A stretch of 64,000 bases of DNA, taken from Armatimonadota bacterium. GTDB lineage: Bacteria; Armatimonadota; SYMT01. The stretch spans positions 30,305 to 94,304 of the forward strand of contig JBKBRF010000028.1 in the NCBI GenBank assembly GCA_046292385.1. Direction: 5' to 3'. The notes under the pieces are model-generated. The model did no database searches, had not been told where the DNA came from, and saw nothing but the letters and a program-made list of their open reading frames with translations. The stretch's first letter is position 1. Each line of letters begins with the position of its first letter. Below are positions 1 to 64,000 of the stretch, in pieces. The translations under genes and the position numbers were made by a program.

Positions 1-722
1 TCTCGCTGCCGTCCGCGCGGCTGGAAGAGCGCCGGGCGATGGTGCGCGCGCTGGACGAATTCTCCCGCCGGGTCGAAGCCGGCGGCGCCACGGAGAGCCG
101 GGATGCGTTCTTCGAGCAGGCGTACCGGCTGATCACCTCTCCGGCGGCAAAGGCGGCATTCGATCTGTCCGCGGAGCCTCCCGCCGCCCGGGAGGCGTAC
201 GGCCGCAGCCGCCTCGGCGCCGCCTGTCTGCTGGCGCGCCGCCTGGTGGAAGCCGGGACGCGCTTCGTGACGGTGGTCGACCCGGGCTGGGACACGCACC
301 AGCAGATCTTCAAGGCGCTGCCGGACGCTTTCTTCCCGGGCAGCGGCAAGCTCCCGGCGCTCGACCGCGCCTACTCCGCGCTGTTGCGGGACCTGGACGA
401 CCGGGGCCTGCTCGCCTCCACGCTGGTCGTCTTAATGGGTGAGTTCGGCCGCACCCCCAAGTTGAATAGCGCCGGCGGTCGCGACCACTGGCCCCGCGCC
501 GGCTCGGTGCTGCTGGCGGGGGCTGGGATTCGCGGCGGGCAGGTGATCGGCAAGACCGATGCCTACGGCGAGGCGCCGGTGGAGCAGCCGGTGCGGCCGG
601 AAGACCTGGCGCACACCCTGCTGGAGCTCCTCGGGATCGAGCCGGGGAAGGAAGTCCGGACCCCGGACGGCCGCCCGATGAAGCTGGTCGCCAGCGGCCG
701 GACGATCCCGGGGCTCCGCTGA
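1..722 (+). CDS. DUF1501 domain-containing protein (5' truncated by window edge)
   Basis: Motifs 'ARRLVEAGTRFV', 'WDTH', 'GEFGRTPK..N..GGRDHWP' and 'GGQVIGKTD' are typical of the DUF1501 C-terminal half. Confidence 0.9.
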   Translation, partial: SLPSARLEERRAMVRALDEFSRRVEAGGATESRDAFFEQAYRLITSPAAKAAFDLSAEPPAAREAYGRSRLGAACLLARRLVEAGTRFVTVVDPGWDTHQQIFKALPDAFFPGSGKLPALDRAYSALLRDLDDRGLLASTLVVLMGEFGRTPKLNSAGGRDHWPRAGSVLLAGAGIRGGQVIGKTDAYGEAPVEQPVRPEDLAHTLLELLGIEPGKEVRTPDGRPMKLVASGRTIPGLR

Positions 723-1693
723 TGCGGCGGCGCGACCTGCTGCTCGGACTCCCGCTCCTGGCGGGCGGCAGACTGGCGGCGGCGCCCGCGGCTCCGATCA
801 CCGGCCTCACCTTCAGCCCCGACGGCCGCTTCCTGCTCTGCAGCGGCTACGGGGAGATCCTGGTCCGATCCGTACCGGAGCTGCGCGTGGTCCGCCGCCT
901 TCCGTGCGGCCTCCCCCAGATCCACGCCCTCGCCTTCCATCCGGACGGAAAGGCTCTGGCCGCCGCGGGGGGCACTCCCGGCGCTTCCGGATCCGCGCAC
1001 CTCTTCTCCTGGCCGGCGGGTAAGCGAATCGGAGAGCTCGGCGCCTCCCGGGACCTCGCCACCAGCCTGGCGTTCAACCCGGACGGTGCCCGGCTGGCGG
1101 TCTCCGGCAGTGACCGTGCGGCGCGGGTGTGGGCGATGCCCGGTCCGGGAGCGCCCGTGCCGTCAAAGCCGCTGCTGACGCTGGCGGGCCACGCGGGACC
1201 GGTGCTGGCGATCGCCTACACCGCGGACGGCAGCCTGCTGGTCACCGGCAGCGCGGACCGTTCCCTCCGGGTGTGGGATGCGGGCACGGGCGGGCTGCGC
1301 CGGACGCTGACGAACCACACGGAGATCGTCCACTGCCTCGCCGCCCGGCCGCAGAGCGCCGAGAGCGGCCCGCACCCGTACTGCGTCTCCGGCGGCGATG
1401 ACCGGACGGCGCGCGTCTGGCAGCCGGGTCTCGGCCGGATGGTGCGGATCGTGCGCGGGCATGCCGGCCCGGTGCTCGCGGTGCTCTACAGCCGGGATGG
1501 GAAGCAGCTCTTCTCCGCGGGCGCGGAGGGCGTGGTCCGCGTCATCGACGCGGAGAGCGACCAGGTACTCCGGAGCTGGAGCCCCACGCGGGAGTGGATC
1601 TACCGGCTGGCGCTGAGTCCCGACGGCCGGCGGCTGGCCGCGGGCGACTGGCGAGGACGGGTCTTCCTCTGGGAGTGGGAGGCGGGACGCTGA
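722..1693 (+). CDS. WD40-repeat beta-propeller protein with N-terminal twin-Arg-like signal
   Basis: Repeated 'GHAGPV..VAY/F..DG..L.TGS.DR..RVWD' blades; N-terminus MRRRDLLLG; start overlaps the upstream stop. Confidence 0.9.
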   Translation: MRRRDLLLGLPLLAGGRLAAAPAAPITGLTFSPDGRFLLCSGYGEILVRSVPELRVVRRLPCGLPQIHALAFHPDGKALAAAGGTPGASGSAHLFSWPAGKRIGELGASRDLATSLAFNPDGARLAVSGSDRAARVWAMPGPGAPVPSKPLLTLAGHAGPVLAIAYTADGSLLVTGSADRSLRVWDAGTGGLRRTLTNHTEIVHCLAARPQSAESGPHPYCVSGGDDRTARVWQPGLGRMVRIVRGHAGPVLAVLYSRDGKQLFSAGAEGVVRVIDAESDQVLRSWSPTREWIYRLALSPDGRRLAAGDWRGRVFLWEWEAGR

Positions 1694-1763
1694 GAAACGC
1701 GGAGGAGCGGCCCGGAGAGAGCGAGAACCGCTCCCTCATCACACCTCCTTCTCCGCTGCGCCC

Positions 1764-3374
1764 ATGCCTCACCTGAACGACCTCGCCCCCCTGCTCGCCC
1801 TCGTCGCCCTGATGGCCGTCTCCATGGCGATCGGGATCGCCGCGAACCGCACCGTGGAGAAGGGCGGCTTCATGCGCGGCTTCTTTCTCGGGAACCGCGG
1901 CCTCGGCTCCTGGTCGATGGCGCTCACCGCCACGGTGATGAGCGGCGGCACCTTCATGGGCTTCCCGTCGCTCGTCTACAAGCACGGGTGGTCGCTGGCG
2001 CTCTGGATCTGCAGCTACATGGTGGTGCCGCTCTGCACCTTCGCGGTGCTGGGCAAGCGGATGGGCGAGCTCTCCCGCAAGACCGGCGCCATCACCATGC
2101 CGGAGCTGTTCCGGGAGCGGTTCCAGAGTCCGCAGCTGGGGCTCATCGCCTCGGGCCTGATGGTGCTGATCCTCTCGGTGGGGCTGGTGGCGCAGTTCAA
2201 GGGCGGGGCGCTGATCCTGCAGCACGTGCTGCCCGGCCTCCCGAAGAGCGGGCCGACGGTGCTTGGCCAGTCGCCCGCCTTCCTCTGGGGGCTGGCGATC
2301 TTTACGCTGGTGGTGGTCTCCTACACCGTCTACGGCGGCTTCCTGGCGGCGGTCTGGACCGACCTCTTCCAGAGCGTCCTGATGGCGATCGGCGTGATGG
2401 CGCTCTTTCCGCTGGCGCTGGCGGCGGCGGGCGGGGCCGGCGGGTTCTGGAACGGGCTGGAAGCGGGCACCCGCGCCGGGATGGAGCAAGCGGGTCCCGG
2501 CTTCGCCTTCGCGCCGGGGGGCGGGGCCGGCTGGGAGTTCCTGCCGGTGGGGCTCGCCTTCTCCTACTTCTGCATGTGGTCGATCGCGGGGATGGCGCAG
2601 CCCGCCACCCTGGTGCGGCTGATGGCGTTCCGCGATACCCGCACGCTTCGACACGCCACCTTCCTGCTGGCGGTCTACAACACGCTGATCTACCTCCCGC
2701 TCGTCTTCATCTTCATCGCGGCGCGCGCGGTGCTGCCGGAGCTGGAGAAGTCGGACGAGGTGATGCCGCGGATGGCGCTCGCCGTCGCCTCCCCCTGGGT
2801 CTCCGGCCTGATCCTGGCCGCCCCGTTCGGCGCGGTGATGGCGACCGTCAGCGGCTACCTGGTGCAGATCAGCTCCGGCTTCGTGCAGGACGTCTACCAC
2901 CGCTTCGTGAACCCGAACGCCTCCGAGCGGACGCTGCGGCTCCTCTCCCACAGCTTCATCATCGCGGTCGGACTGGTGGCGGCGGGGGCCACGATCTTCT
3001 CCCCGGAGTTCCTGCAGGCGATCATCGTCTTCGCGGGCGGCGCGGCGGCGTGCGCGTTCCTCTTCCCCGCGGTGATGGCCTGCTTCTGGCGGCGCGCGAA
3101 CTCGCAGGGAGCGATCGCGAGCATGGTCGGCGGCGTCGGGACGGTGCTGGCGCTTTACGTGACCGGCTGGATCCTCCCGGGCGAGCCGCGGATCGACACC
3201 GGCGGCCGCTGGGCGCCGATCTACCCGCTGGAGCTGGCGCCGTTCGTCTGGGGGATCGTCGTCTCCATTGTCTGCGGCGTCGTGTTCACCCTCGCCACCC
3301 CCGAGCCGAAGCGCGCACTGACGGAGCGGTTCTTCGGCGGTCCGGAAGCGGAGGACGCAGCCGCAAATGCGTGA
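1764..3374 (+). CDS. Sodium:solute symporter (PanF/PutP-like)
   Basis: Many TM segments; 'FFLGNRGLG', 'SGGTFMGFP', 'YTVYGGFLAAVWTDLFQ', 'WRRANSQGAIASM'. Confidence 0.88.
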   Translation: MPHLNDLAPLLALVALMAVSMAIGIAANRTVEKGGFMRGFFLGNRGLGSWSMALTATVMSGGTFMGFPSLVYKHGWSLALWICSYMVVPLCTFAVLGKRMGELSRKTGAITMPELFRERFQSPQLGLIASGLMVLILSVGLVAQFKGGALILQHVLPGLPKSGPTVLGQSPAFLWGLAIFTLVVVSYTVYGGFLAAVWTDLFQSVLMAIGVMALFPLALAAAGGAGGFWNGLEAGTRAGMEQAGPGFAFAPGGGAGWEFLPVGLAFSYFCMWSIAGMAQPATLVRLMAFRDTRTLRHATFLLAVYNTLIYLPLVFIFIAARAVLPELEKSDEVMPRMALAVASPWVSGLILAAPFGAVMATVSGYLVQISSGFVQDVYHRFVNPNASERTLRLLSHSFIIAVGLVAAGATIFSPEFLQAIIVFAGGAAACAFLFPAVMACFWRRANSQGAIASMVGGVGTVLALYVTGWILPGEPRIDTGGRWAPIYPLELAPFVWGIVVSIVCGVVFTLATPEPKRALTERFFGGPEAEDAAANA

Positions 3375-3383
3375 GCGAAGGCG

Positions 3384-3468
3384 GTTGCAGGTTGGCAAGT
3401 TGGCAGGTTGCAGGTTGGGTTCTCCGAAGGCGGGGCTCTTAACCTGGAACTTGCAACCTGCCAACCTG
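3384..3468. repeat. GCAGGTT heptamer/octamer inverted-arm intergenic element
   Basis: GGTTGCAGGTTGGCAAGTTGGCAGGTTGCAGGTT followed by complementary AACCTG/AACTTGCAACCTGCCAACCTG. Confidence 0.85.
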
Positions 3469-3505
3469 TTAACAGCGCCGGGGCCGCTCGATAGAAGCAG
3501 CTGCG

Positions 3506-4486
3506 ATGGATAAGCCGATCTACGTCGGGGCGGACCTGGGCGGGACGCACTTCCGCGTGGGCGTGCGGCGGGCGGGAGAGCTGCGGCTGCTCTACCGGGA
3601 GGCCATTCCCGCCTCGCCGGAGTGGGACGCGGAGCAGCTTCTCTCTGTAATGGCGGAACTTCTCGCACGGATCACGGTGCGGTGCCGGGAGGCGCTGTTT
3701 CCCGCGGGAGTCGGCTTCGGCTCGACCGGCGACCTCGACTACCGCGCCGGGACCTGCTACTCGATGAAGCGGTTTCCGCTCCTGGAGGAGGCGCCGCTGC
3801 GGAAGCTGCTGGAGGAGCGGTTCAGCGTGCCGGCCGTGGTGCTGAATGACGGCCTCTGCGCCACCCTGGCGGAGCTGCGGGCGGGAGCGGGGCGCGGCGC
3901 CTCCGACTTCGCCATGATTACGCTGGGCACCGGTATCGGCGGCGGGATCGTGTCGGACGGCCGGCTGCTCCTCGGCCGGCGCGGGCGGGTGGGGAAGGTC
4001 GGCCACCAGATCCTCGACTTCGACGGACCGGTCCACTGCCACTGCGGCCTCCCCGGCTGCTGGCAGACGCTCGCCGCCAAGGAGGGGGTCACGGCTCGCG
4101 CCCGGCAGGCGGCGGCACGCCACCCGGTGTCGGAACTGGCGTCCCGGTTCCGCGCGGGGGAGCCGGAGCTGCGGGAGGTCTTCGCCCTCGCCGCGGCCGG
4201 TGATGCCGCCGCGGCGGAGGTGGTGCGGGAGACCGGGCGGTTCGTCGGCATCGGCCTGGCGAACCTGGTGAAGATTCTGGCGCCGGAGCGGCTGATCGTC
4301 GGCGGCGGGATCGCGGAAGGGAACACGCTGCTGCTCCAGGCGGTGCAAGAGACCGTGTGGGAGTACGCGATCAAGCCGTACCAGCGGGTGGAAGTGGTCC
4401 CGGCGGAGCTCGGCACGGAAGCGGGGACGCTCGGCGCGACGCTGCTGCCGGAAGAAGGACTGACGACGGGAGAACCGGTGCGATGA
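3506..4486 (+). CDS. ROK family sugar kinase (glucokinase-like)
   Basis: 'GADLGGT', 'TLGTGIGGGIV', 'GKVGH', 'CHCG..GC' Zn motif, 'IVGGG'. Confidence 0.9.
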   Translation: MDKPIYVGADLGGTHFRVGVRRAGELRLLYREAIPASPEWDAEQLLSVMAELLARITVRCREALFPAGVGFGSTGDLDYRAGTCYSMKRFPLLEEAPLRKLLEERFSVPAVVLNDGLCATLAELRAGAGRGASDFAMITLGTGIGGGIVSDGRLLLGRRGRVGKVGHQILDFDGPVHCHCGLPGCWQTLAAKEGVTARARQAAARHPVSELASRFRAGEPELREVFALAAAGDAAAAEVVRETGRFVGIGLANLVKILAPERLIVGGGIAEGNTLLLQAVQETVWEYAIKPYQRVEVVPAELGTEAGTLGATLLPEEGLTTGEPVR

Positions 4487-5391
4487 AGGCGATCTTCGTA
4501 GGACTGATGCTGGGGGCGCTGGCGGTGGCGGGCGGCGCGGGGACAGCGGCGGCGCAGGAGCCGGCGCGGCCGACGCCGGTACCGCTCTGGCCCGGTGGCG
4601 CGCCGGGTGCGGTGGGTCAGGAAGCCGCCGACGTGCCGACGCTCGCCTACTACCCGGCGCCGAAAGACCGGAATACCGGCGCGGCGGTGGTGGTTTGCCC
4701 CGGCGGGGGCTACGGAGGCCTGGCGGAGCACGAGGGGCATCCGGTCGCCGTGTGGCTCAACTCGATCGGGGTGAACGCAGTGGTGCTGCGCTACCGCCAC
4801 GCTCCCCGCTACCGGCACCCGGTGCCGCTGCAGGACGCGGCGCGGGCGGTGCGGACCGTACGGGCGCGCGCCGCGGAGCAGGGGATCGATCCGCAGCGGA
4901 TCGGCATCCTCGGCTTCTCCGCGGGCGGGCATCTCGCCTCGACGCTCTCGACCCACTTCGACGCCGGTAAGCCGGGCGCGGAGGACCCGATCGAGCGGCA
5001 GAGCAGCCGGCCGGACTTCAGCATCCTGATCTATCCGGTGATCTCGCTGCGGGAGTCGTTCACCCACGCCGGCTCCCGGAACAACCTGTTGGGGCCGAAC
5101 CCCCCGGCGGAGCTGGTCGACCTCCTCTCCAACGAGCGGCAGGTGACGCCGCAGACGCCGCCCGCGTTTCTGGTCCACAGCCACCAGGACACCGTCGTGC
5201 CGCCCGAGAACAGCCTCTACTACACGCTGGCGCTGCGGAAGGCGGGGGTTCCCTCCGAGCTGCACATGTTCGAGAAGGGGCAGCACGGCTTCGGACTGGC
5301 GCTGAACGATCCGGACCTGAGTGCCTGGCCCCGCGCCTGCGAAAAATGGCTCGGCTTCCGCGGCTACCTCGGCGAGGCGCGGAAGACATAG
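4483..5391 (+). CDS. Secreted alpha/beta hydrolase (BD-FAE/esterase-like)
   Basis: ATG at 4483 overlaps the ROK stop (ATGA); signal peptide; 'CPGGGY', 'GFSAGGHLA' nucleophile elbow, 'HGFG'. Confidence 0.88.
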   Translation: MKAIFVGLMLGALAVAGGAGTAAAQEPARPTPVPLWPGGAPGAVGQEAADVPTLAYYPAPKDRNTGAAVVVCPGGGYGGLAEHEGHPVAVWLNSIGVNAVVLRYRHAPRYRHPVPLQDAARAVRTVRARAAEQGIDPQRIGILGFSAGGHLASTLSTHFDAGKPGAEDPIERQSSRPDFSILIYPVISLRESFTHAGSRNNLLGPNPPAELVDLLSNERQVTPQTPPAFLVHSHQDTVVPPENSLYYTLALRKAGVPSELHMFEKGQHGFGLALNDPDLSAWPRACEKWLGFRGYLGEARKT

Positions 5392-5522
5392 GGCGCATGC
5401 GGGGGTGAGGTCCGGCTCGATAGAAAGCAGTGATATGGTTGCGTTGGGTGGCGGGGCGCTCCCGGCCGGCTCTTGGCACGTTACTTGCCGAGCAAGTGAG
5501 CATTTCCCCGCCTGATTTCCCC

Positions 5523-6215
5523 ATGACCTCTCTCCCTCTCTGGACCGTCCACCTGGGACGGATCGACTACGATGCCGCGGTGGCCCTGCAGGAGCGCGTC
5601 CACCGCGCCCGGCTGGAGCAGCGGATCCCGGACGTGCTGCTGCTGCTGGAGCACGAGCCGGTCATCACCCTCGGCCGCGCGGCGAAGCGGGAGAACATCC
5701 TGGTCGATCCCGCGGTGCTGGAAGCGCGCGGAGTGCAGGTGCGGGAGACCGCCCGCGGCGGCGACGTGACCTACCACGGCCCGGGCCAGCTCGTCGGCTA
5801 CCCGATCTTCAACCTGAACGTGCACGGGCGCGACGTGACGCGCTACGTCCGCGGCGTGGAAGAGGCGCTGATCCGCGCCCTCGAGCGCTTCTCCGTCACC
5901 GCCGGGCGGGTGCCCCGCCTGACCGGAGTGTGGGTCGGCGATGAGAAGATCGCCGCCATCGGCGTCGGCGTGCGGAAGTGGGTCACCTGGCACGGCTTCG
6001 CCCTGAACCTCTCCACCGACCTGGACGCCTTCTCCGTCATCGTCCCCTGCGGCATCAGCGACCGGGGCGTCACCTCCCTCGAGCGGGTGCTCGGGCGGCC
6101 GGTCGAGCTCCCCGAGGCGACCGACGCGATCGAAGCCGGCTTCCACGAGACCTTCGGCGTCCACCCGGAGCGCCGCTCGCTGGAAGAGCTGGAGGCGAAG
6201 GTAAAGGCCTCTTAA
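5523..6215 (+). CDS. lipB: Lipoyl(octanoyl) transferase LipB
   Basis: 'LLLEHEPVITLG', 'RGGDVTYHGPGQLVGYPI', 'KIAAIG', 'HGFALN', 'IVPCGI'; start at 5523 chosen by homology to typical LipB N-termini. Confidence 0.95.
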   Translation: MTSLPLWTVHLGRIDYDAAVALQERVHRARLEQRIPDVLLLLEHEPVITLGRAAKRENILVDPAVLEARGVQVRETARGGDVTYHGPGQLVGYPIFNLNVHGRDVTRYVRGVEEALIRALERFSVTAGRVPRLTGVWVGDEKIAAIGVGVRKWVTWHGFALNLSTDLDAFSVIVPCGISDRGVTSLERVLGRPVELPEATDAIEAGFHETFGVHPERRSLEELEAKVKAS

Positions 6216-6339
6216 AGGCTAAAGGCGTCTTGAAGGCTAAAGGCTAAAGGCTAAAGCTCCGGACCCCGTCGCACGAGAGCGGGGCGAGGGTCCGGGAGGT
6301 TCGGACTTTAGCCTTTAGCCTTTTCACTTTAGCCTTTAG
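6214..6339. repeat. AAAGGCT heptamer inverted-arm intergenic element
   Basis: (TAAAGGC)n immediately after the lipB stop and (CTTTAGC)n immediately before apbE. Confidence 0.85.
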
Positions 6340-6347
6340 AGTTTGCT

Positions 6348-7328
6348 GTGGATTCCTGCATCCTTCGCCTTTCGCGGGTGTCTATGGGCACCGAGTTCCA
6401 GGCGATTCTGGCTGGCAAAGACCCGGAGTACCTGCGGGATGCGGGCAGCCAGGCGCTGGACGAGGTGGAGCGCCTGGAGGCGCAGCTCAGTCATTACCGG
6501 CCGGACAGTGACGTCACGGATCTGAACGTCCGCGCGTATCACCAGGCGGTGCGGTTGGAGCCGCTGCTCTACCGGCTGCTGCGGCACGCGGTGGAGCTGA
6601 GCGAGGCGACCGGCGGCGCGTTCGACTGCGCCCTCGGCGCGCTGATCCGCTGCTGGGGGTTCTTCCGGGGGCAGGGCGCGCTGGCGGAAGAGGCGGCGGT
6701 AAAGGAAGCGCTGGAGCAGTGCGGCAGCCGCTGGCTGGAGCTCGATGACGACGCCCGGACCGTCCGTTTCCTCCGACCCGTGCAGGTGCACCTGGGGGCG
6801 ATAGGGAAAGGGTATGCGGTTGACCGGATGGTCGGCGTCCTGCGGGAGGTCGGCGTGCGCGCCGCCCTGGTTCACGGCGGCACCAGCACGCTCTACGCGC
6901 TGGGCGCGCCGCCGGGAGACACCGACTGGAGCGTGGGGCTCTGCGACCCGTCCGACCGGACGCGGCGCCTGGGTGTGGTGCGGCTCCGGGACCGGGCGCT
7001 CTCTACGTCCGGCGACTACGAGCAGTTTTTTGAAATAGCAGGGCGGCGCTACAGCCACCTGCTGGATCCCCGCACCGGGTATCCGGCGGTGGGGATGCGG
7101 AGCGCGACGGTGGCTGCGGCGAGCGCTACCGACACCGACGCGCTCTCCACGGCGGCCTTCGTGCTGGGGCCGACCGGCGCCAGTGAGGTGTTGGAGCGGT
7201 TCCCCGGAACCGGGGCGGTGCTGCTGCCGGATGTGAGCTTGGACAGCGGGCGGGTGGTGGAAGTCCACGGCGAGATCGACTTCTCGCTGGAAGACGCCGC
7301 CGCCGGCACCAGAGGAGAAGAGACCTGA
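6348..7328 (+). CDS. apbE: FAD:protein FMN transferase (ApbE family)
   Basis: 'MGT', 'LS.YRPDS', 'TGGAFD', 'LGAIGKGYAVD', 'STSGDYEQ', 'YSHLLDPRTG', 'DALSTA'. Confidence 0.92.
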   Translation: MDSCILRLSRVSMGTEFQAILAGKDPEYLRDAGSQALDEVERLEAQLSHYRPDSDVTDLNVRAYHQAVRLEPLLYRLLRHAVELSEATGGAFDCALGALIRCWGFFRGQGALAEEAAVKEALEQCGSRWLELDDDARTVRFLRPVQVHLGAIGKGYAVDRMVGVLREVGVRAALVHGGTSTLYALGAPPGDTDWSVGLCDPSDRTRRLGVVRLRDRALSTSGDYEQFFEIAGRRYSHLLDPRTGYPAVGMRSATVAAASATDTDALSTAAFVLGPTGASEVLERFPGTGAVLLPDVSLDSGRVVEVHGEIDFSLEDAAAGTRGEET

Positions 7329-8641
7329 TGAGCGACGAAAAGAACGTCTCCCGACGAGAAGTGCTGAAGGGCGGCAGCCTTGCCGCAGCGCTTTCGGCCG
7401 GCATGCCGCTCGCGGTAGCCCGCGCCATCGAGGCCGCGCAGGATCCGGCCGCGGCAGCCAAGGCGGCGCAGGACGCGGCCAAGGCGGAGCCGGTGAAGCT
7501 CGCCTGGATCGGCACCGGCGTGCAGGGCCAGAACGACATGAAGCAGCTGGCCAAGGTGCCGGGCGTGGAGTTCGTCGCCATCTGCGACATCTACGAGCCG
7601 AACGTCAAGGCAGCGCTGGAGATCGCGGGACCGAACTGCAAGGTCTACAGCGACTACCGCAAGATGATGGAGCAGAAGAACATCCAGGGCGTCGGCATCG
7701 CCACGCCGCTCTACCTCCACGCACCGATGGCGATCGCCGCCATGGAAGCGGGGAAGGATGTCTACTGCGAGAAGATGATGGCGTACACCATCGACGAAGC
7801 CAAGAAGATGGTGCGCACCGCCGACCGCACCAAGCGCAAGCTCCAGATCGGTCACCAGCGCCGCTACAGCGCGGACTACCACCACGCGCTCGACCTGATC
7901 AAGAAGGGCTACTTCGGCAAGATCACCCACGTGCGCGCGCAGTGGAACCGCAACGGAAGCTGGCGCCGCGCCGTGCCGGACCCCAAGCTCGAGAAGCTGC
8001 TGAACTGGCGGCTCTACGATGAGTTCTCCCGCGGCCTGATGGCGGAGCTGGGCAGCCACCAGATCGACGTGACGAACTGGTTCCTGGGCGCCCACCCGAT
8101 CGCGGTGGTCGGCATCGGCGGCATCGACCACTACAAAGACGGCCGCGAGGTGTACGACAACGTCCAGGTCGTCTTCGAGTACCCGGGCGGCGAGAAGCTG
8201 ACTTACCAGTCGATCCAGACCAACGCCTTCGACGACTTCTCCGAGCAGTTCATGGGCACCAAGGGCACCATGATCGTCAGCGAGGCGGCGGGCAAGTCGA
8301 TGATGTTCAAGGAGCAGTCGGCGGAAGACTTCGAGTTCGCCAAGTTCTCCCAGAGCAAGACGAAGGTCGGCAACAAGGAGGCGATCCTGCTGGACGCCGG
8401 CGCCACCACCCGCCAGGACAAGCGGGAGAAGACCGCGGGCCAGGCCCTCGCCGGCGGCGGCACCAACAAGAACAACTGGGCGCTCTCCCTGGAAGACTGG
8501 GTCGACTGCATCCGCACCGACCGCAAGCCGTTCTGTGACGGCCGCATCGGCCTGGCGGACGTGGGCTGCGTGATCGCGTCGCTCAAGGCGATGAAGGAAG
8601 GCACCCGGGTGGAGATCACCCACGACATGCTGCACGTCTGA
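7328..8641 (+). CDS. Tat-exported Gfo/Idh/MocA family oxidoreductase
   Basis: 'SRREVLK' Tat motif; 'IGTGVQG', 'IATPLYLH', 'DVYCEKMM', 'WRLY..FSRGLMAELGSHQID'. Confidence 0.92.
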   Translation: MSDEKNVSRREVLKGGSLAAALSAGMPLAVARAIEAAQDPAAAAKAAQDAAKAEPVKLAWIGTGVQGQNDMKQLAKVPGVEFVAICDIYEPNVKAALEIAGPNCKVYSDYRKMMEQKNIQGVGIATPLYLHAPMAIAAMEAGKDVYCEKMMAYTIDEAKKMVRTADRTKRKLQIGHQRRYSADYHHALDLIKKGYFGKITHVRAQWNRNGSWRRAVPDPKLEKLLNWRLYDEFSRGLMAELGSHQIDVTNWFLGAHPIAVVGIGGIDHYKDGREVYDNVQVVFEYPGGEKLTYQSIQTNAFDDFSEQFMGTKGTMIVSEAAGKSMMFKEQSAEDFEFAKFSQSKTKVGNKEAILLDAGATTRQDKREKTAGQALAGGGTNKNNWALSLEDWVDCIRTDRKPFCDGRIGLADVGCVIASLKAMKEGTRVEITHDMLHV

Positions 8642-8873
8642 GTGAGCGTGCAGCGTTGAGGGTGCAGCGTGTAGGAGCCCGGCAGGTGAGGTATTCACCC
8701 GCCGGGCTTTCCCGTTTCCGGAAACCCGGCGGGCGGTGGTGACCGGCGCCGGGCTGTTCCAGCTCTGAACCGTTGCAATTCCCCAGCGGTTTAAGCGGGT
8801 CGAAGGCTAAATGCCCCGCCCTGCCTAACCTGTGCGTGTTCTCTCCCCCACTGCCTCTGTCGAGACACACCTC

Positions 8874-10280
8874 ATGTCCACCGCCATTCCTCCGAAGAAA
8901 TCGCTCCGCTGGTACCAGGGCCTCGACCGCTACTGCTGGGTGGTGCTGGTCATCGCGGCCCTCGGGTGGCTCTTCGACACGATGGACCAGAACCTGTTCA
9001 ACCTGGTCCGCACCACCTCGATCCAGGACCTGCTGGGACCCACCGCCACGACCGGGCAAGTGAAGCAGATCGGCGGCTGGGTCACCGCGGCATTTCTAGT
9101 CGGCTGGTCGGTCGGCGGGTTCATCTTCGGGATCGTGGGAGACCGGATCGGACGCACCGGGACGATGATCCTGACGATCCTGATCTACGCCTTCTTTACC
9201 GGTCTGAGCGGGCTGGCCTGGAACTGGGAGTCGTACGCCGTGATGCGGTTCATGACCGGCGTCGGCGTGGGCGGGGAGTGGGCAGCGGGCGCCGCGATCG
9301 TGGCCGAAGTGTTCCCCGAGCGGTCCCGAGCGATGGCGCTGGGGGCACTGCAGGCGCTCTCGGCGGTCGGGAACATGATGGCGGCGGTGATCACCTTCGG
9401 GATGGCCGACCTGAGCTGGCGCTGGGTGTACGCCGTCGGCGCGCTCCCCGCCATTCTCGTCCTCTGGATCCGGCGCTCCATCCGGGAGCCGGAGAAGTGG
9501 CAGGAGGCGAAGGAGCAGGCCTCTCTCGGCAAGGAGATGGGCAACATCTCGGAGCTGTGGAGCAATCCGCGTCTCCGGAGGAACACCACCGCGGCGCTGC
9601 TGATGGCGATCGCCGGCCAGGGGGCGCTCTGGGGGATCGGCTTCTGGAGCGTGGATATGCTCCTCGCGATCATGGAGAAGTTCTCCGTCGAATCCGGGGA
9701 CCTGAACCGCACCAAGAGCGTGATGTTCTTCATCCAGCAGATCGGCGCGATGCTCGGGATCTATGCGTTCGCCGGCTTCAGCGAGCGGACCAACCGCCGC
9801 ACCGCCTTCTTCGCCTGGTTCGCGCTGGCCTGGATCTCGATCCCGGTCTTCTTCTGGGGCGTGGCGCGCGCGGCAGGGGTGACGATACCCGGCGCGATCG
9901 AGCCGCTCCTCTCCGCCATCACGTTCTCCGGCGGCCTGCCGGAGGGCGCGCGGAGTACCGTCCAGATCGCCGCGATCCTGGCGTTCTTTATGGGCTTTGC
10001 CACCCTGGGACCGTTCTCCGGATACACCGTCTACTTCCCGGAGCTGTTCCCCACCCGCCTGCGCGCCACCGGATGCGGGATCTGCTACAACGGCGGACGG
10101 TTCCTGGCCGCCGTGATCCCCATTCTCACCGGGCAGCTCTCCCTGTTTTTCGCCAAGCAGCCGGGTGCCGTGGGAGGGGGCCTGCCGATGGCGGCCACCA
10201 TCGTTGCCAGCGTCTATATCCTCGGGTTCATCGGCACCGCCCTCGCCCCGGAGACGAAGGGCAAGCCGCTGCCTGAATAG
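8874..10280 (+). CDS. MFS transporter
   Basis: Motif A 'GIVGDRIGR', 'GVGGEWAAG', 'ELFPTRLRATG', C-terminal 'PETKG'. Confidence 0.92.
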   Translation: MSTAIPPKKSLRWYQGLDRYCWVVLVIAALGWLFDTMDQNLFNLVRTTSIQDLLGPTATTGQVKQIGGWVTAAFLVGWSVGGFIFGIVGDRIGRTGTMILTILIYAFFTGLSGLAWNWESYAVMRFMTGVGVGGEWAAGAAIVAEVFPERSRAMALGALQALSAVGNMMAAVITFGMADLSWRWVYAVGALPAILVLWIRRSIREPEKWQEAKEQASLGKEMGNISELWSNPRLRRNTTAALLMAIAGQGALWGIGFWSVDMLLAIMEKFSVESGDLNRTKSVMFFIQQIGAMLGIYAFAGFSERTNRRTAFFAWFALAWISIPVFFWGVARAAGVTIPGAIEPLLSAITFSGGLPEGARSTVQIAAILAFFMGFATLGPFSGYTVYFPELFPTRLRATGCGICYNGGRFLAAVIPILTGQLSLFFAKQPGAVGGGLPMAATIVASVYILGFIGTALAPETKGKPLPE

Positions 10281-10360
10281 GACTGAGTGGGAGAGTGGGC
10301 GCAAGGGAGAGAGGGAGAAGCCCCTCGCCGTGCGACCACTCTCACGAAAGGCGGGGTACG

Positions 10361-11347
10361 ATGAAGCGCCGGGAGTTCCTGGGGAGTGCCGCGCTCGCGC
10401 TGGCTGCGGGCCGGGCGGGCGGGGCTGCGGAGCCGGGACGGCTGCGAGCGGTGCGGGACGGCGGCGTGCTGCGGGTGCTGGACGGAGAGCACCCGGTGCT
10501 GGAGTACCGCCACGCGCCGACCGCCGGCCCGGAGGGCACCGGGCCACTCTTTACCCGGAGCGGCTACGTCCACCCGCTGCACGCTCCCAACGGCGCGAAG
10601 GTGACCGACGACTTCCCCGCGGACCATCCGCACCAGCGGGGGCTCTTCTTCGCCTGGACCAAGACGGAGCTGACCCTGGACGGCACGGTGTTCCACCCCG
10701 ACTTCTGGAACCTCGGCAGCGGCACCGGCCGCATTCGCAGCGTCCACTGCGGGGTCCGGGAAGCTCCGGCCGGCGGCTGCCGCTGGTCCTCGGAGCACGC
10801 GTGGGAGGCGAAGGTCGGGGACGACTGGAAGCAGGTGCTCCACGAGACCTGGTCTGCCAGCGTGCTGCCGCCGTTGTTTGCGGAGGGGGAGCGGGACGCG
10901 GCGAGCTCCGCCTACGTCTTTGACCTTGTGTGTATCCAGGAGCCGAAGGTCGACCTGCTGCTGCCGCAGTACCGTTACGGCGGGATCTCGATCCGCGGCG
11001 CCCGGGAGTGGATTCCCGGCAACTCCGGCATGCGGTATCTTACCTCCGAGGGGAAGACGCTGAAGGACGCGGAGGGGAGCACCGCGCGGTGGATCGACAT
11101 GGCGGGTCCGCTCGGCGGCAAGACCGCCGGGGTGGCGCTGCTGGAGCATCCGGAGAACCTCCGCGCGCCGAACCAGCTCCGCGTGCCGCCGGAGAACCCG
11201 TATTACGTCTACTCCCCATCCAAGAGCGGCGACCTCACCCTCCGGGCGGGCGAGGCACACCGGTTCCGGTACCGGGTGGTGGTCCACAACGGCTCCACCG
11301 ATTCCGAGCTGCTGAACCGGCTCTGGCGCGAGTTGGCCGGCGCCTGA
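10361..11347 (+). CDS. Tat-exported DUF6807 ('PmoA family') beta-sandwich protein
   Basis: 'MKRREFL' Tat signal; 'YVHPL', 'DHPHQRGLFF', 'YGG..IR', 'FRYRVVVH'. Confidence 0.75.
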   Translation: MKRREFLGSAALALAAGRAGGAAEPGRLRAVRDGGVLRVLDGEHPVLEYRHAPTAGPEGTGPLFTRSGYVHPLHAPNGAKVTDDFPADHPHQRGLFFAWTKTELTLDGTVFHPDFWNLGSGTGRIRSVHCGVREAPAGGCRWSSEHAWEAKVGDDWKQVLHETWSASVLPPLFAEGERDAASSAYVFDLVCIQEPKVDLLLPQYRYGGISIRGAREWIPGNSGMRYLTSEGKTLKDAEGSTARWIDMAGPLGGKTAGVALLEHPENLRAPNQLRVPPENPYYVYSPSKSGDLTLRAGEAHRFRYRVVVHNGSTDSELLNRLWRELAGA

Positions 11348-11383
11348 AACGACCCTGCCGGGATTTGAAACCGGCCTCGCGGC

Positions 11384-11435
11384 CGTTAAGCCGCGCTTAG
11401 TTGGCCCTTAAGACCCGGCACCGCTCGGTTTAAGG
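11384..11435 (+). promoter_or_regulatory. Pho-box-like 11-bp periodic direct repeats
   Basis: TTAAG/TTAG at 11386, 11397, 11408 and 11430 (spacing 11, 11, 22) upstream of the pilin-pilin-ORF-phoD cluster. Confidence 0.55.
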
Positions 11436-11520
11436 TGGCCGTTCTACCCTGATCCTGCGGCCGGACACGGCGGCTCCCGTTTGGTGAGGAGCCCCCGGAC
11501 CGGCCGGAACAGGATCTGCC

Positions 11521-12321
11521 ATGCAACCGAAGCACCGCATCCGGCGAGGCTTCACCCTGATCGAGCTGCTCGTGGTGATCGCGATCATCGCCATCCTCGC
11601 CGCGATCCTCTTCCCCGTCTTCGCCCAGGCCCGGGACAAGGCCCGCTCTACCGCCTGCCTCTCCAACATGCGCCAGCTCGGGAGCGCCCTGCAGATGTAC
11701 CTGCAGGACTACGACGAGACGTTCCACAAGGGCGCCAACATGCGCGGAATGCCGGCGATGAACGGCTTCGGCGCCAACAGCAAGATCGACGGCTGGGACA
11801 ACTGGCCCTGGTTCTACGGGCCCTACGTGAAGAACGTGGGTGTCTTCGACTGCCCCACCAGCCCGGACGACACCTACGAGCTGACGCGGACCAACTGGGG
11901 GAACGACGGCAACTACGCCTACAACTACTCCGGCCTCACCCGGGACGAAGGGACCCCGCCCCGCATCCTGGCGGAGCTGGACGATCCGTCCGGCACCTTC
12001 GTCTTCTTCGACTCGGGCGACACGCAGGTGCGGGCCGGCAACAACGACTGGCCCGGCCTGCTGGAAGAGCTGGACCTGAACCTCACCTGCGGGGAAAACC
12101 GGTTCAGCCGCTACACGAAGGAAAGCGCGCTGCGCCACGCGGGACGGCTGAACATGGTCTACGCGGACGGCCACGCCAAGAACATCGACTGGCGGACGCT
12201 GCTCACCCGCAAGGCGGACAACGTGGCGCCGTGGATGATCGGGTGGCGCGACTGCGCTCCCAACTGCCCGCCTCCGGACGCCGGCCCCGGCCGCTGCTTC
12301 GATCCCTCCCAGCTTCCGTAG
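11521..12321 (+). CDS. Prepilin-type N-methylation/DUF1559 protein with H-X9-DG motif
   Basis: '[31 protein letters not shown]', 'CLSNMRQLG', C-terminal '[16 protein letters not shown]'. Confidence 0.93.
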
Positions 12322-12338
12322 CCAGCAGGAGCCACACG

Positions 12339-12962
<624 letters not shown>

Positions 12963-12974
12963 CGGACGACATCG

Positions 12975-13244
12975 ATGCAGCAACAACTCTCACGTCCACT
13001 CATCATCGGCGTCCTGGTGCTCGTCGGCGCGCTCTTCGTGGGGCTGCTCTGGCTCGGCACCGGGCCACGCGCGGGCACCTCGCCCACCTCCACGCTCGTG
13101 GAGCGGCAGGAATCGTCGGAGACGTTCTCCCAGGCGGTGCGAGAGCACAACCAGCGAGAGCAAGCGCTGACGGAAAACCCGGAGGCACGCGCCGCGCGAG
13201 ATGCCTACCGGGACAACGATTACCAGCCCGAGTCGGGGAACTGA
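12975..13244 (+). CDS. Small N-terminally membrane-anchored hypothetical protein
   Basis: Single hydrophobic segment then a polar tail; operon-like position after the pilin genes. Confidence 0.7.
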   Translation: MQQQLSRPLIIGVLVLVGALFVGLLWLGTGPRAGTSPTSTLVERQESSETFSQAVREHNQREQALTENPEARAARDAYRDNDYQPESGN

Positions 13245-13276
13245 TCCCGAACCCGTTCTTTTCGATTAACGGGCTA

Positions 13277-13345
13277 GCAGGTTGCAGGTTGCCAGGTTTC
13301 GAACCCTGGTACCGGCGAGCTAACCTGCTAACCTGCGAACCTGAA
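13277..13345. repeat. GCAGGTT inverted-arm intergenic element
   Basis: GCAGGTTGCAGGTTGCCAGGTT ... AACCTGCTAACCTGCGAACCTG. Confidence 0.8.
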
Positions 13346-13355
13346 ACAGATTCCT

Positions 13356-14942
13356 ATGCTTGATCGAAACGAGCTTCGGAAGGCGCTGCGGCACGAGGGG
13401 GGCCTCAGCCGGCGGCTCTTCCTTACCTACGCCTCCGCCCTGGCCGGCGCCGCCTGGTGCGCGGAGCAGGGGTCGGCCGCCCAAGACGCGCCCACCTTTA
13501 GCGCTAACCCGTTCAGCCTTGGCGTCGCCTCCGGCGACCCGGACGCGAGCGGCTTCGTCCTCTGGACCCGCCTCGCGCCTCGTCCCCTCGATCCGGACGG
13601 CGGCATGGAGCCGGTCCGCGTGCCGGTGAGCTGGGAAGTGGCGGAAGACGAGGGGATGCAGCAGGTGGTGCAGCGGGGCACCGCCACCGCCGCGCCGCTG
13701 CTGGGCCACTCCGTGCACGTGGAGGTGAAGGATCTGCAGCCGGACCGCTGGTACTGGTACCGGTTCCGCGCCGGGGAGGCCGAGAGCCCGGTCGGCCGCG
13801 CGCGCACCCTGCCGGAAGCCTCCGCTGCCGCACAGGGGCTCCGGTTCGCGTTCGCCTCCTGCCAGCATTACGAGACGGGTCTCTTCACCGCCTACGAGCA
13901 GATGGCGAAGGACGACCTCGACCTCGTCTTCCACCTGGGCGACTACATCTACGAGGGCGCAGGTCGCGAGACGGGAGTGCGGCGACACGCGGGCCGGAAG
14001 CTCTACACGCTGGCCGACTACCGGATCCGGCACGCGCAGTACCGCGCCGACCCGCTGCTGCAGGCGATGCACGCGCGCTGCCCCTGGCTCGTCACGTGGG
14101 ACGATCACGAATTCGAGAACAACTACGCGGCCGAGATCTCCTCGCTGCGGGGCGTCGACCCGGACGAATTCCTGATCCAGCGAGCGAACGCCTACCAGGC
14201 CTATTACGAGATGATGCCGCTCCGGCGCCGCTCAATCCCCCGCGGCCCGGACATGCTGCTCTACCGCAAGGCCTCGTTCGGCCGGCTGGCGGAGCTGCTG
14301 GTGCTGGACACGCGGCAGTACCGTACGGACCAGCCGAACCGGGACGCCGCGTCGCCCCTCAACGACGCCGCGCTCGATCCGAAGGCGAGCCTGCTCGGCA
14401 GCCGCCAGCGGGAGTGGCTGCAGTCGTCGCTCAAGGAGTCCGGCGCGACCTGGAACGTGCTGGCGCAGCAGGTGATGATCGCGCTGGTCGACCGCTCGAC
14501 AGGCGAGGGGGAGCGCTACTCCATGGACCAGTGGCCCGGCTACGCGCACGAGCGGATGGAGCTGGTCCGTTTCTTGTCCGACGCGCGCGTGTCGAACCCG
14601 GTGGTCCTCACGGGGGACATTCACTCCAACTGGGTGAACGACGTCCGCACGGACGACCGCCAGCCGGAGCTGCCGGTGGTGGCGACCGAGTTCGTCGGCA
14701 CCTCCATCTCCAGCGGCGGCAACGGGATGGACCAGCCGGCCGGTCTCGACGCCCTACTCGCGGAAAACCCGGGCGTCCGGTTCCACAACCGGCAGCGCGG
14801 CTACGTGCGCTGTACCCTGAGCCCCACCTCCTGGCGGAGCGACTACGTGGTGATCGACGACGTGCTCCAACCGGGCGGAAAGGCCTCCACCCGCGCCTCG
14901 TTCGTGGTGGAGGCCGGGAAACCGGGCGCGCGACCGGCGTAG
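13356..14942 (+). CDS. phoD: Alkaline phosphatase D (Tat-exported)
   Basis: 'SRRLFL' Tat motif; 'FSLGVASGDP', 'HLGDYIYE', 'WDDHE', 'LDTRQYR', 'LTGDIHSNW'. Confidence 0.95.
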   Translation: MLDRNELRKALRHEGGLSRRLFLTYASALAGAAWCAEQGSAAQDAPTFSANPFSLGVASGDPDASGFVLWTRLAPRPLDPDGGMEPVRVPVSWEVAEDEGMQQVVQRGTATAAPLLGHSVHVEVKDLQPDRWYWYRFRAGEAESPVGRARTLPEASAAAQGLRFAFASCQHYETGLFTAYEQMAKDDLDLVFHLGDYIYEGAGRETGVRRHAGRKLYTLADYRIRHAQYRADPLLQAMHARCPWLVTWDDHEFENNYAAEISSLRGVDPDEFLIQRANAYQAYYEMMPLRRRSIPRGPDMLLYRKASFGRLAELLVLDTRQYRTDQPNRDAASPLNDAALDPKASLLGSRQREWLQSSLKESGATWNVLAQQVMIALVDRSTGEGERYSMDQWPGYAHERMELVRFLSDARVSNPVVLTGDIHSNWVNDVRTDDRQPELPVVATEFVGTSISSGGNGMDQPAGLDALLAENPGVRFHNRQRGYVRCTLSPTSWRSDYVVIDDVLQPGGKASTRASFVVEAGKPGARPA

Positions 14943-14951
14943 CTACCGGTC

Positions 14952-15031
14952 GGTTAGCAGGTTGGCAGGTTGCAAGTTACAGGTTCGGAACCCCGCCCCC
15001 GGGCGGCCCAACCTGTAATTGCTAACCTGCC
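14952..15031. repeat. GCAGGTT inverted-arm intergenic element
   Basis: GGTTAGCAGGTTGGCAGGTTGCAAGTTACAGGTT ... CAACCTGTAATTGCTAACCTGCC. Confidence 0.8.
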
Positions 15032-15091
15032 ACTCTGGGCATCCGGTTGCCGGCGAGGCGACCTTTTCGCCCACGCAGGCCGACGGCTTTA

Positions 15092-15227
15092 GGGTGCGGG
15101 AGCTTGCTCCCGCTCTCGCCGCCGACTGCGGAAGCGCACCGTCGCCTCCTGCGAATGCCTGCTTTCGCCTGGAAGCATTCTGCGTTCGCGGCAGGCTCCC
15201 CAAAGCGGAAGCAAGCTTCCGCACTCC
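15092..15227. repeat. Inverted pair of REP-like palindromes (GGAG/GGGTGCGG-type)
   Basis: GGGTGCGGGAGCTTGCTCCCGCT (15092-15114) and AAAGCGGAAGCAAGCTTCCGCACTCC (15202-15227) face each other, and each is internally palindromic. Confidence 0.7.
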
Positions 15228-15286
15228 ACAGGCGGGACCGGTTTCGGATCCCGCTGCACCGGGCTGCCTGCGACACCCAGCCGCGT

Positions 15287-16390
15287 CTACCGGGACTCCC
15301 ATCGCACTTCGCAGCTCACGGCGGCGGGCTCCACGAAGCGGGCCAGCCGGTCTCCTTCCGCTGTGAGCTCCTCTCTCGCTGCCTCCGGCACCGCCCCGAA
15401 CGGGGAGAGGGTGAGGATGGCTGTCTTGCGCTGGCGCGTGACCTTCCACGTGCCGGCGACGAAGCCGTCGACCAGGAAGGTCGGCAGAACGAGCGCGTTC
15501 TTCGTGATGACGGTTTTCCGGTGCTCGTCCGCGATGACGCGGGTGCGGTCGGCGTGGGAGAGGATCAGGTTGTCGAAGTCGGCGACGAACCGCGGCGGGG
15601 CGGGCGTCTCCTCCGGCGGGCGCGGCGCCTCCGGCAGGTCGAACAGCTCCCGGTTCCGCTCGTCCCGGAAGACCGCCAGCCGCGGGCGAAGCTCCTCCAG
15701 CACGGGGGCCAGGCCGCCGCGGCCGGACCACGCCGTCACGTCGGCGGCGGACGCGGGCCCGAAGGCGGCGAGGTAGCGGAGCACCAGGGTGTGGGCGTTG
15801 TCCGCGGTGTCGAGCGGGTGACCGAGCCATTCTTCCGCCAGCGCGAACTCGCAGTCGGCGCGGTAGCCCCACTCGTGGGAGCCGGGCACCAGGACCAGCG
15901 GGAGCTGGGTGCGGACGGTGTATCCCATGGCGCGCTCGTCGGCGCCCGGAAAGCGCGCCAGCAGCTCGTTCCTTAGCTCCGTAAAGGTGCGGGGCCGCTC
16001 CGCATAGAGCCGGCGCGCCTCCGCCAGCACCGTCTCCAGCGGGAGCGCGTCGAGCCGCTCGCGCAGGATGCTGCGGACCGCCGAGTCGAGCGCGGGCTGG
16101 ATCGCCGGGCGGAGCGCCGTGAAGTCGCGCCGCGACCAGAGGTGCAGCGTACAGCGCATCAGCGGCGCGCGGACCACCTGGCCCGAGTGGAGCAGCGGGA
16201 CCAGCTCCTCGCGCCGGAACTCCTCCAGCCGGCACCAGAGGCCGACGAACGGCGGCCGCGCCTGCTGCGCCTGGAGGCCCGCCAGCCGCTCGATCGCCTC
16301 CACCGCGGAGACGGCTTTCCGCCGCAGCAGCATCTGCCGCGCCAGGAGCGCCCGGTTCAGCGCGCGTTGGGTCAGGATCGGGTGGGACAT
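15287..16390 (-). CDS. HTH_42 winged-helix DNA glycosylase, AlkZ-like
   Basis: 'LNRALLARQMLL', catalytic-type 'LQAQ' (QxQ) motif, 'LWCRL', 'MRCTLH', 'YLAAFGPAS..D..AWSG', 'FDNLIL', 'DGFVAGTW'. Confidence 0.85.
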   Translation of the reverse strand: MSHPILTQRALNRALLARQMLLRRKAVSAVEAIERLAGLQAQQARPPFVGLWCRLEEFRREELVPLLHSGQVVRAPLMRCTLHLWSRRDFTALRPAIQPALDSAVRSILRERLDALPLETVLAEARRLYAERPRTFTELRNELLARFPGADERAMGYTVRTQLPLVLVPGSHEWGYRADCEFALAEEWLGHPLDTADNAHTLVLRYLAAFGPASAADVTAWSGRGGLAPVLEELRPRLAVFRDERNRELFDLPEAPRPPEETPAPPRFVADFDNLILSHADRTRVIADEHRKTVITKNALVLPTFLVDGFVAGTWKVTRQRKTAILTLSPFGAVPEAAREELTAEGDRLARFVEPAAVSCEVRWESR

Positions 16391-16454
16391 GCGGTGTTCT
16401 CCAGGTGCGGGCGGGAGGCGCGCCCACTCTCTTGTAGCACGCTCGCCTGGTGGG

Positions 16455-16653
16455 TTGGGAAGCCGCTGGTTGAACGACCCCCGATTCCAACGAAAGGGCG
16501 ACCCGTTTCAGGGAACGCGGCGGTGCGCCCAGGGGTCTGCTAAGACGGAAGCACCTCCTGCCGGATTGTGCTCCTGTCTCCTCCAACCTGGCTGAGCTGG
16601 GTCGGAGAGTGGTGTAACTCTGCCCCGCCGGTTTTGCCGGCGGGGCCTTTTTT
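16455..16653 (+). ncRNA. Candidate structured small RNA or leader (unidentified)
   Basis: Several local hairpins followed by an intrinsic terminator, with no + strand gene upstream to terminate; boundaries approximate. Confidence 0.35.
16622..16653 (+). terminator. Rho-independent terminator
   Basis: GCCCCGCCGG-TTTTG-CCGGCGGGGC followed by CTTTTTT. Confidence 0.85.
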
Positions 16654-16681
16654 CTCGCGCCGGCCGGCCGGCAGCGCGCCC

Positions 16682-16714
16682 GATGTATTTCTCACGGGGA
16701 TCCGGCCTTTATCC
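16682..16714 (+). promoter_or_regulatory. Putative ECF-sigma promoter, copy 1 (GATGTAT-N18-CTTTA)
   Basis: Same bipartite motif and spacing as 18185-18217; about 75 bp upstream of the 16788 start. Confidence 0.6.
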
Positions 16715-16787
16715 GGGTGGAAGACGGCGGTGCCCTGGCGGCGAGACCGCCAATCGACCGCATCCTGGTTTACGAAGGAGATCACCC

Positions 16788-17399
16788 GTGGCTACTACGC
16801 TTTCACTTCGCTTCCGCCGCGCCCTGGCGCTGGCGGCGGCGCTGACCGTGCTGCTCCCCGTCTTCGCCACCCCGGCGGAAGCCCGCCGTGGACGCGGTGG
16901 GGACGACCGCGGCGTCGGCGACGACCGCGGCGGCGACCGCGGCGGCGACGATGACCGGAACGACGACGGCGGCGGCCGTGGCCGGGGCCGGGGCGGCGAT
17001 GACCGCGGCGGCAGCCGGGGACGAATCCGCAATGATTACCGCCTGGTACCGACTGCCGCCGGCGAGGAGGACGGCCTGTTCGGCAAGGCAAGGCTGGAGG
17101 CGCGGTCGGACCGCTTCCGACTGCGCGTGCAGGTGAAGACGCCGGTCCTGCCGCAGGGCACCGTGCTGCAGGCCTACGCGCTGGTGAACGGCGCGGGCGG
17201 CGTGCAGCGGCTCTTCCTCGGCTCCCTGGTGCTCCAGCCGAGCGACAACCACGCGAACCTGATGGAGGACAAGGTCGACCTGCGCGCTTTCCCCAGCGGC
17301 ATCACCTCGCCGGGCCAGGTCGCCGGCTTCGAGGTGACGGACCAGGATTCCACCGTGACGCTGCTGACCTCGGTGCTGACGCGGTCGCGCAGCCGCTGA
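16788..17399 (+). CDS. Secreted hypothetical protein with Gly/Asp/Arg-rich (RGGDD) N-terminal repeats
   Basis: AAGGAG RBS and GTG at 16788; signal peptide ending PAEA; RRGRGGDD/RGGDD repeats then a beta-rich domain of about 120 aa. Confidence 0.8.
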   Translation: MATTLSLRFRRALALAAALTVLLPVFATPAEARRGRGGDDRGVGDDRGGDRGGDDDRNDDGGGRGRGRGGDDRGGSRGRIRNDYRLVPTAAGEEDGLFGKARLEARSDRFRLRVQVKTPVLPQGTVLQAYALVNGAGGVQRLFLGSLVLQPSDNHANLMEDKVDLRAFPSGITSPGQVAGFEVTDQDSTVTLLTSVLTRSRSR

Positions 17400-17418
17400 T
17401 CTGCTGCGATCCGCGGTC

Positions 17419-17462
17419 CGGGACCGGAGGCGTTTCCGGTCCCGGGCCTTCTTCGCGTTTTG
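17419..17462 (+). terminator. Probable terminator hairpin after the secreted protein gene
   Basis: CGGGACCGGA-GGCGTT-TCCGGTCCCG followed by an interrupted T-rich tract. Confidence 0.55.
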
Positions 17463-17604
17463 GGGTGACGTATCGGGTGGAGTGTTGCGTTTTGTATTAT
17501 GGTGGCGCGGGCGTACCGCGGGATGCGCCGGGGGTATGCTGAGAGTGAGGACCCGGCCGAATTGTGGCTCTGGCTAACTACGGCGCCCGGTATGCGGTGA
17601 GAAG

Positions 17605-18186
17605 GTGTACGTGAGAGAGCAGGACTGGCCCCTTGTCCGCGCCTGTGAGGCGGGAGACCGGAAGGCGTGGGAGACGCTCATCCGGCGCTACGAGCGCCTG
17701 TTGATGGCGATCCCGCGCCGCTGCGGACTCTCCGAGGAAGACGCCGCCGACGTCTTCCAGACCGTCTGCATGAAGCTGGTGGAGAACCTCTCCCGGCTGC
17801 GAGACGAGCGACACCTCACCGGCTGGCTCATCACCACCGCCAAGCACGAGTCGTGGAACATCCACCGCAAGCGGAAGCGGCTGGAGGCGCTCGTCGAGCC
17901 GGAGGCGCTCGGCAGCACCGACGCGACGACCGACCTCCTCGTCTCCGACGAACTCCTCCCGGAAGAGGCGGTGCAGCGCCTGGAAGAAGCGCAGCTCGTG
18001 CGCGAGGCGCTGGAGGATCTGGGCGAGCGCTGCCGGCTGCTGCTGCAGCTCCTCTATCATTCCGATCCCCCGCTCACCTACGCGGAGGTGGCGGCGCGCC
18101 TGAACGTCTCCACCGGCGCGATCGGTCCCACCCGCGGCCGGTGCCTGGTCCAGCTCAAGAAGATCCTGGATCGCAACGGCTTTTGA
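17605..18186 (+). CDS. ECF sigma-70 family RNA polymerase sigma factor
   Basis: Region 2 'GDRKAWETLIRRY..DAADVFQTV..WLITTAK'; region 4 'LGERCRLLL..YAEVAARLNVSTGAIGPTRGRCL.QLK'. Confidence 0.93.
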   Translation: MYVREQDWPLVRACEAGDRKAWETLIRRYERLLMAIPRRCGLSEEDAADVFQTVCMKLVENLSRLRDERHLTGWLITTAKHESWNIHRKRKRLEALVEPEALGSTDATTDLLVSDELLPEEAVQRLEEAQLVREALEDLGERCRLLLQLLYHSDPPLTYAEVAARLNVSTGAIGPTRGRCLVQLKKILDRNGF

Positions 18187-18217
18187 TGTATCTCCGCGCC
18201 GTTTCGGGTCTTTAACC
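18185..18217 (+). promoter_or_regulatory. Putative ECF-sigma promoter, copy 2 (GATGTAT-N18-CTTTA)
   Basis: Begins in the sigma stop codon, upstream of the anti-sigma/CHAT genes; matches 16682-16714. Confidence 0.6.
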
Positions 18218-18244
18218 ATGCGGATGGGCGCTGCCGGCCCACCT

Positions 18245-18334
18245 GTTGCAAGTTGGCAGGTTGCAGGTTAGCAGGTTGGGAACCCCCGCTGACGGGATGC
18301 AAACCTGCAACCTGCCAACCTGCAACCTACCAAC
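18245..18334. repeat. GCAGGTT inverted-arm intergenic element
   Basis: GTTGCAAGTTGGCAGGTTGCAGGTTAGCAGGTT ... AACCTGCAACCTGCCAACCTGCAACCTACCAAC. Confidence 0.85.
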
Positions 18335-18370
18335 AGACTTCAGCCCACCCGGACTTGAAGAGAGTTAACG

Positions 18371-18976
18371 ATGGCTACCCGCGACCACCTGACCCCTGAA
18401 GAGCTCCTTGCCTGTGCGGAGGGGAGCGCGGACGACCGCCTGCTGGCGCGGGTCCGCCGCCACCTGGAGAGCGGGTGCGCCGGCTGCTCCGCCGAGCTCG
18501 ACTCCTGGACGCGGATGCACTCCGCGCTGCAGGCCGACCGGGAGCCGGGCGCGCCGGACTGGGTGCTGGAGCGCGCGCTGGGAATGATCGACCGCATCGA
18601 GCGGCAGCCGACGCTGTGGGAGCGGATCACCGCCGCCCTGGTGTGGGACAGCCGCACGCAGCCGGTCCCTGCCGGGATCCGGGACGCGGGCAGCAACGCC
18701 TTCTCACTGCTGTTCAAGGCCGACTCGATCCACGTCGACCTGCTCTGCGAGCGAGAGGGCAACTCCTGGCGGATCACCGGCCAGGTCCTCTCCGAGCCCC
18801 CGGCGGAGCTGCCGTGGCGCGCCAGCCTGCACGGGGGCGGCGAGAGCCGGGAAGCGGAGGTGGCGCGGGGGGGCGAGCTCTCCTTCGAGAACGTGCCACC
18901 CGGCACCTACAGCCTGACGCTCACCAGCCAGGGCCGCTCGATCCTGCTGCCGGACATCCGGCTCTCCCCCGCCTGA
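18371..18976 (+). CDS. Soluble Zn-binding anti-sigma-like protein with C-terminal carboxypeptidase-regulatory-like beta domain
   Basis: 'HL..EEL' plus 'HLESGCAGC' (H-x4-C-x2-C, a ZAS variant); 'LVWDS...AGIR'; 'GELSFENVPPGTYSL'; no TM segment. Confidence 0.75.
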   Translation: MATRDHLTPEELLACAEGSADDRLLARVRRHLESGCAGCSAELDSWTRMHSALQADREPGAPDWVLERALGMIDRIERQPTLWERITAALVWDSRTQPVPAGIRDAGSNAFSLLFKADSIHVDLLCEREGNSWRITGQVLSEPPAELPWRASLHGGGESREAEVARGGELSFENVPPGTYSLTLTSQGRSILLPDIRLSPA

Positions 18977-18983
18977 GCCCCGG

Positions 18984-21788
18984 ATGTCTTCTCTCGTTCA
19001 ACAACTACTGGCGGCGTCCCCCGAGGAGCGCGCGCGCCTGCTCCGGGGCAAGCCCGACGCCGGCTTCTCCGACGTGAACGAGCTTGCCGAGCGGGCCCGC
19101 GCCGCCGCGCGCGCCAATCCGGCGGAGGGGCTGCAACTGGCGCAGACCGCCCGGGCGCTGGCGGAGGCGATTGCAGATCCCCGCGGGCGGGCGGTCGCCT
19201 CCCGCGCGCTGGGGGTGGCGCTCTGGGCGCGCGCCGGCTGGAGCGAGGCGCTGGCCGCCTTCACCGAGGGGGAGCGGGCGGCGCTCGACGCGGGCGACGC
19301 GCTCCTGGCGGCGCAGGTGCCGATCCTGGCGGTCGAGGTGCTGGCGCAGCTCGGGCGGCATCCGGAGGCGCTCGCGCTGGCCGACCGCCTGGAAGCGCAG
19401 CTCCGGTCGCTGGGAGCGGAGCTGGACGCCGCCAAGGTGGTGGCGAACGCGGGGAACATCCACTTCCAGCGCGGCGAGTATGCCGCGGCGCTGCAGTCGT
19501 GGACCCAGGCGCTGGAGTTCTTCCGTGCGGCGGGTAACGAGCCGGCGGTCGCGCAGCTCCAGATCAACATCGCCAACGTCCTCACCCACCTGAACCGGCT
19601 GCCGGACGCCGTCCGCCGCTACGAGGAGGCCCGCAGCGCCTTCGAGGCCGCCGGGGTGGAGTCGGTGGTCGCGGGCGTCGAGGGAAACCTCGGCTTCCTG
19701 CAGTTCGTGGCCGGCCGCTATCCGGAGGCGCTGCGCAGACTGGAGCAGGCGCGGACCCGCTTCGAGCGGCTGGAGCTCCCGAAAGACCTGGCGAAGTGCG
19801 ACCGCGAGACGGCGGACATCTACCTGGAGCTGAACCTGCTGCCGGAGGCGGTGGAGGCGTATGAGCGGGTGCGGCCGCTCTTCCAGGAGCTGCAGGTGCC
19901 GGTGGAGGCAGCCCGCTGCGACCTCGGGCTGGCGACCGCTCTCGGGCGGCTCGACCGGCGCGCAGAGGCGGAGGAGGCGCTGAAGCGCGCGGAGGCGGCG
20001 TTCCGCGCTGCCGGGAACGAGGTCGGCACCGCCCGGGCGGCGCTGCTGCGCGTGGAGCTGGAGCTGGAGGAGGCGCCGGACCGGGAGCGAAGCGCGCGCG
20101 CGGCGGAGCGTATCTTCCGCCGCCACGGGATGGTGCTCGCGGCGGCGCGGGCGCGGCTGGCGCCGCTCGAGCAGCGGGTGGAGGCGGGCGGAAGCCCGGT
20201 GCGGTCGCTGCGGCGCCTGCGGGCGGAGGTAGAGACCGAGGCGCTCTTCTCCCTGCGCTGGCGGGTGGAGGCGGCGCTGGCCCGCGCGGCGGTGAATGCG
20301 GGGAAGCCCCGGTCCGCGCTGACGCACTACCGGCGAGCGGTGGAGGAGATCGAGCGGGCGCGGCACCTGCTGCCGGGGGAGGAGCTCCGCATCGCCTTCC
20401 TGCGGGACAAGACGCGCCTGCTGGAAGAGCTGCTGGGCCTCCTGCTCGACCGCGGCACGCCCGCGGCGCTGCGGGAGGCGTTCCGGCTGGCGGAGCGCGC
20501 CAAGTCGCGCGTGCTGGCGGAGCTGCTCTCCGGCCCGGTGGAGGCGCTGGAGAGCGACGACCCCGAGCGGCAGGCGCTGACGGCGCGGCTGGAGGAGCTC
20601 CGGGCGCAGCTGAAGTGGGACCACGACCGCCAGGAGACCGGCGGCGGAGAGGCGAGCCGCCTGCCTGCTGCCGACGCGGAGCTGCCGGAGCGGGTGCGCC
20701 GCCTGGAGCAGGAGTACCTGCAGACCCGCCGTCGGCTGCAGCTCTCCGGAGGTCGGCAGGTCGCCTTCGGCGAGCCGCCGGAGCTGCGCGCGCTTCAGTC
20801 GCTCCTGCAGGACGACGAGCAGCTGGTGGAGTACGTGACGGTGCGGGACGAGGTGATCGCCTTCGTGGTCGACCGCCGCCGCTTCCACGCGGTGCGCGGC
20901 CTCGCCTCCCGCCGGGAGGTGGAGGAGCTGGCCCGGCGGCTCGGCCTCCAGTGGGCGCGGGCGGCGTCGGGCGGGCTGCCGCCGCTGTTCCGGGACCGGC
21001 TGCTCCAGAGCACGGAAGCGGTGCTGCGGGAGCTGTACGAGGCGCTGGTGGAGCCGCTGGAGCCGCTGCTCACCGGGCGACGGATCACGCTGATCCCGCA
21101 CGGCGCGCTGCACGGCGTGCCGTTCCACGCGCTGCACGACGGGGTCGACTACCTCCTGGAGCGCTGGGAGATCGCCTACGCCCCCAGCGCCGGCGTCTGG
21201 CGCGCCTGCCGGCTGCGGCCGGAGCCGGAGACCCGGGAGTCGCTGCTCTACGGCGTCTCCGATCCGGCGCTGCCGCACGTGCGGTCGGAGGTCGAAGGCC
21301 TCGCCGCCCTGCTCGACAGCTCCCGCGCGCTGCACGACGGGCAGGCGACCCTCGCCGCCGTCCCCCGCGACGGAGCGTTCCGGTACCTGCACTTCGCCAC
21401 GCATGCGGTCTTCCGTGAGGACAACCCGCTCTTCTCCGGCCTGAAGCTGGCGGACGGCTGGCTCATCGCGCACGATCTCTATCGCCGCCGGCTGGAGTGC
21501 TGCCTCGCCACCCTCTCCGCCTGCCGGACGGGGGTCAGCCACGTGGCTCCGGGCGACGAGACGCTGGGGTTGGTCCGCGGCTTCCTGCACGCGGGCGCCC
21601 GCGCGGTGCTGGTGAGCCTGTGGGTGGCGGACGATACGGCGACCGCGGAGCTGATGCAGCAGTGTTACGCGCGCCTGGCGGCGGGAGAGAGCCGCGCCGC
21701 AGCGCTGCGGGAGGCTCAGCGGGTGGTCCGCTCCCGTTATCCGCACCCGTTCCACTGGGCGCCGTTCGTGATGGTGGGAGCTTCCTGA
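18984..21788 (+). CDS. TPR-repeat CHAT domain (caspase-like) protease
   Basis: N-terminal TPRs; 'AERAKSR', 'IPHGALHGVPFHAL', catalytic His in 'LHFATHA', catalytic Cys in 'LSACRTG', 'VSLW.ADD', 'HPFHWAPF'. Confidence 0.93.
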   Translation: MSSLVQQLLAASPEERARLLRGKPDAGFSDVNELAERARAAARANPAEGLQLAQTARALAEAIADPRGRAVASRALGVALWARAGWSEALAAFTEGERAALDAGDALLAAQVPILAVEVLAQLGRHPEALALADRLEAQLRSLGAELDAAKVVANAGNIHFQRGEYAAALQSWTQALEFFRAAGNEPAVAQLQINIANVLTHLNRLPDAVRRYEEARSAFEAAGVESVVAGVEGNLGFLQFVAGRYPEALRRLEQARTRFERLELPKDLAKCDRETADIYLELNLLPEAVEAYERVRPLFQELQVPVEAARCDLGLATALGRLDRRAEAEEALKRAEAAFRAAGNEVGTARAALLRVELELEEAPDRERSARAAERIFRRHGMVLAAARARLAPLEQRVEAGGSPVRSLRRLRAEVETEALFSLRWRVEAALARAAVNAGKPRSALTHYRRAVEEIERARHLLPGEELRIAFLRDKTRLLEELLGLLLDRGTPAALREAFRLAERAKSRVLAELLSGPVEALESDDPERQALTARLEELRAQLKWDHDRQETGGGEASRLPAADAELPERVRRLEQEYLQTRRRLQLSGGRQVAFGEPPELRALQSLLQDDEQLVEYVTVRDEVIAFVVDRRRFHAVRGLASRREVEELARRLGLQWARAASGGLPPLFRDRLLQSTEAVLRELYEALVEPLEPLLTGRRITLIPHGALHGVPFHALHDGVDYLLERWEIAYAPSAGVWRACRLRPEPETRESLLYGVSDPALPHVRSEVEGLAALLDSSRALHDGQATLAAVPRDGAFRYLHFATHAVFREDNPLFSGLKLADGWLIAHDLYRRRLECCLATLSACRTGVSHVAPGDETLGLVRGFLHAGARAVLVSLWVADDTATAELMQQCYARLAAGESRAAALREAQRVVRSRYPHPFHWAPFVMVGAS

Positions 21789-21886
21789 GGGATGAGGGAT
21801 GAGGGATGAGGGATGAAGGATGAGGGATGAATCCGGACCTTCCGTGTCCGGTCGCTCCTACTCTCTCGTTCTCCTTCTCTTTCTCG
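21787..21886 (+). repeat. GAGGGAT-heptamer composite 3'-end element, copy 1
   Basis: (GAGGGAT)n-GAATCCGGACC...CGCTCCTACTCTCTCGTTCTCCTTCTCTTTCTC; related copies at 35108-35180 and 59750-59835. Confidence 0.8.
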
Positions 21887-22060
21887 GGAGCGCGCCGGGG
21901 CGAGCCCGGTTGGCGGGAGGAGCAGCCGCGCGCGAACAGTTCTTCGATCTTTCTTCTCCCCTCTTTTTCATCTAGTCACTGGCTGAAGTAACCTGGGAGT
22001 TCTGCCGACGAACGGTACGAAATGGTACCGATTTGCAGGGCCGGCTCCGGAGTCGAACCG

Positions 22061-23356
22061 ATGCGCTTAACCACGATTGGATTGGCAGTCTTGATCCTGC
22101 TGGCCGGGGCCACGGAGGCCCAGGCGCGGCGGGGGCGGAACCGGCTGAAGGAGCTCACCAAGAATGAGCTGGTGGTCCGCCTGGCTCCAGGGACCGACGC
22201 TCAGAAGTTCGCCCGGGATTACCGGGTGAAGGTGATCTCCCAGGGCACCGGCAGCGGCCGCTACCGGGTGAAGATGCGGAACACCCGGGATGCCGCGCGC
22301 CTGCTGGCGAAGCGGCTGCAGGATACCCGCATCATCAGCGCGGACAAGAACCTCCCGGCCCCCTCGCCCCCGGGGGAGCAGGCGCAGTGGACCACCGCTT
22401 TCGACGGCGACCGCGGCCCGCGCGCCTACGACGGCCAGCTGGCGATCGGGCAGGTCCGCTTCACGCAGGCGCCGACGCTGGCAGACGGCGCCGGCGTGAC
22501 GGTGGCGGTTCTCGATACCGGCATCTCCCGGCGGCACCCGCACCTGGCGGCGCAGACGGTGGAGGGCTGGAACTTCGTGGACGACAACGCCGACACGGAC
22601 GACCGCCCCTACCAGCTCGACCTGGACGGGGACCGGGTCCGGGATGAGGGCCTGGGCCACGGGACGGTGGTCGCCGGCCTCATCGCCCGCTTCGCCCCGA
22701 AAGCGACGCTGCTGCCGGTGCGCGTGCTGAACAGCGAGGGCATGGGAACGGTCTGGGACGCGGTGCGCGGCATCGAGTACGCCATCTCGAAGGGCGCGCG
22801 GGTCTTGAACCTGAGCTTTGGCGTGCAGGAGCGCTCCGAGATCCTGGAAGACGCGATCAAGGAGGCGGAAGACGCGGGGGTGTTGATCATCACCACCGCC
22901 GGCAACCACGCCAGTTCTCGCCCGCAGTACCCGGCGAAGTACTCTCACGTGGTGGCGGTCGGCGCCGTGAACGCGGACGACAGCCGGGCGAAGTTCTCCA
23001 ACTTCGGGAGCGACGTCGACATCTACGCGCCGGGAGTCGACGTGGTGAGCACCTTCTGGGACGGCACCTACGTGGCGTGGTCCGGCACCTCGTTCGCCGC
23101 GCCGATGGTGAGCGGCACCGCCGCCCTGATCCTCTCCCGCAACCCGGGCCTCTCGCTGGAGGACGTGGGCGACCTGATCGAAGACACCGCCCGCCGCGCA
23201 GAGGCCGCCCGCAGCCTGCGCCGCGGCCGAGGCGGTGATGACGGCGGCAACAGCGGCCCCGGAGGCGGCGACCGCACCGAAATCCTCGACGTCGACTCCG
23301 CCGTCACCGCCGCGATCAACGGCGGGGGTGATGACGACGATGAGGATGACGATTAG
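22061..23356 (+). CDS. Secreted S8 (subtilase) serine peptidase
   Basis: Signal peptide ending AQA; catalytic triad 'VAVLDTG', 'GHGTVVAG', 'GTSFAAP'; oxyanion 'AGN'; acidic C-terminal tail. Confidence 0.93.
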   Translation: MRLTTIGLAVLILLAGATEAQARRGRNRLKELTKNELVVRLAPGTDAQKFARDYRVKVISQGTGSGRYRVKMRNTRDAARLLAKRLQDTRIISADKNLPAPSPPGEQAQWTTAFDGDRGPRAYDGQLAIGQVRFTQAPTLADGAGVTVAVLDTGISRRHPHLAAQTVEGWNFVDDNADTDDRPYQLDLDGDRVRDEGLGHGTVVAGLIARFAPKATLLPVRVLNSEGMGTVWDAVRGIEYAISKGARVLNLSFGVQERSEILEDAIKEAEDAGVLIITTAGNHASSRPQYPAKYSHVVAVGAVNADDSRAKFSNFGSDVDIYAPGVDVVSTFWDGTYVAWSGTSFAAPMVSGTAALILSRNPGLSLEDVGDLIEDTARRAEAARSLRRGRGGDDGGNSGPGGGDRTEILDVDSAVTAAINGGGDDDDEDDD

Positions 23357-23362
23357 GGGCTA

Positions 23363-23578
23363 ATTCACCACAGAGCGCACAGAGGACACGGAGATTCCGA
23401 ACCAGGAGATTCACCGCGGAGAACGCAAAGGACGCAGAGAGGGGAACAGAAGAGCGTGACACCGGGTCGCTGTACGGGGCTCGAGACGCGCAGCCGGCCC
23501 CTTCCTCTTGGCGAGCTTGGCGTTCTTGGCGGTAAAGGCTGGTTCTCTCCGCGTCCTCTGCGTCTCTGCGGTGAATCC
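23363..23578. repeat. Nonamer-based inverted intergenic element (CACCGCAGAG/ACGCAGAG type)
   Basis: GGAGATTCACCGCGGAGAACGCAAAGGACGCAGAGA pairs with CTCTCCGCGTCCTCTGCGTCTCTGCGGTGAATCC; lies between convergent genes. Confidence 0.75.
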
Positions 23579-23600
23579 GGTTCGGATCCGGCCCGGAAGC

Positions 23601-25925
23601 TTACCGCCGGTGGAGCGTGAAGTAGATCCGCTCCGGCGTGAGCGGTAGGTCGTTGACCCAGGCGCCGGCAGCGTCGTGGACGGCGGCCTGGAGCGCGGCG
23701 AGGGTGGGGACGATCACCGGCTCGCCGATGCCTTTGACGCCGAACGGGCCGTTCTCGCTCGGGACCTCCACGTAGCGGTTGCGCAGCACCGGCGTGTCCA
23801 TCGGGGTGGGCAGGCGGTAGTCGGAGAGGTGCGTGTTGCGGTTGCGGCCGCCCTGGATCTGCATCTCCTCCATCCAGCCCCAGGAGAGCCCCTGCACCGC
23901 GCCGCCGTCCATCTGCCCCTCCACCTCGTACGGGTTGACGGCGAGGCCGACGTCGAGCGACTGGTAGAGCTCCAGCGCCTCCATCACGCCGGTGTCCGGG
24001 TCGACCCGCACCTTCACGATCTGGGCGGAGATCACCGGGTGGCTCGGCTCATTGGCGAAGGTGCCGGTGCCGACCAGTGGCCCGCCGATGGTGCGGAGGG
24101 CGACCTGTCCCAGCTCCGCCAGGGTGACGCTGTTCTCCGGATCGTCCTTCACCGCGATGCGGCCGATGCGCCGGCCCTGCTCGCTGGGCCAGACGTCCTG
24201 CACCAGGGAGTCTTCGTCCGCTTCCAGGTGCTCCGCCGCGAGGGCGAGCATCTTGCGGCGCAGGTCTTCCGCGGCGCGCTTGACGGCGTTCCCCATGGAG
24301 AAGAGGACGACGGAGCCGCCGGAGCCGGTGGCGTAGGGGGCGCTGTCGGTGTCGCCGCGGACCACGCGCACCGCCTCGTACGGCACGCCGGTCACCTCCG
24401 CCGCGATCTGGGCGAAGCCGGTGTCGGTGCCGGTGATGTCCATGGCGCCGGAGAAGACCTTGAGCGTGCCGTCCTCGCCGAGGGAGCAGACGGCGCTGCC
24501 GGGGCCGGCGCCGTTGGTCCACTCGCCCACGGCGACACCCCAGCCTTCGTTCGGACCCTTCCGGCGCTCGCTCCAGCCCGCCAGCTCGGCGGCGGTCCTC
24601 AGCGTCTCCTTGAACGCCACCCGGCGGAGAGGGGCTCGGTCATTGACCCGCTTCTCGCCTTCCTCGACCATGTTCCGGAGGCGGAATTCGACCGGGTCCA
24701 TGCCGATCGCGTCGGCGCAGCGGTTGAGGTTCGCCTCGGAGGCGTAGGTGCCCTGCGGCGCCCCGGGGGCGCGGTAGGCGGCGGTGCCCGGCTTGTTGGT
24801 GTAGATGCCGTAGGCGTCCCACTTGACGTTCCGGAAGCCGTAGACGCCGATGATGCGGCTGGTGGCGTGGATGCTGGCGCCGGGGACGTTGCCGCAGTCC
24901 CACAGGCCGACCGCCTGGCGCGCGGTGACGGTGCCGTCCTTCTTCACGCCGGTCTTCACCCAGATCGTGGCGGCGGGGGCGGGACGGCCGTCGAGCATCT
25001 CCTCTTCGCGGCTGTAGACGATCTTTACCGGGCGGCCGGTCATCTGCGCCAGGAGGACGGCGTAGGGGTGGACCAGGGTGCCGAACTTACCGCCGAAGCC
25101 GCCGCCGATCGTCTGGCCGATCACGTTGATGTCGGACGCGGGGATGCCAAGGCTGCTGGCAACGCCGCTGCGGATGGCGAAGATGCTCTGGGTGCTGGTC
25201 CAGATCGTCACCTTGCCGCTGGCGTCGACCCGCGCCACGCAGGCGTGCGGCTCGATGTAGGTCTGGTGGACGCGCGGGATGCGGTAGACGTCTTCCAGCA
25301 CGAAGTCGGCCTCCGCGAAGCCGGCCTCCACGTCGCCTGCTTCGAAATGCGCCTCCTGCGCCACGTTCCCCCAGCGGCCCAGCTCCGCCCACGGGCTGCC
25401 GGGAACGGCGTCGACCGTCTTCGCGTCGTCCCGAAGCCGCGGCGACTCCGGCCGGATGCCCTGCTCCTCCGTATCGACCGGGGCGAGCAGCTCCCACTCC
25501 ACCTCGATCGCGTTCACGCCGTCCCGCGCGATCTCCGGCGAGACAGCGCAGACGCAGGCGATCTTCTCCCCCTCGTAGAGCACCACGTCGGAGGCGAAGA
25601 GACTCTGGGAGAGGCGGAAGCCGTGGACGGTGTCGACCGTCTCCATCGTCCGCTCGCCGCCGAGCGACTCCTCCGTGAGCACCTTGACCACCCCGGGGAT
25701 CGCTTCTGCCCGGCGGGTGTCGATCCGCTTGATCCGCGCGTGGCCGTGCGGGCTGTGCAGGAAGGTGGCCCAGAGCTGCCCGGGCAGGTTCACGTCCGCC
25801 GCGTAGCGGGCCGCGCCGGTCACCTTGTCGACGGCGTCGACGCGCGGGACCGGCTTGCCGAGCACGTCGTACTCCGGCGTCTCGTGGGGGGACTGCGGCT
25901 GCGGTCGGTGGAGGAGATCGGTCAT
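23601..25925 (-). CDS. Xanthine dehydrogenase/CoxL family molybdopterin-binding subunit
   Basis: 'VPRVDAVDKVTGAARYAAD', 'IGGGFGGK', 'AYRAPG', 'GQMDGG..QG', 'KGIGE'; start MTDLL after an AGGAG RBS. Confidence 0.93.
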   Translation of the reverse strand: MTDLLHRPQPQSPHETPEYDVLGKPVPRVDAVDKVTGAARYAADVNLPGQLWATFLHSPHGHARIKRIDTRRAEAIPGVVKVLTEESLGGERTMETVDTVHGFRLSQSLFASDVVLYEGEKIACVCAVSPEIARDGVNAIEVEWELLAPVDTEEQGIRPESPRLRDDAKTVDAVPGSPWAELGRWGNVAQEAHFEAGDVEAGFAEADFVLEDVYRIPRVHQTYIEPHACVARVDASGKVTIWTSTQSIFAIRSGVASSLGIPASDINVIGQTIGGGFGGKFGTLVHPYAVLLAQMTGRPVKIVYSREEEMLDGRPAPAATIWVKTGVKKDGTVTARQAVGLWDCGNVPGASIHATSRIIGVYGFRNVKWDAYGIYTNKPGTAAYRAPGAPQGTYASEANLNRCADAIGMDPVEFRLRNMVEEGEKRVNDRAPLRRVAFKETLRTAAELAGWSERRKGPNEGWGVAVGEWTNGAGPGSAVCSLGEDGTLKVFSGAMDITGTDTGFAQIAAEVTGVPYEAVRVVRGDTDSAPYATGSGGSVVLFSMGNAVKRAAEDLRRKMLALAAEHLEADEDSLVQDVWPSEQGRRIGRIAVKDDPENSVTLAELGQVALRTIGGPLVGTGTFANEPSHPVISAQIVKVRVDPDTGVMEALELYQSLDVGLAVNPYEVEGQMDGGAVQGLSWGWMEEMQIQGGRNRNTHLSDYRLPTPMDTPVLRNRYVEVPSENGPFGVKGIGEPVIVPTLAALQAAVHDAAGAWVNDLPLTPERIYFTLHRR

Positions 25926-26096
25926 CGCGGGCGCGCTCCTGGTTTCAAAAGGGACACAGGCTATGATACCGCTCCTGCCCCCGCATCTCCTACGTCGGGC
26001 TCGCATGCTTCCGTGCTTCAGCGCGGCGGCGGGTGGGGTAGACCTGCCTGAATGACGGGCGGCCCATGTGACGGCCCCCGGAAGGAGAGACCCGTG

Positions 26097-26318
26097 ATGC
26101 TGAGATGGACACGACTGGCACTGCTAGCCGGCATGCTGAGCGCGATGATGATGGCGGCCGGCTGCGACAACAACGAGGTGGGCACGGAAATCGAGCCGAA
26201 CGGCCCCGCCGGCGGCAATAACGCCGTGCCGCCGCCGCCGGGTGAGAACCCCCAGGGTCTGCCGCCTGCCGGCGAGAACAGTCCGGGCACCGGCACCGCC
26301 CCTGCCAATCACCCATAG
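26097..26318 (+). CDS. Small Pro/Gly-rich lipoprotein
   Basis: AAGGAG RBS; hydrophobic signal ending in lipobox AAG-C; start could alternatively be GTG 26094. Confidence 0.7.
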   Translation: MLRWTRLALLAGMLSAMMMAAGCDNNEVGTEIEPNGPAGGNNAVPPPPGENPQGLPPAGENSPGTGTAPANHP

Positions 26319-26450
26319 GCGGGACAGGCAGCGCCAGCCCTGCGTCTCCTGTCCCCCGGCAGTTCCGAATCCCGTGACTTCGGTTTCCGCCGCCCGCTCC
26401 GAGGCAATAGAACGGAGGCCGGCGGGCGCAGTGCCGGCGCGGAGGAAGCT

Positions 26451-26936
26451 ATGCGCGCTACGTGGATTTCGGAGTTCATCGACGGGCTGCATGCCCTCGA
26501 AAGTCGGAACGAGATCGAGCCGCTCCTGGCCTGCTTCGCCGGAGACGCGACCATCTGGAACATCACGCACGCGGAGCCGCGCCGTGGGCCGCAGGCGCTG
26601 CGGGAGTTCTGGGAGACGTACCGGCGGCAGTTCGACCGGATCCGCTCCGACTTCGACCGGATCGTGGAAGGCGAGCGGGACGCGGCCCTGGAGTGGCACG
26701 CGGAGGGAACCCTGCCCTCCGGCTCGCCGATCGCCTACCGCGGGGTGACGATCCTGCGGCAGGGGGACGGCGGCATCGCCGAGTTCGCCGGCTACTTCGA
26801 TCCCCGGCCGTTCGAGCTGCACGCGGGGGCGGGGCGGCCAGTCTCGCCGGCGCCTCGCCGGTCCCCGCAGCCGGCGGAGCCGGACGCGGACCTGGCCGAC
26901 GAGGAAGAGGCGACCTCCACCCTGAGCTACGGATAA
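26451..26936 (+). CDS. SnoaL-like/NTF2 family protein
   Basis: 'LLACFAGDA', 'RGPQALREFW', 'ALEWHAEG', 'YRGVTIL', 'YFD'. Confidence 0.85.
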   Translation: MRATWISEFIDGLHALESRNEIEPLLACFAGDATIWNITHAEPRRGPQALREFWETYRRQFDRIRSDFDRIVEGERDAALEWHAEGTLPSGSPIAYRGVTILRQGDGGIAEFAGYFDPRPFELHAGAGRPVSPAPRRSPQPAEPDADLADEEEATSTLSYG

Positions 26937-27038
26937 GAGCCGGTCCGGATCGGCTCTAAAAACCTCGGCCGGCGAGATTGATCCGGGAGCCGGCCGGGGA
27001 CACCTCCCATGGTTGCGCTAGCGCACAGAGGAGGGAAG

Positions 27039-27272
27039 ATGAACCGTCTCAACGGGTTAGATTACACGGCCTTCGCACTCGCCATCGTGGGCGCGCTGAA
27101 CTGGCTCCTGGTGGGCCTGTTCCGGTTCGACCTGGTGGCCGCGATCTTTGGGGGGCAGGACTCGATGCTGTCCCGGATCGTCTACACGCTGGTGGGGCTA
27201 GCGGGCGTGTATGCGATCTACAGCCTGACGAAGCTGTCGCCCGCCACCGACCGTCACCGCGCGATGCCCTGA
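27039..27272 (+). CDS. DUF378 domain small membrane protein
   Basis: 'IVGALNWLLVGLFRFDLVAAIFGG', 'SRIVYTLVGLAGVY'. Confidence 0.9.
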   Translation: MNRLNGLDYTAFALAIVGALNWLLVGLFRFDLVAAIFGGQDSMLSRIVYTLVGLAGVYAIYSLTKLSPATDRHRAMP

Positions 27273-27557
27273 CCGGGATCGCCTCGACGGCGCGAGGCTC
27301 CTTTCGCCTCCGGGCGGGGGGAGCCTCGCGCGCGTACCGGTGCCGCCGGTGGGTTTTCATGACTCGCCAGAACCTCCGATTCCGGGTTTGTGGCGGGCGC
27401 GGGATGGGCAGGGACTCGGTGGAGCAGTCTGCTCTACCGTGCTTTTTTCCCAGCCTTCGGGCTCGCACCGGGAGGCCGGCGGTGGGCGCATTTACCACGC
27501 CCTGCCGGAGGGTTTGACTGCCCGATCCAGGCCAGTTTCAGGAGAGGGAGAACCACC

Positions 27558-28610
27558 ATGCGAGACCACGTTTCGACGCCCCGGCGCGCGGCGCCGTGGG
27601 TGCTCACCGCCCTGCTGGCGCTGACCGGCACGACCGACGCCCTCGCCCAGCGCGGACGCGTGGAGGTGCCGGCGAACACCGTCGTCCGGGCCGAGCTCAC
27701 CCAGTCGGTGAACAGCCGCTCTGTCCGGCAGGGAGACCGCGTCGTCGCGGAGCTCTCCCGGGACGACACGAGCGACTTCCCCGAGGGGACCCGCTTCGAG
27801 GGAACGATCACGGAAGTTCGCCGGGCCTCGGACGACCGGCCGGCGATTCTGGACATGGAGTTCCGGCGGGCGATCCTGCCGGGCGGACAGACCGTGAACA
27901 TCCGGGGGGACCTGGCGAGTCTTTCCGAGGACAACGTCCGCCAGCGGGATGACGGCCGGCTGGAGTCCCGCCGGCGCGGCGGCGGCAGCGGCTTCGATTG
28001 GAAGTGGGTGGGCTACGGCGCGGGGGGAGGCGCCGTGCTGGGCGAGATCTTCGGAGACAACTTCCTGCGCGGGGCGCTGCTCGGCGGTCTAGGCGGCGCG
28101 ATCTACGGCTACCTGAACCGGGATCGCGACCGGGGCGAGTTCCGGGAAGTGGAGCTTCCCCGCGGCACCGAGTTCGGGATCCGGCTCGACCGCCAGGTGG
28201 CATTCAATCCGGGCGCCAACTACGTGGCGAGCCGGGAGCGGAACTGGGAGCGGGTGCTCGGCACGCGGCAGGAGACGGGGAGGAGAGCCTCGCGGCTCTT
28301 TATCGACGATCGTCCGGTGACGTTCCGGGACATGCAGCCGCTCCGCATCAACGGGGGCGCCTACGTGCCCCTCCGTGAGGTGGCGCGAGAGGCAGGTTGG
28401 ACCTACCGCCACAGCTACGGCGCCGATGACTTCTCGGTCCGCACACCGCAGGGGGAGGTGAGAGGCTCGGTCGGCGAACGCAGCTTCCGCCGCGGCGGAA
28501 GCAGCATGACCCTGACCGACGCCCCGGTCCTCGTGGGCGACGAGGTGTACGTTCCGGTGGAATTCCTCGGCCGCATTGGAGACCAGCGGGTGCGTTGGGG
28601 GCGTTCGTAG
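27558..28610 (+). CDS. Secreted protein: VirB10/TrbI-like beta domain, glycine zipper, copper-amine-oxidase-N (stalk) domain; paralog 1
   Basis: Signal peptide; 'VPANTV', 'GAGGGAVLG..GALLGGLGG', 'INGGAYVPLR', 'APVLVGDEVYVPVEFL'. Confidence 0.75.
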   Translation: MRDHVSTPRRAAPWVLTALLALTGTTDALAQRGRVEVPANTVVRAELTQSVNSRSVRQGDRVVAELSRDDTSDFPEGTRFEGTITEVRRASDDRPAILDMEFRRAILPGGQTVNIRGDLASLSEDNVRQRDDGRLESRRRGGGSGFDWKWVGYGAGGGAVLGEIFGDNFLRGALLGGLGGAIYGYLNRDRDRGEFREVELPRGTEFGIRLDRQVAFNPGANYVASRERNWERVLGTRQETGRRASRLFIDDRPVTFRDMQPLRINGGAYVPLREVAREAGWTYRHSYGADDFSVRTPQGEVRGSVGERSFRRGGSSMTLTDAPVLVGDEVYVPVEFLGRIGDQRVRWGRS

Positions 28611-28756
28611 CGCGGTCGGCGCTCCGAAGTAGGGGGCGGTACTTCGGAGCGCCTCCGGTCCGACGCTTACCCGGAGATCGGCGGCACGAGCACCGCGAGG
28701 CTCCACCGGAGGTTCGACAACCCGATCCAGCCAGTTTCAGGAGAGGGAGGACTGAA

Positions 28757-30124
28757 ATGAACGATCAGGCTCAGGCTTTTCGGCGCACGGCGCCGTGGCT
28801 ACTCATCGGCGCGCTGGCGCTGGCTGGCGCGGGGGGCGCCATGGCCCAGGCGGAGCGGGTGGAAGTGCCGGCGAACACCGTCCTCCGCGCCGAGCTGACC
28901 CAGCCGCTCAGCAGCCGCACCGCACAGGAGGGGGACCGGGTGGCCGCCGTCCTTTCGGCGACCGACACCAGTGAGCTTCCGGTCGGGACTCGCTTCGAAG
29001 GAACCCTTACCGAAGTCCGGCGGGCCTCGGAGGACCGTCCCGCGGTGCTCGACATGGACTTCCAGCGCGCCATTCTTCCCGACGGGCAAACCCTGAGCGT
29101 GCGCGGCGATCTGGCGAGCCTTTCCGACGAGAACGTCCGCTACCGCGCGGGCGGCCGGGTGGAGGCCCGCCGCGGTAGCGGTGACGGCGGCTTCGATTGG
29201 AAGTGGGTCGGCTACGGCGCGGGAGGAGGCGCCGTGCTGGGCGAGATCTTCGGCGACAACTTCCTCCGCGGCGCGCTGCTCGGCGGCCTCGGCGGCGCGA
29301 TCTACGGCTACCTGAACCGGGACCGCGACCGCGGACAGTACCGGGAGGTGGAGCTCTCTCGCGGCACCGAGCTCGGGATCCGGCTCGACCGGCAACTCGC
29401 GTTCACTCCCGGTGAGAACTACATCGCCAGCCGGGACCGGGCCGGGGAGCGCGTGCTCGGCTCCCGGCAGGAGACGCGCGGCTCCCGGACGCGGCTGCTG
29501 ATCGACGAGCGGGCGGTCGACTTCGGCACGACGCAGCCGCTTCGGATCAACGGCGTTCTCTTCGTGCCCTTGCGCCCGGTCTCGCGCGACGCGGACTGGA
29601 CCCTGCAGCACACCGCGGGGGCGGATGACTTCACGCTTACCACCCCGCGGGGGGAGGTCCGCGCTACCGTCGGCGAGCGCACCATGTCCCAGGGCGACAA
29701 CACCCACACCCTCACCGAGGCGCCGGTGCTGGTGGGCGACGAGGTCTACGTGCCGGTGGAGCTGCTGGGCCGGGTCGACGACCGCCGGATCCGGTGGGAG
29801 CGGCAGAGAGGCGCGGGGACTACGCCCCGCGGAGGCAGCGTGAACGGCGGCACCGGCCGCGTGGCGTTCGACGCGGTGATCCGAGGCCTCGCCGCGATCG
29901 ACTTTACCGACTTTCGGGGGGCGGTGGCCTCGTACGAGATCGTCGATCTGAAGCGGAGCTACAGCCTGGACGAGGCGACGCCGCTGATGCGGCTGATCGA
30001 CCAGAACTCCGGCGCCCGGCGCAACCAGCTCCTCATGACGCGGTTCCTGCGCGACACGCGGCTGATTCGCGACGCGCAGGTGGTGGGCGCGGACCCGGAG
30101 CGGAGGATCATCTACATCTACTGA
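28757..30124 (+). CDS. Secreted protein, paralog 2 of 27558-28610 with an extra C-terminal domain
   Basis: Same domain order with long identical peptide blocks (FDWKWVGYGAGGGAVLGEIFGDNFLRGALLGGLGGAIYGYLNRDRDRG); duplicated upstream leader. Confidence 0.75.
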   Translation: MNDQAQAFRRTAPWLLIGALALAGAGGAMAQAERVEVPANTVLRAELTQPLSSRTAQEGDRVAAVLSATDTSELPVGTRFEGTLTEVRRASEDRPAVLDMDFQRAILPDGQTLSVRGDLASLSDENVRYRAGGRVEARRGSGDGGFDWKWVGYGAGGGAVLGEIFGDNFLRGALLGGLGGAIYGYLNRDRDRGQYREVELSRGTELGIRLDRQLAFTPGENYIASRDRAGERVLGSRQETRGSRTRLLIDERAVDFGTTQPLRINGVLFVPLRPVSRDADWTLQHTAGADDFTLTTPRGEVRATVGERTMSQGDNTHTLTEAPVLVGDEVYVPVELLGRVDDRRIRWERQRGAGTTPRGGSVNGGTGRVAFDAVIRGLAAIDFTDFRGAVASYEIVDLKRSYSLDEATPLMRLIDQNSGARRNQLLMTRFLRDTRLIRDAQVVGADPERRIIYIY

Positions 30125-30151
30125 GAACCTCGGCCTGGCGGCGTGGGGCCC

Positions 30152-30183
30152 GCCGGCGTGGAGTCTTCCGGCTCCACGCCGGC
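30152..30183. terminator. Hairpin between convergent genes (possible bidirectional terminator)
   Basis: GCCGGCGTGGAG-TCTTCCGG-CTCCACGCCGGC. Confidence 0.5.
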
Positions 30184-30194
30184 CGCCTTCGCTT

Positions 30195-30896
30195 TCAGGC
30201 GTCTCCCTCCCCGTTCAGCACCGCCTCCGCCTGCGCGGTGCGGGTGGTGAGCTCACCCCAGGGCAGCTCGACCGCGGCGACGGACCACCCCTCCATCTCG
30301 AACGCCTCCGCCCCGAAGCCGGCCGCCTCCAGCCGCTGGGCCAGCGCCTTCGCCTTCTCCGCGGTGCCGTGACCCACCACCACCCGGTCCGGCTCGAGCT
30401 GGCCCTCCTCGAAGATCTCCACCGCCGGCACCAGCGCCTGCCCGCAGCCGGGGCACGCCTCGTAGGTGTCGTGGAAGAAGAGCAGGCACTCGGGGCAGCC
30501 GCGGACGTCGTAGTCCTCCTCCGCCTCCGCGATCGCCTCTTCGTCGCCGTCCCGCACCGACTGCGCCGCGGTGACCGCCATCCCGACCAGATCCGCTCGC
30601 GTCCGGTGGACGTCGGCCGGCACCGCCAGCGACCAGAGCAGCGTCTCGTCCGCCATTCCGATCGTGGTAAACGGATACTGGCTCAAGCCCTCTCCAGGCA
30701 GGCGGACCACCGGAATCCCCATCGCCTTGAGGTTGCCTTCCACCACCCGGAGCGGCTGGCCGGCTCCGGTGTAGACCCGCACCCACTCCGCCTGCGGGAC
30801 CGCGGCCTCTGCGTCCTGCTCCAGCGGCACGTCGCAGTCCGGGCAGTTCTCCGTCCAGTTGCTGAAAGCGGCGCCGCACTCCGGGCAGTAGGTCAT
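30195..30896 (-). CDS. Hypothetical protein with two zinc-ribbon units, each followed by a DUF2007-like domain
   Basis: GGAGGAG RBS then MTYCPECG..CPDC; second 'CPEC..CPGC'. Confidence 0.75.
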   Translation of the reverse strand: MTYCPECGAAFSNWTENCPDCDVPLEQDAEAAVPQAEWVRVYTGAGQPLRVVEGNLKAMGIPVVRLPGEGLSQYPFTTIGMADETLLWSLAVPADVHRTRADLVGMAVTAAQSVRDGDEEAIAEAEEDYDVRGCPECLLFFHDTYEACPGCGQALVPAVEIFEEGQLEPDRVVVGHGTAEKAKALAQRLEAAGFGAEAFEMEGWSVAAVELPWGELTTRTAQAEAVLNGEGDA

Positions 30897-30980
30897 CTCG
30901 ACTCCTCCGGGAAAAGGGTAGCTCGAGGCTCCGGTCCGGAGCCCCGTGGGATGGTTGGCCGGGAGTGGCGGTCCCACCTC

Positions 30981-31038
30981 GTTAGCAGGTTGCAGGTTAG
31001 CAGGTTGCAGGTTAGCAGGTTGCAGGCTGGCAGGTTGC
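30981..31038. repeat. GCAGGTT tandem repeat (single arm)
   Basis: (GTTAGCAGGTTGCAG)x3 followed by GCTGGCAGGTTGC. Confidence 0.85.
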
Positions 31039-31341
31039 GGGTGGCGTGGTGGGTTCAGGGGAAGACCACCAGTAACCAAACCTCCGCCGACGCCACCGGC
31101 GGCCTCACGGGGGCATCCGGGAAGAACTCACCCCTTTGCGAAAGCAGGAACCGGCGCGAGAGGGAGGCCGAGCAAGCTTGTCACTCCGGCAGTCCCGCCT
31201 GGCTTCGCCCCCGAGTCGAGCGGACGCTACGCCCCGAATGGCTGCCGAACGCGCGCATCGGCACGGGATCGTGCCCTCCGCGGGGAGCGTCAGATCCTGC
31301 CAACACTTCCCGGATGCACCGCTCATGCGTTTAACGCACTG

Positions 31342-32361
31342 CTAATGCGCCAGGGTGCGCCAGGGGGCGGGCTGGCCGGCTTCGCTCCAGAGGGCGCCGG
31401 AGACGGGGAGGAACTCGTCCGGATCGGAGAGGGTGGGCGCCTCGCCGCCCGGCAGTGTCTCCAGCTCCGGGTCGGATTTGGGCGAGCGGGTGATGACGAC
31501 GCGGCCGATCCGGAGGTCCTGCCGGAGGCGGCCGCCGAGCGCGAGGGAGCGGTAGGCGCTCCAGTTGGCGCGCACCGCCACCACCAGCAGCAGCAGCCCG
31601 GTGAGGAGCTGGGTGCCTTCCAACCGGCCTCCGGAGAGCACCAGCACGGTGCCGAGCCAGGCATCCAGCGCCACCGCGAGGAGGAGCGGTCGGAGCGTGA
31701 GGCGGCGGATGTGCCGGCGGAGCTCCTCGGTCTCCGCGGCGGTGAGCTCCCGGTGGTTCAGGTAGACCTCTTCCCCGCTGGTGCGGGCGGGGGAGACCCA
31801 CTCGGCGGCCGTCGCGGCGTATTCCGGCACCTCCGCCACGCGTCGCCGGCGCGCGCGGATCCAGCGCCGCGGCCGCACGCCGTTCGCCTGCAAGACGCCG
31901 CCGGAGACCGGGAGCACTTCGAGCCACTGCGTCTCCTCGGAGCCGGCTTGCAGCAGCCCCTCCTTGAGGAGCGACTGCAGGCTCTCGTCCGGAGCCGGGA
32001 GGTGCGGGATCACCCCCTCGAAGCGCTGCACCGCCCCCTGCCGGGCGTCGCGGGACAGGGCACGCGCCCAGCGGAGCCAGTCCCGGCCGGCGAGGAGCAG
32101 GAGCGCCATCACGACCAGGCCGACCACCACCACCACGGCCACCAGGCCGGAGGCGACCGGCCGCGAGGCGAGCGGGAGGCCCAGCACGACGAAGGTGGCG
32201 AAGGCGAGCGGGAAGAGAACGAAGGCGAGGGCGCTCCAGAGGTACCGGGCGAACGCGGCGTACCGGATTTCGATCCGCTCCGCCGGCGTGAGGGCGCGAA
32301 ACTCCGCCAGACGCAGGCCGGCGCACCAGTCGGTGGCGTCCGGGCTGCGCTCTTCCGCCAT
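31342..32361 (-). CDS. Hypothetical membrane protein with two-fold internal repeat
   Basis: Two TM pairs, each preceded by 'R.LT.AE..E.R' and followed by 'E.LPVSG'; 6 bp downstream of mqnE. Confidence 0.7.
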   Translation of the reverse strand: MAEERSPDATDWCAGLRLAEFRALTPAERIEIRYAAFARYLWSALAFVLFPLAFATFVVLGLPLASRPVASGLVAVVVVVGLVVMALLLLAGRDWLRWARALSRDARQGAVQRFEGVIPHLPAPDESLQSLLKEGLLQAGSEETQWLEVLPVSGGVLQANGVRPRRWIRARRRRVAEVPEYAATAAEWVSPARTSGEEVYLNHRELTAAETEELRRHIRRLTLRPLLLAVALDAWLGTVLVLSGGRLEGTQLLTGLLLLVVAVRANWSAYRSLALGGRLRQDLRIGRVVITRSPKSDPELETLPGGEAPTLSDPDEFLPVSGALWSEAGQPAPWRTLAH

Positions 32362-32367
32362 CGGGGG

Positions 32368-33546
32368 CTAGCTCAGGACCGGCAGCCCGACGCGGGCCGG
32401 CGGCCGGGCCCCGGCGGGGAGACCCTCCACGTCCCAGCGGTGGACCACGTTGTAGAGGGCGTCCCGCTCCACCGGCACCCGGCCGGCTTCGCGGATCAGC
32501 TCCAGCAGCTCGTCCAGCGTGAGCGACTGCCGGTTGCTCCGGTCGATCACGTGGGTGATCTCGTAGTTCATGATCGTGCCGTCGAAGTCGTTCGCGCCGT
32601 ACCGCAGGGAGAGCTGCGCTACCGGCGGCGTGATCATCATCCAGAACGCCTTGATGTGCGGGAAGTTGTCCAGCATCAGGCGGGAGATCGCGATCGTCTT
32701 CAGGTCGTCCACCCCGGTGGAGCGCGGCACGTCGGCGAGCTGCGTGTTCTGGGGGTCGAAGGCAAGCGGGATGAAGCTGAGGAAGCCGCCGGTCTCGTCC
32801 TGCAGCTCCCGGAGCCGCACCAGGTGCTCCACCCGTTCCGGCAGCGTCTCGATGTGGCCGTAGAGCATGGTGGCGTTCGACTTGAGCCCCACGGAGTGCG
32901 CCACCCGCGCCGTCTCCAGCCAGTCCCGCCAGTCGAGCTTCTTGTTGTAGAGGATCTCGTGGACGCGCGGGGTCAGCACCTCCGCGCCGCCGCCGGGGAG
33001 CGCGCCCAGCCCGGCTTCCATGAGATCGCGCAGCACCTCTTCCAGCGGCTTCTCCGCCTTGCGAGCGATCTGCTGCAGCTCGATCATGGTGAACGCCTTC
33101 ACGGTGGCGTTCGGGCGCTCTTCCTTGATGGCGCGGACGATCTGCAGGTAGTAGGAGTAGGGCAGCCGCGGGTTGATGCCCCCCACCATGTGGATCTCGG
33201 TGATCGGAACGTCGACGTACTCCCGCACGCGGCGGCGGATCGCCTCCACGTCGAGCTCGTACGGGTCCGGTCCGCCCTTCTTCGCGAAGAAGGAGCAGAA
33301 CTTGCAGTCCTTGTTGCAGATGTTGGTGTAGTTGACGTGCTGGTTGCGGACGAAGTAGGTGACGTCGCCGTGCCGCGCTTCCCGCACCCAGTTTGCCATC
33401 GCGCCGATGGCGGTCGCCTCGCTGCTCTCGTACAGGCGGACGCCGTCTTCGAAGCTGAGCCGCTCTCCGGCCTGGACCTTTTCCCAGATCGGCGCCAGCC
33501 CCGCGCGCTCGATGTACCGGTCCATAGGGGTCTGCGATCCGCGCAT
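32368..33546 (-). CDS. mqnE: Aminofutalosine synthase MqnE (CofH/MqnC-like radical SAM)
   Basis: 'NYTNICNKDCKFCSF' CxxxCxxC, 'EIHMVGGI', 'LPGGGAE', 'NATMLYGHIE', 'LQDETGGF', 'NFPHIKAFW', 'PVERD'; true start may be 33525. Confidence 0.88.
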   Translation of the reverse strand: MRGSQTPMDRYIERAGLAPIWEKVQAGERLSFEDGVRLYESSEATAIGAMANWVREARHGDVTYFVRNQHVNYTNICNKDCKFCSFFAKKGGPDPYELDVEAIRRRVREYVDVPITEIHMVGGINPRLPYSYYLQIVRAIKEERPNATVKAFTMIELQQIARKAEKPLEEVLRDLMEAGLGALPGGGAEVLTPRVHEILYNKKLDWRDWLETARVAHSVGLKSNATMLYGHIETLPERVEHLVRLRELQDETGGFLSFIPLAFDPQNTQLADVPRSTGVDDLKTIAISRLMLDNFPHIKAFWMMITPPVAQLSLRYGANDFDGTIMNYEITHVIDRSNRQSLTLDELLELIREAGRVPVERDALYNVVHRWDVEGLPAGARPPARVGLPVLS

Positions 33547-34104
33547 CCGGCTCTACTCCTCCCGCCGGGCCGCCGGCATCTACGGCGCCCGCTCGCTGCC
33601 CGCCCGTCTACCCGATTCTATCATTCGCGGAGCTCTTTCCACGCCGCACGCGACTCTGCCTTCCGGCCGCGAGGCAATCCCTCCGGGCCCGGCCAGCGCT
33701 CCGACTTTAGTAGGGTTTTCCCGGCTGCCCAGGCACGAACCGGCGGCGGCGGCAGAAAAGCGTCATCCGAAAGTATCAAGATCCCTGGTTTGCTACCGAT
33801 CATCTGGTCATCCCTCGATGGACAAGCGAGGGAGCGATCAACCAGGCGCCGAGCGGCACCTCATGCTTTGCGAGCGAGGTGTGCCGGCCAGAGCCAAGCA
33901 ACGAACAGCGTCCCCGTGCCTGCGGGCGGGGGACGGAACGCGGCCCCGAGACCGAAGCGCTTCATCCGTTTTCGCGTGCCCGAGATCGCGCTCCACTTCT
34001 GTGGACGGCGGGAGAGCCTGCCGCCGACGAGTGCGAGCGGAGACCGGGCAGGCTGCTGCTGCGGACCGGTCTACTGCAAGGGGCCGGCCGGAAGCCTTTC
34101 GTCA

Positions 34105-34785
34105 ATGAGCCTATACCAAGAGCGGGCGGAGCGCTGGGGGAGCCGGCGCACCGTCCGGATGCAGAGCGCGGGCAACGACCCGCAGGCGGCCTGGGAGCTG
34201 GTGGCGGCGAATCCGCACCTGAGCGCGGTCGCCGTAAGCGCCTACCTCCGCCGGTTCCGGGTTCCGGGCGGGCTGGGACTGGAGCGGGAGGACCTGCTCT
34301 CCGAAGCGCGGCTGGCGGTGCACGCCGCCGCCCGGAAGTGGGACCCGCGCCGCGGCAGCTTCGCCTCTTATGCCGTCGCCAGCGTGCGCTACCGGCTGCA
34401 CCGGCTGGGCGGCCTCTGCAACTCCCCGGAGGCGAGGGAGCGGAAGTCGCTGCTGCGCGCCGCCCCGCTCTCCGAGGTGCACGAAGAGGCGAGCCCGGAG
34501 TGGTTCATCGACTCCACGGTGCCCGGACCGGACGACGTGGAAGGGGAAGCCTTTCGGGAGGCGCTTTACGGTGCCATCGACGCACTGCCCGCCCGTCCCC
34601 GCTCCGTGGTGGAACGGTTCCTCTCCGGCAAGTCGTTCCTGGAGATCGCGGAAGAGGAAGGCTGCAGCCGGCAGCGGGTCGACCAGCTCTACCGGGGCGC
34701 CGTGAAGCGGCTGCGGGAGAGCCTGGAGCCGTGGCTGGACCCGGACGCGCTCTCCGCGCGCCTCGAGGCGCAGTTGCGGGGCTGA
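34105..34785 (+). CDS. Alternative sigma-70 family sigma factor (regions 2 and 4)
   Basis: C-terminal part of ORF 30946-34785: 'EDLLSEARLAV..AARKWDPRRGSFASYA', 'IDALPAR', 'EIAEEEGCSRQRVDQL..AVKRLR'; start uncertain. Confidence 0.8.
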   Translation: MSLYQERAERWGSRRTVRMQSAGNDPQAAWELVAANPHLSAVAVSAYLRRFRVPGGLGLEREDLLSEARLAVHAAARKWDPRRGSFASYAVASVRYRLHRLGGLCNSPEARERKSLLRAAPLSEVHEEASPEWFIDSTVPGPDDVEGEAFREALYGAIDALPARPRSVVERFLSGKSFLEIAEEEGCSRQRVDQLYRGAVKRLRESLEPWLDPDALSARLEAQLRG

Positions 34786-34960
34786 GTGGGAGAGCCTTCG
34801 GAGACGGAGAGACAGAGGGACGGAGAGACAGCGGGACGGAGCAGGGATCGCTCGGCGGAAGCCGGCAGCCGTTCCGGCGAGCCTTCGAGTAAGAGGCGTC
34901 GATGACGCTCCAGGTCACCCGCGGCCGTGAGGAGTGCGGCGGCGGATCCTGCTCGCGGGG

Positions 34961-35059
34961 CCTCACCCTCGGTCCCTCTCCTGAGAGGAGAGGGAAGCTA
35001 TGGGTGTGTGCCCAGCCTGCTCCCCCTTCCCTCTCAGGGAAGGGGGTTGGGGGGTTAGG
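34961..35059. repeat. REP-like inverted element (CCCTCTCC...GGAGAGGG type)
   Basis: CCTCACCCTCGGTCCCTCTCCTGAGAGGAGAGGG and CCCCTTCCCTCTCAGGGAAGGGGGTTGGGGGTTAGG. Confidence 0.7.
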
Positions 35060-35107
35060 CCGCGCCGGAGTGCTTACCCGCCGTGTTACATCTCTGCGAC
35101 TATTCCC

Positions 35108-35180
35108 AGAGCAGTAGGAGCCTCCGGAGCGGGAGGTCCGGATTCATCCCTCATCGTTCCGCCCTCATCCTTCATCCCTC
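35108..35180 (-). repeat. GAGGGAT-heptamer composite 3'-end element, copy 2
   Basis: Reverse complement reads AGGGATGAAGGATGAGGG...GATGAGGGATGAATCCGGACC...GCTCCTACT, just after the ndh stop. Confidence 0.75.
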
Positions 35181-35198
35181 GGCATCCCTTACTCCCAC

Positions 35199-36548
35199 TC
35201 AGCTCCGTAGGGCGCCGGCTTCCGCCTCCGCGGGGGCGGCGACGTCGGAGGTGAGATCGACCGGCACTTCGGGGGTGATCAGGCGGGCGCCGCGCTTGCG
35301 GGTGAAGTAGCTGAGCGCCCACTGGGTCAGCACCAGCATCCGGTTCTCGAACTCCACCAGGTAGAGGATGTGGATGAACATCCAGAGCAGCCAGGCGAAG
35401 AAGCCGCGCACGCGCCAGCGGCCGATGGCGGCGACGGCGGCGTTGCGGCCGATGACCGCCAGGCTCCCCTTGTCCTGGTAGCGGAACCGGTCCGGGCCGG
35501 CACCCGCGCCGCGCCGGAGCCGCCGGCCGACGAAGCGCCCCTGCTGGATCGCCACCGGCGCCACGCCGGGCAGCGGACGCTCTACGCCGTGGGCGAAGTG
35601 GGCCAGGTCGCCGATCACGTAGACCTCCGGGTGACCGGGCAGGGTGAGGTCCGGCTCCACGACAACGCGGCCGGTCCGGTCCAACTCCGCGCCGGCGCGG
35701 CGGGCGAGCGCCGCTCCGAGCGGGGAGGCTTTCATCCCCGCGGCCCAGAGGACCGTGCGAGCCGGCAGCCGCTCCTCCGTCTCCCCCGCGCGCACGCGGA
35801 CCCCGTCCGCCTCGATGCCGGTCACCTGCACGCCGGTCCGCACTTCCACGCCGAGCGCCGCCAGCGAGGAAGCAGCCGCCTCCGAGAGCGAATCCGGGTA
35901 GGCGGGCAGGATCCGCGGGCCGCCCTCCAGCAGGAGCACCCGCGCAGAGGCCGGGTCGAAGCTGCGGAAGTCGTGCTTCAGCGTGTGCCGCGCCAGCTCG
36001 CCGAGGGCGCCGGCCAGCTCCACCCCGGTGGGGCCGCCGCCGACCACCACGAAGGTGAGCCAGGCCGCCCGCGCGGCGGGATCGGTCTCCCGCTCCGCCG
36101 CTTCGAAGGCGATGAAGACCTTGCGTCGGATCTCCAGCGCGTCCTGTACCGTCTTGAGCCCCGGCGCGGAGCCCTCCCACTCCGGGTTCCCGAAGTAGTG
36201 CGAAGTGGCGCCGGCGGCGACGATCAGCGTGTCGTACGGCACCTCGCCGTCCCGGAGGATCACCCGGCGCCGGTCCAGGTCGAAGTCGACCACCTCCGCC
36301 TGGAGCACGCGCGTGTTCCGCTGCCGGTTGAGCACCGCTCGCAGCGGAGAGGAGATGTCGGCCGGGGAGAGGCCGCCGGTTGCCACCTGGTAGAGCAGCG
36401 GCTGGAACAGGTGGAAGTTGCGGCGGTCGATCAGCGTGACGTCGACCGCCGCCGTCCCGAGCTGCTGGGCGGCGTAGAGCCCCCCGAAGCCCCCACCGAC
36501 GATGACCACCCGGGGCCGGGCCGGCGCCGGGATCTGCTTGCGTATCAC
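35199..36548 (-). CDS. ndh: Type II NADH dehydrogenase (NDH-2)
   Basis: 'VVIVGGGFGG', 'HLFQPLLYQVATG', 'VVGGGPTGVELAG', 'LWAAG', 'IGDLA', 'APVAIQQG'; GTG start at 36548 inferred. Confidence 0.92.
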   Translation of the reverse strand: MIRKQIPAPARPRVVIVGGGFGGLYAAQQLGTAAVDVTLIDRRNFHLFQPLLYQVATGGLSPADISSPLRAVLNRQRNTRVLQAEVVDFDLDRRRVILRDGEVPYDTLIVAAGATSHYFGNPEWEGSAPGLKTVQDALEIRRKVFIAFEAAERETDPAARAAWLTFVVVGGGPTGVELAGALGELARHTLKHDFRSFDPASARVLLLEGGPRILPAYPDSLSEAAASSLAALGVEVRTGVQVTGIEADGVRVRAGETEERLPARTVLWAAGMKASPLGAALARRAGAELDRTGRVVVEPDLTLPGHPEVYVIGDLAHFAHGVERPLPGVAPVAIQQGRFVGRRLRRGAGAGPDRFRYQDKGSLAVIGRNAAVAAIGRWRVRGFFAWLLWMFIHILYLVEFENRMLVLTQWALSYFTRKRGARLITPEVPVDLTSDVAAPAEAEAGALRS

Positions 36549-36800
36549 TCTCGCTATCCTTTGCTCGCCGGGTGCACCGGTGGGTGCTCGCCCGGCTCTT
36601 GAGAAATCTTTCACAAGCATTATACCACGCCGCGCGCGCCGGTGTTACCCCGGTGTCGAGCCGCGCGTCAAAGGCGTAACTACAGGGTTCCCGGGGTATG
36701 CGCCAGGGGGTGAGAAAGCTCCCGGAACATTAGGAGTTCTTTAGAGGTCATAAGCCTTACTGGCAGATCGGCCCACCGGGGGCGGGGAAGGACGGAGAGG

Positions 36801-37355
36801 ATGACGTACTGGAAGTCGCTGGGGATCGGAGCGATTGCAGGGATGCGGAGCATGACGGCCCCGGCGCTGGTGAGCGACTCGCTCTCCCGGGGAGAGACGC
36901 CGTCGAACGGCACGCTGGCGGCCCGCCTGCTCGAGTCCCCCGAGGCGGCCTCGGCCCTGAAGGTGCTCGCCGCCGGCGAGATGGCGGCGGACAAGACGCC
37001 CTGGATACCGGACCGCGTGGCGCCGCTGGGGCTGCTGGGCCGCGCCGCCACCGGCGCCGCCGCGGGCGCCGCGGTGTGCGATGACGAGCACTGCCGTCCG
37101 GAGATCGCCGCGATGATGGGCGCCGCGGCCGCGGTCGTCTCCGCCTGCGGAATGTACGGCCTGCGCCGCGCGCTGGGCCGGTCGCTCCCGGTGCCGGACG
37201 CCGTGCTCGGCGCGGCGGAGGACGCCCTCGCCCTGGGCGGCGGCCGGATGCTGCTGCGGGCGAGCGAGACCGGCACCGTCCCGGTGGGGCGCGTCCCGTT
37301 CCCGGAGTTCGACTACACGGAGTTCAGCCGCCTGAAGATCGAGCCGGCGGGCTGA
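36801..37355 (+). CDS. DUF4126-like membrane protein
   Basis: 'GAIAGMRSMTAPA', 'GEMAADKTP..PDR', 'AAED'. Confidence 0.7.
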   Translation: MTYWKSLGIGAIAGMRSMTAPALVSDSLSRGETPSNGTLAARLLESPEAASALKVLAAGEMAADKTPWIPDRVAPLGLLGRAATGAAAGAAVCDDEHCRPEIAAMMGAAAAVVSACGMYGLRRALGRSLPVPDAVLGAAEDALALGGGRMLLRASETGTVPVGRVPFPEFDYTEFSRLKIEPAG

Positions 37356-37386
37356 GCGCGGTTTTTGTCGGCCCGCCCGCGAGTCC

Positions 37387-37495
37387 GCGAGGCATTGAAA
37401 TACCTCGCTTGAGGGTACGCGGGAAGTGCGGCCGGGTTCGCGCCTGCGACTGAAGTCGAGGCTACTGAGAGCGAAGCCCGCCTGCGCGGGCTCAG
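37387..37495. repeat. REP-like cluster (GTAG-palindrome type), shared with 63513-63708
   Basis: GCGAGGCATTGAAATACCTCGC hairpin plus CGCCTGCGACTGAAGTCGAGGCTAC...AGCGAAGCCCGCCTGCGCGGGCTCAG. Confidence 0.75.
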
Positions 37496-37655
37496 TTCTT
37501 CCGCCCCCAGAACCTCGCGGTACTTACGTCCAGACCCTTCGGTAGGCGCTTGCCGCGGTTTCAACCGCCCGGTGGCTGGGTGAAGCCCCCCTCACGCGGG
37601 CGGAGAGCCATCCTGTTGGGGGGCCCGGCGGTAACCGCACGGCCCCTCGCTGCCT

Positions 37656-38417
37656 CTACTCCCGGTGCAGGCGCTGCGGGAGGGGCAGGTCTTCAGCCGT
37701 CGGCTCCCGGGCGGGGAGGGGTAGGTCCGGCTCGTCTTCCCGGGCGACACTGCCGGGGAGCGGGAGGTGACGGGTCTCCGCGCTTCGCTCCGCCAGGTGC
37801 AGGAGCCTCTCGTAGAGCGTGGTACCGGCGCCGGACTCAAGAGACTGCACCAGCTCGCGAAGCGTGGGCGTCGTCGGGGAGAGGTCTGCCCAGGGATGCT
37901 TCCGCGCGATCCGATAGAGCGCGCTGGCAACCTGCTCACGGAGCGGGGGCCTCGCTTCGCTCAGGATGATGGAGAGGTCCGGGACCGCGGCCGGGTCGGC
38001 GATCTCACCGAGGAGCGTCACCAGTCGAGACTGCGCGGCGGGTCCGGCGGCGCGGGCGCTGCCAGCAAGCCGGGGCACGGCCGGCGATCCGATCCGAACC
38101 AGCCCACGTGCCGCCTCCTGCGCCAGCCCCGGCTCACCCTCGGCGGCGAGCTGGCAGAGCTCCTGGATATCCTCCGGCGTGCGCCGTGCGATCAGACGCA
38201 CGACGCGGATCTTTCGATGATCCTGGACGGCGCCTCGACGCAGCCACCGGGGCTCCGCGATCGATTCAGTGGGCGCGGGTGCATCGCCCTCGCGCCCACG
38301 GAGCGGCCGGAAGGCCCACCAAAGAAAGGCGGCGAACGGCAGGAGAATCAGCCAGCCGAGCGAGTATGCGTCGAAGCCGAATAGGTTCACCAGGAGACTT
38401 CCAGTCGGGTTCGGCAC
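37656..38417 (-). CDS. N-terminally anchored HEAT-repeat protein, paralog A
   Basis: TM segment; 'LAQEAARGLVRIG..AVP', 'LGEIADPAAVP.L'; C-terminal LPxP repeats. Confidence 0.72.
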   Translation of the reverse strand: MPNPTGSLLVNLFGFDAYSLGWLILLPFAAFLWWAFRPLRGREGDAPAPTESIAEPRWLRRGAVQDHRKIRVVRLIARRTPEDIQELCQLAAEGEPGLAQEAARGLVRIGSPAVPRLAGSARAAGPAAQSRLVTLLGEIADPAAVPDLSIILSEARPPLREQVASALYRIARKHPWADLSPTTPTLRELVQSLESGAGTTLYERLLHLAERSAETRHLPLPGSVAREDEPDLPLPAREPTAEDLPLPQRLHRE

Positions 38418-38949
38418 GCGGAGGTGCGCGGATCAGGCTCTTTCAATCATGCCAGGTTCAGGGGCCTCGCTCATCGCGGCGCGGCTATCCGCACCCAGAT
38501 CCTGGTCGGCGAGAGAGACGTTCCTCGCGAGACCGTCATCTCCACGGGGTTCCACCCCGCGCCCTCCCCGCCCGGAGCAGCCCTCCCGCGTGGGTGGCCC
38601 TCCCGCAGTCCTTTCACGCCCTTCGGGCTAGCGGACTGCTCCGGGCGTTGACACCGGCAGGCTGCGCGCCGCGTCCGTGGGCTGCGGCTGCGTCGGCACT
38701 GCGATTCACGGGCTGCTCCGGGCGGCTCAAGCGACCACCCCTCGCCAGGGATGGTCACAACTGGACCCCTCCAGCCCTGCCTGCGGCACGGCTTCCGGGC
38801 TCCGAGCAGGCACCTCGTAAGCGCCGTCTGCGTGGCGGGAGCAGCTTCTCATCGTTTTGACACAGCGCCAGGCAAGTTTCCGCACCTGAGGCGTGGTCTT
38901 AAGATCTCTCTCATTATTTGTCCGCAGCAGTTTACTAACGATTGGGAGC

Positions 38950-39762
38950 TCAAGTGTTACCCGTGGGACGGGGCGACCCTCCGCATCCACCTGCTTCTCG
39001 CTCGGGCGAACGTCTCGCGCGCTGCGGGAGGGGCAGGTCTTCGGAGGACGGCTCCCGGGCGGGGCGGGGTAGGTCCTGGGAGGGGGTGGAGGGCGCGTGG
39101 CCGGGGATCGGCAGGTGGGGCGCCTCGGCTTCGAATTCGGTGAGCTGGAGCAGCTTGCGGTAGAGCGGCAGGTTCGGATCCGGATGGGCCGAGGCCGTCT
39201 CCACCAGACGACGAAAGAGAGGCGCAGCGGACGACAGCACGGGACCGCGGCGCTTCCGCGCGGTGCGGAGCAGGGCCTGCGCGGCCGGTCCGTGGAGCGC
39301 CGACCTCTCTTCGGCCAGCACGCTGCAGAGCGCGGGCACGGCGGCGGGGTCGGCGATCTCGCTCAGTACCCCGATCAGCCGGGCCCGCCCCGGTGACGCG
39401 GTATCCTGCACCACGCCGGCGATCTGCGGCACGGCCGTTTTCCCGATGCGCACGAGACCGCGGGCAGCCTCTTGCGCCAGCTCCGGCTGGGCCTGGCCCA
39501 CGATGCGGCAGAGCAGGCGGACCGCATCCGGAGTGCGGTGCGCGATCAGCTTGCGGAGGGCCCGCTTGCGGTTTGGCCCCTGGAGAACCTGCTCGTAAAG
39601 CTCGAGGTTCTCCGGCCAGTCGACCGCGGGATCTGTCGTCCGCGGGAAGCGGTCCGGATAGCGCCACTGCAGGTACCAGATGAGCGCGATCCAGCCGAAC
39701 GTGAGGCACGGGAGAGCCGTCTTCACCAGTTCCCAGCCGAGTAGGTAGTCGAGCCAGCCCAT
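38950..39762 (-). CDS. N-terminally anchored HEAT-repeat protein, paralog B
   Basis: Same motifs 'LAQEAARGLVRIG', 'EIADPAAVP', 'HLPIPG..DLPRPAREP..EDLPLPQR'. Confidence 0.75.
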   Translation of the reverse strand: MGWLDYLLGWELVKTALPCLTFGWIALIWYLQWRYPDRFPRTTDPAVDWPENLELYEQVLQGPNRKRALRKLIAHRTPDAVRLLCRIVGQAQPELAQEAARGLVRIGKTAVPQIAGVVQDTASPGRARLIGVLSEIADPAAVPALCSVLAEERSALHGPAAQALLRTARKRRGPVLSSAAPLFRRLVETASAHPDPNLPLYRKLLQLTEFEAEAPHLPIPGHAPSTPSQDLPRPAREPSSEDLPLPQRARRSPEREAGGCGGSPRPTGNT

Positions 39763-39920
39763 CGCCGCGTGTCTCCCGCCAGACCTCCTTTCGCTCGCTG
39801 CCGTGTCTTTCCTCGTTCCTCGCCGGCAGGGAATCCGGCGCCGGGGAGGGAACCGCGCTTCTGGCGGGTCACCCGCCGATCGGTTCTTTCATCTCCCTGC
39901 TTCCCTCTTCAAGACTTGCC

Positions 39921-40874
39921 ATGCCTTATCCCACGCTCGGCGCCCTGGTGCGCGAAGACCCGGCCTTCGACCGCTTGATCGCTCCCGACGCGCCGATCGA
40001 GGTGCTTGCCTCCGGTTTCAAGTGGTCGGAGGGGCCGGTCTGGGTGCGGGACGGCGGCTACCTCCTCTTCTCCGACATCCCGCGCAACTCGGTGATGCGC
40101 TGGCAGGAGGGCCGCGGGCCGGGCGAGGAGCTTTCGGTCTTCCTGCGGCCTTCCGGCTACACCGGGGCGGCCGACTACGGCGCGGAGCCGGGCAGCAATG
40201 GGCTGGCGCTCGACCCGCAGGGGCGGCTGGTGCTGTGCGAGCACGGCGACCGCCGTGTCTCTCGCCTGGAGTGGGACGGCGGCAAGCTGACGCTGGCGGA
40301 CCGCTACCGGGGCCGGCGGCTGAACAGTCCGAACGACGTGGTCGTCCACTCCAGCGGCGCCCTCTACTTCACCGACCCGCCCTACGGGCTGCCGGGGAAC
40401 TGGGACGACCCGCGCCGGGAGCTGGAGCACTGCGGGGTCTACCGCCTCTCCCTGGAAGGCGAGCTGACGCTGCTGGAAGCCGGCATGAGCCGCCCCAACG
40501 GCCTAGCCTTCTCGCCGGACGAGCGCACGCTCTACGTCGCCAACTCCGATCCGGAGCGGGCGGTGTGGCTGAGCTTCCCGGTGCGGGACGACGGCACCCT
40601 GGGCGCAGGCGAGGTATTCGCGGACGAGACGGAGCGGGGCGGCACGCTGCTGGGGCTGCCGGACGGGTTGAAGGTCGATGCCGAGGGCCACCTGTTCGCC
40701 ACGGGGCCGGGCGGGGTGCTGGTCTTCGCTCCGGACGGGCGGCGGCTGGGCCGGATCGATACGGGAGTCGCCACCGCCAACTGCGCCTGGGGGGAGGACG
40801 GGAGCACCCTCTTCATCACCGCGCACCAGTACCTCTGCCGGGTGCGCACCCGCACGCGCGGCGCGGGGTGGTAG
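39921..40874 (+). CDS. SMP-30/gluconolactonase family protein
   Basis: 'WSEGPVW', 'LLFSDIP', 'GSNGL', 'LNSPND', 'YFTDPPYG', 'PNGLAFSPD', 'PDGLKVD'. Confidence 0.93.
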   Translation: MPYPTLGALVREDPAFDRLIAPDAPIEVLASGFKWSEGPVWVRDGGYLLFSDIPRNSVMRWQEGRGPGEELSVFLRPSGYTGAADYGAEPGSNGLALDPQGRLVLCEHGDRRVSRLEWDGGKLTLADRYRGRRLNSPNDVVVHSSGALYFTDPPYGLPGNWDDPRRELEHCGVYRLSLEGELTLLEAGMSRPNGLAFSPDERTLYVANSDPERAVWLSFPVRDDGTLGAGEVFADETERGGTLLGLPDGLKVDAEGHLFATGPGGVLVFAPDGRRLGRIDTGVATANCAWGEDGSTLFITAHQYLCRVRTRTRGAGW

Positions 40875-40887
40875 CGGAGGCGGTGGG

Positions 40888-41880
40888 GTGAGCTGCCCCC
40901 GGGTGCCGCCGCGGCTGCACTTCTACCTGGCGCGCGCGGCGCCGGTGGGGCTGCTCCTGCGCCGCGGCCCGACGGAGTGGGTGCGGCTGATCGGGTGGAA
41001 CACGGAGGACGACACCTTCGAGCCGGGCGCCTGGTTCCGCGGGCGGATCTACGCGGAGAAGTGCGACCTCTCCCCGGACGGCCGGCTCTTCGTCTACTTT
41101 GCGGCGAAATTCGGCCGCGGCGGGTGGGCGGAGCCGGACGCGTTCTATCGCGAGGTGCTGGAGCAGGCCGCCGCATCGGTCCGGCGACGGGGCAGCCGCG
41201 TCGAGGTGGCCGGACCGCCCGAGGGAGCGGCCGCGGCGGTGATGGATGACGGCTACGGCGAGGCCTGGACCGCCGTGAGCCGGCCGCCCTGGCTCTACGC
41301 GCACGCGCTCTGGCCGCAGGGGACGACTTACAACGGTGGGGGCAGCTTCCTGGGGAACGACCAGCTGCTGCTGCATGCCGGCTATCTGCTGCCGAAAGCT
41401 CACCCCCAGCACCGGCCGCCGCGAGCGCTGCGCATCGAGACGAGCCCCGATCTGCCGACCGATTTCCGCTCCGTGCTGCGCCGGAGGCTGACGGCATCCG
41501 GCTGGCGCTTCTCTCCGCACCCGGGCGGGCTGGTGGCACGCGCGCTCAACACGGCCTTCGCCGGGACTCCGGGACCGTTTCCAGCGGTGAAGCCGCATCC
41601 GCAGGCGAGGTATGCCCTGGAGCTTCACGACAACCCGCAGGAGCTCTTCCCGCAGTCCGCCCGGTTCTTCCTCCGCTGCGATCCGGACGAGCCGGAGCCG
41701 CTCCAGGTGGAGTGGGCCGACTGGGACCACCGCGGGCGGCTGGTCTACACGGCGGAAGGCCGGCTCTGGGCGCGGGAGGTGCGGAACGGCGCCCTGCAGC
41801 CGCCGCGGGAGCTGTACGACTTCCGCGACATGCAGCCGGACCCGGTGCCTCCACCGGAATGGGCGACGCGATGGGGGTGA
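40888..41880 (+). CDS. Conserved hypothetical protein (Trp-rich, SPDG motif), paralog 1
   Basis: GGAGG RBS and GTG; shares long motifs with the adjacent 41877-42779. Confidence 0.75.
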   Translation: MSCPRVPPRLHFYLARAAPVGLLLRRGPTEWVRLIGWNTEDDTFEPGAWFRGRIYAEKCDLSPDGRLFVYFAAKFGRGGWAEPDAFYREVLEQAAASVRRRGSRVEVAGPPEGAAAAVMDDGYGEAWTAVSRPPWLYAHALWPQGTTYNGGGSFLGNDQLLLHAGYLLPKAHPQHRPPRALRIETSPDLPTDFRSVLRRRLTASGWRFSPHPGGLVARALNTAFAGTPGPFPAVKPHPQARYALELHDNPQELFPQSARFFLRCDPDEPEPLQVEWADWDHRGRLVYTAEGRLWAREVRNGALQPPRELYDFRDMQPDPVPPPEWATRWG

Positions 41881-42779
41881 ACCCGCCGGGAGGCGCCGCC
41901 GAGGAGGGTCCGCCGGGCACCCCGCGTCCGCCGGCGCGCCTGTTCGCGATCCTCGCCCGCGAGGCGCCGGTCGGTGTGATCTTCCGCCGCGGCCCCACCG
42001 AGTGGACCCGGCTGATCCGGTGGGATACCGCGAACGACACCTTCGAGCCGGGACACTGGTTCCGGGGATCGATCTACACCGGCGAGAGCGACCTTTCCCC
42101 CGACGGAAAGCTGCTGGTCTACCACGCCGCGAAGTGGGGGAAGTGGTCCGCCTACTATGAGGCGCTACAAGCCGGGGACCTGAAGGGGCAGCGCGAGAGT
42201 ATGGAGCACTGGACGGCGATCAGCAAGCCGCCGTGGCTCACCGCCCTCGCTCTCTGGCCGCCTTACCTGACCTACGGGGGCGGCTTCTTCGCCTCGAACC
42301 GGCAGGTGGTCCTCTACCTGCCTCACGAGGGCCTGCGACCCTTCCCGGACAAGCGCCCCCGGGGCGTCAAGGTAAGCTCCGACGACGATTGGAAGGGCGA
42401 TCCCTCCCTCTTCACTTGCGGCTGGACCGTGACCTACTACTGGCAGTACGACAAGCCGAAGGTCTGGCGCACGCCCCACGTCCGGGAGAAGCCGCGTCCC
42501 GGCGGCGGCCCCACGCTGGTCCACACGATTGATTACCGATCGAAGGCGAAGTGGCCCGACCGCTACGAGCTGCGGAAGGGCGACGGCAGCCTGGAGGAGC
42601 TTCCCGGCGCCGACTGGGCCAACTGGGACAAGGCCGGCCGCCTGGTCTACGCCGCCGCCGGCAAGCTCTGGGCGCGCGACGCGGTGAAGCGCCGCCTCCA
42701 GCCGCCCCGCGAGCTCGCCGACTTCAACGCGATGGAGCCGGAAGCGATCCCACCCCCGGACTGGGCGAAGAGTTGGTAG
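41877..42779 (+). CDS. Conserved hypothetical protein (Trp-rich, SPDG motif), paralog 2
   Basis: GTGA overlap with the paralog 1 stop (ATG 41871 also possible); 'RRGPTEW.RLI.W', 'DTFEPG.WFRG.IY', 'DLSPDG', 'LQPPREL.DF'. Confidence 0.75.
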   Translation: MNPPGGAAEEGPPGTPRPPARLFAILAREAPVGVIFRRGPTEWTRLIRWDTANDTFEPGHWFRGSIYTGESDLSPDGKLLVYHAAKWGKWSAYYEALQAGDLKGQRESMEHWTAISKPPWLTALALWPPYLTYGGGFFASNRQVVLYLPHEGLRPFPDKRPRGVKVSSDDDWKGDPSLFTCGWTVTYYWQYDKPKVWRTPHVREKPRPGGGPTLVHTIDYRSKAKWPDRYELRKGDGSLEELPGADWANWDKAGRLVYAAAGKLWARDAVKRRLQPPRELADFNAMEPEAIPPPDWAKSW

Positions 42780-42821
42780 CCGGCCGCCAGCCCTATGTGC
42801 AGAGGCCGGGAAGGTTTTTCA

Positions 42822-42852
42822 CTTGACAGTCAAGCGGCCGCTGCGTTATACG
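42822..42852 (+). promoter_or_regulatory. sigma70-type cas3 promoter with palindrome over the -35 box
   Basis: TTGACA at 42823-42828 inside CTTGAC-A-GTCAAG; imperfect -10 (TATACG) 18 bp downstream. Confidence 0.55.
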
Positions 42853-42857
42853 GATAG

Positions 42858-42871
42858 CGAACGAAAGTTCG
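42858..42871. promoter_or_regulatory. Putative LexA (Gram-positive-type SOS) box
   Basis: Perfect CGAAC-GAAA-GTTCG between the predicted -10 and the GGAGG RBS of cas3. Confidence 0.55.
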
Positions 42872-42890
42872 TATTCGGCAGGAGGCCATC

Positions 42891-45077
42891 ATGGCTGTTT
42901 ACGTGGCGCATACGCCCAACCCGGGGGGTAATTGGCACTCGCTCTCGGAGCACCTGCGGGAGGTCGCCCGCCTCGCGCGGGAGTTCGGAGCGCCGATCGG
43001 CGTGGGAGAGCTGGCCTACTGGGCCGGCCTCTGGCACGACCTCGGGAAGTACACGCCGGAGTTCCAGCAGTACCTCCGCGCCTGTCACACCGCGGCGCTG
43101 ACCGGGAGTACACCCCCACCGCGCGGAGATGCTCCGCACAAACAGTTCGGCGCCGCCCTCGCCGTGCACTATGGGGCTTCACTGCTCGGCTTCGCGATCC
43201 TGGGGCACCACGGGGGGCTCCCGGAGCGGGCGGAGCTGAAGCGGGAGGCTGCGGAACGATCCCTCCCCTCGCTCGCGGAGCTGCTGGAGACGGCCGGCGC
43301 CGACCTGCCGGAGTTGAAGATGCGGCCGGACCTCGCCGCGGAGCTGAGACGGCTGGCGGCGGATCCGCGCGAGGCGGATTTCCTGATCCGGATGGTCTAC
43401 TCCTGCCTGGTCGATGCCGACTCGCTCGACACTGAGGCGCACACCCGGCCGGAGGTCGCTGCCGCACGGCAGGCGCCGCGGTTGGGCCTGCACGAGATGC
43501 GGGACCGGCTCCACGAGGACCAGGCGCACTTGCAGGCGCAGGCAGCGGTAACTCCGTTGAACGCTCTCCGGCGCCAGATTTACGAGGCCTGCGCGGCAGC
43601 GGCGGCAGGGGCCCCGGGCGTCTACCGGCTCACGGTGCCGACCGGCGGCGGTAAGACCCGAAGCTCGCTCGCCTTCGCGCTGGAGCACGCGGTGGAGCAT
43701 GGGCTCCGCGGGGTGATCTACGCAATCCCTTACACCAGCATCGTGGAGCAGACCGTCGGGGAGTTCGAGAAGATCCTGGGAGAAGAGGCGGTGCTGGAGC
43801 ATCACTCCGCCGTCGAGCCGGACGCCCGCAGTAAGCGCGAGGAATGGCTGCGGCGGCTGGAGTGCCAGAACTGGGATGCTCCCCTGGTGGTGACGACCAC
43901 GGTGCAGCTCTTCGAGAGCCTGTTCGGGAACCGGCCCGCCCGCTCTCGAAAGGTCCACCGGATGGCCCGCTCGGTCATCGTGCTGGACGAGGTGCAGGCG
44001 CTGCCACCCAAGCTTCTGCGCCCGTTGGTAGACGGGCTGCGCTTGCTCTGCGACCGGTACGGCAGCACGGTGCTGCTCTGCACCGCTACCCAGCCGGTGC
44101 TCGGCTGCGACGTGCTGGCAGAGGCCGGATTCCCCGACATCCCCGAGATCGCTCCGGACCCTCCGCAGCTCTTTCGGAAGCTGCAGCGGGTGGAGTTCGA
44201 TCTCTCGCCGCTGGCGGAGGGGGAGTGGACGTGGGAGCGGGTCGGTGCCGCGATGCGGGAGACGGACCAGTGCCTGGCAGTGTTGAACACCCGGCGGGAT
44301 GCCCTGGCGCTCCTCGACGCCGTGAAGGACCTCCAGCCGCTCCACCTCTCCACGCTGCTGTGTGGCCGCCACCGGCGCGACACCCTGGAGGAGATCCGGC
44401 GCCGGCTGCGCCAGGGCGAGCCGTGCTACGTCGCCTCCACGCAGGTGGTGGAGTGCGGCTGCGATCTGGACTTCCCGCGAGTGCTGCGGGCGCTCGGGCC
44501 GCTCGACCGCATTGTCCAGGCGGCGGGCCGCTGCAACCGGGAGGGGCTGCGTCCCCGGGACGAGAGTCGCGTCCTGGTCTTTCGGCCGGAAGGCGGCGGC
44601 GCTCCCCGGGGCTCTTACGCGGTGGCGCTCAGCGTTGCCGACCGCCTGCTCCGCGGCGATGCCAACCTGCACGACCCCGCGCTCTACGAGCGGTACTTCC
44701 GCGAAGCGTTCCTGCAGGACGACACCGACGCCCGCGGCGTCCAGAAGTCGCGGAAGGAGCTCGACTTCCCCGCGGTGGCGGAGAAGGTGCGCCTGATTCC
44801 GGAGGAGACGGTCGGAATCCTGGTCCGCTACAAGCCGGCGGAGGCGGAGATCGAGGCACTGCTGGAGGAGATCCGCGACTGGCGCCAGATGACCTCAGAG
44901 CTGTGGCGCCGCGTGCAGCCGTTCCTCGTCTCCGTCTCCGCCCACGAGTTCGACCGCTTCCGGAATCAAGCCCTGGTCCACGAAGAGGTACCCGACCTCT
45001 GGCTCTGGCTCGGCAGCTACGACCCGGTGCGCGGTCTCACCGACGCCCAGCGGGACCCGGCTGATCTGATCATCTGA
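42891..45077 (+). CDS. cas3: CRISPR-associated helicase/nuclease Cas3 (type I-C)
   Basis: HD domain 'HL..VA', 'WHDLGK', 'GHHGG', 'LVDAD'; SF2 helicase 'PTGGGKT', 'DEVQ', 'TAT', 'QAAGRCNR'. Confidence 0.97.
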   Translation: MAVYVAHTPNPGGNWHSLSEHLREVARLAREFGAPIGVGELAYWAGLWHDLGKYTPEFQQYLRACHTAALTGSTPPPRGDAPHKQFGAALAVHYGASLLGFAILGHHGGLPERAELKREAAERSLPSLAELLETAGADLPELKMRPDLAAELRRLAADPREADFLIRMVYSCLVDADSLDTEAHTRPEVAAARQAPRLGLHEMRDRLHEDQAHLQAQAAVTPLNALRRQIYEACAAAAAGAPGVYRLTVPTGGGKTRSSLAFALEHAVEHGLRGVIYAIPYTSIVEQTVGEFEKILGEEAVLEHHSAVEPDARSKREEWLRRLECQNWDAPLVVTTTVQLFESLFGNRPARSRKVHRMARSVIVLDEVQALPPKLLRPLVDGLRLLCDRYGSTVLLCTATQPVLGCDVLAEAGFPDIPEIAPDPPQLFRKLQRVEFDLSPLAEGEWTWERVGAAMRETDQCLAVLNTRRDALALLDAVKDLQPLHLSTLLCGRHRRDTLEEIRRRLRQGEPCYVASTQVVECGCDLDFPRVLRALGPLDRIVQAAGRCNREGLRPRDESRVLVFRPEGGGAPRGSYAVALSVADRLLRGDANLHDPALYERYFREAFLQDDTDARGVQKSRKELDFPAVAEKVRLIPEETVGILVRYKPAEAEIEALLEEIRDWRQMTSELWRRVQPFLVSVSAHEFDRFRNQALVHEEVPDLWLWLGSYDPVRGLTDAQRDPADLII

Positions 45078-45175
45078 GGGTTTTTGCGGAACGTGGATGA
45101 GATTGCGTTTCTGAACGGAACTTAAGTGTGAGTAAGCGACCGGGTCGCCGGTCGTAGGGAGGACGAGCGAACGCT

Positions 45176-45799
45176 ATGCCGCCCCTGGAAGTGAAAGTGT
45201 GGGGAGACTACGCCTGCTTTACGCGTCCCGAGCAAAAAGTGGAGCGGGTGAGCTACCACGTGATGACCCCCTCCGCCGCGCGCGGAATCCTGGAGGCGGT
45301 CTTCTGGAAGCCGGAGTTCACCTGGCAGGTGCGAGAGATCGCCGTGCTCAAGCCGATCCGCTTCTTCTCCATCCTGCGGAATGAGCTGCAGCGCAAGGCG
45401 AGCCCCCGGTCGGAGCAGCCGTTCTTTATCGAGGACGATCGCACCCAACGCCATACGCTCGGTCTGCGTGACGTGGCGTACGTGATCCGGGCCGAGATGG
45501 CGCTGCGGCCCCACTGCCCGGACGATCCCGCCAAGTACCGGGACCAGTTCCGCCGCCGGCTGGAGCGCGGCCAGTGCTTCCACCGTCCGGCGCTCGGCTG
45601 CCGTGAGTTCGCCGCCGACTTCGCCCCGCCCGAGCCGGATGACCGCCCGGTCGCGCTCGACATCGATCTGGGGTTGATGCTCTTCGACCTGGAGTACCGC
45701 GGAGCGTCCGGCCCGCACGAGCCGCGCTTCTTCTCGGCGTCACTGAATCAAGGCGTGCTCCGCGTGCCGCAGAGCCTCTACGGAGGGCGCGCGTCATGA
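45176..45799 (+). CDS. cas5: Type I-C Cas5 (Cas5d)
   Basis: 'VWGDYACFTRPEQKVERVSY.VMTPSAARGILEAVFWKP', 'GQCF..P.LGCREF'. Confidence 0.97.
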   Translation: MPPLEVKVWGDYACFTRPEQKVERVSYHVMTPSAARGILEAVFWKPEFTWQVREIAVLKPIRFFSILRNELQRKASPRSEQPFFIEDDRTQRHTLGLRDVAYVIRAEMALRPHCPDDPAKYRDQFRRRLERGQCFHRPALGCREFAADFAPPEPDDRPVALDIDLGLMLFDLEYRGASGPHEPRFFSASLNQGVLRVPQSLYGGRAS

Positions 45800-47526
45800 T
45801 CCTGCAGCAGCTCAACCGCGACGCGGACGCCCTGGTCGATCTCCCGCCGCCCGGCTACGACCGCAAGCCGGTCAAGTGGGTCGTCCACCTCGACTCCGCA
45901 GGTACGGCAGACTGGCCTCCGGGCCGGCTTTCCGGGGTGGAAGGGGGCGATCAGGGGAAGGAGATGCTGATTCCTTATCGGAATCGCGCCGGCATCAAAG
46001 CTCCCCCCATTCTGCTGGCCGACAAGCGGTCCTTTACCTGGGGTCTTGAGGTAGATGGGCCACGTGCGGCAGGGGAGCATGAGCGCTACCTGGAGTTGCT
46101 GGAGCGGTGTGCACGTGACACGGGAAACGCCGATGTCGCGGCGGTCGTCGCTTTCCTCCGCTCCTGGAACGCGAATGCGACTCCGCTGCCGGCTGACTTC
46201 GCGGGTGGGGACAGGACCATCTTCCTTGTGGATGGTCGCAGTCCGATAGCTGATACAGCGGTTCAAGCCTTCTGGGCGCGGGAGGTATCTGGCGAGGAGA
46301 CGGATGCAGTAGTTGGCCACTGCACGGTTTGCGGGCTTCACACTAGCTTGGCCAGGCGGCTCCCAATTCCACTAATGGGGCTGCCAGCACGAGCCGGTGG
46401 CGTGCAGATGGTTTCGGGTGATCTTCGAACTGCCGAGTCATTCGGTCTTGCGGAAGCCCTGTCCGCGCAGATCTGCTCCACTTGTGCGGAGCGTGCCGCG
46501 AAGGCTGCAAACGCTCTGATTGCAGGTGACAACACACACTTGCACATTGGAGCGACTACTTATCTCTTCTGGGCTCCGAAGTCAGACTTTGATGTCGTGA
46601 CGTTCCTCAGCGATCCCGACCCGGGCGAGGTGAAGCTGCTCCTGACCTCCCCATGGCGTTCAGGGGAATTCGTGGAGCTGGACGATAGTCCTTTCCACGC
46701 GGTCGCAGTAACGGTTTACATCGCGCGCCTGGCTTTCCGGAGCTACCTGGACACCACTGTCGGCGAAGTTCAGAAGAGCCTTGGCACCTGGTTTTCCAGT
46801 TTAGAGATGGTTTCTCCGGATGGCTCCGACGGAACGCCCCTGGGGATCAAACGAATCCTCCGTGCACTCTACTTTCGTCAGCTTGAACGAATCGACTTTC
46901 GTAAGGAACAGGAGCGGCTGCTGCAGCCAGCCACCACTGCTCTCGTGGATGCAGCACTCTCGGGAAGATCTCTGCCGCCGTGGCTCCTTCATCTGGCAGT
47001 ACAGCGGTGCCGATTTGAACGAGATGTCACCTATCCACGCGCTGCGTTGATCCGTGCAGCGTTACCTGACCTGGGAGGAAACACCTTGCCTGGCCTGAAT
47101 CCCGACCATCCGGACGCTGCGTACCAATGCGGTCGGCTACTCGCGCTCTTTGAGCAAATACAGCTTACGCCGCCAACGCGCGGCGGTCGCCCGCGTCAGA
47201 TTCGGACCACCGTCGCCAACCGGTGCTATGGCGGCGCTTCAACTTCCCCGCGGTACGTGCTCGGCTCGCTCGAGCGACTCGCTCGGGCACACCTCGGCCA
47301 GATGCGGTCTGGAAACAAGGGTGCCTATGAGGCACTCGACCGCCGGCTCGAAGAGATTCACAGTCGCCTAGAAGGCAACTTTCCGGCCTGTTTGACTGCA
47401 GAGGGACAAGCGCTCTTCGCCCTTGGTTTTTACCATGAGCGTGCGGACAGCCGGCGAGCCGTGCAGGAAGCCGTCGCCGCGCGAAACGCCGGTGATCAGG
47501 ATGATGCGGAAGGAGACCAGGAATGA
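45796..47526 (+). CDS. cas8c: Type I-C large subunit Cas8c (Csd1)
   Basis: 'MILQQL' start overlapping the cas5 stop; CxxC..CxxC; 'AYQCGRLLALFEQIQ', 'QALFALGFYHE'. Confidence 0.9.
   Translation: MILQQLNRDADALVDLPPPGYDRKPVKWVVHLDSAGTADWPPGRLSGVEGGDQGKEMLIPYRNRAGIKAPPILLADKRSFTWGLEVDGPRAAGEHERYLELLERCARDTGNADVAAVVAFLRSWNANATPLPADFAGGDRTIFLVDGRSPIADTAVQAFWAREVSGEETDAVVGHCTVCGLHTSLARRLPIPLMGLPARAGGVQMVSGDLRTAESFGLAEALSAQICSTCAERAAKAANALIAGDNTHLHIGATTYLFWAPKSDFDVVTFLSDPDPGEVKLLLTSPWRSGEFVELDDSPFHAVAVTVYIARLAFRSYLDTTVGEVQKSLGTWFSSLEMVSPDGSDGTPLGIKRILRALYFRQLERIDFRKEQERLLQPATTALVDAALSGRSLPPWLLHLAVQRCRFERDVTYPRAALIRAALPDLGGNTLPGLNPDHPDAAYQCGRLLALFEQIQLTPPTRGGRPRQIRTTVANRCYGGASTSPRYVLGSLERLARAHLGQMRSGNKGAYEALDRRLEEIHSRLEGNFPACLTAEGQALFALGFYHERADSRRAVQEAVAARNAGDQDDAEGDQE
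47086..47526 (+). CDS. cas11: Internally translated small subunit Cas11c (in-frame within cas8c)
   Basis: GGAGG at 47074-47078 then in-frame TTG at 47086, just before 'LNPDHPDAAYQCGRL'; internal Cas11 translation is established for type I-C. Confidence 0.7.
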   Translation: MPGLNPDHPDAAYQCGRLLALFEQIQLTPPTRGGRPRQIRTTVANRCYGGASTSPRYVLGSLERLARAHLGQMRSGNKGAYEALDRRLEEIHSRLEGNFPACLTAEGQALFALGFYHERADSRRAVQEAVAARNAGDQDDAEGDQE

Positions 47527-48464
47527 GTAGGTATGAGATCTGCGCCGATCCGGCGCGCCGCCACGACTTCGTGCTGCTCTTCGATGTTACCGATGGCAAC
47601 CCTAACGGGGACCCGGACGCGGGGAACCTCCCGCGCGTCGATCCGGAGACGATGCAGGGGTTGGTCACCGATGTTTGCCTGAAGCGGAAGATCCGCGACT
47701 ACGTGAGCCGCGCCCGGGACGGAAATGGCGTCGGCTACGACGTTTACGTGAAGCACCGCGGCATTCTCGCGAACGAGCAGAAGCGTGCCTACCAAGCGGT
47801 GAATGCATCACCGCAGGACAGCGCCCATTCCGGTGCACAAGCGAAGATGTGCGAGCTGTACTACGACGTCCGGATGTTCGGCGCCGTGATGTCTACCGGG
47901 AAAGCTCCCGCCGCGGAAGGCAGCAAGAAGGAAGTAAAGTGGAACTGCGGTCAGGTCCGCGGGCCGATGCAGCTCACGTTCAGTCGATCGGTCGATCCGA
48001 TCACGCCTCTCGACATGAGTATCACCCGGGTCGCTCTCACGAACCCCGGCGATACGCGGAAGGAGGATGCGGACGAGGACGAGGCCGGTTCCGGGCAGAT
48101 GGGCCGCAAAGCGCTGCTACCGTATGGTCTCTACGTCGGGAGAGGCTTCTTCTCGCCCCATCTCGGCAACACGAAGGGTGGGACGGGCGTTACCCGAGAG
48201 GACCTGGAGCTGTTCTGGGATGCCCTCCAGAACATGTGGGACCTGGACCGCTCCGCGAGCCGCGGCATGCTGGCGTGCCAGGGCCTCTACGTCTTCTCGC
48301 ACGAGAACCCGCTGGGGAACGCGCCCGCGCACCGGCTCTTCAGCCGCATCCGCGCCCGGAGGAACGACGGCGTGGCCGCCCCCCGCTCCGTGGAGGACTA
48401 CGCCGTCACCGTGAACGAGGCGGACCTCCCCGCGGGGGTCACTCTCACGCGGCTCGTCGGCTAG
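47523..48464 (+). CDS. cas7: Type I-C Cas7 (Csd2)
   Basis: 'FVLLFDVTDGNPNGDPDAGNLPRVDPET', 'TDVCLKRKIR', 'DVRMFGAVM', 'GQVRGPMQ', 'MGRK'. Confidence 0.97.
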   Translation: MSRYEICADPARRHDFVLLFDVTDGNPNGDPDAGNLPRVDPETMQGLVTDVCLKRKIRDYVSRARDGNGVGYDVYVKHRGILANEQKRAYQAVNASPQDSAHSGAQAKMCELYYDVRMFGAVMSTGKAPAAEGSKKEVKWNCGQVRGPMQLTFSRSVDPITPLDMSITRVALTNPGDTRKEDADEDEAGSGQMGRKALLPYGLYVGRGFFSPHLGNTKGGTGVTREDLELFWDALQNMWDLDRSASRGMLACQGLYVFSHENPLGNAPAHRLFSRIRARRNDGVAAPRSVEDYAVTVNEADLPAGVTLTRLVG

Positions 48465-48517
48465 TTAGCGCCCGGGCGGAGGCCGACGCCTCCGCCCACT
48501 GCACCCGGGAGCGCGCC

Positions 48518-49156
48518 ATGTGGGCCGACGACGACCTGGTGATGATCTCCGCGCTGGAGCACTACTCCTACTGCCCCCGCCAGTGCGGCCTGATCCACGT
48601 GGAGCAGGTGTTCGACGAGAACGTCTTCACCCTCCGCGGTCGGCGGGCGCACGAGCGGGCGCACGAGGCGGTCTCCCGGATGGAAGACGGCGTGCGGGTG
48701 GAGCGCGGGCTGCCGCTCTGGAGCGACCGCCTGGGGCTGGTCGGCGTGGCCGACGTGGTGGAGCTGCGGCCGGACGGCACCGTCTACCCGGTGGAGTACA
48801 AGCACGGCGCGCGGCGGCAGACCCGGCACGACGCCCTCCAGCTCTGCGCGCAGGCGCTCTGCCTGGAAGAGATGCTGCGCGTGCCGGTGCCGCTGGGGGC
48901 GATCTTCTCCCACGGCTCCCGCCGGCGGCGCGAGCTGGCGCTCACCCCGGAGCTGCGGGCGGAGACGGAGCAGGCGGTGCGCGACGTGCGCGCCATGCTG
49001 CGCCGGGGCGCCCTGCCGCCGGCGGTGAACGATGCCCGCTGCCCGAGCTGCTCCCTGATCGACGCCTGCCTGCCGGAAGCCCTCGCCGCCGCGGCCCGGA
49101 TCGCCGCCGACCGGGTCTGGCGCCTCGACCCGCAGGAGTGCCTCGATGACGCGTGA
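48518..49156 (+). CDS. cas4: CRISPR-associated Cas4
   Basis: 'ISALEHYSYCPRQ', 'GVADVVE', 'PVEYKHG', 'QLCAQALCLEEM', 'C..CSL...C'. Confidence 0.95.
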   Translation: MWADDDLVMISALEHYSYCPRQCGLIHVEQVFDENVFTLRGRRAHERAHEAVSRMEDGVRVERGLPLWSDRLGLVGVADVVELRPDGTVYPVEYKHGARRQTRHDALQLCAQALCLEEMLRVPVPLGAIFSHGSRRRRELALTPELRAETEQAVRDVRAMLRRGALPPAVNDARCPSCSLIDACLPEALAAAARIAADRVWRLDPQECLDDA

Positions 49157-50180
49157 GCTGCTCAACACCCTCTTCGTCTCCACGCCCGGCGCGTACGTGC
49201 GGGTCGACCACGAGACGCTCTGCGTGGAGCTGGAGGGGAAGAAGGTGTTCCAGGTGCCGGTCCACCATCTCGGCGGACTGGTGCTGTTCGGCGGCGTCGG
49301 CATCTCCGGCGAGGCGCTCCGCCGCTGCGCGAAAGAGGGCCGGCAGGTGACGCTGCTGGACCACGGCGGGCGCTTCCAGGCGCGGGTGGTCGGCCCCACC
49401 AGCCGCAACGTGCTGCTCCGCAAGGCCCAGTACGAGGCGCACTGCTGCAGCCGCCGCACCCTGGAGATCGCGCGGATGATCGCCGCAGGCAAGCTGCGCA
49501 ACAGCCGCGGGGTGCTGGTTCGCGCCGCCCGCGAGGCTCACCGTCCCGGGGCGGCGGACCGCCTCCGGGAGGCAGCGGCCCAGTGCGCCCTCCTGCTGGA
49601 GGGGATGGAGGAGGCGTCGTCGCTGGACCAGCTGCGGGGTCACGAGGGGCAGGTCGCCGCCCTCTACTTCGGCGCGTTCGGCGAGATGCTCGGAGTTCCG
49701 ACGGAGGAGTTCGCCTTCCGCCACCGCACCCGCCGCCCGCCGCGAGATCGGGTGAACGCGCTGCTCTCCTTCCTCTACACGCTCCTCACCGCCGACTGCG
49801 TGGCCGCCATCGAGGGCGTGGGCCTCGACCCGCAGTTCGGCTACCTGCACGCGCTGCGTCCCGGCCGCCCGGCGCTGGCGCTCGACCTGGTAGAGGAGTT
49901 CCGCGCGCCGGTCGCCGACCGCCTCGTCCTCACACTGATCAACCGCCGGCAGGTGCGCCCGGAGCACTTCGAGGAGCGCCCCGGCGGCAGCGCCACCCTG
50001 ACGGCGGAAGGCCGCAAGCTGGTCCTCGCCGCCTACCAGCGCCGGAAGCAGGACGAGGTGCCGCACCCGCTCTTCGGGCAGCCGGTGCCGCTCGGCCTGG
50101 CGCCGCACCTGCAGGCGCGTCTCCTGGCCCGGCATCTCCGCGGCGAGCTGCTCCACTACCCGCCCTACGTCCACCGCTGA
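49146..50180 (+). CDS. cas1: Type I-C Cas1
   Basis: 'LLNTLFV', 'NVLLRKAQY', 'RGHEG..A..YF', 'RRPPRD.VNALLSFLY', 'GYLH..RPGRPALALDLVEEFR'. Confidence 0.97.
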   Translation: MTRELLNTLFVSTPGAYVRVDHETLCVELEGKKVFQVPVHHLGGLVLFGGVGISGEALRRCAKEGRQVTLLDHGGRFQARVVGPTSRNVLLRKAQYEAHCCSRRTLEIARMIAAGKLRNSRGVLVRAAREAHRPGAADRLREAAAQCALLLEGMEEASSLDQLRGHEGQVAALYFGAFGEMLGVPTEEFAFRHRTRRPPRDRVNALLSFLYTLLTADCVAAIEGVGLDPQFGYLHALRPGRPALALDLVEEFRAPVADRLVLTLINRRQVRPEHFEERPGGSATLTAEGRKLVLAAYQRRKQDEVPHPLFGQPVPLGLAPHLQARLLARHLRGELLHYPPYVHR

Positions 50181-50194
50181 CCCGGAGCCCGGCC

Positions 50195-50485
50195 ATAAAC
50201 CTGCTGGTCTGCTACGACGTGAACACCCAGAGCGAGACGGGCCAGAAGCGCCTTCGCCGCGTGGCGCTCGTCTGCCAGGATTACGGCCAGCGGGTCCAGT
50301 ACTCCGTCTTCGAGTGCACCCTCTCCGAGACGAAGCTGGAGCGGTTCCGCCAGCGCCTCCTGAAAGAGATCGACCCGGAGCGAGACAGCCTGCGTCTCTA
50401 CTACCTCGGCTCCGACCGAGACGCCGTCGTCGAAAGCCACGGCCGGGACCGGTACGTCGACTTCACCGGCCCGATCATCCTCTGA
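50195..50485 (+). CDS. cas2: CRISPR-associated Cas2 (apparent non-canonical ATA start)
   Basis: '(I)NLLVCYDV...G.KRLRRVA..C.DYGQRVQYSVFEC', 'DSLRLY'; 96 codons from ATA at 50195; GGAG 7 nt upstream. Confidence 0.92.
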   Translation: MNLLVCYDVNTQSETGQKRLRRVALVCQDYGQRVQYSVFECTLSETKLERFRQRLLKEIDPERDSLRLYYLGSDRDAVVESHGRDRYVDFTGPIIL

Positions 50486-50636
50486 GCCGGAGCAGGACTC
50501 CCCCTGCGCGGACCCGAAGCTCTGAACCGTCAGGCAGCAGGACCGCGCTACCCCGCACGGCCGGCCGCCCCGACCCCGGAGGCAACTCCGGGTGCGGCCC
50601 GCTCCCGAACGCGCCCTCCGCGTGCCTGGACGGACC
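50486..50636 (+). promoter_or_regulatory. CRISPR leader
   Basis: Non-coding 151 bp between cas2 and the first repeat; the degenerate repeat is at the opposite end of the array. Confidence 0.7.
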
Positions 50637-51681
50637 GTCGCACCCGCCCTCACCGGCGGGTGAGGATTGAAACAGCCACCTGGACGGCATCACTCCCCGC
50701 GACTGGTTGTCGCACCCGCCCTCACCGGCGGGTGAGGATTGAAACATCGCCGTGTCAGTCATCGCCCGAGCACGGCGGGGTCGCACCCGCCCTCACCGGC
50801 GGGTGAGGATTGAAACCGGATGCGCCCGCAGAGCCCGGAGGAGATCCAGGCGTCGCACCCGCCCTCACCGGCGGGTGAGGATTGAAACGATCACGACGGC
50901 GAGCCCGTGGGGCGCGTCCACCGTCGCACCCGCCCTCACCGGCGGGTGAGGATTGAAACACCGTGCGGGTGTTGTCGAGCTTGTGGCCGAGCTGGTCGCA
51001 CCCGCCCTCACCGGCGGGTGAGGATTGAAACCTCGAAGCGCTCAACGAGGACCTGGAGACGGTGAAGTCGCACCCGCCCTCACCGGCGGGTGAGGATTGA
51101 AACACCAACACCCGCTCCCCCTGCGGCGTGACGTGGACCGTCGCACCCGCCCTCACCGGCGGGTGAGGATTGAAACGCTTCCATGCGGATCAGCGACTCC
51201 CGCAGGAGTTGTCGCACCCGCCCTCACCGGCGGGTGAGGATTGAAACCGTCGCTGGGCCAGTCCGAAATACTGAGCGTCCAGGTCGCACCCGCCCTCACC
51301 GGCGGGTGAGGATTGAAACTGGAGCTCGAAGGCCCAGCGCGCCTGATCCGACATGTCGCACCCGCCCTCACCGGCGGGTGAGGATTGAAACCGCATCACC
51401 GAATAGGTGTCGCCCGACTGCGTAACGTCGCACCCGCCCTCACCGGCGGGTGAGGATTGAAACAAGCGTCGCGTCGGCATGGCGAGCGCCGTGGGCCGGG
51501 TCGCACCCGCCCTCACCGGCGGGTGAGGATTGAAACCGCGGCGTCAACCGGCACGGGCAGCTCCAGCCCGGCGTCGCACCCGCCCTCACCGGCGGGTGAG
51601 GATTGAAACAGGTCGAAGGTCGCCCCGGTCAGGTAGAGCGGGTAGTCGCACCGGCCCTCACCGGCGGGTGAGGATTGAAAT
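50637..51681 (+). CRISPR. Type I-C CRISPR array: 15 repeats of 37 bp (GTCGCACCCGCCCTCACCGGCGGGTGAGGATTGAAAC), 14 spacers of 34-36 bp
   Basis: Repeats start at 50637, 50709, 50780, 50852, 50923, 50995, 51067, 51140, 51211, 51283, 51355, 51427, 51500, 51573 and 51645; the last has 2 substitutions; ATTGAAAC 3' end. Confidence 0.99.
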
Positions 51682-51684
51682 GCG

Positions 51685-52485
51685 TTAGCGGCCTTTGCGC
51701 CAGTCGCTGCCGGCGAGGATGCCGCCGTCTACGGCGATGACCTGCCCGGTGATGAAGTCCGCCGCGGGGGAGCAGAGGAAGACGGCGGCGCCGGCCAGCT
51801 CTTCCGGCTCTCCGAAGCGGCCGGCGGGGGTGCGGCTGAGCACCCAGTCGTAGCGGGGGCGGAAGTCGGGATTCTCCTTGAGCGGCTGCGTCAGCTCCGT
51901 GGTGATCCAGCCCGGGGCGATGGCGTTCACCTGGACGTTGTGGTCCGCCCACTCCACCGCCAGAAGCTTCGTGAGCTGCTGGAGTGCCGCCTTGGTGGCG
52001 CTGTAGGCGGGAACGGTCGGCAGCCCGAGGAAGGCGGTCATGGAGGTGATGTTCAGGATCTTGCCCCGGCCCCGCTCCACCATCCCCCGCCCCACCGCCT
52101 GGGTCAGGAAGAAGGCGCCGCGGAGGTTGGTGTCGAGGACGGTGTCCCAGGACGCGGGATCGCATTCCAGGCTCTCCTTGCGGATGTTGATCCCCGCGTT
52201 GTTCACGAGGATGTCGACCGGCCCCAGCTCTGCCTCGATCCGCGCAACGGCGGGCCCGTGCTGCTCCAGGTTGGCGACGTCCAGCGCGACGCAGAGCGCC
52301 CGCCGCCCCGCCGCGCGGGCCTCGGCCGCTACCGGCTCGAGCGTGGTCTCGTCGCGGCCGGCGAGCGCCACGTCGGCCCCCGCGCCGGCCAGGCCGAGCG
52401 CGATCGCCTTGCCGATTCCGCGGCTCGCGCCGGTTACCAGGGCGACCTTTCCGTCCAGGCGGAACTGGTTCAGGATGTCAGACAT
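51685..52485 (-). CDS. SDR oxidoreductase (gluconate 5-dehydrogenase/KduD-like)
   Basis: 'TGASRGIG', 'NNAGI', 'YSATK', 'VNAIAPG', 'ITGQVIAVDGG'. Confidence 0.9.
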   Translation of the reverse strand: MSDILNQFRLDGKVALVTGASRGIGKAIALGLAGAGADVALAGRDETTLEPVAAEARAAGRRALCVALDVANLEQHGPAVARIEAELGPVDILVNNAGINIRKESLECDPASWDTVLDTNLRGAFFLTQAVGRGMVERGRGKILNITSMTAFLGLPTVPAYSATKAALQQLTKLLAVEWADHNVQVNAIAPGWITTELTQPLKENPDFRPRYDWVLSRTPAGRFGEPEELAGAAVFLCSPAADFITGQVIAVDGGILAGSDWRKGR

Positions 52486-52498
52486 CTAGCACTCCTTC

Positions 52499-52644
52499 TA
52501 AAGGCTAAAGGCTTCTAAAGGCAAAAGGCAAAAGGCAAAAGGCTAAAGGCTTCTAAAGGCAAAAGGCAAAAGGCAAAAGGCAAAAGGCAAAAGGCAAAAG
52601 GCAAAAGGCAAAAGGCGGAAGGCTGATGGCGGAAGGCAGAAGGC
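52499..52644. repeat. AAAAGGC/TAAAGGC heptamer tandem repeat
   Basis: 8 perfect AAAAGGC copies at 52561-52616 plus degenerate flanking copies; abuts the SDR RBS on the minus strand. Confidence 0.95.
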
Positions 52645-52725
52645 GGGGGAACGGGGGAGGGCTCCCGGTGACGTAGTCGGGATTACTCTATCAGATGCGG
52701 TTGGGAGCCTTCCGGGCGGGTGGGG

Positions 52726-54117
52726 CTAGGCTTCGCCGCGGTGGGCGGTGAGGCGGTCGATCCACTGGCCGAGGCGGCCGCGGGAGTAGGCGAGGCCGTG
52801 GTAGACGGTCAGCGCCAGCCGTGCCCAGCGGACGTAGATCTCCGGGTGGCCGGTGCGGGCCGCGAGCCAGGCCAGGCGGTGGCTCCCGGCGCTGATGAGG
52901 GCGCGCATGTGGTAGATCAGCCTGCGCCGGGCGGCGATCCGGAACGTGGGCGTCACTCGCTTGCGCGGGCGGAGGCCGCGTTTGGGCCAGAGCAGCCGGT
53001 AGGCGAGGCCCTCGCGACGCTGCCGGAAGCCGGCGGCCTGCGTGCGGTGGATGAAGTCGTTGTCGACCGGCTCCAGCGCCAGCCGGCCGTCCGCGATGGC
53101 GGCGTCGACCAGCTCCGCCACCTCCCGGGAGCGCAGGACCACCACGTTGGTGCCCCGGCCGTCGGAGGAGTACGGCTCCACCCAGGCGTCGCCAAACGAG
53201 ATGTCGGCGGTCTCTGCCACCACGTCGTCGCAGTAGTTGCAGGCGGAGTACATGAAGAAGCCGGCGCCCCAGTCGCCGTCGGCGAGGTTCCACCAGTCGC
53301 GCCGCGCTTCGCTCCCGTCGCGGCGGAGGAGCTGCGCGGTGTAGGTGCTCGCAGGGCGGGAGGGGTCCTTCAGGCGGTACTCCACGCGCTGCACTTCCGC
53401 GAGCGGCACCCCGAGCTGCCAGGCGAAGCTCTCCACGAAGCGCGCGCTCTTCATGTGCCCGCAGAAGAGGCCGAGAGTGTAGGCGACTCGCTCCCGGATC
53501 ACCGGGTCTTCCCGCCGGAGGAGCTGGATCGCCTTGATGAAGCATGGCACCCCGACCACCGCGTAGCGGCCCGGCACGGCGCGGATCTGCGCCAGCACTT
53601 CGGAGAGCTCTACGGGGTAGTAGCGCGACTTGGCCCCCGCGGAGATCTCCTCGTCGGTGCGGGAGAGGCGGTACTTGAAGAAGCGGCCCTCCGCCTGCGG
53701 ATCTTCCACCGCCGCCACGTGCGCCACGCTGTCCACGCGTCCCGTCCGGAGCAGCTCCGCCAGGACCCAGCTCACCATCCCGCCGGAGCTTCCGCGGTCT
53801 CGGAACCCCGGCTCCGCCACGTAGCCCACGTAGTTGGCGCGGGCGCGTCCGGTGGAGGGGTGCGGCTCCACGTCCGGAAAGAGCTCCGCCGCCAGCTCGT
53901 CTTCGTTCCGGGCGGCGGGGGAGAACGGGCAGGTTCGGGAGAGGGTCTCCGACCGCCGCCGGCGCCACTCCGGCGGGCCGGCCGGCCGGAGCTGCCCGAA
54001 CCCGTCGAGCGTGATCAGCGCCTCCGCCGAGCCGGACTGCGCCACGCAGCTCCCGCAGCCGATGCAGAGACCGGACCGGACCACCTCTTCGGGGCTGATC
54101 GCACGGGTCTCGCTCAT
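52726..54117 (-). CDS. Coenzyme F420 hydrogenase/dehydrogenase beta-subunit-like (FrhB) protein with N-terminal 4Fe-4S
   Basis: 'CIGCGSC', 'SSGG', 'AKSRYYP', 'VGVPC', 'GLFCGH', 'CNYCDD..E.ADISFGDAW'. Confidence 0.85.
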   Translation of the reverse strand: MSETRAISPEEVVRSGLCIGCGSCVAQSGSAEALITLDGFGQLRPAGPPEWRRRRSETLSRTCPFSPAARNEDELAAELFPDVEPHPSTGRARANYVGYVAEPGFRDRGSSGGMVSWVLAELLRTGRVDSVAHVAAVEDPQAEGRFFKYRLSRTDEEISAGAKSRYYPVELSEVLAQIRAVPGRYAVVGVPCFIKAIQLLRREDPVIRERVAYTLGLFCGHMKSARFVESFAWQLGVPLAEVQRVEYRLKDPSRPASTYTAQLLRRDGSEARRDWWNLADGDWGAGFFMYSACNYCDDVVAETADISFGDAWVEPYSSDGRGTNVVVLRSREVAELVDAAIADGRLALEPVDNDFIHRTQAAGFRQRREGLAYRLLWPKRGLRPRKRVTPTFRIAARRRLIYHMRALISAGSHRLAWLAARTGHPEIYVRWARLALTVYHGLAYSRGRLGQWIDRLTAHRGEA

Positions 54118-55220
54118 GCCGCCGCCATCTCCCGCCGCGCCGGCGCCTTCGGAGCGGCGCCGGCGATCCGGTCGAGGTACGCCCCGGAGCTCTGCCGGAG
54201 CGCTTCGATCCGCTGCAGCATCGCCGGATCGAGCGGCTGGTCGAGCCGCGTCTCGAATTGCTCCGGCGGGGTCGCCGGGGAGATGAGATGCTGCTCCCCG
54301 CCGACAGTCGCCATCAGGTTCTCCACCTTGATCGAGCGGTACGGCGTGACCTCGCAGACGAAGCGCTTCTCGTTCCGCAGGGCGAAGACGCAGCCGTGGA
54401 AGAAGTTGGTGACCACCGCCTCCGCACCCGCCATGAAGCGCGCGAACTCCAGCGGGCCGGCGGTGAGCCAGTGGCGGTCTGCCCAGGCGTTCCGGTAGCC
54501 GATGCTCACCAGCGGCAGACCGCGCGCCCCCGCCCAGCGGCGTGCCTGCCGCGCGAAGTGGTCCGAGAAGTTATGCCCGTAGACCGCCACGTACGGCGCC
54601 CCCGACCGGCGCCCGGACGGCCGGGGGCGCTCCAGCAGGCAGGGATCGAGCACCACCTCCGGCTCGACGCCGAGCGAGTTTCGGAGGTGCCACCAGGCGT
54701 TCTCGTCGCGGACCGAGATCGCCTCGAACCGGCGCAGGAAGCTCGGCCACGGCTCCCCCAGCCCTTCCCAGCAGTGATAGCTCCCGAAGCTGGCGGCGTA
54801 CGCGGTGAGCCGCCGCGCGCGCACCCCTACCCCGTAGAAGAGCCCGCAGTGGGAGTACCACGGGTGGCGGAGGTTCCAGACCTCGTCGCTGCCGACCACC
54901 ACGTGGTCGAACGGCTCCATCGTCTCCGGATGGTCCAGATCGAAGGGACGGGAGAGCGGCAGTGCGGCGAACGCGCGGAAGAACTTCTGCAGCTTCAGGC
55001 GGTAGAGGAGACGGTCTTCCCGAGGGACGGGGGTCGGCAGCGTGGGCCGGAGGGCGCAGCGCCACTCCGCGAAGTTGACGCGCCGTGACTGGTGGTCCAG
55101 CAGCACCGCGTCGTGCCCGCGAGCTTGCAGCGCCTCCACCAGGCAGCGCGCCTGCCAATAGCTTCCATAGTTGATGCAGCGGTGAAAAGTGAGAACGCCC
55201 GTCCGTTCCGGAGAATGCAT
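54114..55220 (-). CDS. Polysaccharide pyruvyl transferase family protein
   Basis: 'LTFH..NYGS..Q', 'VVGSDEVW', 'YAASFG', 'ISVRD', 'VLDP', 'VTNFFHG'. Confidence 0.88.
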   Translation of the reverse strand: MHSPERTGVLTFHRCINYGSYWQARCLVEALQARGHDAVLLDHQSRRVNFAEWRCALRPTLPTPVPREDRLLYRLKLQKFFRAFAALPLSRPFDLDHPETMEPFDHVVVGSDEVWNLRHPWYSHCGLFYGVGVRARRLTAYAASFGSYHCWEGLGEPWPSFLRRFEAISVRDENAWWHLRNSLGVEPEVVLDPCLLERPRPSGRRSGAPYVAVYGHNFSDHFARQARRWAGARGLPLVSIGYRNAWADRHWLTAGPLEFARFMAGAEAVVTNFFHGCVFALRNEKRFVCEVTPYRSIKVENLMATVGGEQHLISPATPPEQFETRLDQPLDPAMLQRIEALRQSSGAYLDRIAGAAPKAPARREMAAA

Positions 55221-55335
55221 AGCGGTCGGCAGCCCAGTAGCGGTCCGCGCCCCCGTAACCTCCTCGCGCGGTAATGACGGTCTTCCCGCGAACGGCGACC
55301 CGCCAACCGTGATCTATGCTGCTTCCCGAGCGTCC

Positions 55336-55566
55336 GAACCGGTGTAAGAAGGGAGATAAGGGGATGAGGGGGATTAAGGGGATGGAACTGGGGACGGGGA
55401 TGAATCTGGGCTCCGCTCTCCGGACGGGTCCGGGGTGCGGCCACGCAGCGGTCGCTGGGCTACGGCTGTTCTGCTCGCGGCATCCGCAGCGGCGCCGTAG
55501 AGCTTACTGGCCCGTTCCATCCCCTTATCCCCACTACATCCCCCTATCTCCTTTTCTTACACGTTC
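55336..55566. repeat. MITE-like element with imperfect terminal inverted repeats of about 55 bp
   Basis: Left GAACCGGTGTAAGAAGGGAGATAAGGGGATG...GGGGATGGAAC versus right GTTCCATCCCCTTATCCCC...CATCCCCCTATCTCCTTTTCTTACACGTTC. Confidence 0.7.
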
Positions 55567-55588
55567 TCACACGGTTACCACTGCAGCC

Positions 55589-57082
55589 TCACGCCAGGAG
55601 ATCTCGGATGATGCTGGCGTCCTGGGGACCGGTTAGGCGGTGGTCGAGGCCGCCGTAGAAGTAGGAGAGCTTGTGGTGATCCAGCCCCATCAAGTGCAGG
55701 ATCGTCGCGTGGAGGTCGCGGATGTGGGTGCGATTGACCGCTGCCTCGTGCCCCAGCTCATCCGTCTCGCCGTAGCTGGTACCGCCCTTGACGCCGCCGC
55801 CGGCCAGCCAGTAGGTAAAGCCCTTCGGGTTGTGATCGCGGCCGCCCTGGGTGCCCTGGGAGACCGGCTGGCGCCCGAACTCGCCGCCCCAGACGATCAG
55901 CGTCTCGTCGAGGAGCCCTCGCTGCTTCAGGTCGGTGATCAGCGCGGCGATCGGCTGGTCGATCTCCGGGCAGTGGATCTTCAGGTTCTCTTCCACCCCC
56001 TCGTGGGCGTCCCAGTTCTCCTGCTGGTGGCCGCCGCCGGAGTAGATCTGCACGAACCGGACCCCCCGCTCCACCAGCCGCCGGGCGGTGAGGCACTGCC
56101 GGCCGAAGACGGAGGGGCCGTAGGCCAGCCGGTGATCGGTCGGCTTGGGGACGTTCAGGCCGTACGCCTCCAGCGTCTTCTCGCTCTCGCCGGAGAGGTC
56201 CATCACCTCCGGCGCGGTGGTCTGGAGCTGGAACGCCAGCTCGTAGGAGGCGATGCGCGCCTGCAGCTCCGAGTAGCCGGGGCGGTCTTTCAGGTGCTCC
56301 TCGTTCAGCGCGTTCAGCGCGTCGATCTGCCGGCGCTGGTCGGAGCGGGAGAGGCCGGACTTTGGCGCCAGGTCGAGGATCGGCTCCCCCTTGTTCCGGA
56401 GGTGGGTGCCCTGGTAGGCGGCGGGCATGAAGCCGGCGGACCAGTTCGCCGCGCCGGAGATCGGGCCGCCGCGAGGATCGAGCATCACCACGTAGCCGGG
56501 CAGGTTCCGGTTGCTGCTGCCGAGGCCGTAAGTGACCCATGAGCCGAGCGACGGGTAGCCCTGGATGATCCGCCCGCTGTTCATCTGGATCATCGCGGAG
56601 CCGTGCGCGAAGGTGTCGGCGTAGAGGCTCTTCACCACGCAGAGCTCGTCCATGTGCTGCGAGAGGTGCGGGAAGGCGTCGCTGCACCAGAGCCCGGACT
56701 GGCCGTACTGCTTGAAGCTGCGCTTGGACGCGAGCAGCGTCTGCTTCTGGATCGAGCCGCGGCGGATCTCGATGTCGACCGACTGCCCGTCCCGCTTCTG
56801 GAGCTCCGGCTTGTAGTCGAAGGTATCCATCTGCGACGGGCCGCCGTATAGGAACAGGAAGATGACGTGCTTCGCCTTCGCCGGAAAGTGAGCCGGCCTC
56901 GGTGCCAGGGGCCCGCCGGCGCGCGCCGGCAGCTCCGCGGCGGCGGCATGGCGGGTGAAGAAGCCGTCCTGGTCCAGCAGCGAGGTGAGCGCCAGCCCCG
57001 CAAAGCCGGCCCCCATCTGCCACAGGAACTCCCGCCGGGTTCCGGCACACTTGCCGCCGCGGCGGCGCTGACCATCGTTCAT
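55589..57082 (-). CDS. DUF1501 domain-containing protein (Tat signal)
   Basis: 'TRREFL'; 'KAKHVIFLFLYGGPSQMDTFDYKP', 'ARRLVERGVRFVQ', 'WGGEFGR', 'GRDHNP'. Confidence 0.92.
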   Translation of the reverse strand: MNDGQRRRGGKCAGTRREFLWQMGAGFAGLALTSLLDQDGFFTRHAAAAELPARAGGPLAPRPAHFPAKAKHVIFLFLYGGPSQMDTFDYKPELQKRDGQSVDIEIRRGSIQKQTLLASKRSFKQYGQSGLWCSDAFPHLSQHMDELCVVKSLYADTFAHGSAMIQMNSGRIIQGYPSLGSWVTYGLGSSNRNLPGYVVMLDPRGGPISGAANWSAGFMPAAYQGTHLRNKGEPILDLAPKSGLSRSDQRRQIDALNALNEEHLKDRPGYSELQARIASYELAFQLQTTAPEVMDLSGESEKTLEAYGLNVPKPTDHRLAYGPSVFGRQCLTARRLVERGVRFVQIYSGGGHQQENWDAHEGVEENLKIHCPEIDQPIAALITDLKQRGLLDETLIVWGGEFGRQPVSQGTQGGRDHNPKGFTYWLAGGGVKGGTSYGETDELGHEAAVNRTHIRDLHATILHLMGLDHHKLSYFYGGLDHRLTGPQDASIIRDLLA

Positions 57083-57175
57083 CGGACGTTCTCCACGATC
57101 GATCCCAGGTGGGAGTGAGCTCCCCGGTTTGGCTCCGGCGGGGGTCAACCCCCGCCGATCGGTAGCCTGTTGCCG

Positions 57176-59485
57176 CTAATCCACGTAGACGAATTCGTTC
57201 AGGTTCAGCAGCACTTTGCAGAAGGCGGTGAGCGCCTTCTGCTCTGCCTCAGCCGGGCTCGTGTCCGCGGCGCACGCGGTGCGCTGCCGTTCCAGGTACT
57301 CCCGCGCGATCTGCGCCTCGCGGACGGTGGGGCGGCGGGAGGTCGCCAGGCGGAAGCCGAGCTCGATCTGCCGGGCGGCGTCCGCGCCCGCTTCCCGCCG
57401 CAGCCGCTCCGCGAAGGCCGCCGCCTGCTCATCCATGAAGGCGCTGTTCAGCAGGATCAGCGCCTGCGGCGCGATGGTGGTGGTGGCGCGGGAGGCGATG
57501 GAGCTGTCGGTGGTGGCGACGTCGAACGCTTCCAGGATCGGCACGCCGAGCGTCCGCTTCAGGAAGATGTAGACGCTGCGGCGGGTGCGCTCCTCCTCGT
57601 TCGACTGGTCCCAGCCTCTGCCGGGCGCCGACTGCGTGGAGAGCACCTCCGGCGGCAGCGCGGGGAAGATCCCCCGCCCGCCCATCTGGAGGTTCAGCTT
57701 GCCGCTGGTCCAGAGGATCGAGTCCCGGATCGCCTCCGCCTCCAGGCGCCGCATGTTCTGCCGCCAGAGAAGCGTGTTGCCGGGATCGACCGCCACCCCG
57801 CGGGGGTTGGTGACCCGGGAGCGCTGACGGTAGGTGGAGGAGAGCATCACCTGCCGGATCAGCGGCTTCAGGCGCCAGCCGCCCCTGACCAGCTCGGTGG
57901 CCAGGTGGTCCAACAGCTCCGGATGGGTCGGCGCGGTGCCGGTGCGGCCGAAGTCGTTCGGGGTGGCGACGATTCCCTTTCCGAACAGGTGCTGCCAGAC
58001 CCGGTTGGCGGCGACGCGCGCCGTGAGCGGGTGCTCCGCGCTGGCGAGCCACTCCGCCAGCACGCGCCGGCGCCCGGTGGTGCGGCCGTTCGGGGACTGC
58101 GCGGGCAGCTCCGGCTTCGCTTCCTGCTCACTATCGCAGAGAACCGCGGGGAAGAGGGGGCCGACCTCCGGACCCGGCGTGGCGGCATTGCCGCGGATCA
58201 GCACTTCGGTCTTGAGCGGCTGGGGGCCGACCTCGTGGACTGCCAGCGTCTTCCCGCCCGCCTTCAGCGCGGCGAAGATCGCCTGGTCCGCCTCCTTGTC
58301 GTCCGGCTTGGTGTAGCGGCGGACGTTGCGGATGAAGGCGAGGAGGCCGTAGTACTCCCTGGCGGAGATCGGGTCGAACTTGTGGTCGTGGCAGCGGGCG
58401 CAGCCGACGGTGAGCCCCATGAACGCCTGCCCCATGGTGGCGAGCACGTCGTCCAGGTTGTCGAACTCCGCCTGCTTCGCGTCGTCCGGCTCGTCGTCCC
58501 ACACGCCCAGCCGGTAGAAGGCGGTCGCGGTGACCGTCTCATCGGTGACCTGCGGCAGCTCATCGCCCGCGATCTGCTCCTTGACGAACTGGTCGTACGG
58601 CTTGTCGTCGTTGAAGCTCCGGATCACGTAGTCGCGGTAGCGCCAGGCGAACGGCTTCTCGTCGTCCCGCTCGTAGCCGTTCGTCTGCGCGTACCGGGCG
58701 ACGTCGAGCCAGTGGCGGCCCCACCGCTCGCCGAACTGGGGCATGGCGAGGAGGCGGTCGACTACCTTCTCGAATGCTTCCGGCGAGGCATCCGCCAGGA
58801 AGGCGTCGACCTCCGCGGGCGACGGCGGCAGGCCGATCAGGTCGAAGTAGGCGCGGCGGATCAGCTCCCGCTTCGGCGCGCCGATCGCCGGCTTCAGCCC
58901 CTTGGCCTCGAGCTTCGAGAGCACGAAGGCGTCGATGGGACTTCGCGCCCAGGCCGCGTTCTTCACCTTCGGCACGGCCGGCTTGCGCACCGGCTGGAAC
59001 GACCAGTGCGCCCGCGCCTGCGGGCCGGCGGGGTCGTCCTTCTCCGCGGGGGCCGCCCCGCGGCCGGCGGGACCGGGCCACGGCGCGCCGAGCCGGATCC
59101 AGGCCGCCACGTCCTCGATCTGCCCCGGCTTCAGCTTCGCCTGCGGCGGCATCTTGACCGGGCCGTCGTAGTGCAGCACCTTCAGCAGCAGGCTCTGCTC
59201 CGGGGCGCCGTCCACCACCACCGGGCCGGAGTCGCCGCCTTTCCGCAGCCCCGCCGCCGTATCGAGCCGGAGCCCCCCTTTCGGGCTCTTCTCGTTATGG
59301 CAGGCGACGCATTGCTGCACCAGCAGCGGCCGGATGCGGCTCTCGAAGAAGCGGATCCCCTCCGCGCTCGGCACCGCGCCCGCGGCGGGAGTACCTGCCG
59401 CCGGCTTCGGAGCCTCCTCCGCGCCAACCAGCACCGCGCCCGACCCGAGCGCCAGCCCCAGCGTCACCCCGTAAAGCCACCGCAT
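57176..59485 (-). CDS. Planctomycete cytochrome c / DUF1549 / DUF1553 (PSD1) protein
   Basis: Signal peptide; CxxCH 'CVACH' and 'CARCHDHKFDPI'; 'GERWGRHWLDVARY', 'PTHPELLD', 'RRLEAEAIRD'. Confidence 0.93.
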   Translation of the reverse strand: MRWLYGVTLGLALGSGAVLVGAEEAPKPAAGTPAAGAVPSAEGIRFFESRIRPLLVQQCVACHNEKSPKGGLRLDTAAGLRKGGDSGPVVVDGAPEQSLLLKVLHYDGPVKMPPQAKLKPGQIEDVAAWIRLGAPWPGPAGRGAAPAEKDDPAGPQARAHWSFQPVRKPAVPKVKNAAWARSPIDAFVLSKLEAKGLKPAIGAPKRELIRRAYFDLIGLPPSPAEVDAFLADASPEAFEKVVDRLLAMPQFGERWGRHWLDVARYAQTNGYERDDEKPFAWRYRDYVIRSFNDDKPYDQFVKEQIAGDELPQVTDETVTATAFYRLGVWDDEPDDAKQAEFDNLDDVLATMGQAFMGLTVGCARCHDHKFDPISAREYYGLLAFIRNVRRYTKPDDKEADQAIFAALKAGGKTLAVHEVGPQPLKTEVLIRGNAATPGPEVGPLFPAVLCDSEQEAKPELPAQSPNGRTTGRRRVLAEWLASAEHPLTARVAANRVWQHLFGKGIVATPNDFGRTGTAPTHPELLDHLATELVRGGWRLKPLIRQVMLSSTYRQRSRVTNPRGVAVDPGNTLLWRQNMRRLEAEAIRDSILWTSGKLNLQMGGRGIFPALPPEVLSTQSAPGRGWDQSNEEERTRRSVYIFLKRTLGVPILEAFDVATTDSSIASRATTTIAPQALILLNSAFMDEQAAAFAERLRREAGADAARQIELGFRLATSRRPTVREAQIAREYLERQRTACAADTSPAEAEQKALTAFCKVLLNLNEFVYVD

Positions 59486-59749
59486 CGCGACCCCGTCTCC
59501 GTTCCCTAGCTCCGGCCGATCCAGCTCTCAGGACACGCGGAAGGCGCTCGGTGTCGCCCGTTCTTCACCTGCAGTGCCCTTGGTTGATTGTTGCGCGAGA
59601 CAGCGCGGCTGCCCCGCTCGCGCGGCCGGGAAATTGAGACACCGCCGCACCCGGGAGGTTGTGGCCAGTTCGGCACGTTCAGATGCGGCAGGCGCGGCTT
59701 TCCGGTGTGACGGCTGCTTCCTGCGGGGCCTCACTCCCGCCCGGTCTTT

Positions 59750-59835
59750 GAGAAAGAGAAGGAGAACGAGAAGGAGTAGGAGCGTCCGCAGCCGGTGGTT
59801 CGGACTCATCCCTCATCGCTCAGCCTTCATCCCTC
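59750..59835 (-). repeat. GAGGGAT-heptamer composite 3'-end element, copy 3
   Basis: Reverse complement AGGGATGAAGGCTGAGCGATGAGGGATGAGTCCGAACC...CGCTCCTACTCCTTCTCGTTCTCCTTCTCTTTCTC closely matches 21787-21886. Confidence 0.8.
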
Positions 59836-60074
59836 TGTGACGCCGCCGCCTCCTCCACTGTCAACTGCCGGCCCTCGAGCTTCAAGCCGTCCATCTTACG
59901 GATCGCGTCGAGGGCGGTTTCGTCCGGCACGCGGACGAAGCCGAAGCCGCGGGGGTGGCCGTCCGAGTCGAGCGGGACCTTGGCGGTGAGGGAGTTGAAG
60001 GGGCGGAAGAGCTGGAACAGCTCGTACTCCGACGTGGTCTCCGGGAGGTTTCCGACGAATAGCTTCTTGCTCAT
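59820..60074 (-). CDS. RRM RNA-binding protein
   Basis: RNP2 'KLFVGNL', RNP1 'RGFGFV', 'GRQLTVEEA'; AAAGGAAA RBS. Confidence 0.92.
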   Translation of the reverse strand: MSKKLFVGNLPETTSEYELFQLFRPFNSLTAKVPLDSDGHPRGFGFVRVPDETALDAIRKMDGLKLEGRQLTVEEAAASQRDEG

Positions 60075-60115
60075 CCAGTTTCCTTTCTTCGAACGGCGGG
60101 CCGAGTGCCCGCCCC

Positions 60116-60150
60116 GGTTTTAATATATACGAATTATTGGTATAATAAAG
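60116..60150. promoter_or_regulatory. AT-rich divergent promoter region with extended -10 (TGgTATAAT) on + strand
   Basis: TATAAT at 60141-60146 preceded by TG, in an AT-rich island between divergent genes. Confidence 0.65.
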
Positions 60151-60157
60151 CTGGCGT

Positions 60158-60652
60158 ATGAGCACGCCGGCTGGCCCGATGAAAGGAGGCGAGGTCCCGC
60201 TGCTCCCGGTGGGACGGATCATGGCACAGGAACAGCAGACGGCCGAACTGGCTCCGAACACCTTCTACCGGCGGCACCTGCCCGGTACCGACTTCTCCCT
60301 CGAGGCGAACACGCGCGAGGTCCCCAAGAAGGGCTGCTTCTATCTCCTCAAGCGAGGCGGGGTGGTCTTCAGCAGCCCCAAGTTCCCCGAAGCGCTCCAC
60401 GCCTACCACGAGCTCTGCCAGAGCTACTGGGAGGAGCGGCTGGAAGCGGACGATGCTACCGAGCGGCTCACGGCGGCGTGGGGACTGCTCGGCATCGATC
60501 CCGACCATAAGGTCGCCGCGGAGATCATCCGCGAAGAAGGAGAGCCGGACGAGAAGAAGCGCCTGGAGGGAATCCGCCGGCGCAACGCCGCCATGAAGCG
60601 CAAGCGCGCCATGATGTCGCGCCGCAAGAAGAGCGAAGCCACCGCCGCGTAG
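60158..60652 (+). CDS. Hypothetical protein with basic C-terminal tail
   Basis: Host-like codon usage; start uncertain (60158, 60179 or 60221). Confidence 0.7.
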   Translation: MSTPAGPMKGGEVPLLPVGRIMAQEQQTAELAPNTFYRRHLPGTDFSLEANTREVPKKGCFYLLKRGGVVFSSPKFPEALHAYHELCQSYWEERLEADDATERLTAAWGLLGIDPDHKVAAEIIREEGEPDEKKRLEGIRRRNAAMKRKRAMMSRRKKSEATAA

Positions 60653-60907
60653 CGGTGGCGATTGTTCTCTCCCCGTACGACTCGCCGATGACCACGATGG
60701 GATGGGACGGGGCGAGGCCGACGGTATCCCGGGCTTCGCCCCTTCCGCTCTACTTCGCTTCCCAGTAGCGATCCCGCTGCCCTACAGAAGGACCCTGGCT
60801 GCTCGGCGTGAGCCTCCCGGGAGTGCGGGAATGCTTCTTCCGAGAGAGGGTGCCCCCTTCTCATCCTGGCGGGGGCGCTCCACTCGCGGGGGCGCAAGGG
60901 GACAGAG

Positions 60908-62143
60908 ATGAGCGAAGAGAGTGCCCGTGCCAGCGGCACGGTGGCGGCCGAAGAGAACAGCGATCAGTTGGCAGAGCAGAGTGCGGCGGGCGAGGCGGAT
61001 GCGATCACGCAGCTCTACCAGGAACAGCACCACGTTCCGGCGGAAGCTGCGCCCGCTCGCGAAGTCGGGGCAGCGGGGACGCCGGCCTTAGGCTATGCCG
61101 CCACCAGCCCCTCGTCCCCGCTGGAGCCGTTCTCTTTCACGCGGCGCGACCTCGGTCCGCGCGACGTGGAGATCGAGATCCTCTACTGCGGCGTCTGCCA
61201 CTCCGACCTCCACACGGCGCGGGGAGAATGGGGCGGCACCATCTACCCCGTGGTGCCGGGTCACGAGATCGTCGGACGCGTGCAGCGGGTCGGCGGCCGC
61301 GTCACCCGGTTCCGGGAAGGCGACCTGGCGGGGGTCGGGTGCATGGTCGACTCGTGCCGCACCTGCAAGAACTGCCGCGACGGCCTGGAGCAGTTCTGCG
61401 ACGGCGAGCTGATCCTGACCTACAACAGCCCGGAGCGGCAGACCGGCGGCGTGACCTACGGCGGCTACTCCGACCGGATCGTGGTGGACGAGCACTTCGT
61501 CTTGCGGATCTCCGACCGGCTCGATCCCGCGGGAGCGGCGCCGCTGCTCTGCGCGGGGATCACCACCTATTCTCCGCTCCGGCACTGGAAGGTGGGGCCG
61601 GGGCAGAAGGTCGGCATCGTCGGCCTGGGCGGGCTGGGGCACATGGGGGTGAAGCTCGCCCACGCTTTCGGCGCCCACACCGTGCTCTTCACCACCAGCC
61701 CGAGCAAGGCGCAGGACGCCTGGCGGCTGGGTGCGGACGAGGTGGTGATCTCCCGGAATGAAGACGAGATGCAGGCGCACGCCAACAGCTTCGACTTCAT
61801 CCTCGATACCGTAGCGGCCCCTCACAACCTGGATGCCTACACCTCGCTGCTGCGGCGGGACGGCACGCTCTGCCTGGTGGGTCTGCCGGAGCACCCGCAC
61901 CCTTCGCCCAGCGTCGCCAACCTGATCTTCAAGCGCCGCAGCATCGCCGGCTCGCTGATCGGCAGCATCGCGGAGACGCAGGAGATGCTCGACTTCTGCG
62001 CGGAGCATGGGATCACGTCCGACATCGTGCTGATCCCGATTCAGGAGATCAACGAGGCGTACGAGCGGATGCTGCGGAGCGATGTGAAGTACCGGTTCGT
62101 GATCGACATGGCGTCGCTGCGAGAAGAGCGTGCGGGGGCGTAG
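60908..62143 (+). CDS. Zn-dependent NAD(P)H alcohol/aldehyde dehydrogenase (YahK/AdhC-like)
   Basis: 'YCGVCHSD', 'PGHEIVG', 'C..C..C.......C', 'APLLCAGITT', 'GLGGLGH', 'KYRFVID'. Confidence 0.93.
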   Translation: MSEESARASGTVAAEENSDQLAEQSAAGEADAITQLYQEQHHVPAEAAPAREVGAAGTPALGYAATSPSSPLEPFSFTRRDLGPRDVEIEILYCGVCHSDLHTARGEWGGTIYPVVPGHEIVGRVQRVGGRVTRFREGDLAGVGCMVDSCRTCKNCRDGLEQFCDGELILTYNSPERQTGGVTYGGYSDRIVVDEHFVLRISDRLDPAGAAPLLCAGITTYSPLRHWKVGPGQKVGIVGLGGLGHMGVKLAHAFGAHTVLFTTSPSKAQDAWRLGADEVVISRNEDEMQAHANSFDFILDTVAAPHNLDAYTSLLRRDGTLCLVGLPEHPHPSPSVANLIFKRRSIAGSLIGSIAETQEMLDFCAEHGITSDIVLIPIQEINEAYERMLRSDVKYRFVIDMASLREERAGA

Positions 62144-62341
62144 GCTCTCCACGCGCAGCGAGAGCGAACTGGAGGGGCACCAGGAGCCTCATCGAGTTGT
62201 CGGGGACACGCCGGAGCACCCGGTCGCCAGCGAACAGGAGCAGGACCGGGAGAGAAAGGCAATCTCGGGGCGGGCGGCGAACTGCCTCTCGTCTGCGCCT
62301 TGCGCGCCTGTGGACACTCCTTTTCCTCGAGGTAACTTTTG

Positions 62342-63340
62342 ATGAAGCGGTATAGTCGAAGCGGATTCATGCTGCTGGCCGCGCTCGGGCTCCTGACCTG
62401 CGGCCTCGCCAGCCCGGCGATGAGCCTGGCGCAGGGGCAGGCGAGCTACACCAACGTCCCCAACTTCTTCCCGGCCCAGCCGGACAACCAGCTCCTCGGG
62501 CCGACCCACGGCGGCGCGGCGATCGACCGGGCCGGCAACGTCTACATCAGCACCGATACGCCGCGCGGAATCGTGGTGTTCGGACCGGACGGTAAGTACC
62601 TCCGCCACTTCGGCCCCTCCATGATCCACGGCCTGCACCTGCAGCGCGAGGCGGACGGCGAGTATCTTTACGCGGCCCGGCCCAGCGCGCACGAGGTGGT
62701 AAAGATCAAGACCGACGGCACCACGGTCTGGACGATGGGCTATCCCGAGGCGGCCGGGATCTACACCAAGGCGGACGAGTTCAACCCGACCAACGTGGTG
62801 GCGCTGCGGGACGGGACGATCTTCGTGGCGGACGGCTACGGCAAGAACTTCATCCACAAGTTCGACAAGGACCGCAAGTACGTGAAGTCGTTCGGCGGCC
62901 CCGGCGGCAACCCGGCGGAGGAAGGTAAGTTCCACCGCTGCCACGGGCTGGCGGTCGACCGCCGCGGTGACACCCCGCTGCTGGTGGTCTGCAACCGGGA
63001 GACCGGCCGCGTGGAGCACTGGGATACGGACGGCAACCTGGTGAAGGTGCTGCTCCGCGACCTCCGCATGCCGGCGGCGGCGGTGGTCCGCGGCGACTAC
63101 ATCGCCATCGCGGAGCTCCAGGGGCGGGTGACGGTGCTGGGGAAGGACAACAGCATCGCCGCCCAGATCGGCGACAACCCGAAGGCGGAGCAGCGCGCCA
63201 ACTTCGGCCTGGAGCCGGAGCAGTGGACCGACGGCATCTGCAACTCCCCGCACGCCGTGGCGTTCGACCGCGAGGGCAACCTGGTGGTGGCGGAGTGGAG
63301 CAAGTTCGGCCGGCTCCACAAGTTCAACCGCGCGCGCTAA
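62342..63340 (+). CDS. Secreted NHL-repeat beta-propeller protein
   Basis: Signal peptide; 'PTNVV', 'IFVADGYG', 'CHGLAVD', 'CNRE', 'SPHAVAFD'. Confidence 0.82.
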   Translation: MKRYSRSGFMLLAALGLLTCGLASPAMSLAQGQASYTNVPNFFPAQPDNQLLGPTHGGAAIDRAGNVYISTDTPRGIVVFGPDGKYLRHFGPSMIHGLHLQREADGEYLYAARPSAHEVVKIKTDGTTVWTMGYPEAAGIYTKADEFNPTNVVALRDGTIFVADGYGKNFIHKFDKDRKYVKSFGGPGGNPAEEGKFHRCHGLAVDRRGDTPLLVVCNRETGRVEHWDTDGNLVKVLLRDLRMPAAAVVRGDYIAIAELQGRVTVLGKDNSIAAQIGDNPKAEQRANFGLEPEQWTDGICNSPHAVAFDREGNLVVAEWSKFGRLHKFNRAR

Positions 63341-63372
63341 CGCGGCGGACCGATCGCTGGAGAAGAACCCTG

Positions 63373-63404
63373 CGGGGGCCGGCACTGCCGGCCCCCGTCG
63401 TTTC
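63373..63404 (+). terminator. Hairpin after the NHL gene
   Basis: CGGGGGCCGGC-ACT-GCCGGCCCCCG followed by a short T tract. Confidence 0.5.
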
Positions 63405-63512
63405 TCAGCGAGCCCCCATTCTCTCCGGAGAAGAGCCGTTCGCCCGGAGTAGGACGTCAGTAGTTCCAGGTTCTCAGTGTGGCCGGTTCGAGCCTCGAGA
63501 GCCCGCGGGCCA

Positions 63513-63708
63513 GCGAGGCATCGAAATACCTCGCTGGACGGCCTACGGCCACGCGTCCTCCGGACGCCCTGTTGGCGGCAGGTGGGTCCTCCCGTCGAAG
63601 AGCGAACTGTTACCCGGTCCATTAAAGGGTCCGCTGGAGTGATTGGCCGCTTTCGCCTCGGACTAAAGTCGAGGCTACACGGAGCGAAGCCCGCCTTCGC
63701 GGGCTCAG
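63513..63708. repeat. REP-like cluster (GTAG-palindrome type), shared with 37387-37495
   Basis: GCGAGGCATCGAAATACCTCGC (63513-63534) and CGCCTCGGACTAAAGTCGAGGCTAC...AGCGAAGCCCGCCTTCGCGGGCTCAG (63654-63708). Confidence 0.75.
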
Positions 63709-63744
63709 AACTCCACTGAAAAACGTGTCCGTGACTTCCCGCAA

Positions 63745-63932
63745 CCCTTAGGCAGCCAAAGTGTGAGGCTTTCCGCCTCCTTGGCATGGGAGCAACCAAA
63801 CCTGCCGGTCTCATTCGGTTCCCGGCAATAGGAAAGAAAGCGCTGAACCGTATTCCGCGATAGGTTCTCCAGCGTGGGGTCTAGCCCAAGTTCCGCAGTT
63901 GGTGGTGGCAGATTACTGCCACCACCTTTTTT
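63745..63932 (+). ncRNA. Candidate structured RNA or attenuator leader (unidentified)
   Basis: Four consecutive hairpins followed by a perfect intrinsic terminator; lower GC than flanks; boundaries approximate. Confidence 0.4.
63901..63932 (+). terminator. Rho-independent terminator
   Basis: GGTGGTGGCAG-ATTA-CTGCCACCACC-TTTTTT. Confidence 0.9.
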
Positions 63933-64000
63933 CGTGCCTGACTGGCGGTTGCGCTACGAGGTCTCCACCGAGTTACAGGCATGGCTGCCGCCGCATTGCC

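Follow-up and report, generated by a model that had tools for sequence, protein, structure and literature searches.

A caspase-like TPR-CHAT protease gene adjoins that of a predicted soluble anti-sigma factor in a conserved four-gene cassette of several bacterial phyla

Five genes of an Armatimonadota bacterium raise the question of whether a caspase-like protease could govern an ECF sigma factor through a soluble anti-sigma protein, independently of CRISPR. A sequence-only reading of the window (the whole 64,000-nt stretch of DNA analyzed here) had proposed such an arrangement. Inspection of the open reading frames (ORFs) in the window showed all five genes to be present and co-oriented on the + strand, with two further elements lying between them:

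16788..17399, + strand, secreted Gly/Asp/Arg-repeat protein with a signal segment, repeats, and a C-terminal beta-sandwich-like domain
17605..18186, + strand, ECF (group IV) sigma factor (Sigma70_r2, Sigma70_r4, TIGR02937)
18245..18334, no strand assigned, REP-like palindromic repeat with complementary arms, between the sigma and ASF genes
18371..18976, + strand, ASF, predicted soluble anti-sigma factor of 201 a.a., with a ChrR-like zinc domain and a CarboxypepD_reg-like sandwich
18984..21788, + strand, TPR-CHAT (separase/craspase-like) cysteine protease, cytoplasmic, 934 a.a. (Pfam CHAT)
21786..21830, no strand assigned, TGAGGGA heptamer repeated 6.4 times in tandem from the CHAT stop codon onward, in the CHAT-S8 gap
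22022..23356, + strand, S8 subtilase, secreted (signal peptide), with I9-like propeptide region and D/H/S triad (Peptidase_S8)

The ECF sigma factor, the soluble anti-sigma protein (ASF), the cytoplasmic TPR-CHAT protein, and the secreted S8 subtilase form a conserved four-gene cassette that occurs in several phyla. Within it, the gene of the caspase-like protease adjoins that of ASF, and the protease probably controls ASF. The pairing of anti-sigma and CHAT-type proteins is already catalogued in other bacteria, and the cassette is a further variant of it.

The identities previously given to the sigma factor, TPR-CHAT, and S8 genes were correct according to Pfam and NCBIfam matches. The sigma factor displayed Sigma70_r2 (1.2e-11) and Sigma70_r4 (8.2e-07) domains and scored 88.7 bits against the sigma70-ECF model TIGR02937 (cut-off 42.9), placing it among the ECF (group IV) sigma factors. 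The TPR-CHAT protein matched Pfam CHAT (PF12770) at 9.7e-61, with 206.2 bits against a cut-off of 24, and TPR_12 at 3e-22; with this score and a His-Cys dyad, it belongs to the CHAT peptidases. The HFATHA and LSACRTG motifs are present as described, and the residues H803, H807, and C847 were invariant in 78 orthologues, together with many surrounding residues. Inspection of non-redundant CHAT sequences found the dyad His and Cys in 89/89, and H807/C847 are proposed from sequence as the catalytic dyad. The AF2 model of the protein (pLDDT 91.2) comprises approximately 11 TPR pairs and the CHAT domain, and its Foldseek matches included Csx29 (8eey_B, 5e-18, the best), separase (1.5e-14), and DdvA (5e-11). 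Neither an N-terminal signal nor a TM helix was found in its sequence.

The S8 protein matched Peptidase_S8 over positions 1–282 of 288 (1.9e-50, 172.2 bits against a cut-off of 21.8), which places it among the subtilases, and the D/H/S triad noted earlier can be seen in the translation (VAVLDTG, GHGT, and GTSFAAP). An N-terminal hydrophobic segment was present in 67 of 82 S8 orthologues. Assignment as a T7SS-associated mycosin was rejected, with 176.3 bits against TIGR03921 (cut-off 278.75). A PADLOC search returned only generic subtilase and IetS-like matches, on S8, and no other defence family.

The 201-a.a. protein had been read as a TM-less, anti-sigma-like protein with an H-x4-C-x2-C motif. 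The motif is indeed present (HLESGCAGC), the maximum KD19 value is 0.82, and no TM-like segment was found in any of 69 ASF family members. The putative zinc motif consists of H6 and H31-x4-C36-x2-C39, one residue more than H-x3-C-x2-C, with relatives displaying x3 or x4 spacing; across the alignment of 69 members, H31, C36, and C39 each show a conservation of 90% or more. An ordinary homologue search with ASF retrieved only itself, and it was an exhaustive search of representatives that revealed the family, with 1396 clusters at E ≤ 1e-3. ASF of the window had no Pfam match, and zf-HC2 and CarboxypepD_reg matched 20 and 25 of the 69 family members, respectively. Compared to the PDB, the ASF profile matched ChrR (8.7e-05, residues 1–85), RsiW (1.4e-04), RslA (8.5e-04), and DdvA (2.2e-03). 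In the AF2 model (pLDDT 90.4), helices 9–16, 22–33, 37–56, and 63–75 form a three-helix bundle plus helix IV, and the top Foldseek match was ChrR-SigE (2q1z, E 6.8e-03). The protein divides into a ChrR-like zinc anti-sigma domain (~6–75) and a CarboxypepD_reg-like beta-sandwich (~85–198). The AF2 model provides the bundle with its fourth helix, and the profile and Foldseek matches provide the likeness to solved anti-sigma domains. Together with the zf-HC2 matches in relatives, these results support ASF as an anti-sigma domain protein, predicted to bind and inhibit the sigma factor.

The zinc domain is not uniformly retained. H-x3/4-C-x2-C was missing from 29 of 93 non-redundant ASF homologues; approximately 10 of these 29, from Armatimonadota, are without the first anti-sigma helices, most still adjoining a sigma gene, and two Meiothermus loci have beta-sandwich ORFs only. 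Given how often the zinc motif or first helices are missing, helix IV and the beta-sandwich, rather than the zinc domain, represent the most conserved part of ASF. The ASF profile also matched the N-termini of many proteins of 400–550 a.a. across the phylum, and tblastn of ASF against plasmids gave zero matches.

Absence of conserved co-occurrence across genomes had been set beforehand as refuting the proposal; the survey instead showed very strong linkage over several phyla and gene orders. The CHAT-anchored set was taken from the CHAT alignment, 49 of its loci being flanked by 2.5 kb or more in either direction; ASF was present in 48, S8 in 47, the sigma factor in 42 (the least tightly linked member of the cassette), and all three in 40. 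These loci fall into six phyla as labelled (Armatimonadota, Acidobacteriota, Chloroflexota, Verrucomicrobiota, Dormibacterota, and Meiothermus), with the nearest relatives of the window locus in Chthonomonadales/Armatimonadota and, by its label, the cultured Chthonomonas calidirosea among the carriers. Among the best 40 ASF-anchored places in Armatimonadota genomes, CHAT was adjacent in 39, the exception being a 1.2-kb contig, and the sigma factor and S8 were each found in 35, with the absences mostly at contig ends. Taking 41 loci anchored on ASF, a sigma gene of the same cluster was its neighbor in 36, and no additional gene was conserved within 8 kb of the 41.

Gene order and spacing set the ASF-CHAT pair apart. 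Writing S for sigma, A for ASF, C for CHAT, and P for S8, the orders in 91 non-redundant loci included S-A-C-P (60), A-C-P (9), S-C-A-P (7), P-A-C (2), and P-A-C-S (1). In the window, the CHAT gene starts 7 nt past the ASF stop codon, as had been noted; across loci, the median ASF-CHAT gap is 6 nt (65 of 80 loci have 20 nt or less, and overlaps of 4 nt are common), compared to 53 nt for CHAT-S8 and 81.5 nt for sigma-ASF. In the control comparisons, the 14 kb examined around this genome's second CHAT gene contained no sigma, ASF, or S8 gene, and two plasmid-borne TPR-CHAT relatives sit in other gene contexts.

The fifth gene lies outside this conserved module. Its longest ORF spans 16683–17399, with the likely true start at a GTG codon (16788) preceded by GAAGGAG. 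The product has a hydrophobic signal segment (KD19 2.01) ending in ...ATPAEA, followed by RRGRGGDD and Gly/Asp/Arg repeats, such that AEA|RRGRGGDD forms the junction after the signal segment. No Pfam or NCBIfam family matched it, and its look-alikes in the Atlas were treated as leads only (feature scores ≤0.79; SOD/CHRD-like sandwich structures below the bar). The RRGRGGDD string is common to this small secreted protein and the C-terminal region of S8 in this genome. In S8, it forms part of a RRGRGGDD/Gly-Asp insertion near the C-terminus that was absent from 36 other S8 ORFs compared and is, on its sequence distribution, lineage-specific. The repeat protein had been put forward as a partner of the system; with a sole homologue in 40 related loci (L022 of G001, phmmer 3.9e-08), it is instead a lineage-specific neighbor.

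The window cassette may not be transcribed as a single operon, as the REP-like hairpin splits the sigma and ASF genes and 233 nt separate CHAT from S8. The arms of the REP-like repeat are 93% complementary, and its 17-nt core had 311 matches in the genome at ≤2 mismatches, compared to 0 for a reversed control; the element is not specific to the module. An Rfam search of 15500–24000 gave two matches, mir-449 at the REP hairpin and SgrS at a terminator-like one, both below gathering scores and taken as chance. Upstream of 75 sigma genes, 6-mer enrichment yielded only AT-rich words, and the best bipartite pair (5-mer/4-mer) reached 7 sequences, just as many as in the antisense control. With no common promoter-like motif upstream of these 75 genes, autoregulation by the sigma factor is unsupported.

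How, then, might the four products work together? Our main reading, to which we give a probability of roughly 0.5, is a switch in which CHAT cuts ASF on a cytoplasmic cue, freeing the sigma factor, with S8 as the main local output. ASF would hold the sigma factor via its N-terminal ChrR-like domain and join TPR-CHAT via its C-terminal beta-sandwich, the two genes being tightly spaced and probably translationally coupled. A predicted complex of CHAT (82–934) and ASF (55–201), run with alignment inputs, gave scores of 0.13 and 0.04 (mark, 0.32), a control-free result that is uninformative either way. The cue, perhaps a ligand, would be sensed by the TPR superhelix and turn on the His-Cys dyad, and CHAT would then cleave ASF, either in a candidate exposed loop (94–109, containing the nearly invariant R104) or in a low-confidence linker (~76–84). 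The ASF remnant would be degraded, and the freed sigma factor may drive the operon, including the exported subtilase. Being exported, S8 cannot meet the cytoplasmic trio of sigma factor, ASF, and CHAT, and its equally tight linkage is left unexplained by the switch itself. The linkage of the genes, the retained dyad, the anti-sigma features of ASF, and the precedents of Csx29, DdvA, and ECF54 speak for the switch; the ASF homologues missing the zinc motif or first helices, the looser linkage of the sigma gene, and the absent promoter-like motif speak against it.

Several other explanations account for parts of these data. ASF could be a self-sufficient sensor of the ChrR/RsrA type that lets go of the sigma factor upon oxidation or upon ligand binding, either at the zinc site or in the beta-sandwich, with TPR-CHAT and S8 as merely co-transcribed outputs. 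The conservation of H31, C36, and C39, the standing of ChrR as the best match of ASF by both sequence and fold, and the downstream position of CHAT and S8 in the same orientation are all in keeping with this. However, CHAT linkage is kept in the homologues whose zinc ligands are missing, the ASF-CHAT gap is far tighter than those of CHAT-S8 and sigma-ASF, and ASF and CHAT stay adjacent even without a nearby sigma gene (the nine A-C-P loci), such that we consider a self-sufficient sensor rather unlikely. The tight coupling of the two genes suggests a stable complex, and TPR arrays are protein-binding scaffolds, both of which would suit a non-proteolytic partner switch where TPR-CHAT titrates ASF off the sigma factor, acting as an anti-anti-sigma without cutting. 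Consistent with this, the DdvA substitutions H862A and C907A still down-regulate ddvS like the wild type in unperturbed cells, according to PMC11506125. A dyad and neighboring residues that are invariant in 78 orthologues across phyla would nevertheless be unexpected for a pure scaffold, and we hold this explanation to be very unlikely.

CHAT may also cut something else, be it the sigma factor, the still unexported S8 precursor, or, in a suicide or defence response of the caspase kind, proteins of the cell at large, leaving ASF as an inhibitor or adaptor only, like securin. We judge this quite unlikely: outside of generic subtilase models, PADLOC defence families were unmatched, no further conserved gene accompanies the 41 loci within 8 kb, and S8 orthologues bear export signals. 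It does gain from the structural neighbors of CHAT, namely separase (with securin) and craspase, from the linkage of S8, which is as tight as that of ASF (47/49 and 48/49), and from the roles of DdvA and craspase in phage defence (PMC11506125 and PMC10028731). Finally, secreted S8, alone or together with the RRGRGGDD protein, might make the signal outside the cell, an option raised by the sequence-only reading that fits the strong S8 linkage and the motif common to both secreted proteins. Since ASF, the sigma factor, and CHAT are without TM segments or signal peptides, no cassette component spans the membrane; with the repeat protein's homologue in only one of 40 related loci and the S8 insertion only in this genome, an extracellular signal appears extremely improbable.

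The expectation of the sequence-only reading that similar neighborhoods exist elsewhere held true, but its view of the configuration as being without precedent did not, given the ECF54 context and DdvA in print; the literature found on this configuration consisted of ECF54 descriptions, DdvA papers, and type III-E papers only. The ECF54 sigma group and its conserved context were reportedly described by Huang et al. in 2015. The ECF54 context comprises an ECF sigma factor, a CarboxypepD_reg protein at +1, a TPR/CHAT protein, and a subtilase (supplementary file 1 of PMC7826278; Casas-Pastor et al. 2021), the same domain inventory as the window cassette, a likeness drawn from the description of ECF54 only. 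Proteolytic control has been proposed for the group (PMC8999054). In PMC7826278, the group is 100% Actinobacteria, is said to be without an anti-sigma factor, and has a predicted promoter of GTATCAG...CTCC. In contrast, the cassette occurs in Armatimonadota, Acidobacteriota, Chloroflexota, and other phyla, its +1 protein carries an anti-sigma domain, and the ECF54 promoter (GTATCAG at −35, CTCC at −10) was absent from all 75 regions upstream of the cassette sigma genes and from the four stretches between window genes that were scanned. The printed view is thereby corrected, as this type of ECF neighborhood is neither confined to Actinobacteria nor without a predicted anti-sigma factor.

DdvA of Myxococcus xanthus, as presented in PMC11506125, fuses an anti-sigma domain with a TPR-CHAT of the separase/craspase type, whose dyad is His-Cys, and controls the ECF sigma factor DdvS; self-cleavage of its anti-sigma by CHAT is proposed there, not demonstrated. 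As proposed for the cassette, an ECF sigma factor stands under a zinc anti-sigma domain coupled to TPR-CHAT, and the likeness extends to the ASF profile, which matches the DdvA N-terminal domain, and to the CHAT model, which matches the cryo-EM chains. DdvA is, however, one transmembrane polypeptide, with a cytoplasmic ZAS and a periplasmic TPR-CHAT, which controls a CBASS/CRISPR island, whereas the cassette encodes separate soluble cytoplasmic proteins from two genes 7 nt apart, has the extra beta-sandwich in ASF, and includes secreted S8 as a constant companion. For DdvA, such release is so far a proposal, its proof hindered by the lack of an identified trigger and by the membrane location of the protein. 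In type III-E systems, Csx29 cleaves Csx30, relieving the inhibition of CASP-sigma (PMC10028731), and CHAT-driven sigma release has so far been shown only for this CRISPR-guided craspase. The proposed cassette logic is similar, pairing a TPR-CHAT protease with a soluble protein that would inhibit an ECF-like sigma factor, and Csx29 is the best structural match of our CHAT. The supposed independence from CRISPR was nonetheless upheld: Csx29 depends on Cas7-11 and target RNA for its activation, while the only CRISPR-Cas system in the window is a type I-C, 19.5 kb away. The Csx29 model NF041237 scored 35.5 bits on the window CHAT (cut-off 300), a weak match and the only one in its genome, and no molecule named Csx30 was among the matches of the ASF profile to solved structures (E up to 1).

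ASF is also like ChrR, which acts on sigma-E in Rhodobacter sphaeroides, in being soluble and two-domained, with an N-terminal zinc anti-sigma domain and a C-terminal beta-rich domain. The latter is a cupin in ChrR, unlike the CarboxypepD_reg/transthyretin-like sandwich of ASF, and we know of no dedicated protease neighboring ChrR. Separase and securin resemble the cassette in that a TPR-like superhelix and a caspase-fold protease are held by a tight-binding partner, though separase is a far larger protein of eukaryotes, unconnected to any sigma factor. By this analogy, we infer that ASF may act like securin. A dual inhibitor can be tentatively envisaged, a doubtful but possible extension of the switch, where the N-terminal domain of ASF would clamp the sigma factor and its beta-sandwich the separase-like TPR-CHAT until a cue leads the protease to destroy ASF, whereupon sigma factor and subtilase would fire. 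The free-standing cassette (seen here in six or more phyla, and in Actinobacteria under the name ECF54) would then be the general form, with membrane-bound DdvA and CRISPR-guided Csx29/Csx30/CASP-sigma as specialized derivatives. Widespread in soil and hot-spring phyla, the cassette links a caspase-like switch inside the cell with a protease that is exported, a putative output for which nutrition, competition, or development are possible roles. As the same logic would reside in three soluble proteins of the cytoplasm, all of small to medium size, both binding and cleavage are amenable to assay in vitro or in E. coli, and CHAT-gated sigma release could be studied here in soluble form.

The five co-oriented ORFs of the sequence-only reading all lie on the + strand where that reading had put them, and each element of its observation was borne out in the window (G+C ~70%):

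16683–17399, +, secreted ORF with a signal-peptide-like segment followed by RRGRGGDD and Gly/Asp/Arg repeats (RRGRGGDD protein)
17605–18186, +, ECF sigma factor with Sigma70_r2 and r4 (TIGR02937, 88.7 bits versus a cut-off of 42.9)
18371–18976, +, soluble anti-sigma-like protein (ASF, 201 aa) with HLESGCAGC and without a hydrophobic segment
18984–21788, +, TPR-CHAT protein (934 aa; CHAT 9.7e-61) with HFATHA and LSACRTG
22022–23356, +, S8 peptidase, a subtilase (Peptidase_S8 1.9e-50), with a signal segment and triad motifs

The CHAT gene starts 7 nt past the ASF stop codon. The RRGRGGDD protein, which displayed no family match in Pfam or NCBIfam, most likely starts at GTG 16788, preceded by a GAAGGAG ribosome-binding site. 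Directly 5′ of this first gene lie ~230 nt without a convincing ORF (16391–16655), closed by a strong terminator-like hairpin and T-run on the + strand (16620–16655); this stretch could be a small RNA or leader, and a SgrS Rfam match to it was below threshold and probably due to chance. The genes flanking the module, by which we mean sigma, ASF, CHAT and S8, are unrelated to it and not conserved among related loci (13356–16390 and 23601–26006; a PhoD-like phosphatase and, on the − strand, an AlkZ-like DNA glycosylase and a molybdopterin xanthine-dehydrogenase-family subunit).

Two kinds of repeat were noted in the window. A REP-like palindrome of GCAGGTT-type words (18245–18334) separates the sigma and ASF genes, with similar arrays at 3383–3418 and 30981–31042; its 17-nt core has 311 matches at ≤2 mismatches in the 7-Mb genome (reversed control, 0). 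A tandem heptamer (TGAGGGA, 6.4 copies, 21786–21830) begins at the CHAT stop codon, and may form a second dispersed family with a related reverse-complement repeat (TTCATCCCTCATCC) at 35143–35180. A complete-looking type I-C CRISPR-Cas locus (42891–51684; cas3, cas5c, cas8c, cas7, cas1, cas2), including an array of ~14 repeats (50636–51684), is found 19.5 kb downstream of the module; in related loci, the module showed no linkage to cas genes.

The module is real and strongly conserved. An ASF profile was positive in 179 of 401 genomes of the window's phylum, many by matches to longer proteins at the N-terminus only, and we fetched the best 40 places, excluding the window's own, and called partners by ORF clustering. 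CHAT adjoins ASF in 39 of these 40 (the exception being a 1,210-nt contig), with sigma of the same cluster in 35 and S8 in 35. Most missing sigma and S8 genes fall at contig ends; L023 lacks S8 although flank is available, and L038, L043 and L047 lack sigma. Antisense shadow ORFs aside, no further gene family recurred in more than eight of these loci. In L047 (G400:C30), CHAT and S8 are each broken into several overlapping ORFs with no sigma gene nearby, and this splitting suggests a decayed copy with frameshifts.

The gene-neighbourhood survey that the sequence-only reading had called for was also run from CHAT, by a pattern scan of species-representative genomes (80 loci returned, 457 relatives confirmed). 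By record title, these loci span Chthonomonadales/Armatimonadota, Acidobacteriota (Pyrinomonadaceae, Blastocatellia, Terriglobales, Acidiferrales), Chloroflexota, Verrucomicrobiia, Dormiibacterota and Meiothermus hypogaeus. Where at least 2.5 kb was available on either side (49 loci), CHAT co-occurs with ASF in 48, S8 in 47, sigma in 42 and all three in 40, in contigs that partly overlap the ASF-anchored set and related genomes that are non-independent. As controls, the second CHAT gene in the window's genome had no sigma, ASF or S8 within the 14 kb fetched, and two plasmid-borne TPR-CHAT relatives neighboured unrelated genes. Removal of duplicates left 91 loci for gene-order counts:

Gene orders among 91 related loci
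sigma-ASF-CHAT-S8: 60
ASF-CHAT-S8: 9
sigma-CHAT-ASF-S8: 7
sigma-ASF-CHAT: 6
divergent sigma + ASF-CHAT-S8: 3
ASF-CHAT: 2
S8-ASF-CHAT: 2
S8-ASF-CHAT-sigma: 1
CHAT-ASF-S8: 1

Because the linkage outlasts gene rearrangement, it argues for a functional association and not merely shared ancestry. Measured from longest-ORF start codons, ASF and CHAT lie a median of 6 nt apart, with 65 of 80 loci at ≤20 nt; the corresponding medians are 53 nt (CHAT-S8) and 81.5 nt (sigma-ASF).

ASF alone matched nothing in Pfam or NCBIfam, and a word-indexed search returned only ASF itself. Using an exhaustive HMMER search, we identified a family of 1396 cluster representatives at E ≤ 1e-3, including 165 at E ≤ 1e-10, nearly all ~200 aa. 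An alignment of 69 members keeps H31, C36 and C39 in at least 90%, and also conserves an A-x-L-x-F-D-S-R stretch, R104 and a C-terminal half of the form GQ.L...GEF.L...PG.Y.L.L; scanned one by one, 20 of the 69 matched zf-HC2, 25 CarboxypepD_reg, and none showed a TM-like segment. The ASF profile matched the solved anti-sigma domains of ChrR (8.7e-05, residues 1–85), RsiW (1.4e-04), RslA (8.5e-04) and DdvA (2.2e-03), with its C-terminal half matching NOMO transthyretin-like repeats. The AF2 model (pLDDT 90.4; lowest around residues 71–80 and 101–110) comprises a three-helix bundle (9–56), a fourth helix (63–75) and a beta-sandwich (85–198), and its top Foldseek match, a weak one, is the ChrR-SigE complex (E 6.8e-03). 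Given these profile matches, the modelled fold and the absent TM segments, ASF is predicted to be a soluble, ChrR-like two-domain anti-sigma factor. Variants retaining only helix IV and the beta-sandwich, without the zinc-finger helices, occur in several Armatimonadota lineages (L046–L050, L040, L042–L044, L074); in the two Meiothermus-type loci, L109 and L126, two short beta-sandwich-only ORFs sit between S8 and CHAT.

CHAT keeps H803, H807 and C847 in every one of 78 orthologues, and the His and Cys are present in all 89 non-redundant sequences (three regular-expression failures were checked by inspection). Its AF2 model (pLDDT 91.2, pTM 0.87) shows ~22 TPR helices, a helical linker and a CHAT fold, with Csx29 (5e-18), separase (1.5e-14) and DdvA (5e-11) as structural neighbours. 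Membership of the Csx29 family was ruled out (35.5 bits versus a cut-off of 300). At the N-terminus, nearly all S8 orthologues carry a signal or lipoprotein-like segment, recognised by hydropathy in 67 of 82, and a propeptide-like region comes next; S8 is therefore predicted to be exported, with sigma, ASF and CHAT predicted to be cytoplasmic.

The RRGRGGDD protein had been put forward as a partner of this system, a role we drop: it is a local neighbour, outside the module. Among the best 40 related loci, only L022, from a same-family genome, encodes a homologue of its C-terminal domain, with a poly-Gly stretch in place of the repeats. The S8 tail also bears the RRGRGGDD string, there as an insertion displacing a conserved segment; this insertion is missing from the other S8 ORFs inspected, including that of the homologue-bearing genome. 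A secreted accessory gene may nonetheless be a loose theme of the module, since a DUF4382/DUF5666 lipoprotein with a Gly-rich linker lies nearby in ~8 loci, either between sigma and ASF or downstream of S8 (e.g., L019 8887–10086, L026 8695–10161, L027 5446–6990). This lipoprotein may represent an optional fifth member that is secreted, a part the RRGRGGDD protein may play in the window.

A cytoplasmic proteolytic switch is plausible, agrees with precedents, and is the reading best supported by the evidence. With gene identities, topology, linkage and dyad retention established here, we infer its binding, cleavage, cue and regulon as follows: ASF would sequester the sigma factor; TPR-CHAT, made together with ASF, would probably be bound to it and, on a cue, would cut it; and the freed sigma factor would drive expression of the operon, including the exported subtilase. 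Counting against this switch, 29 ASF homologues in a non-redundant set of 93 are without the zinc motif, the first anti-sigma helices are absent from ~10 Armatimonadota homologues that mostly still adjoin a sigma gene, and the two Meiothermus-type loci carry beta-sandwich-only ORFs. Sigma is also the least tightly linked partner (42 of 49), no shared promoter motif was found upstream of 75 sigma genes, and the role of S8 is left unaccounted for.

Among known systems, ECF54 is described by Casas-Pastor et al. 2021 (supplement; PMC7826278) as 100% Actinobacteria, its +1 gene encoding a protein with a carboxypeptidase-regulatory-like domain and its wider neighbourhood containing subtilases and TPR/CHAT proteins; the entry also gives a GTATCAG/CTCC promoter and notes a "lack of putative AS factor". 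Set against that description, our cassette has an identical domain inventory but belongs to a different phylum, shows the promoter motif in 0 of 75 sigma upstream regions, and has a +1 protein carrying a predicted anti-sigma domain. DdvA, described by its authors as the sole characterised anti-sigma factor with TPR-CHAT, is transmembrane with a periplasmic TPR-CHAT, and its self-cleavage is their unproven proposal (PMC11506125). In type III-E systems, cutting of Csx30 by Csx29 is reported to relieve CASP-sigma inhibition (PMC10028731). Beyond these three, full-text literature searches found no publication on a soluble sigma/anti-sigma/TPR-CHAT/S8 system. The kind of neighbourhood is already catalogued, as ECF54, and the configuration is a variant of that kind and not something wholly new to the literature. 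The module corrects the published view of this neighbourhood as one without an anti-sigma factor, and offers a soluble and widely distributed system for testing sigma release gated by CHAT.
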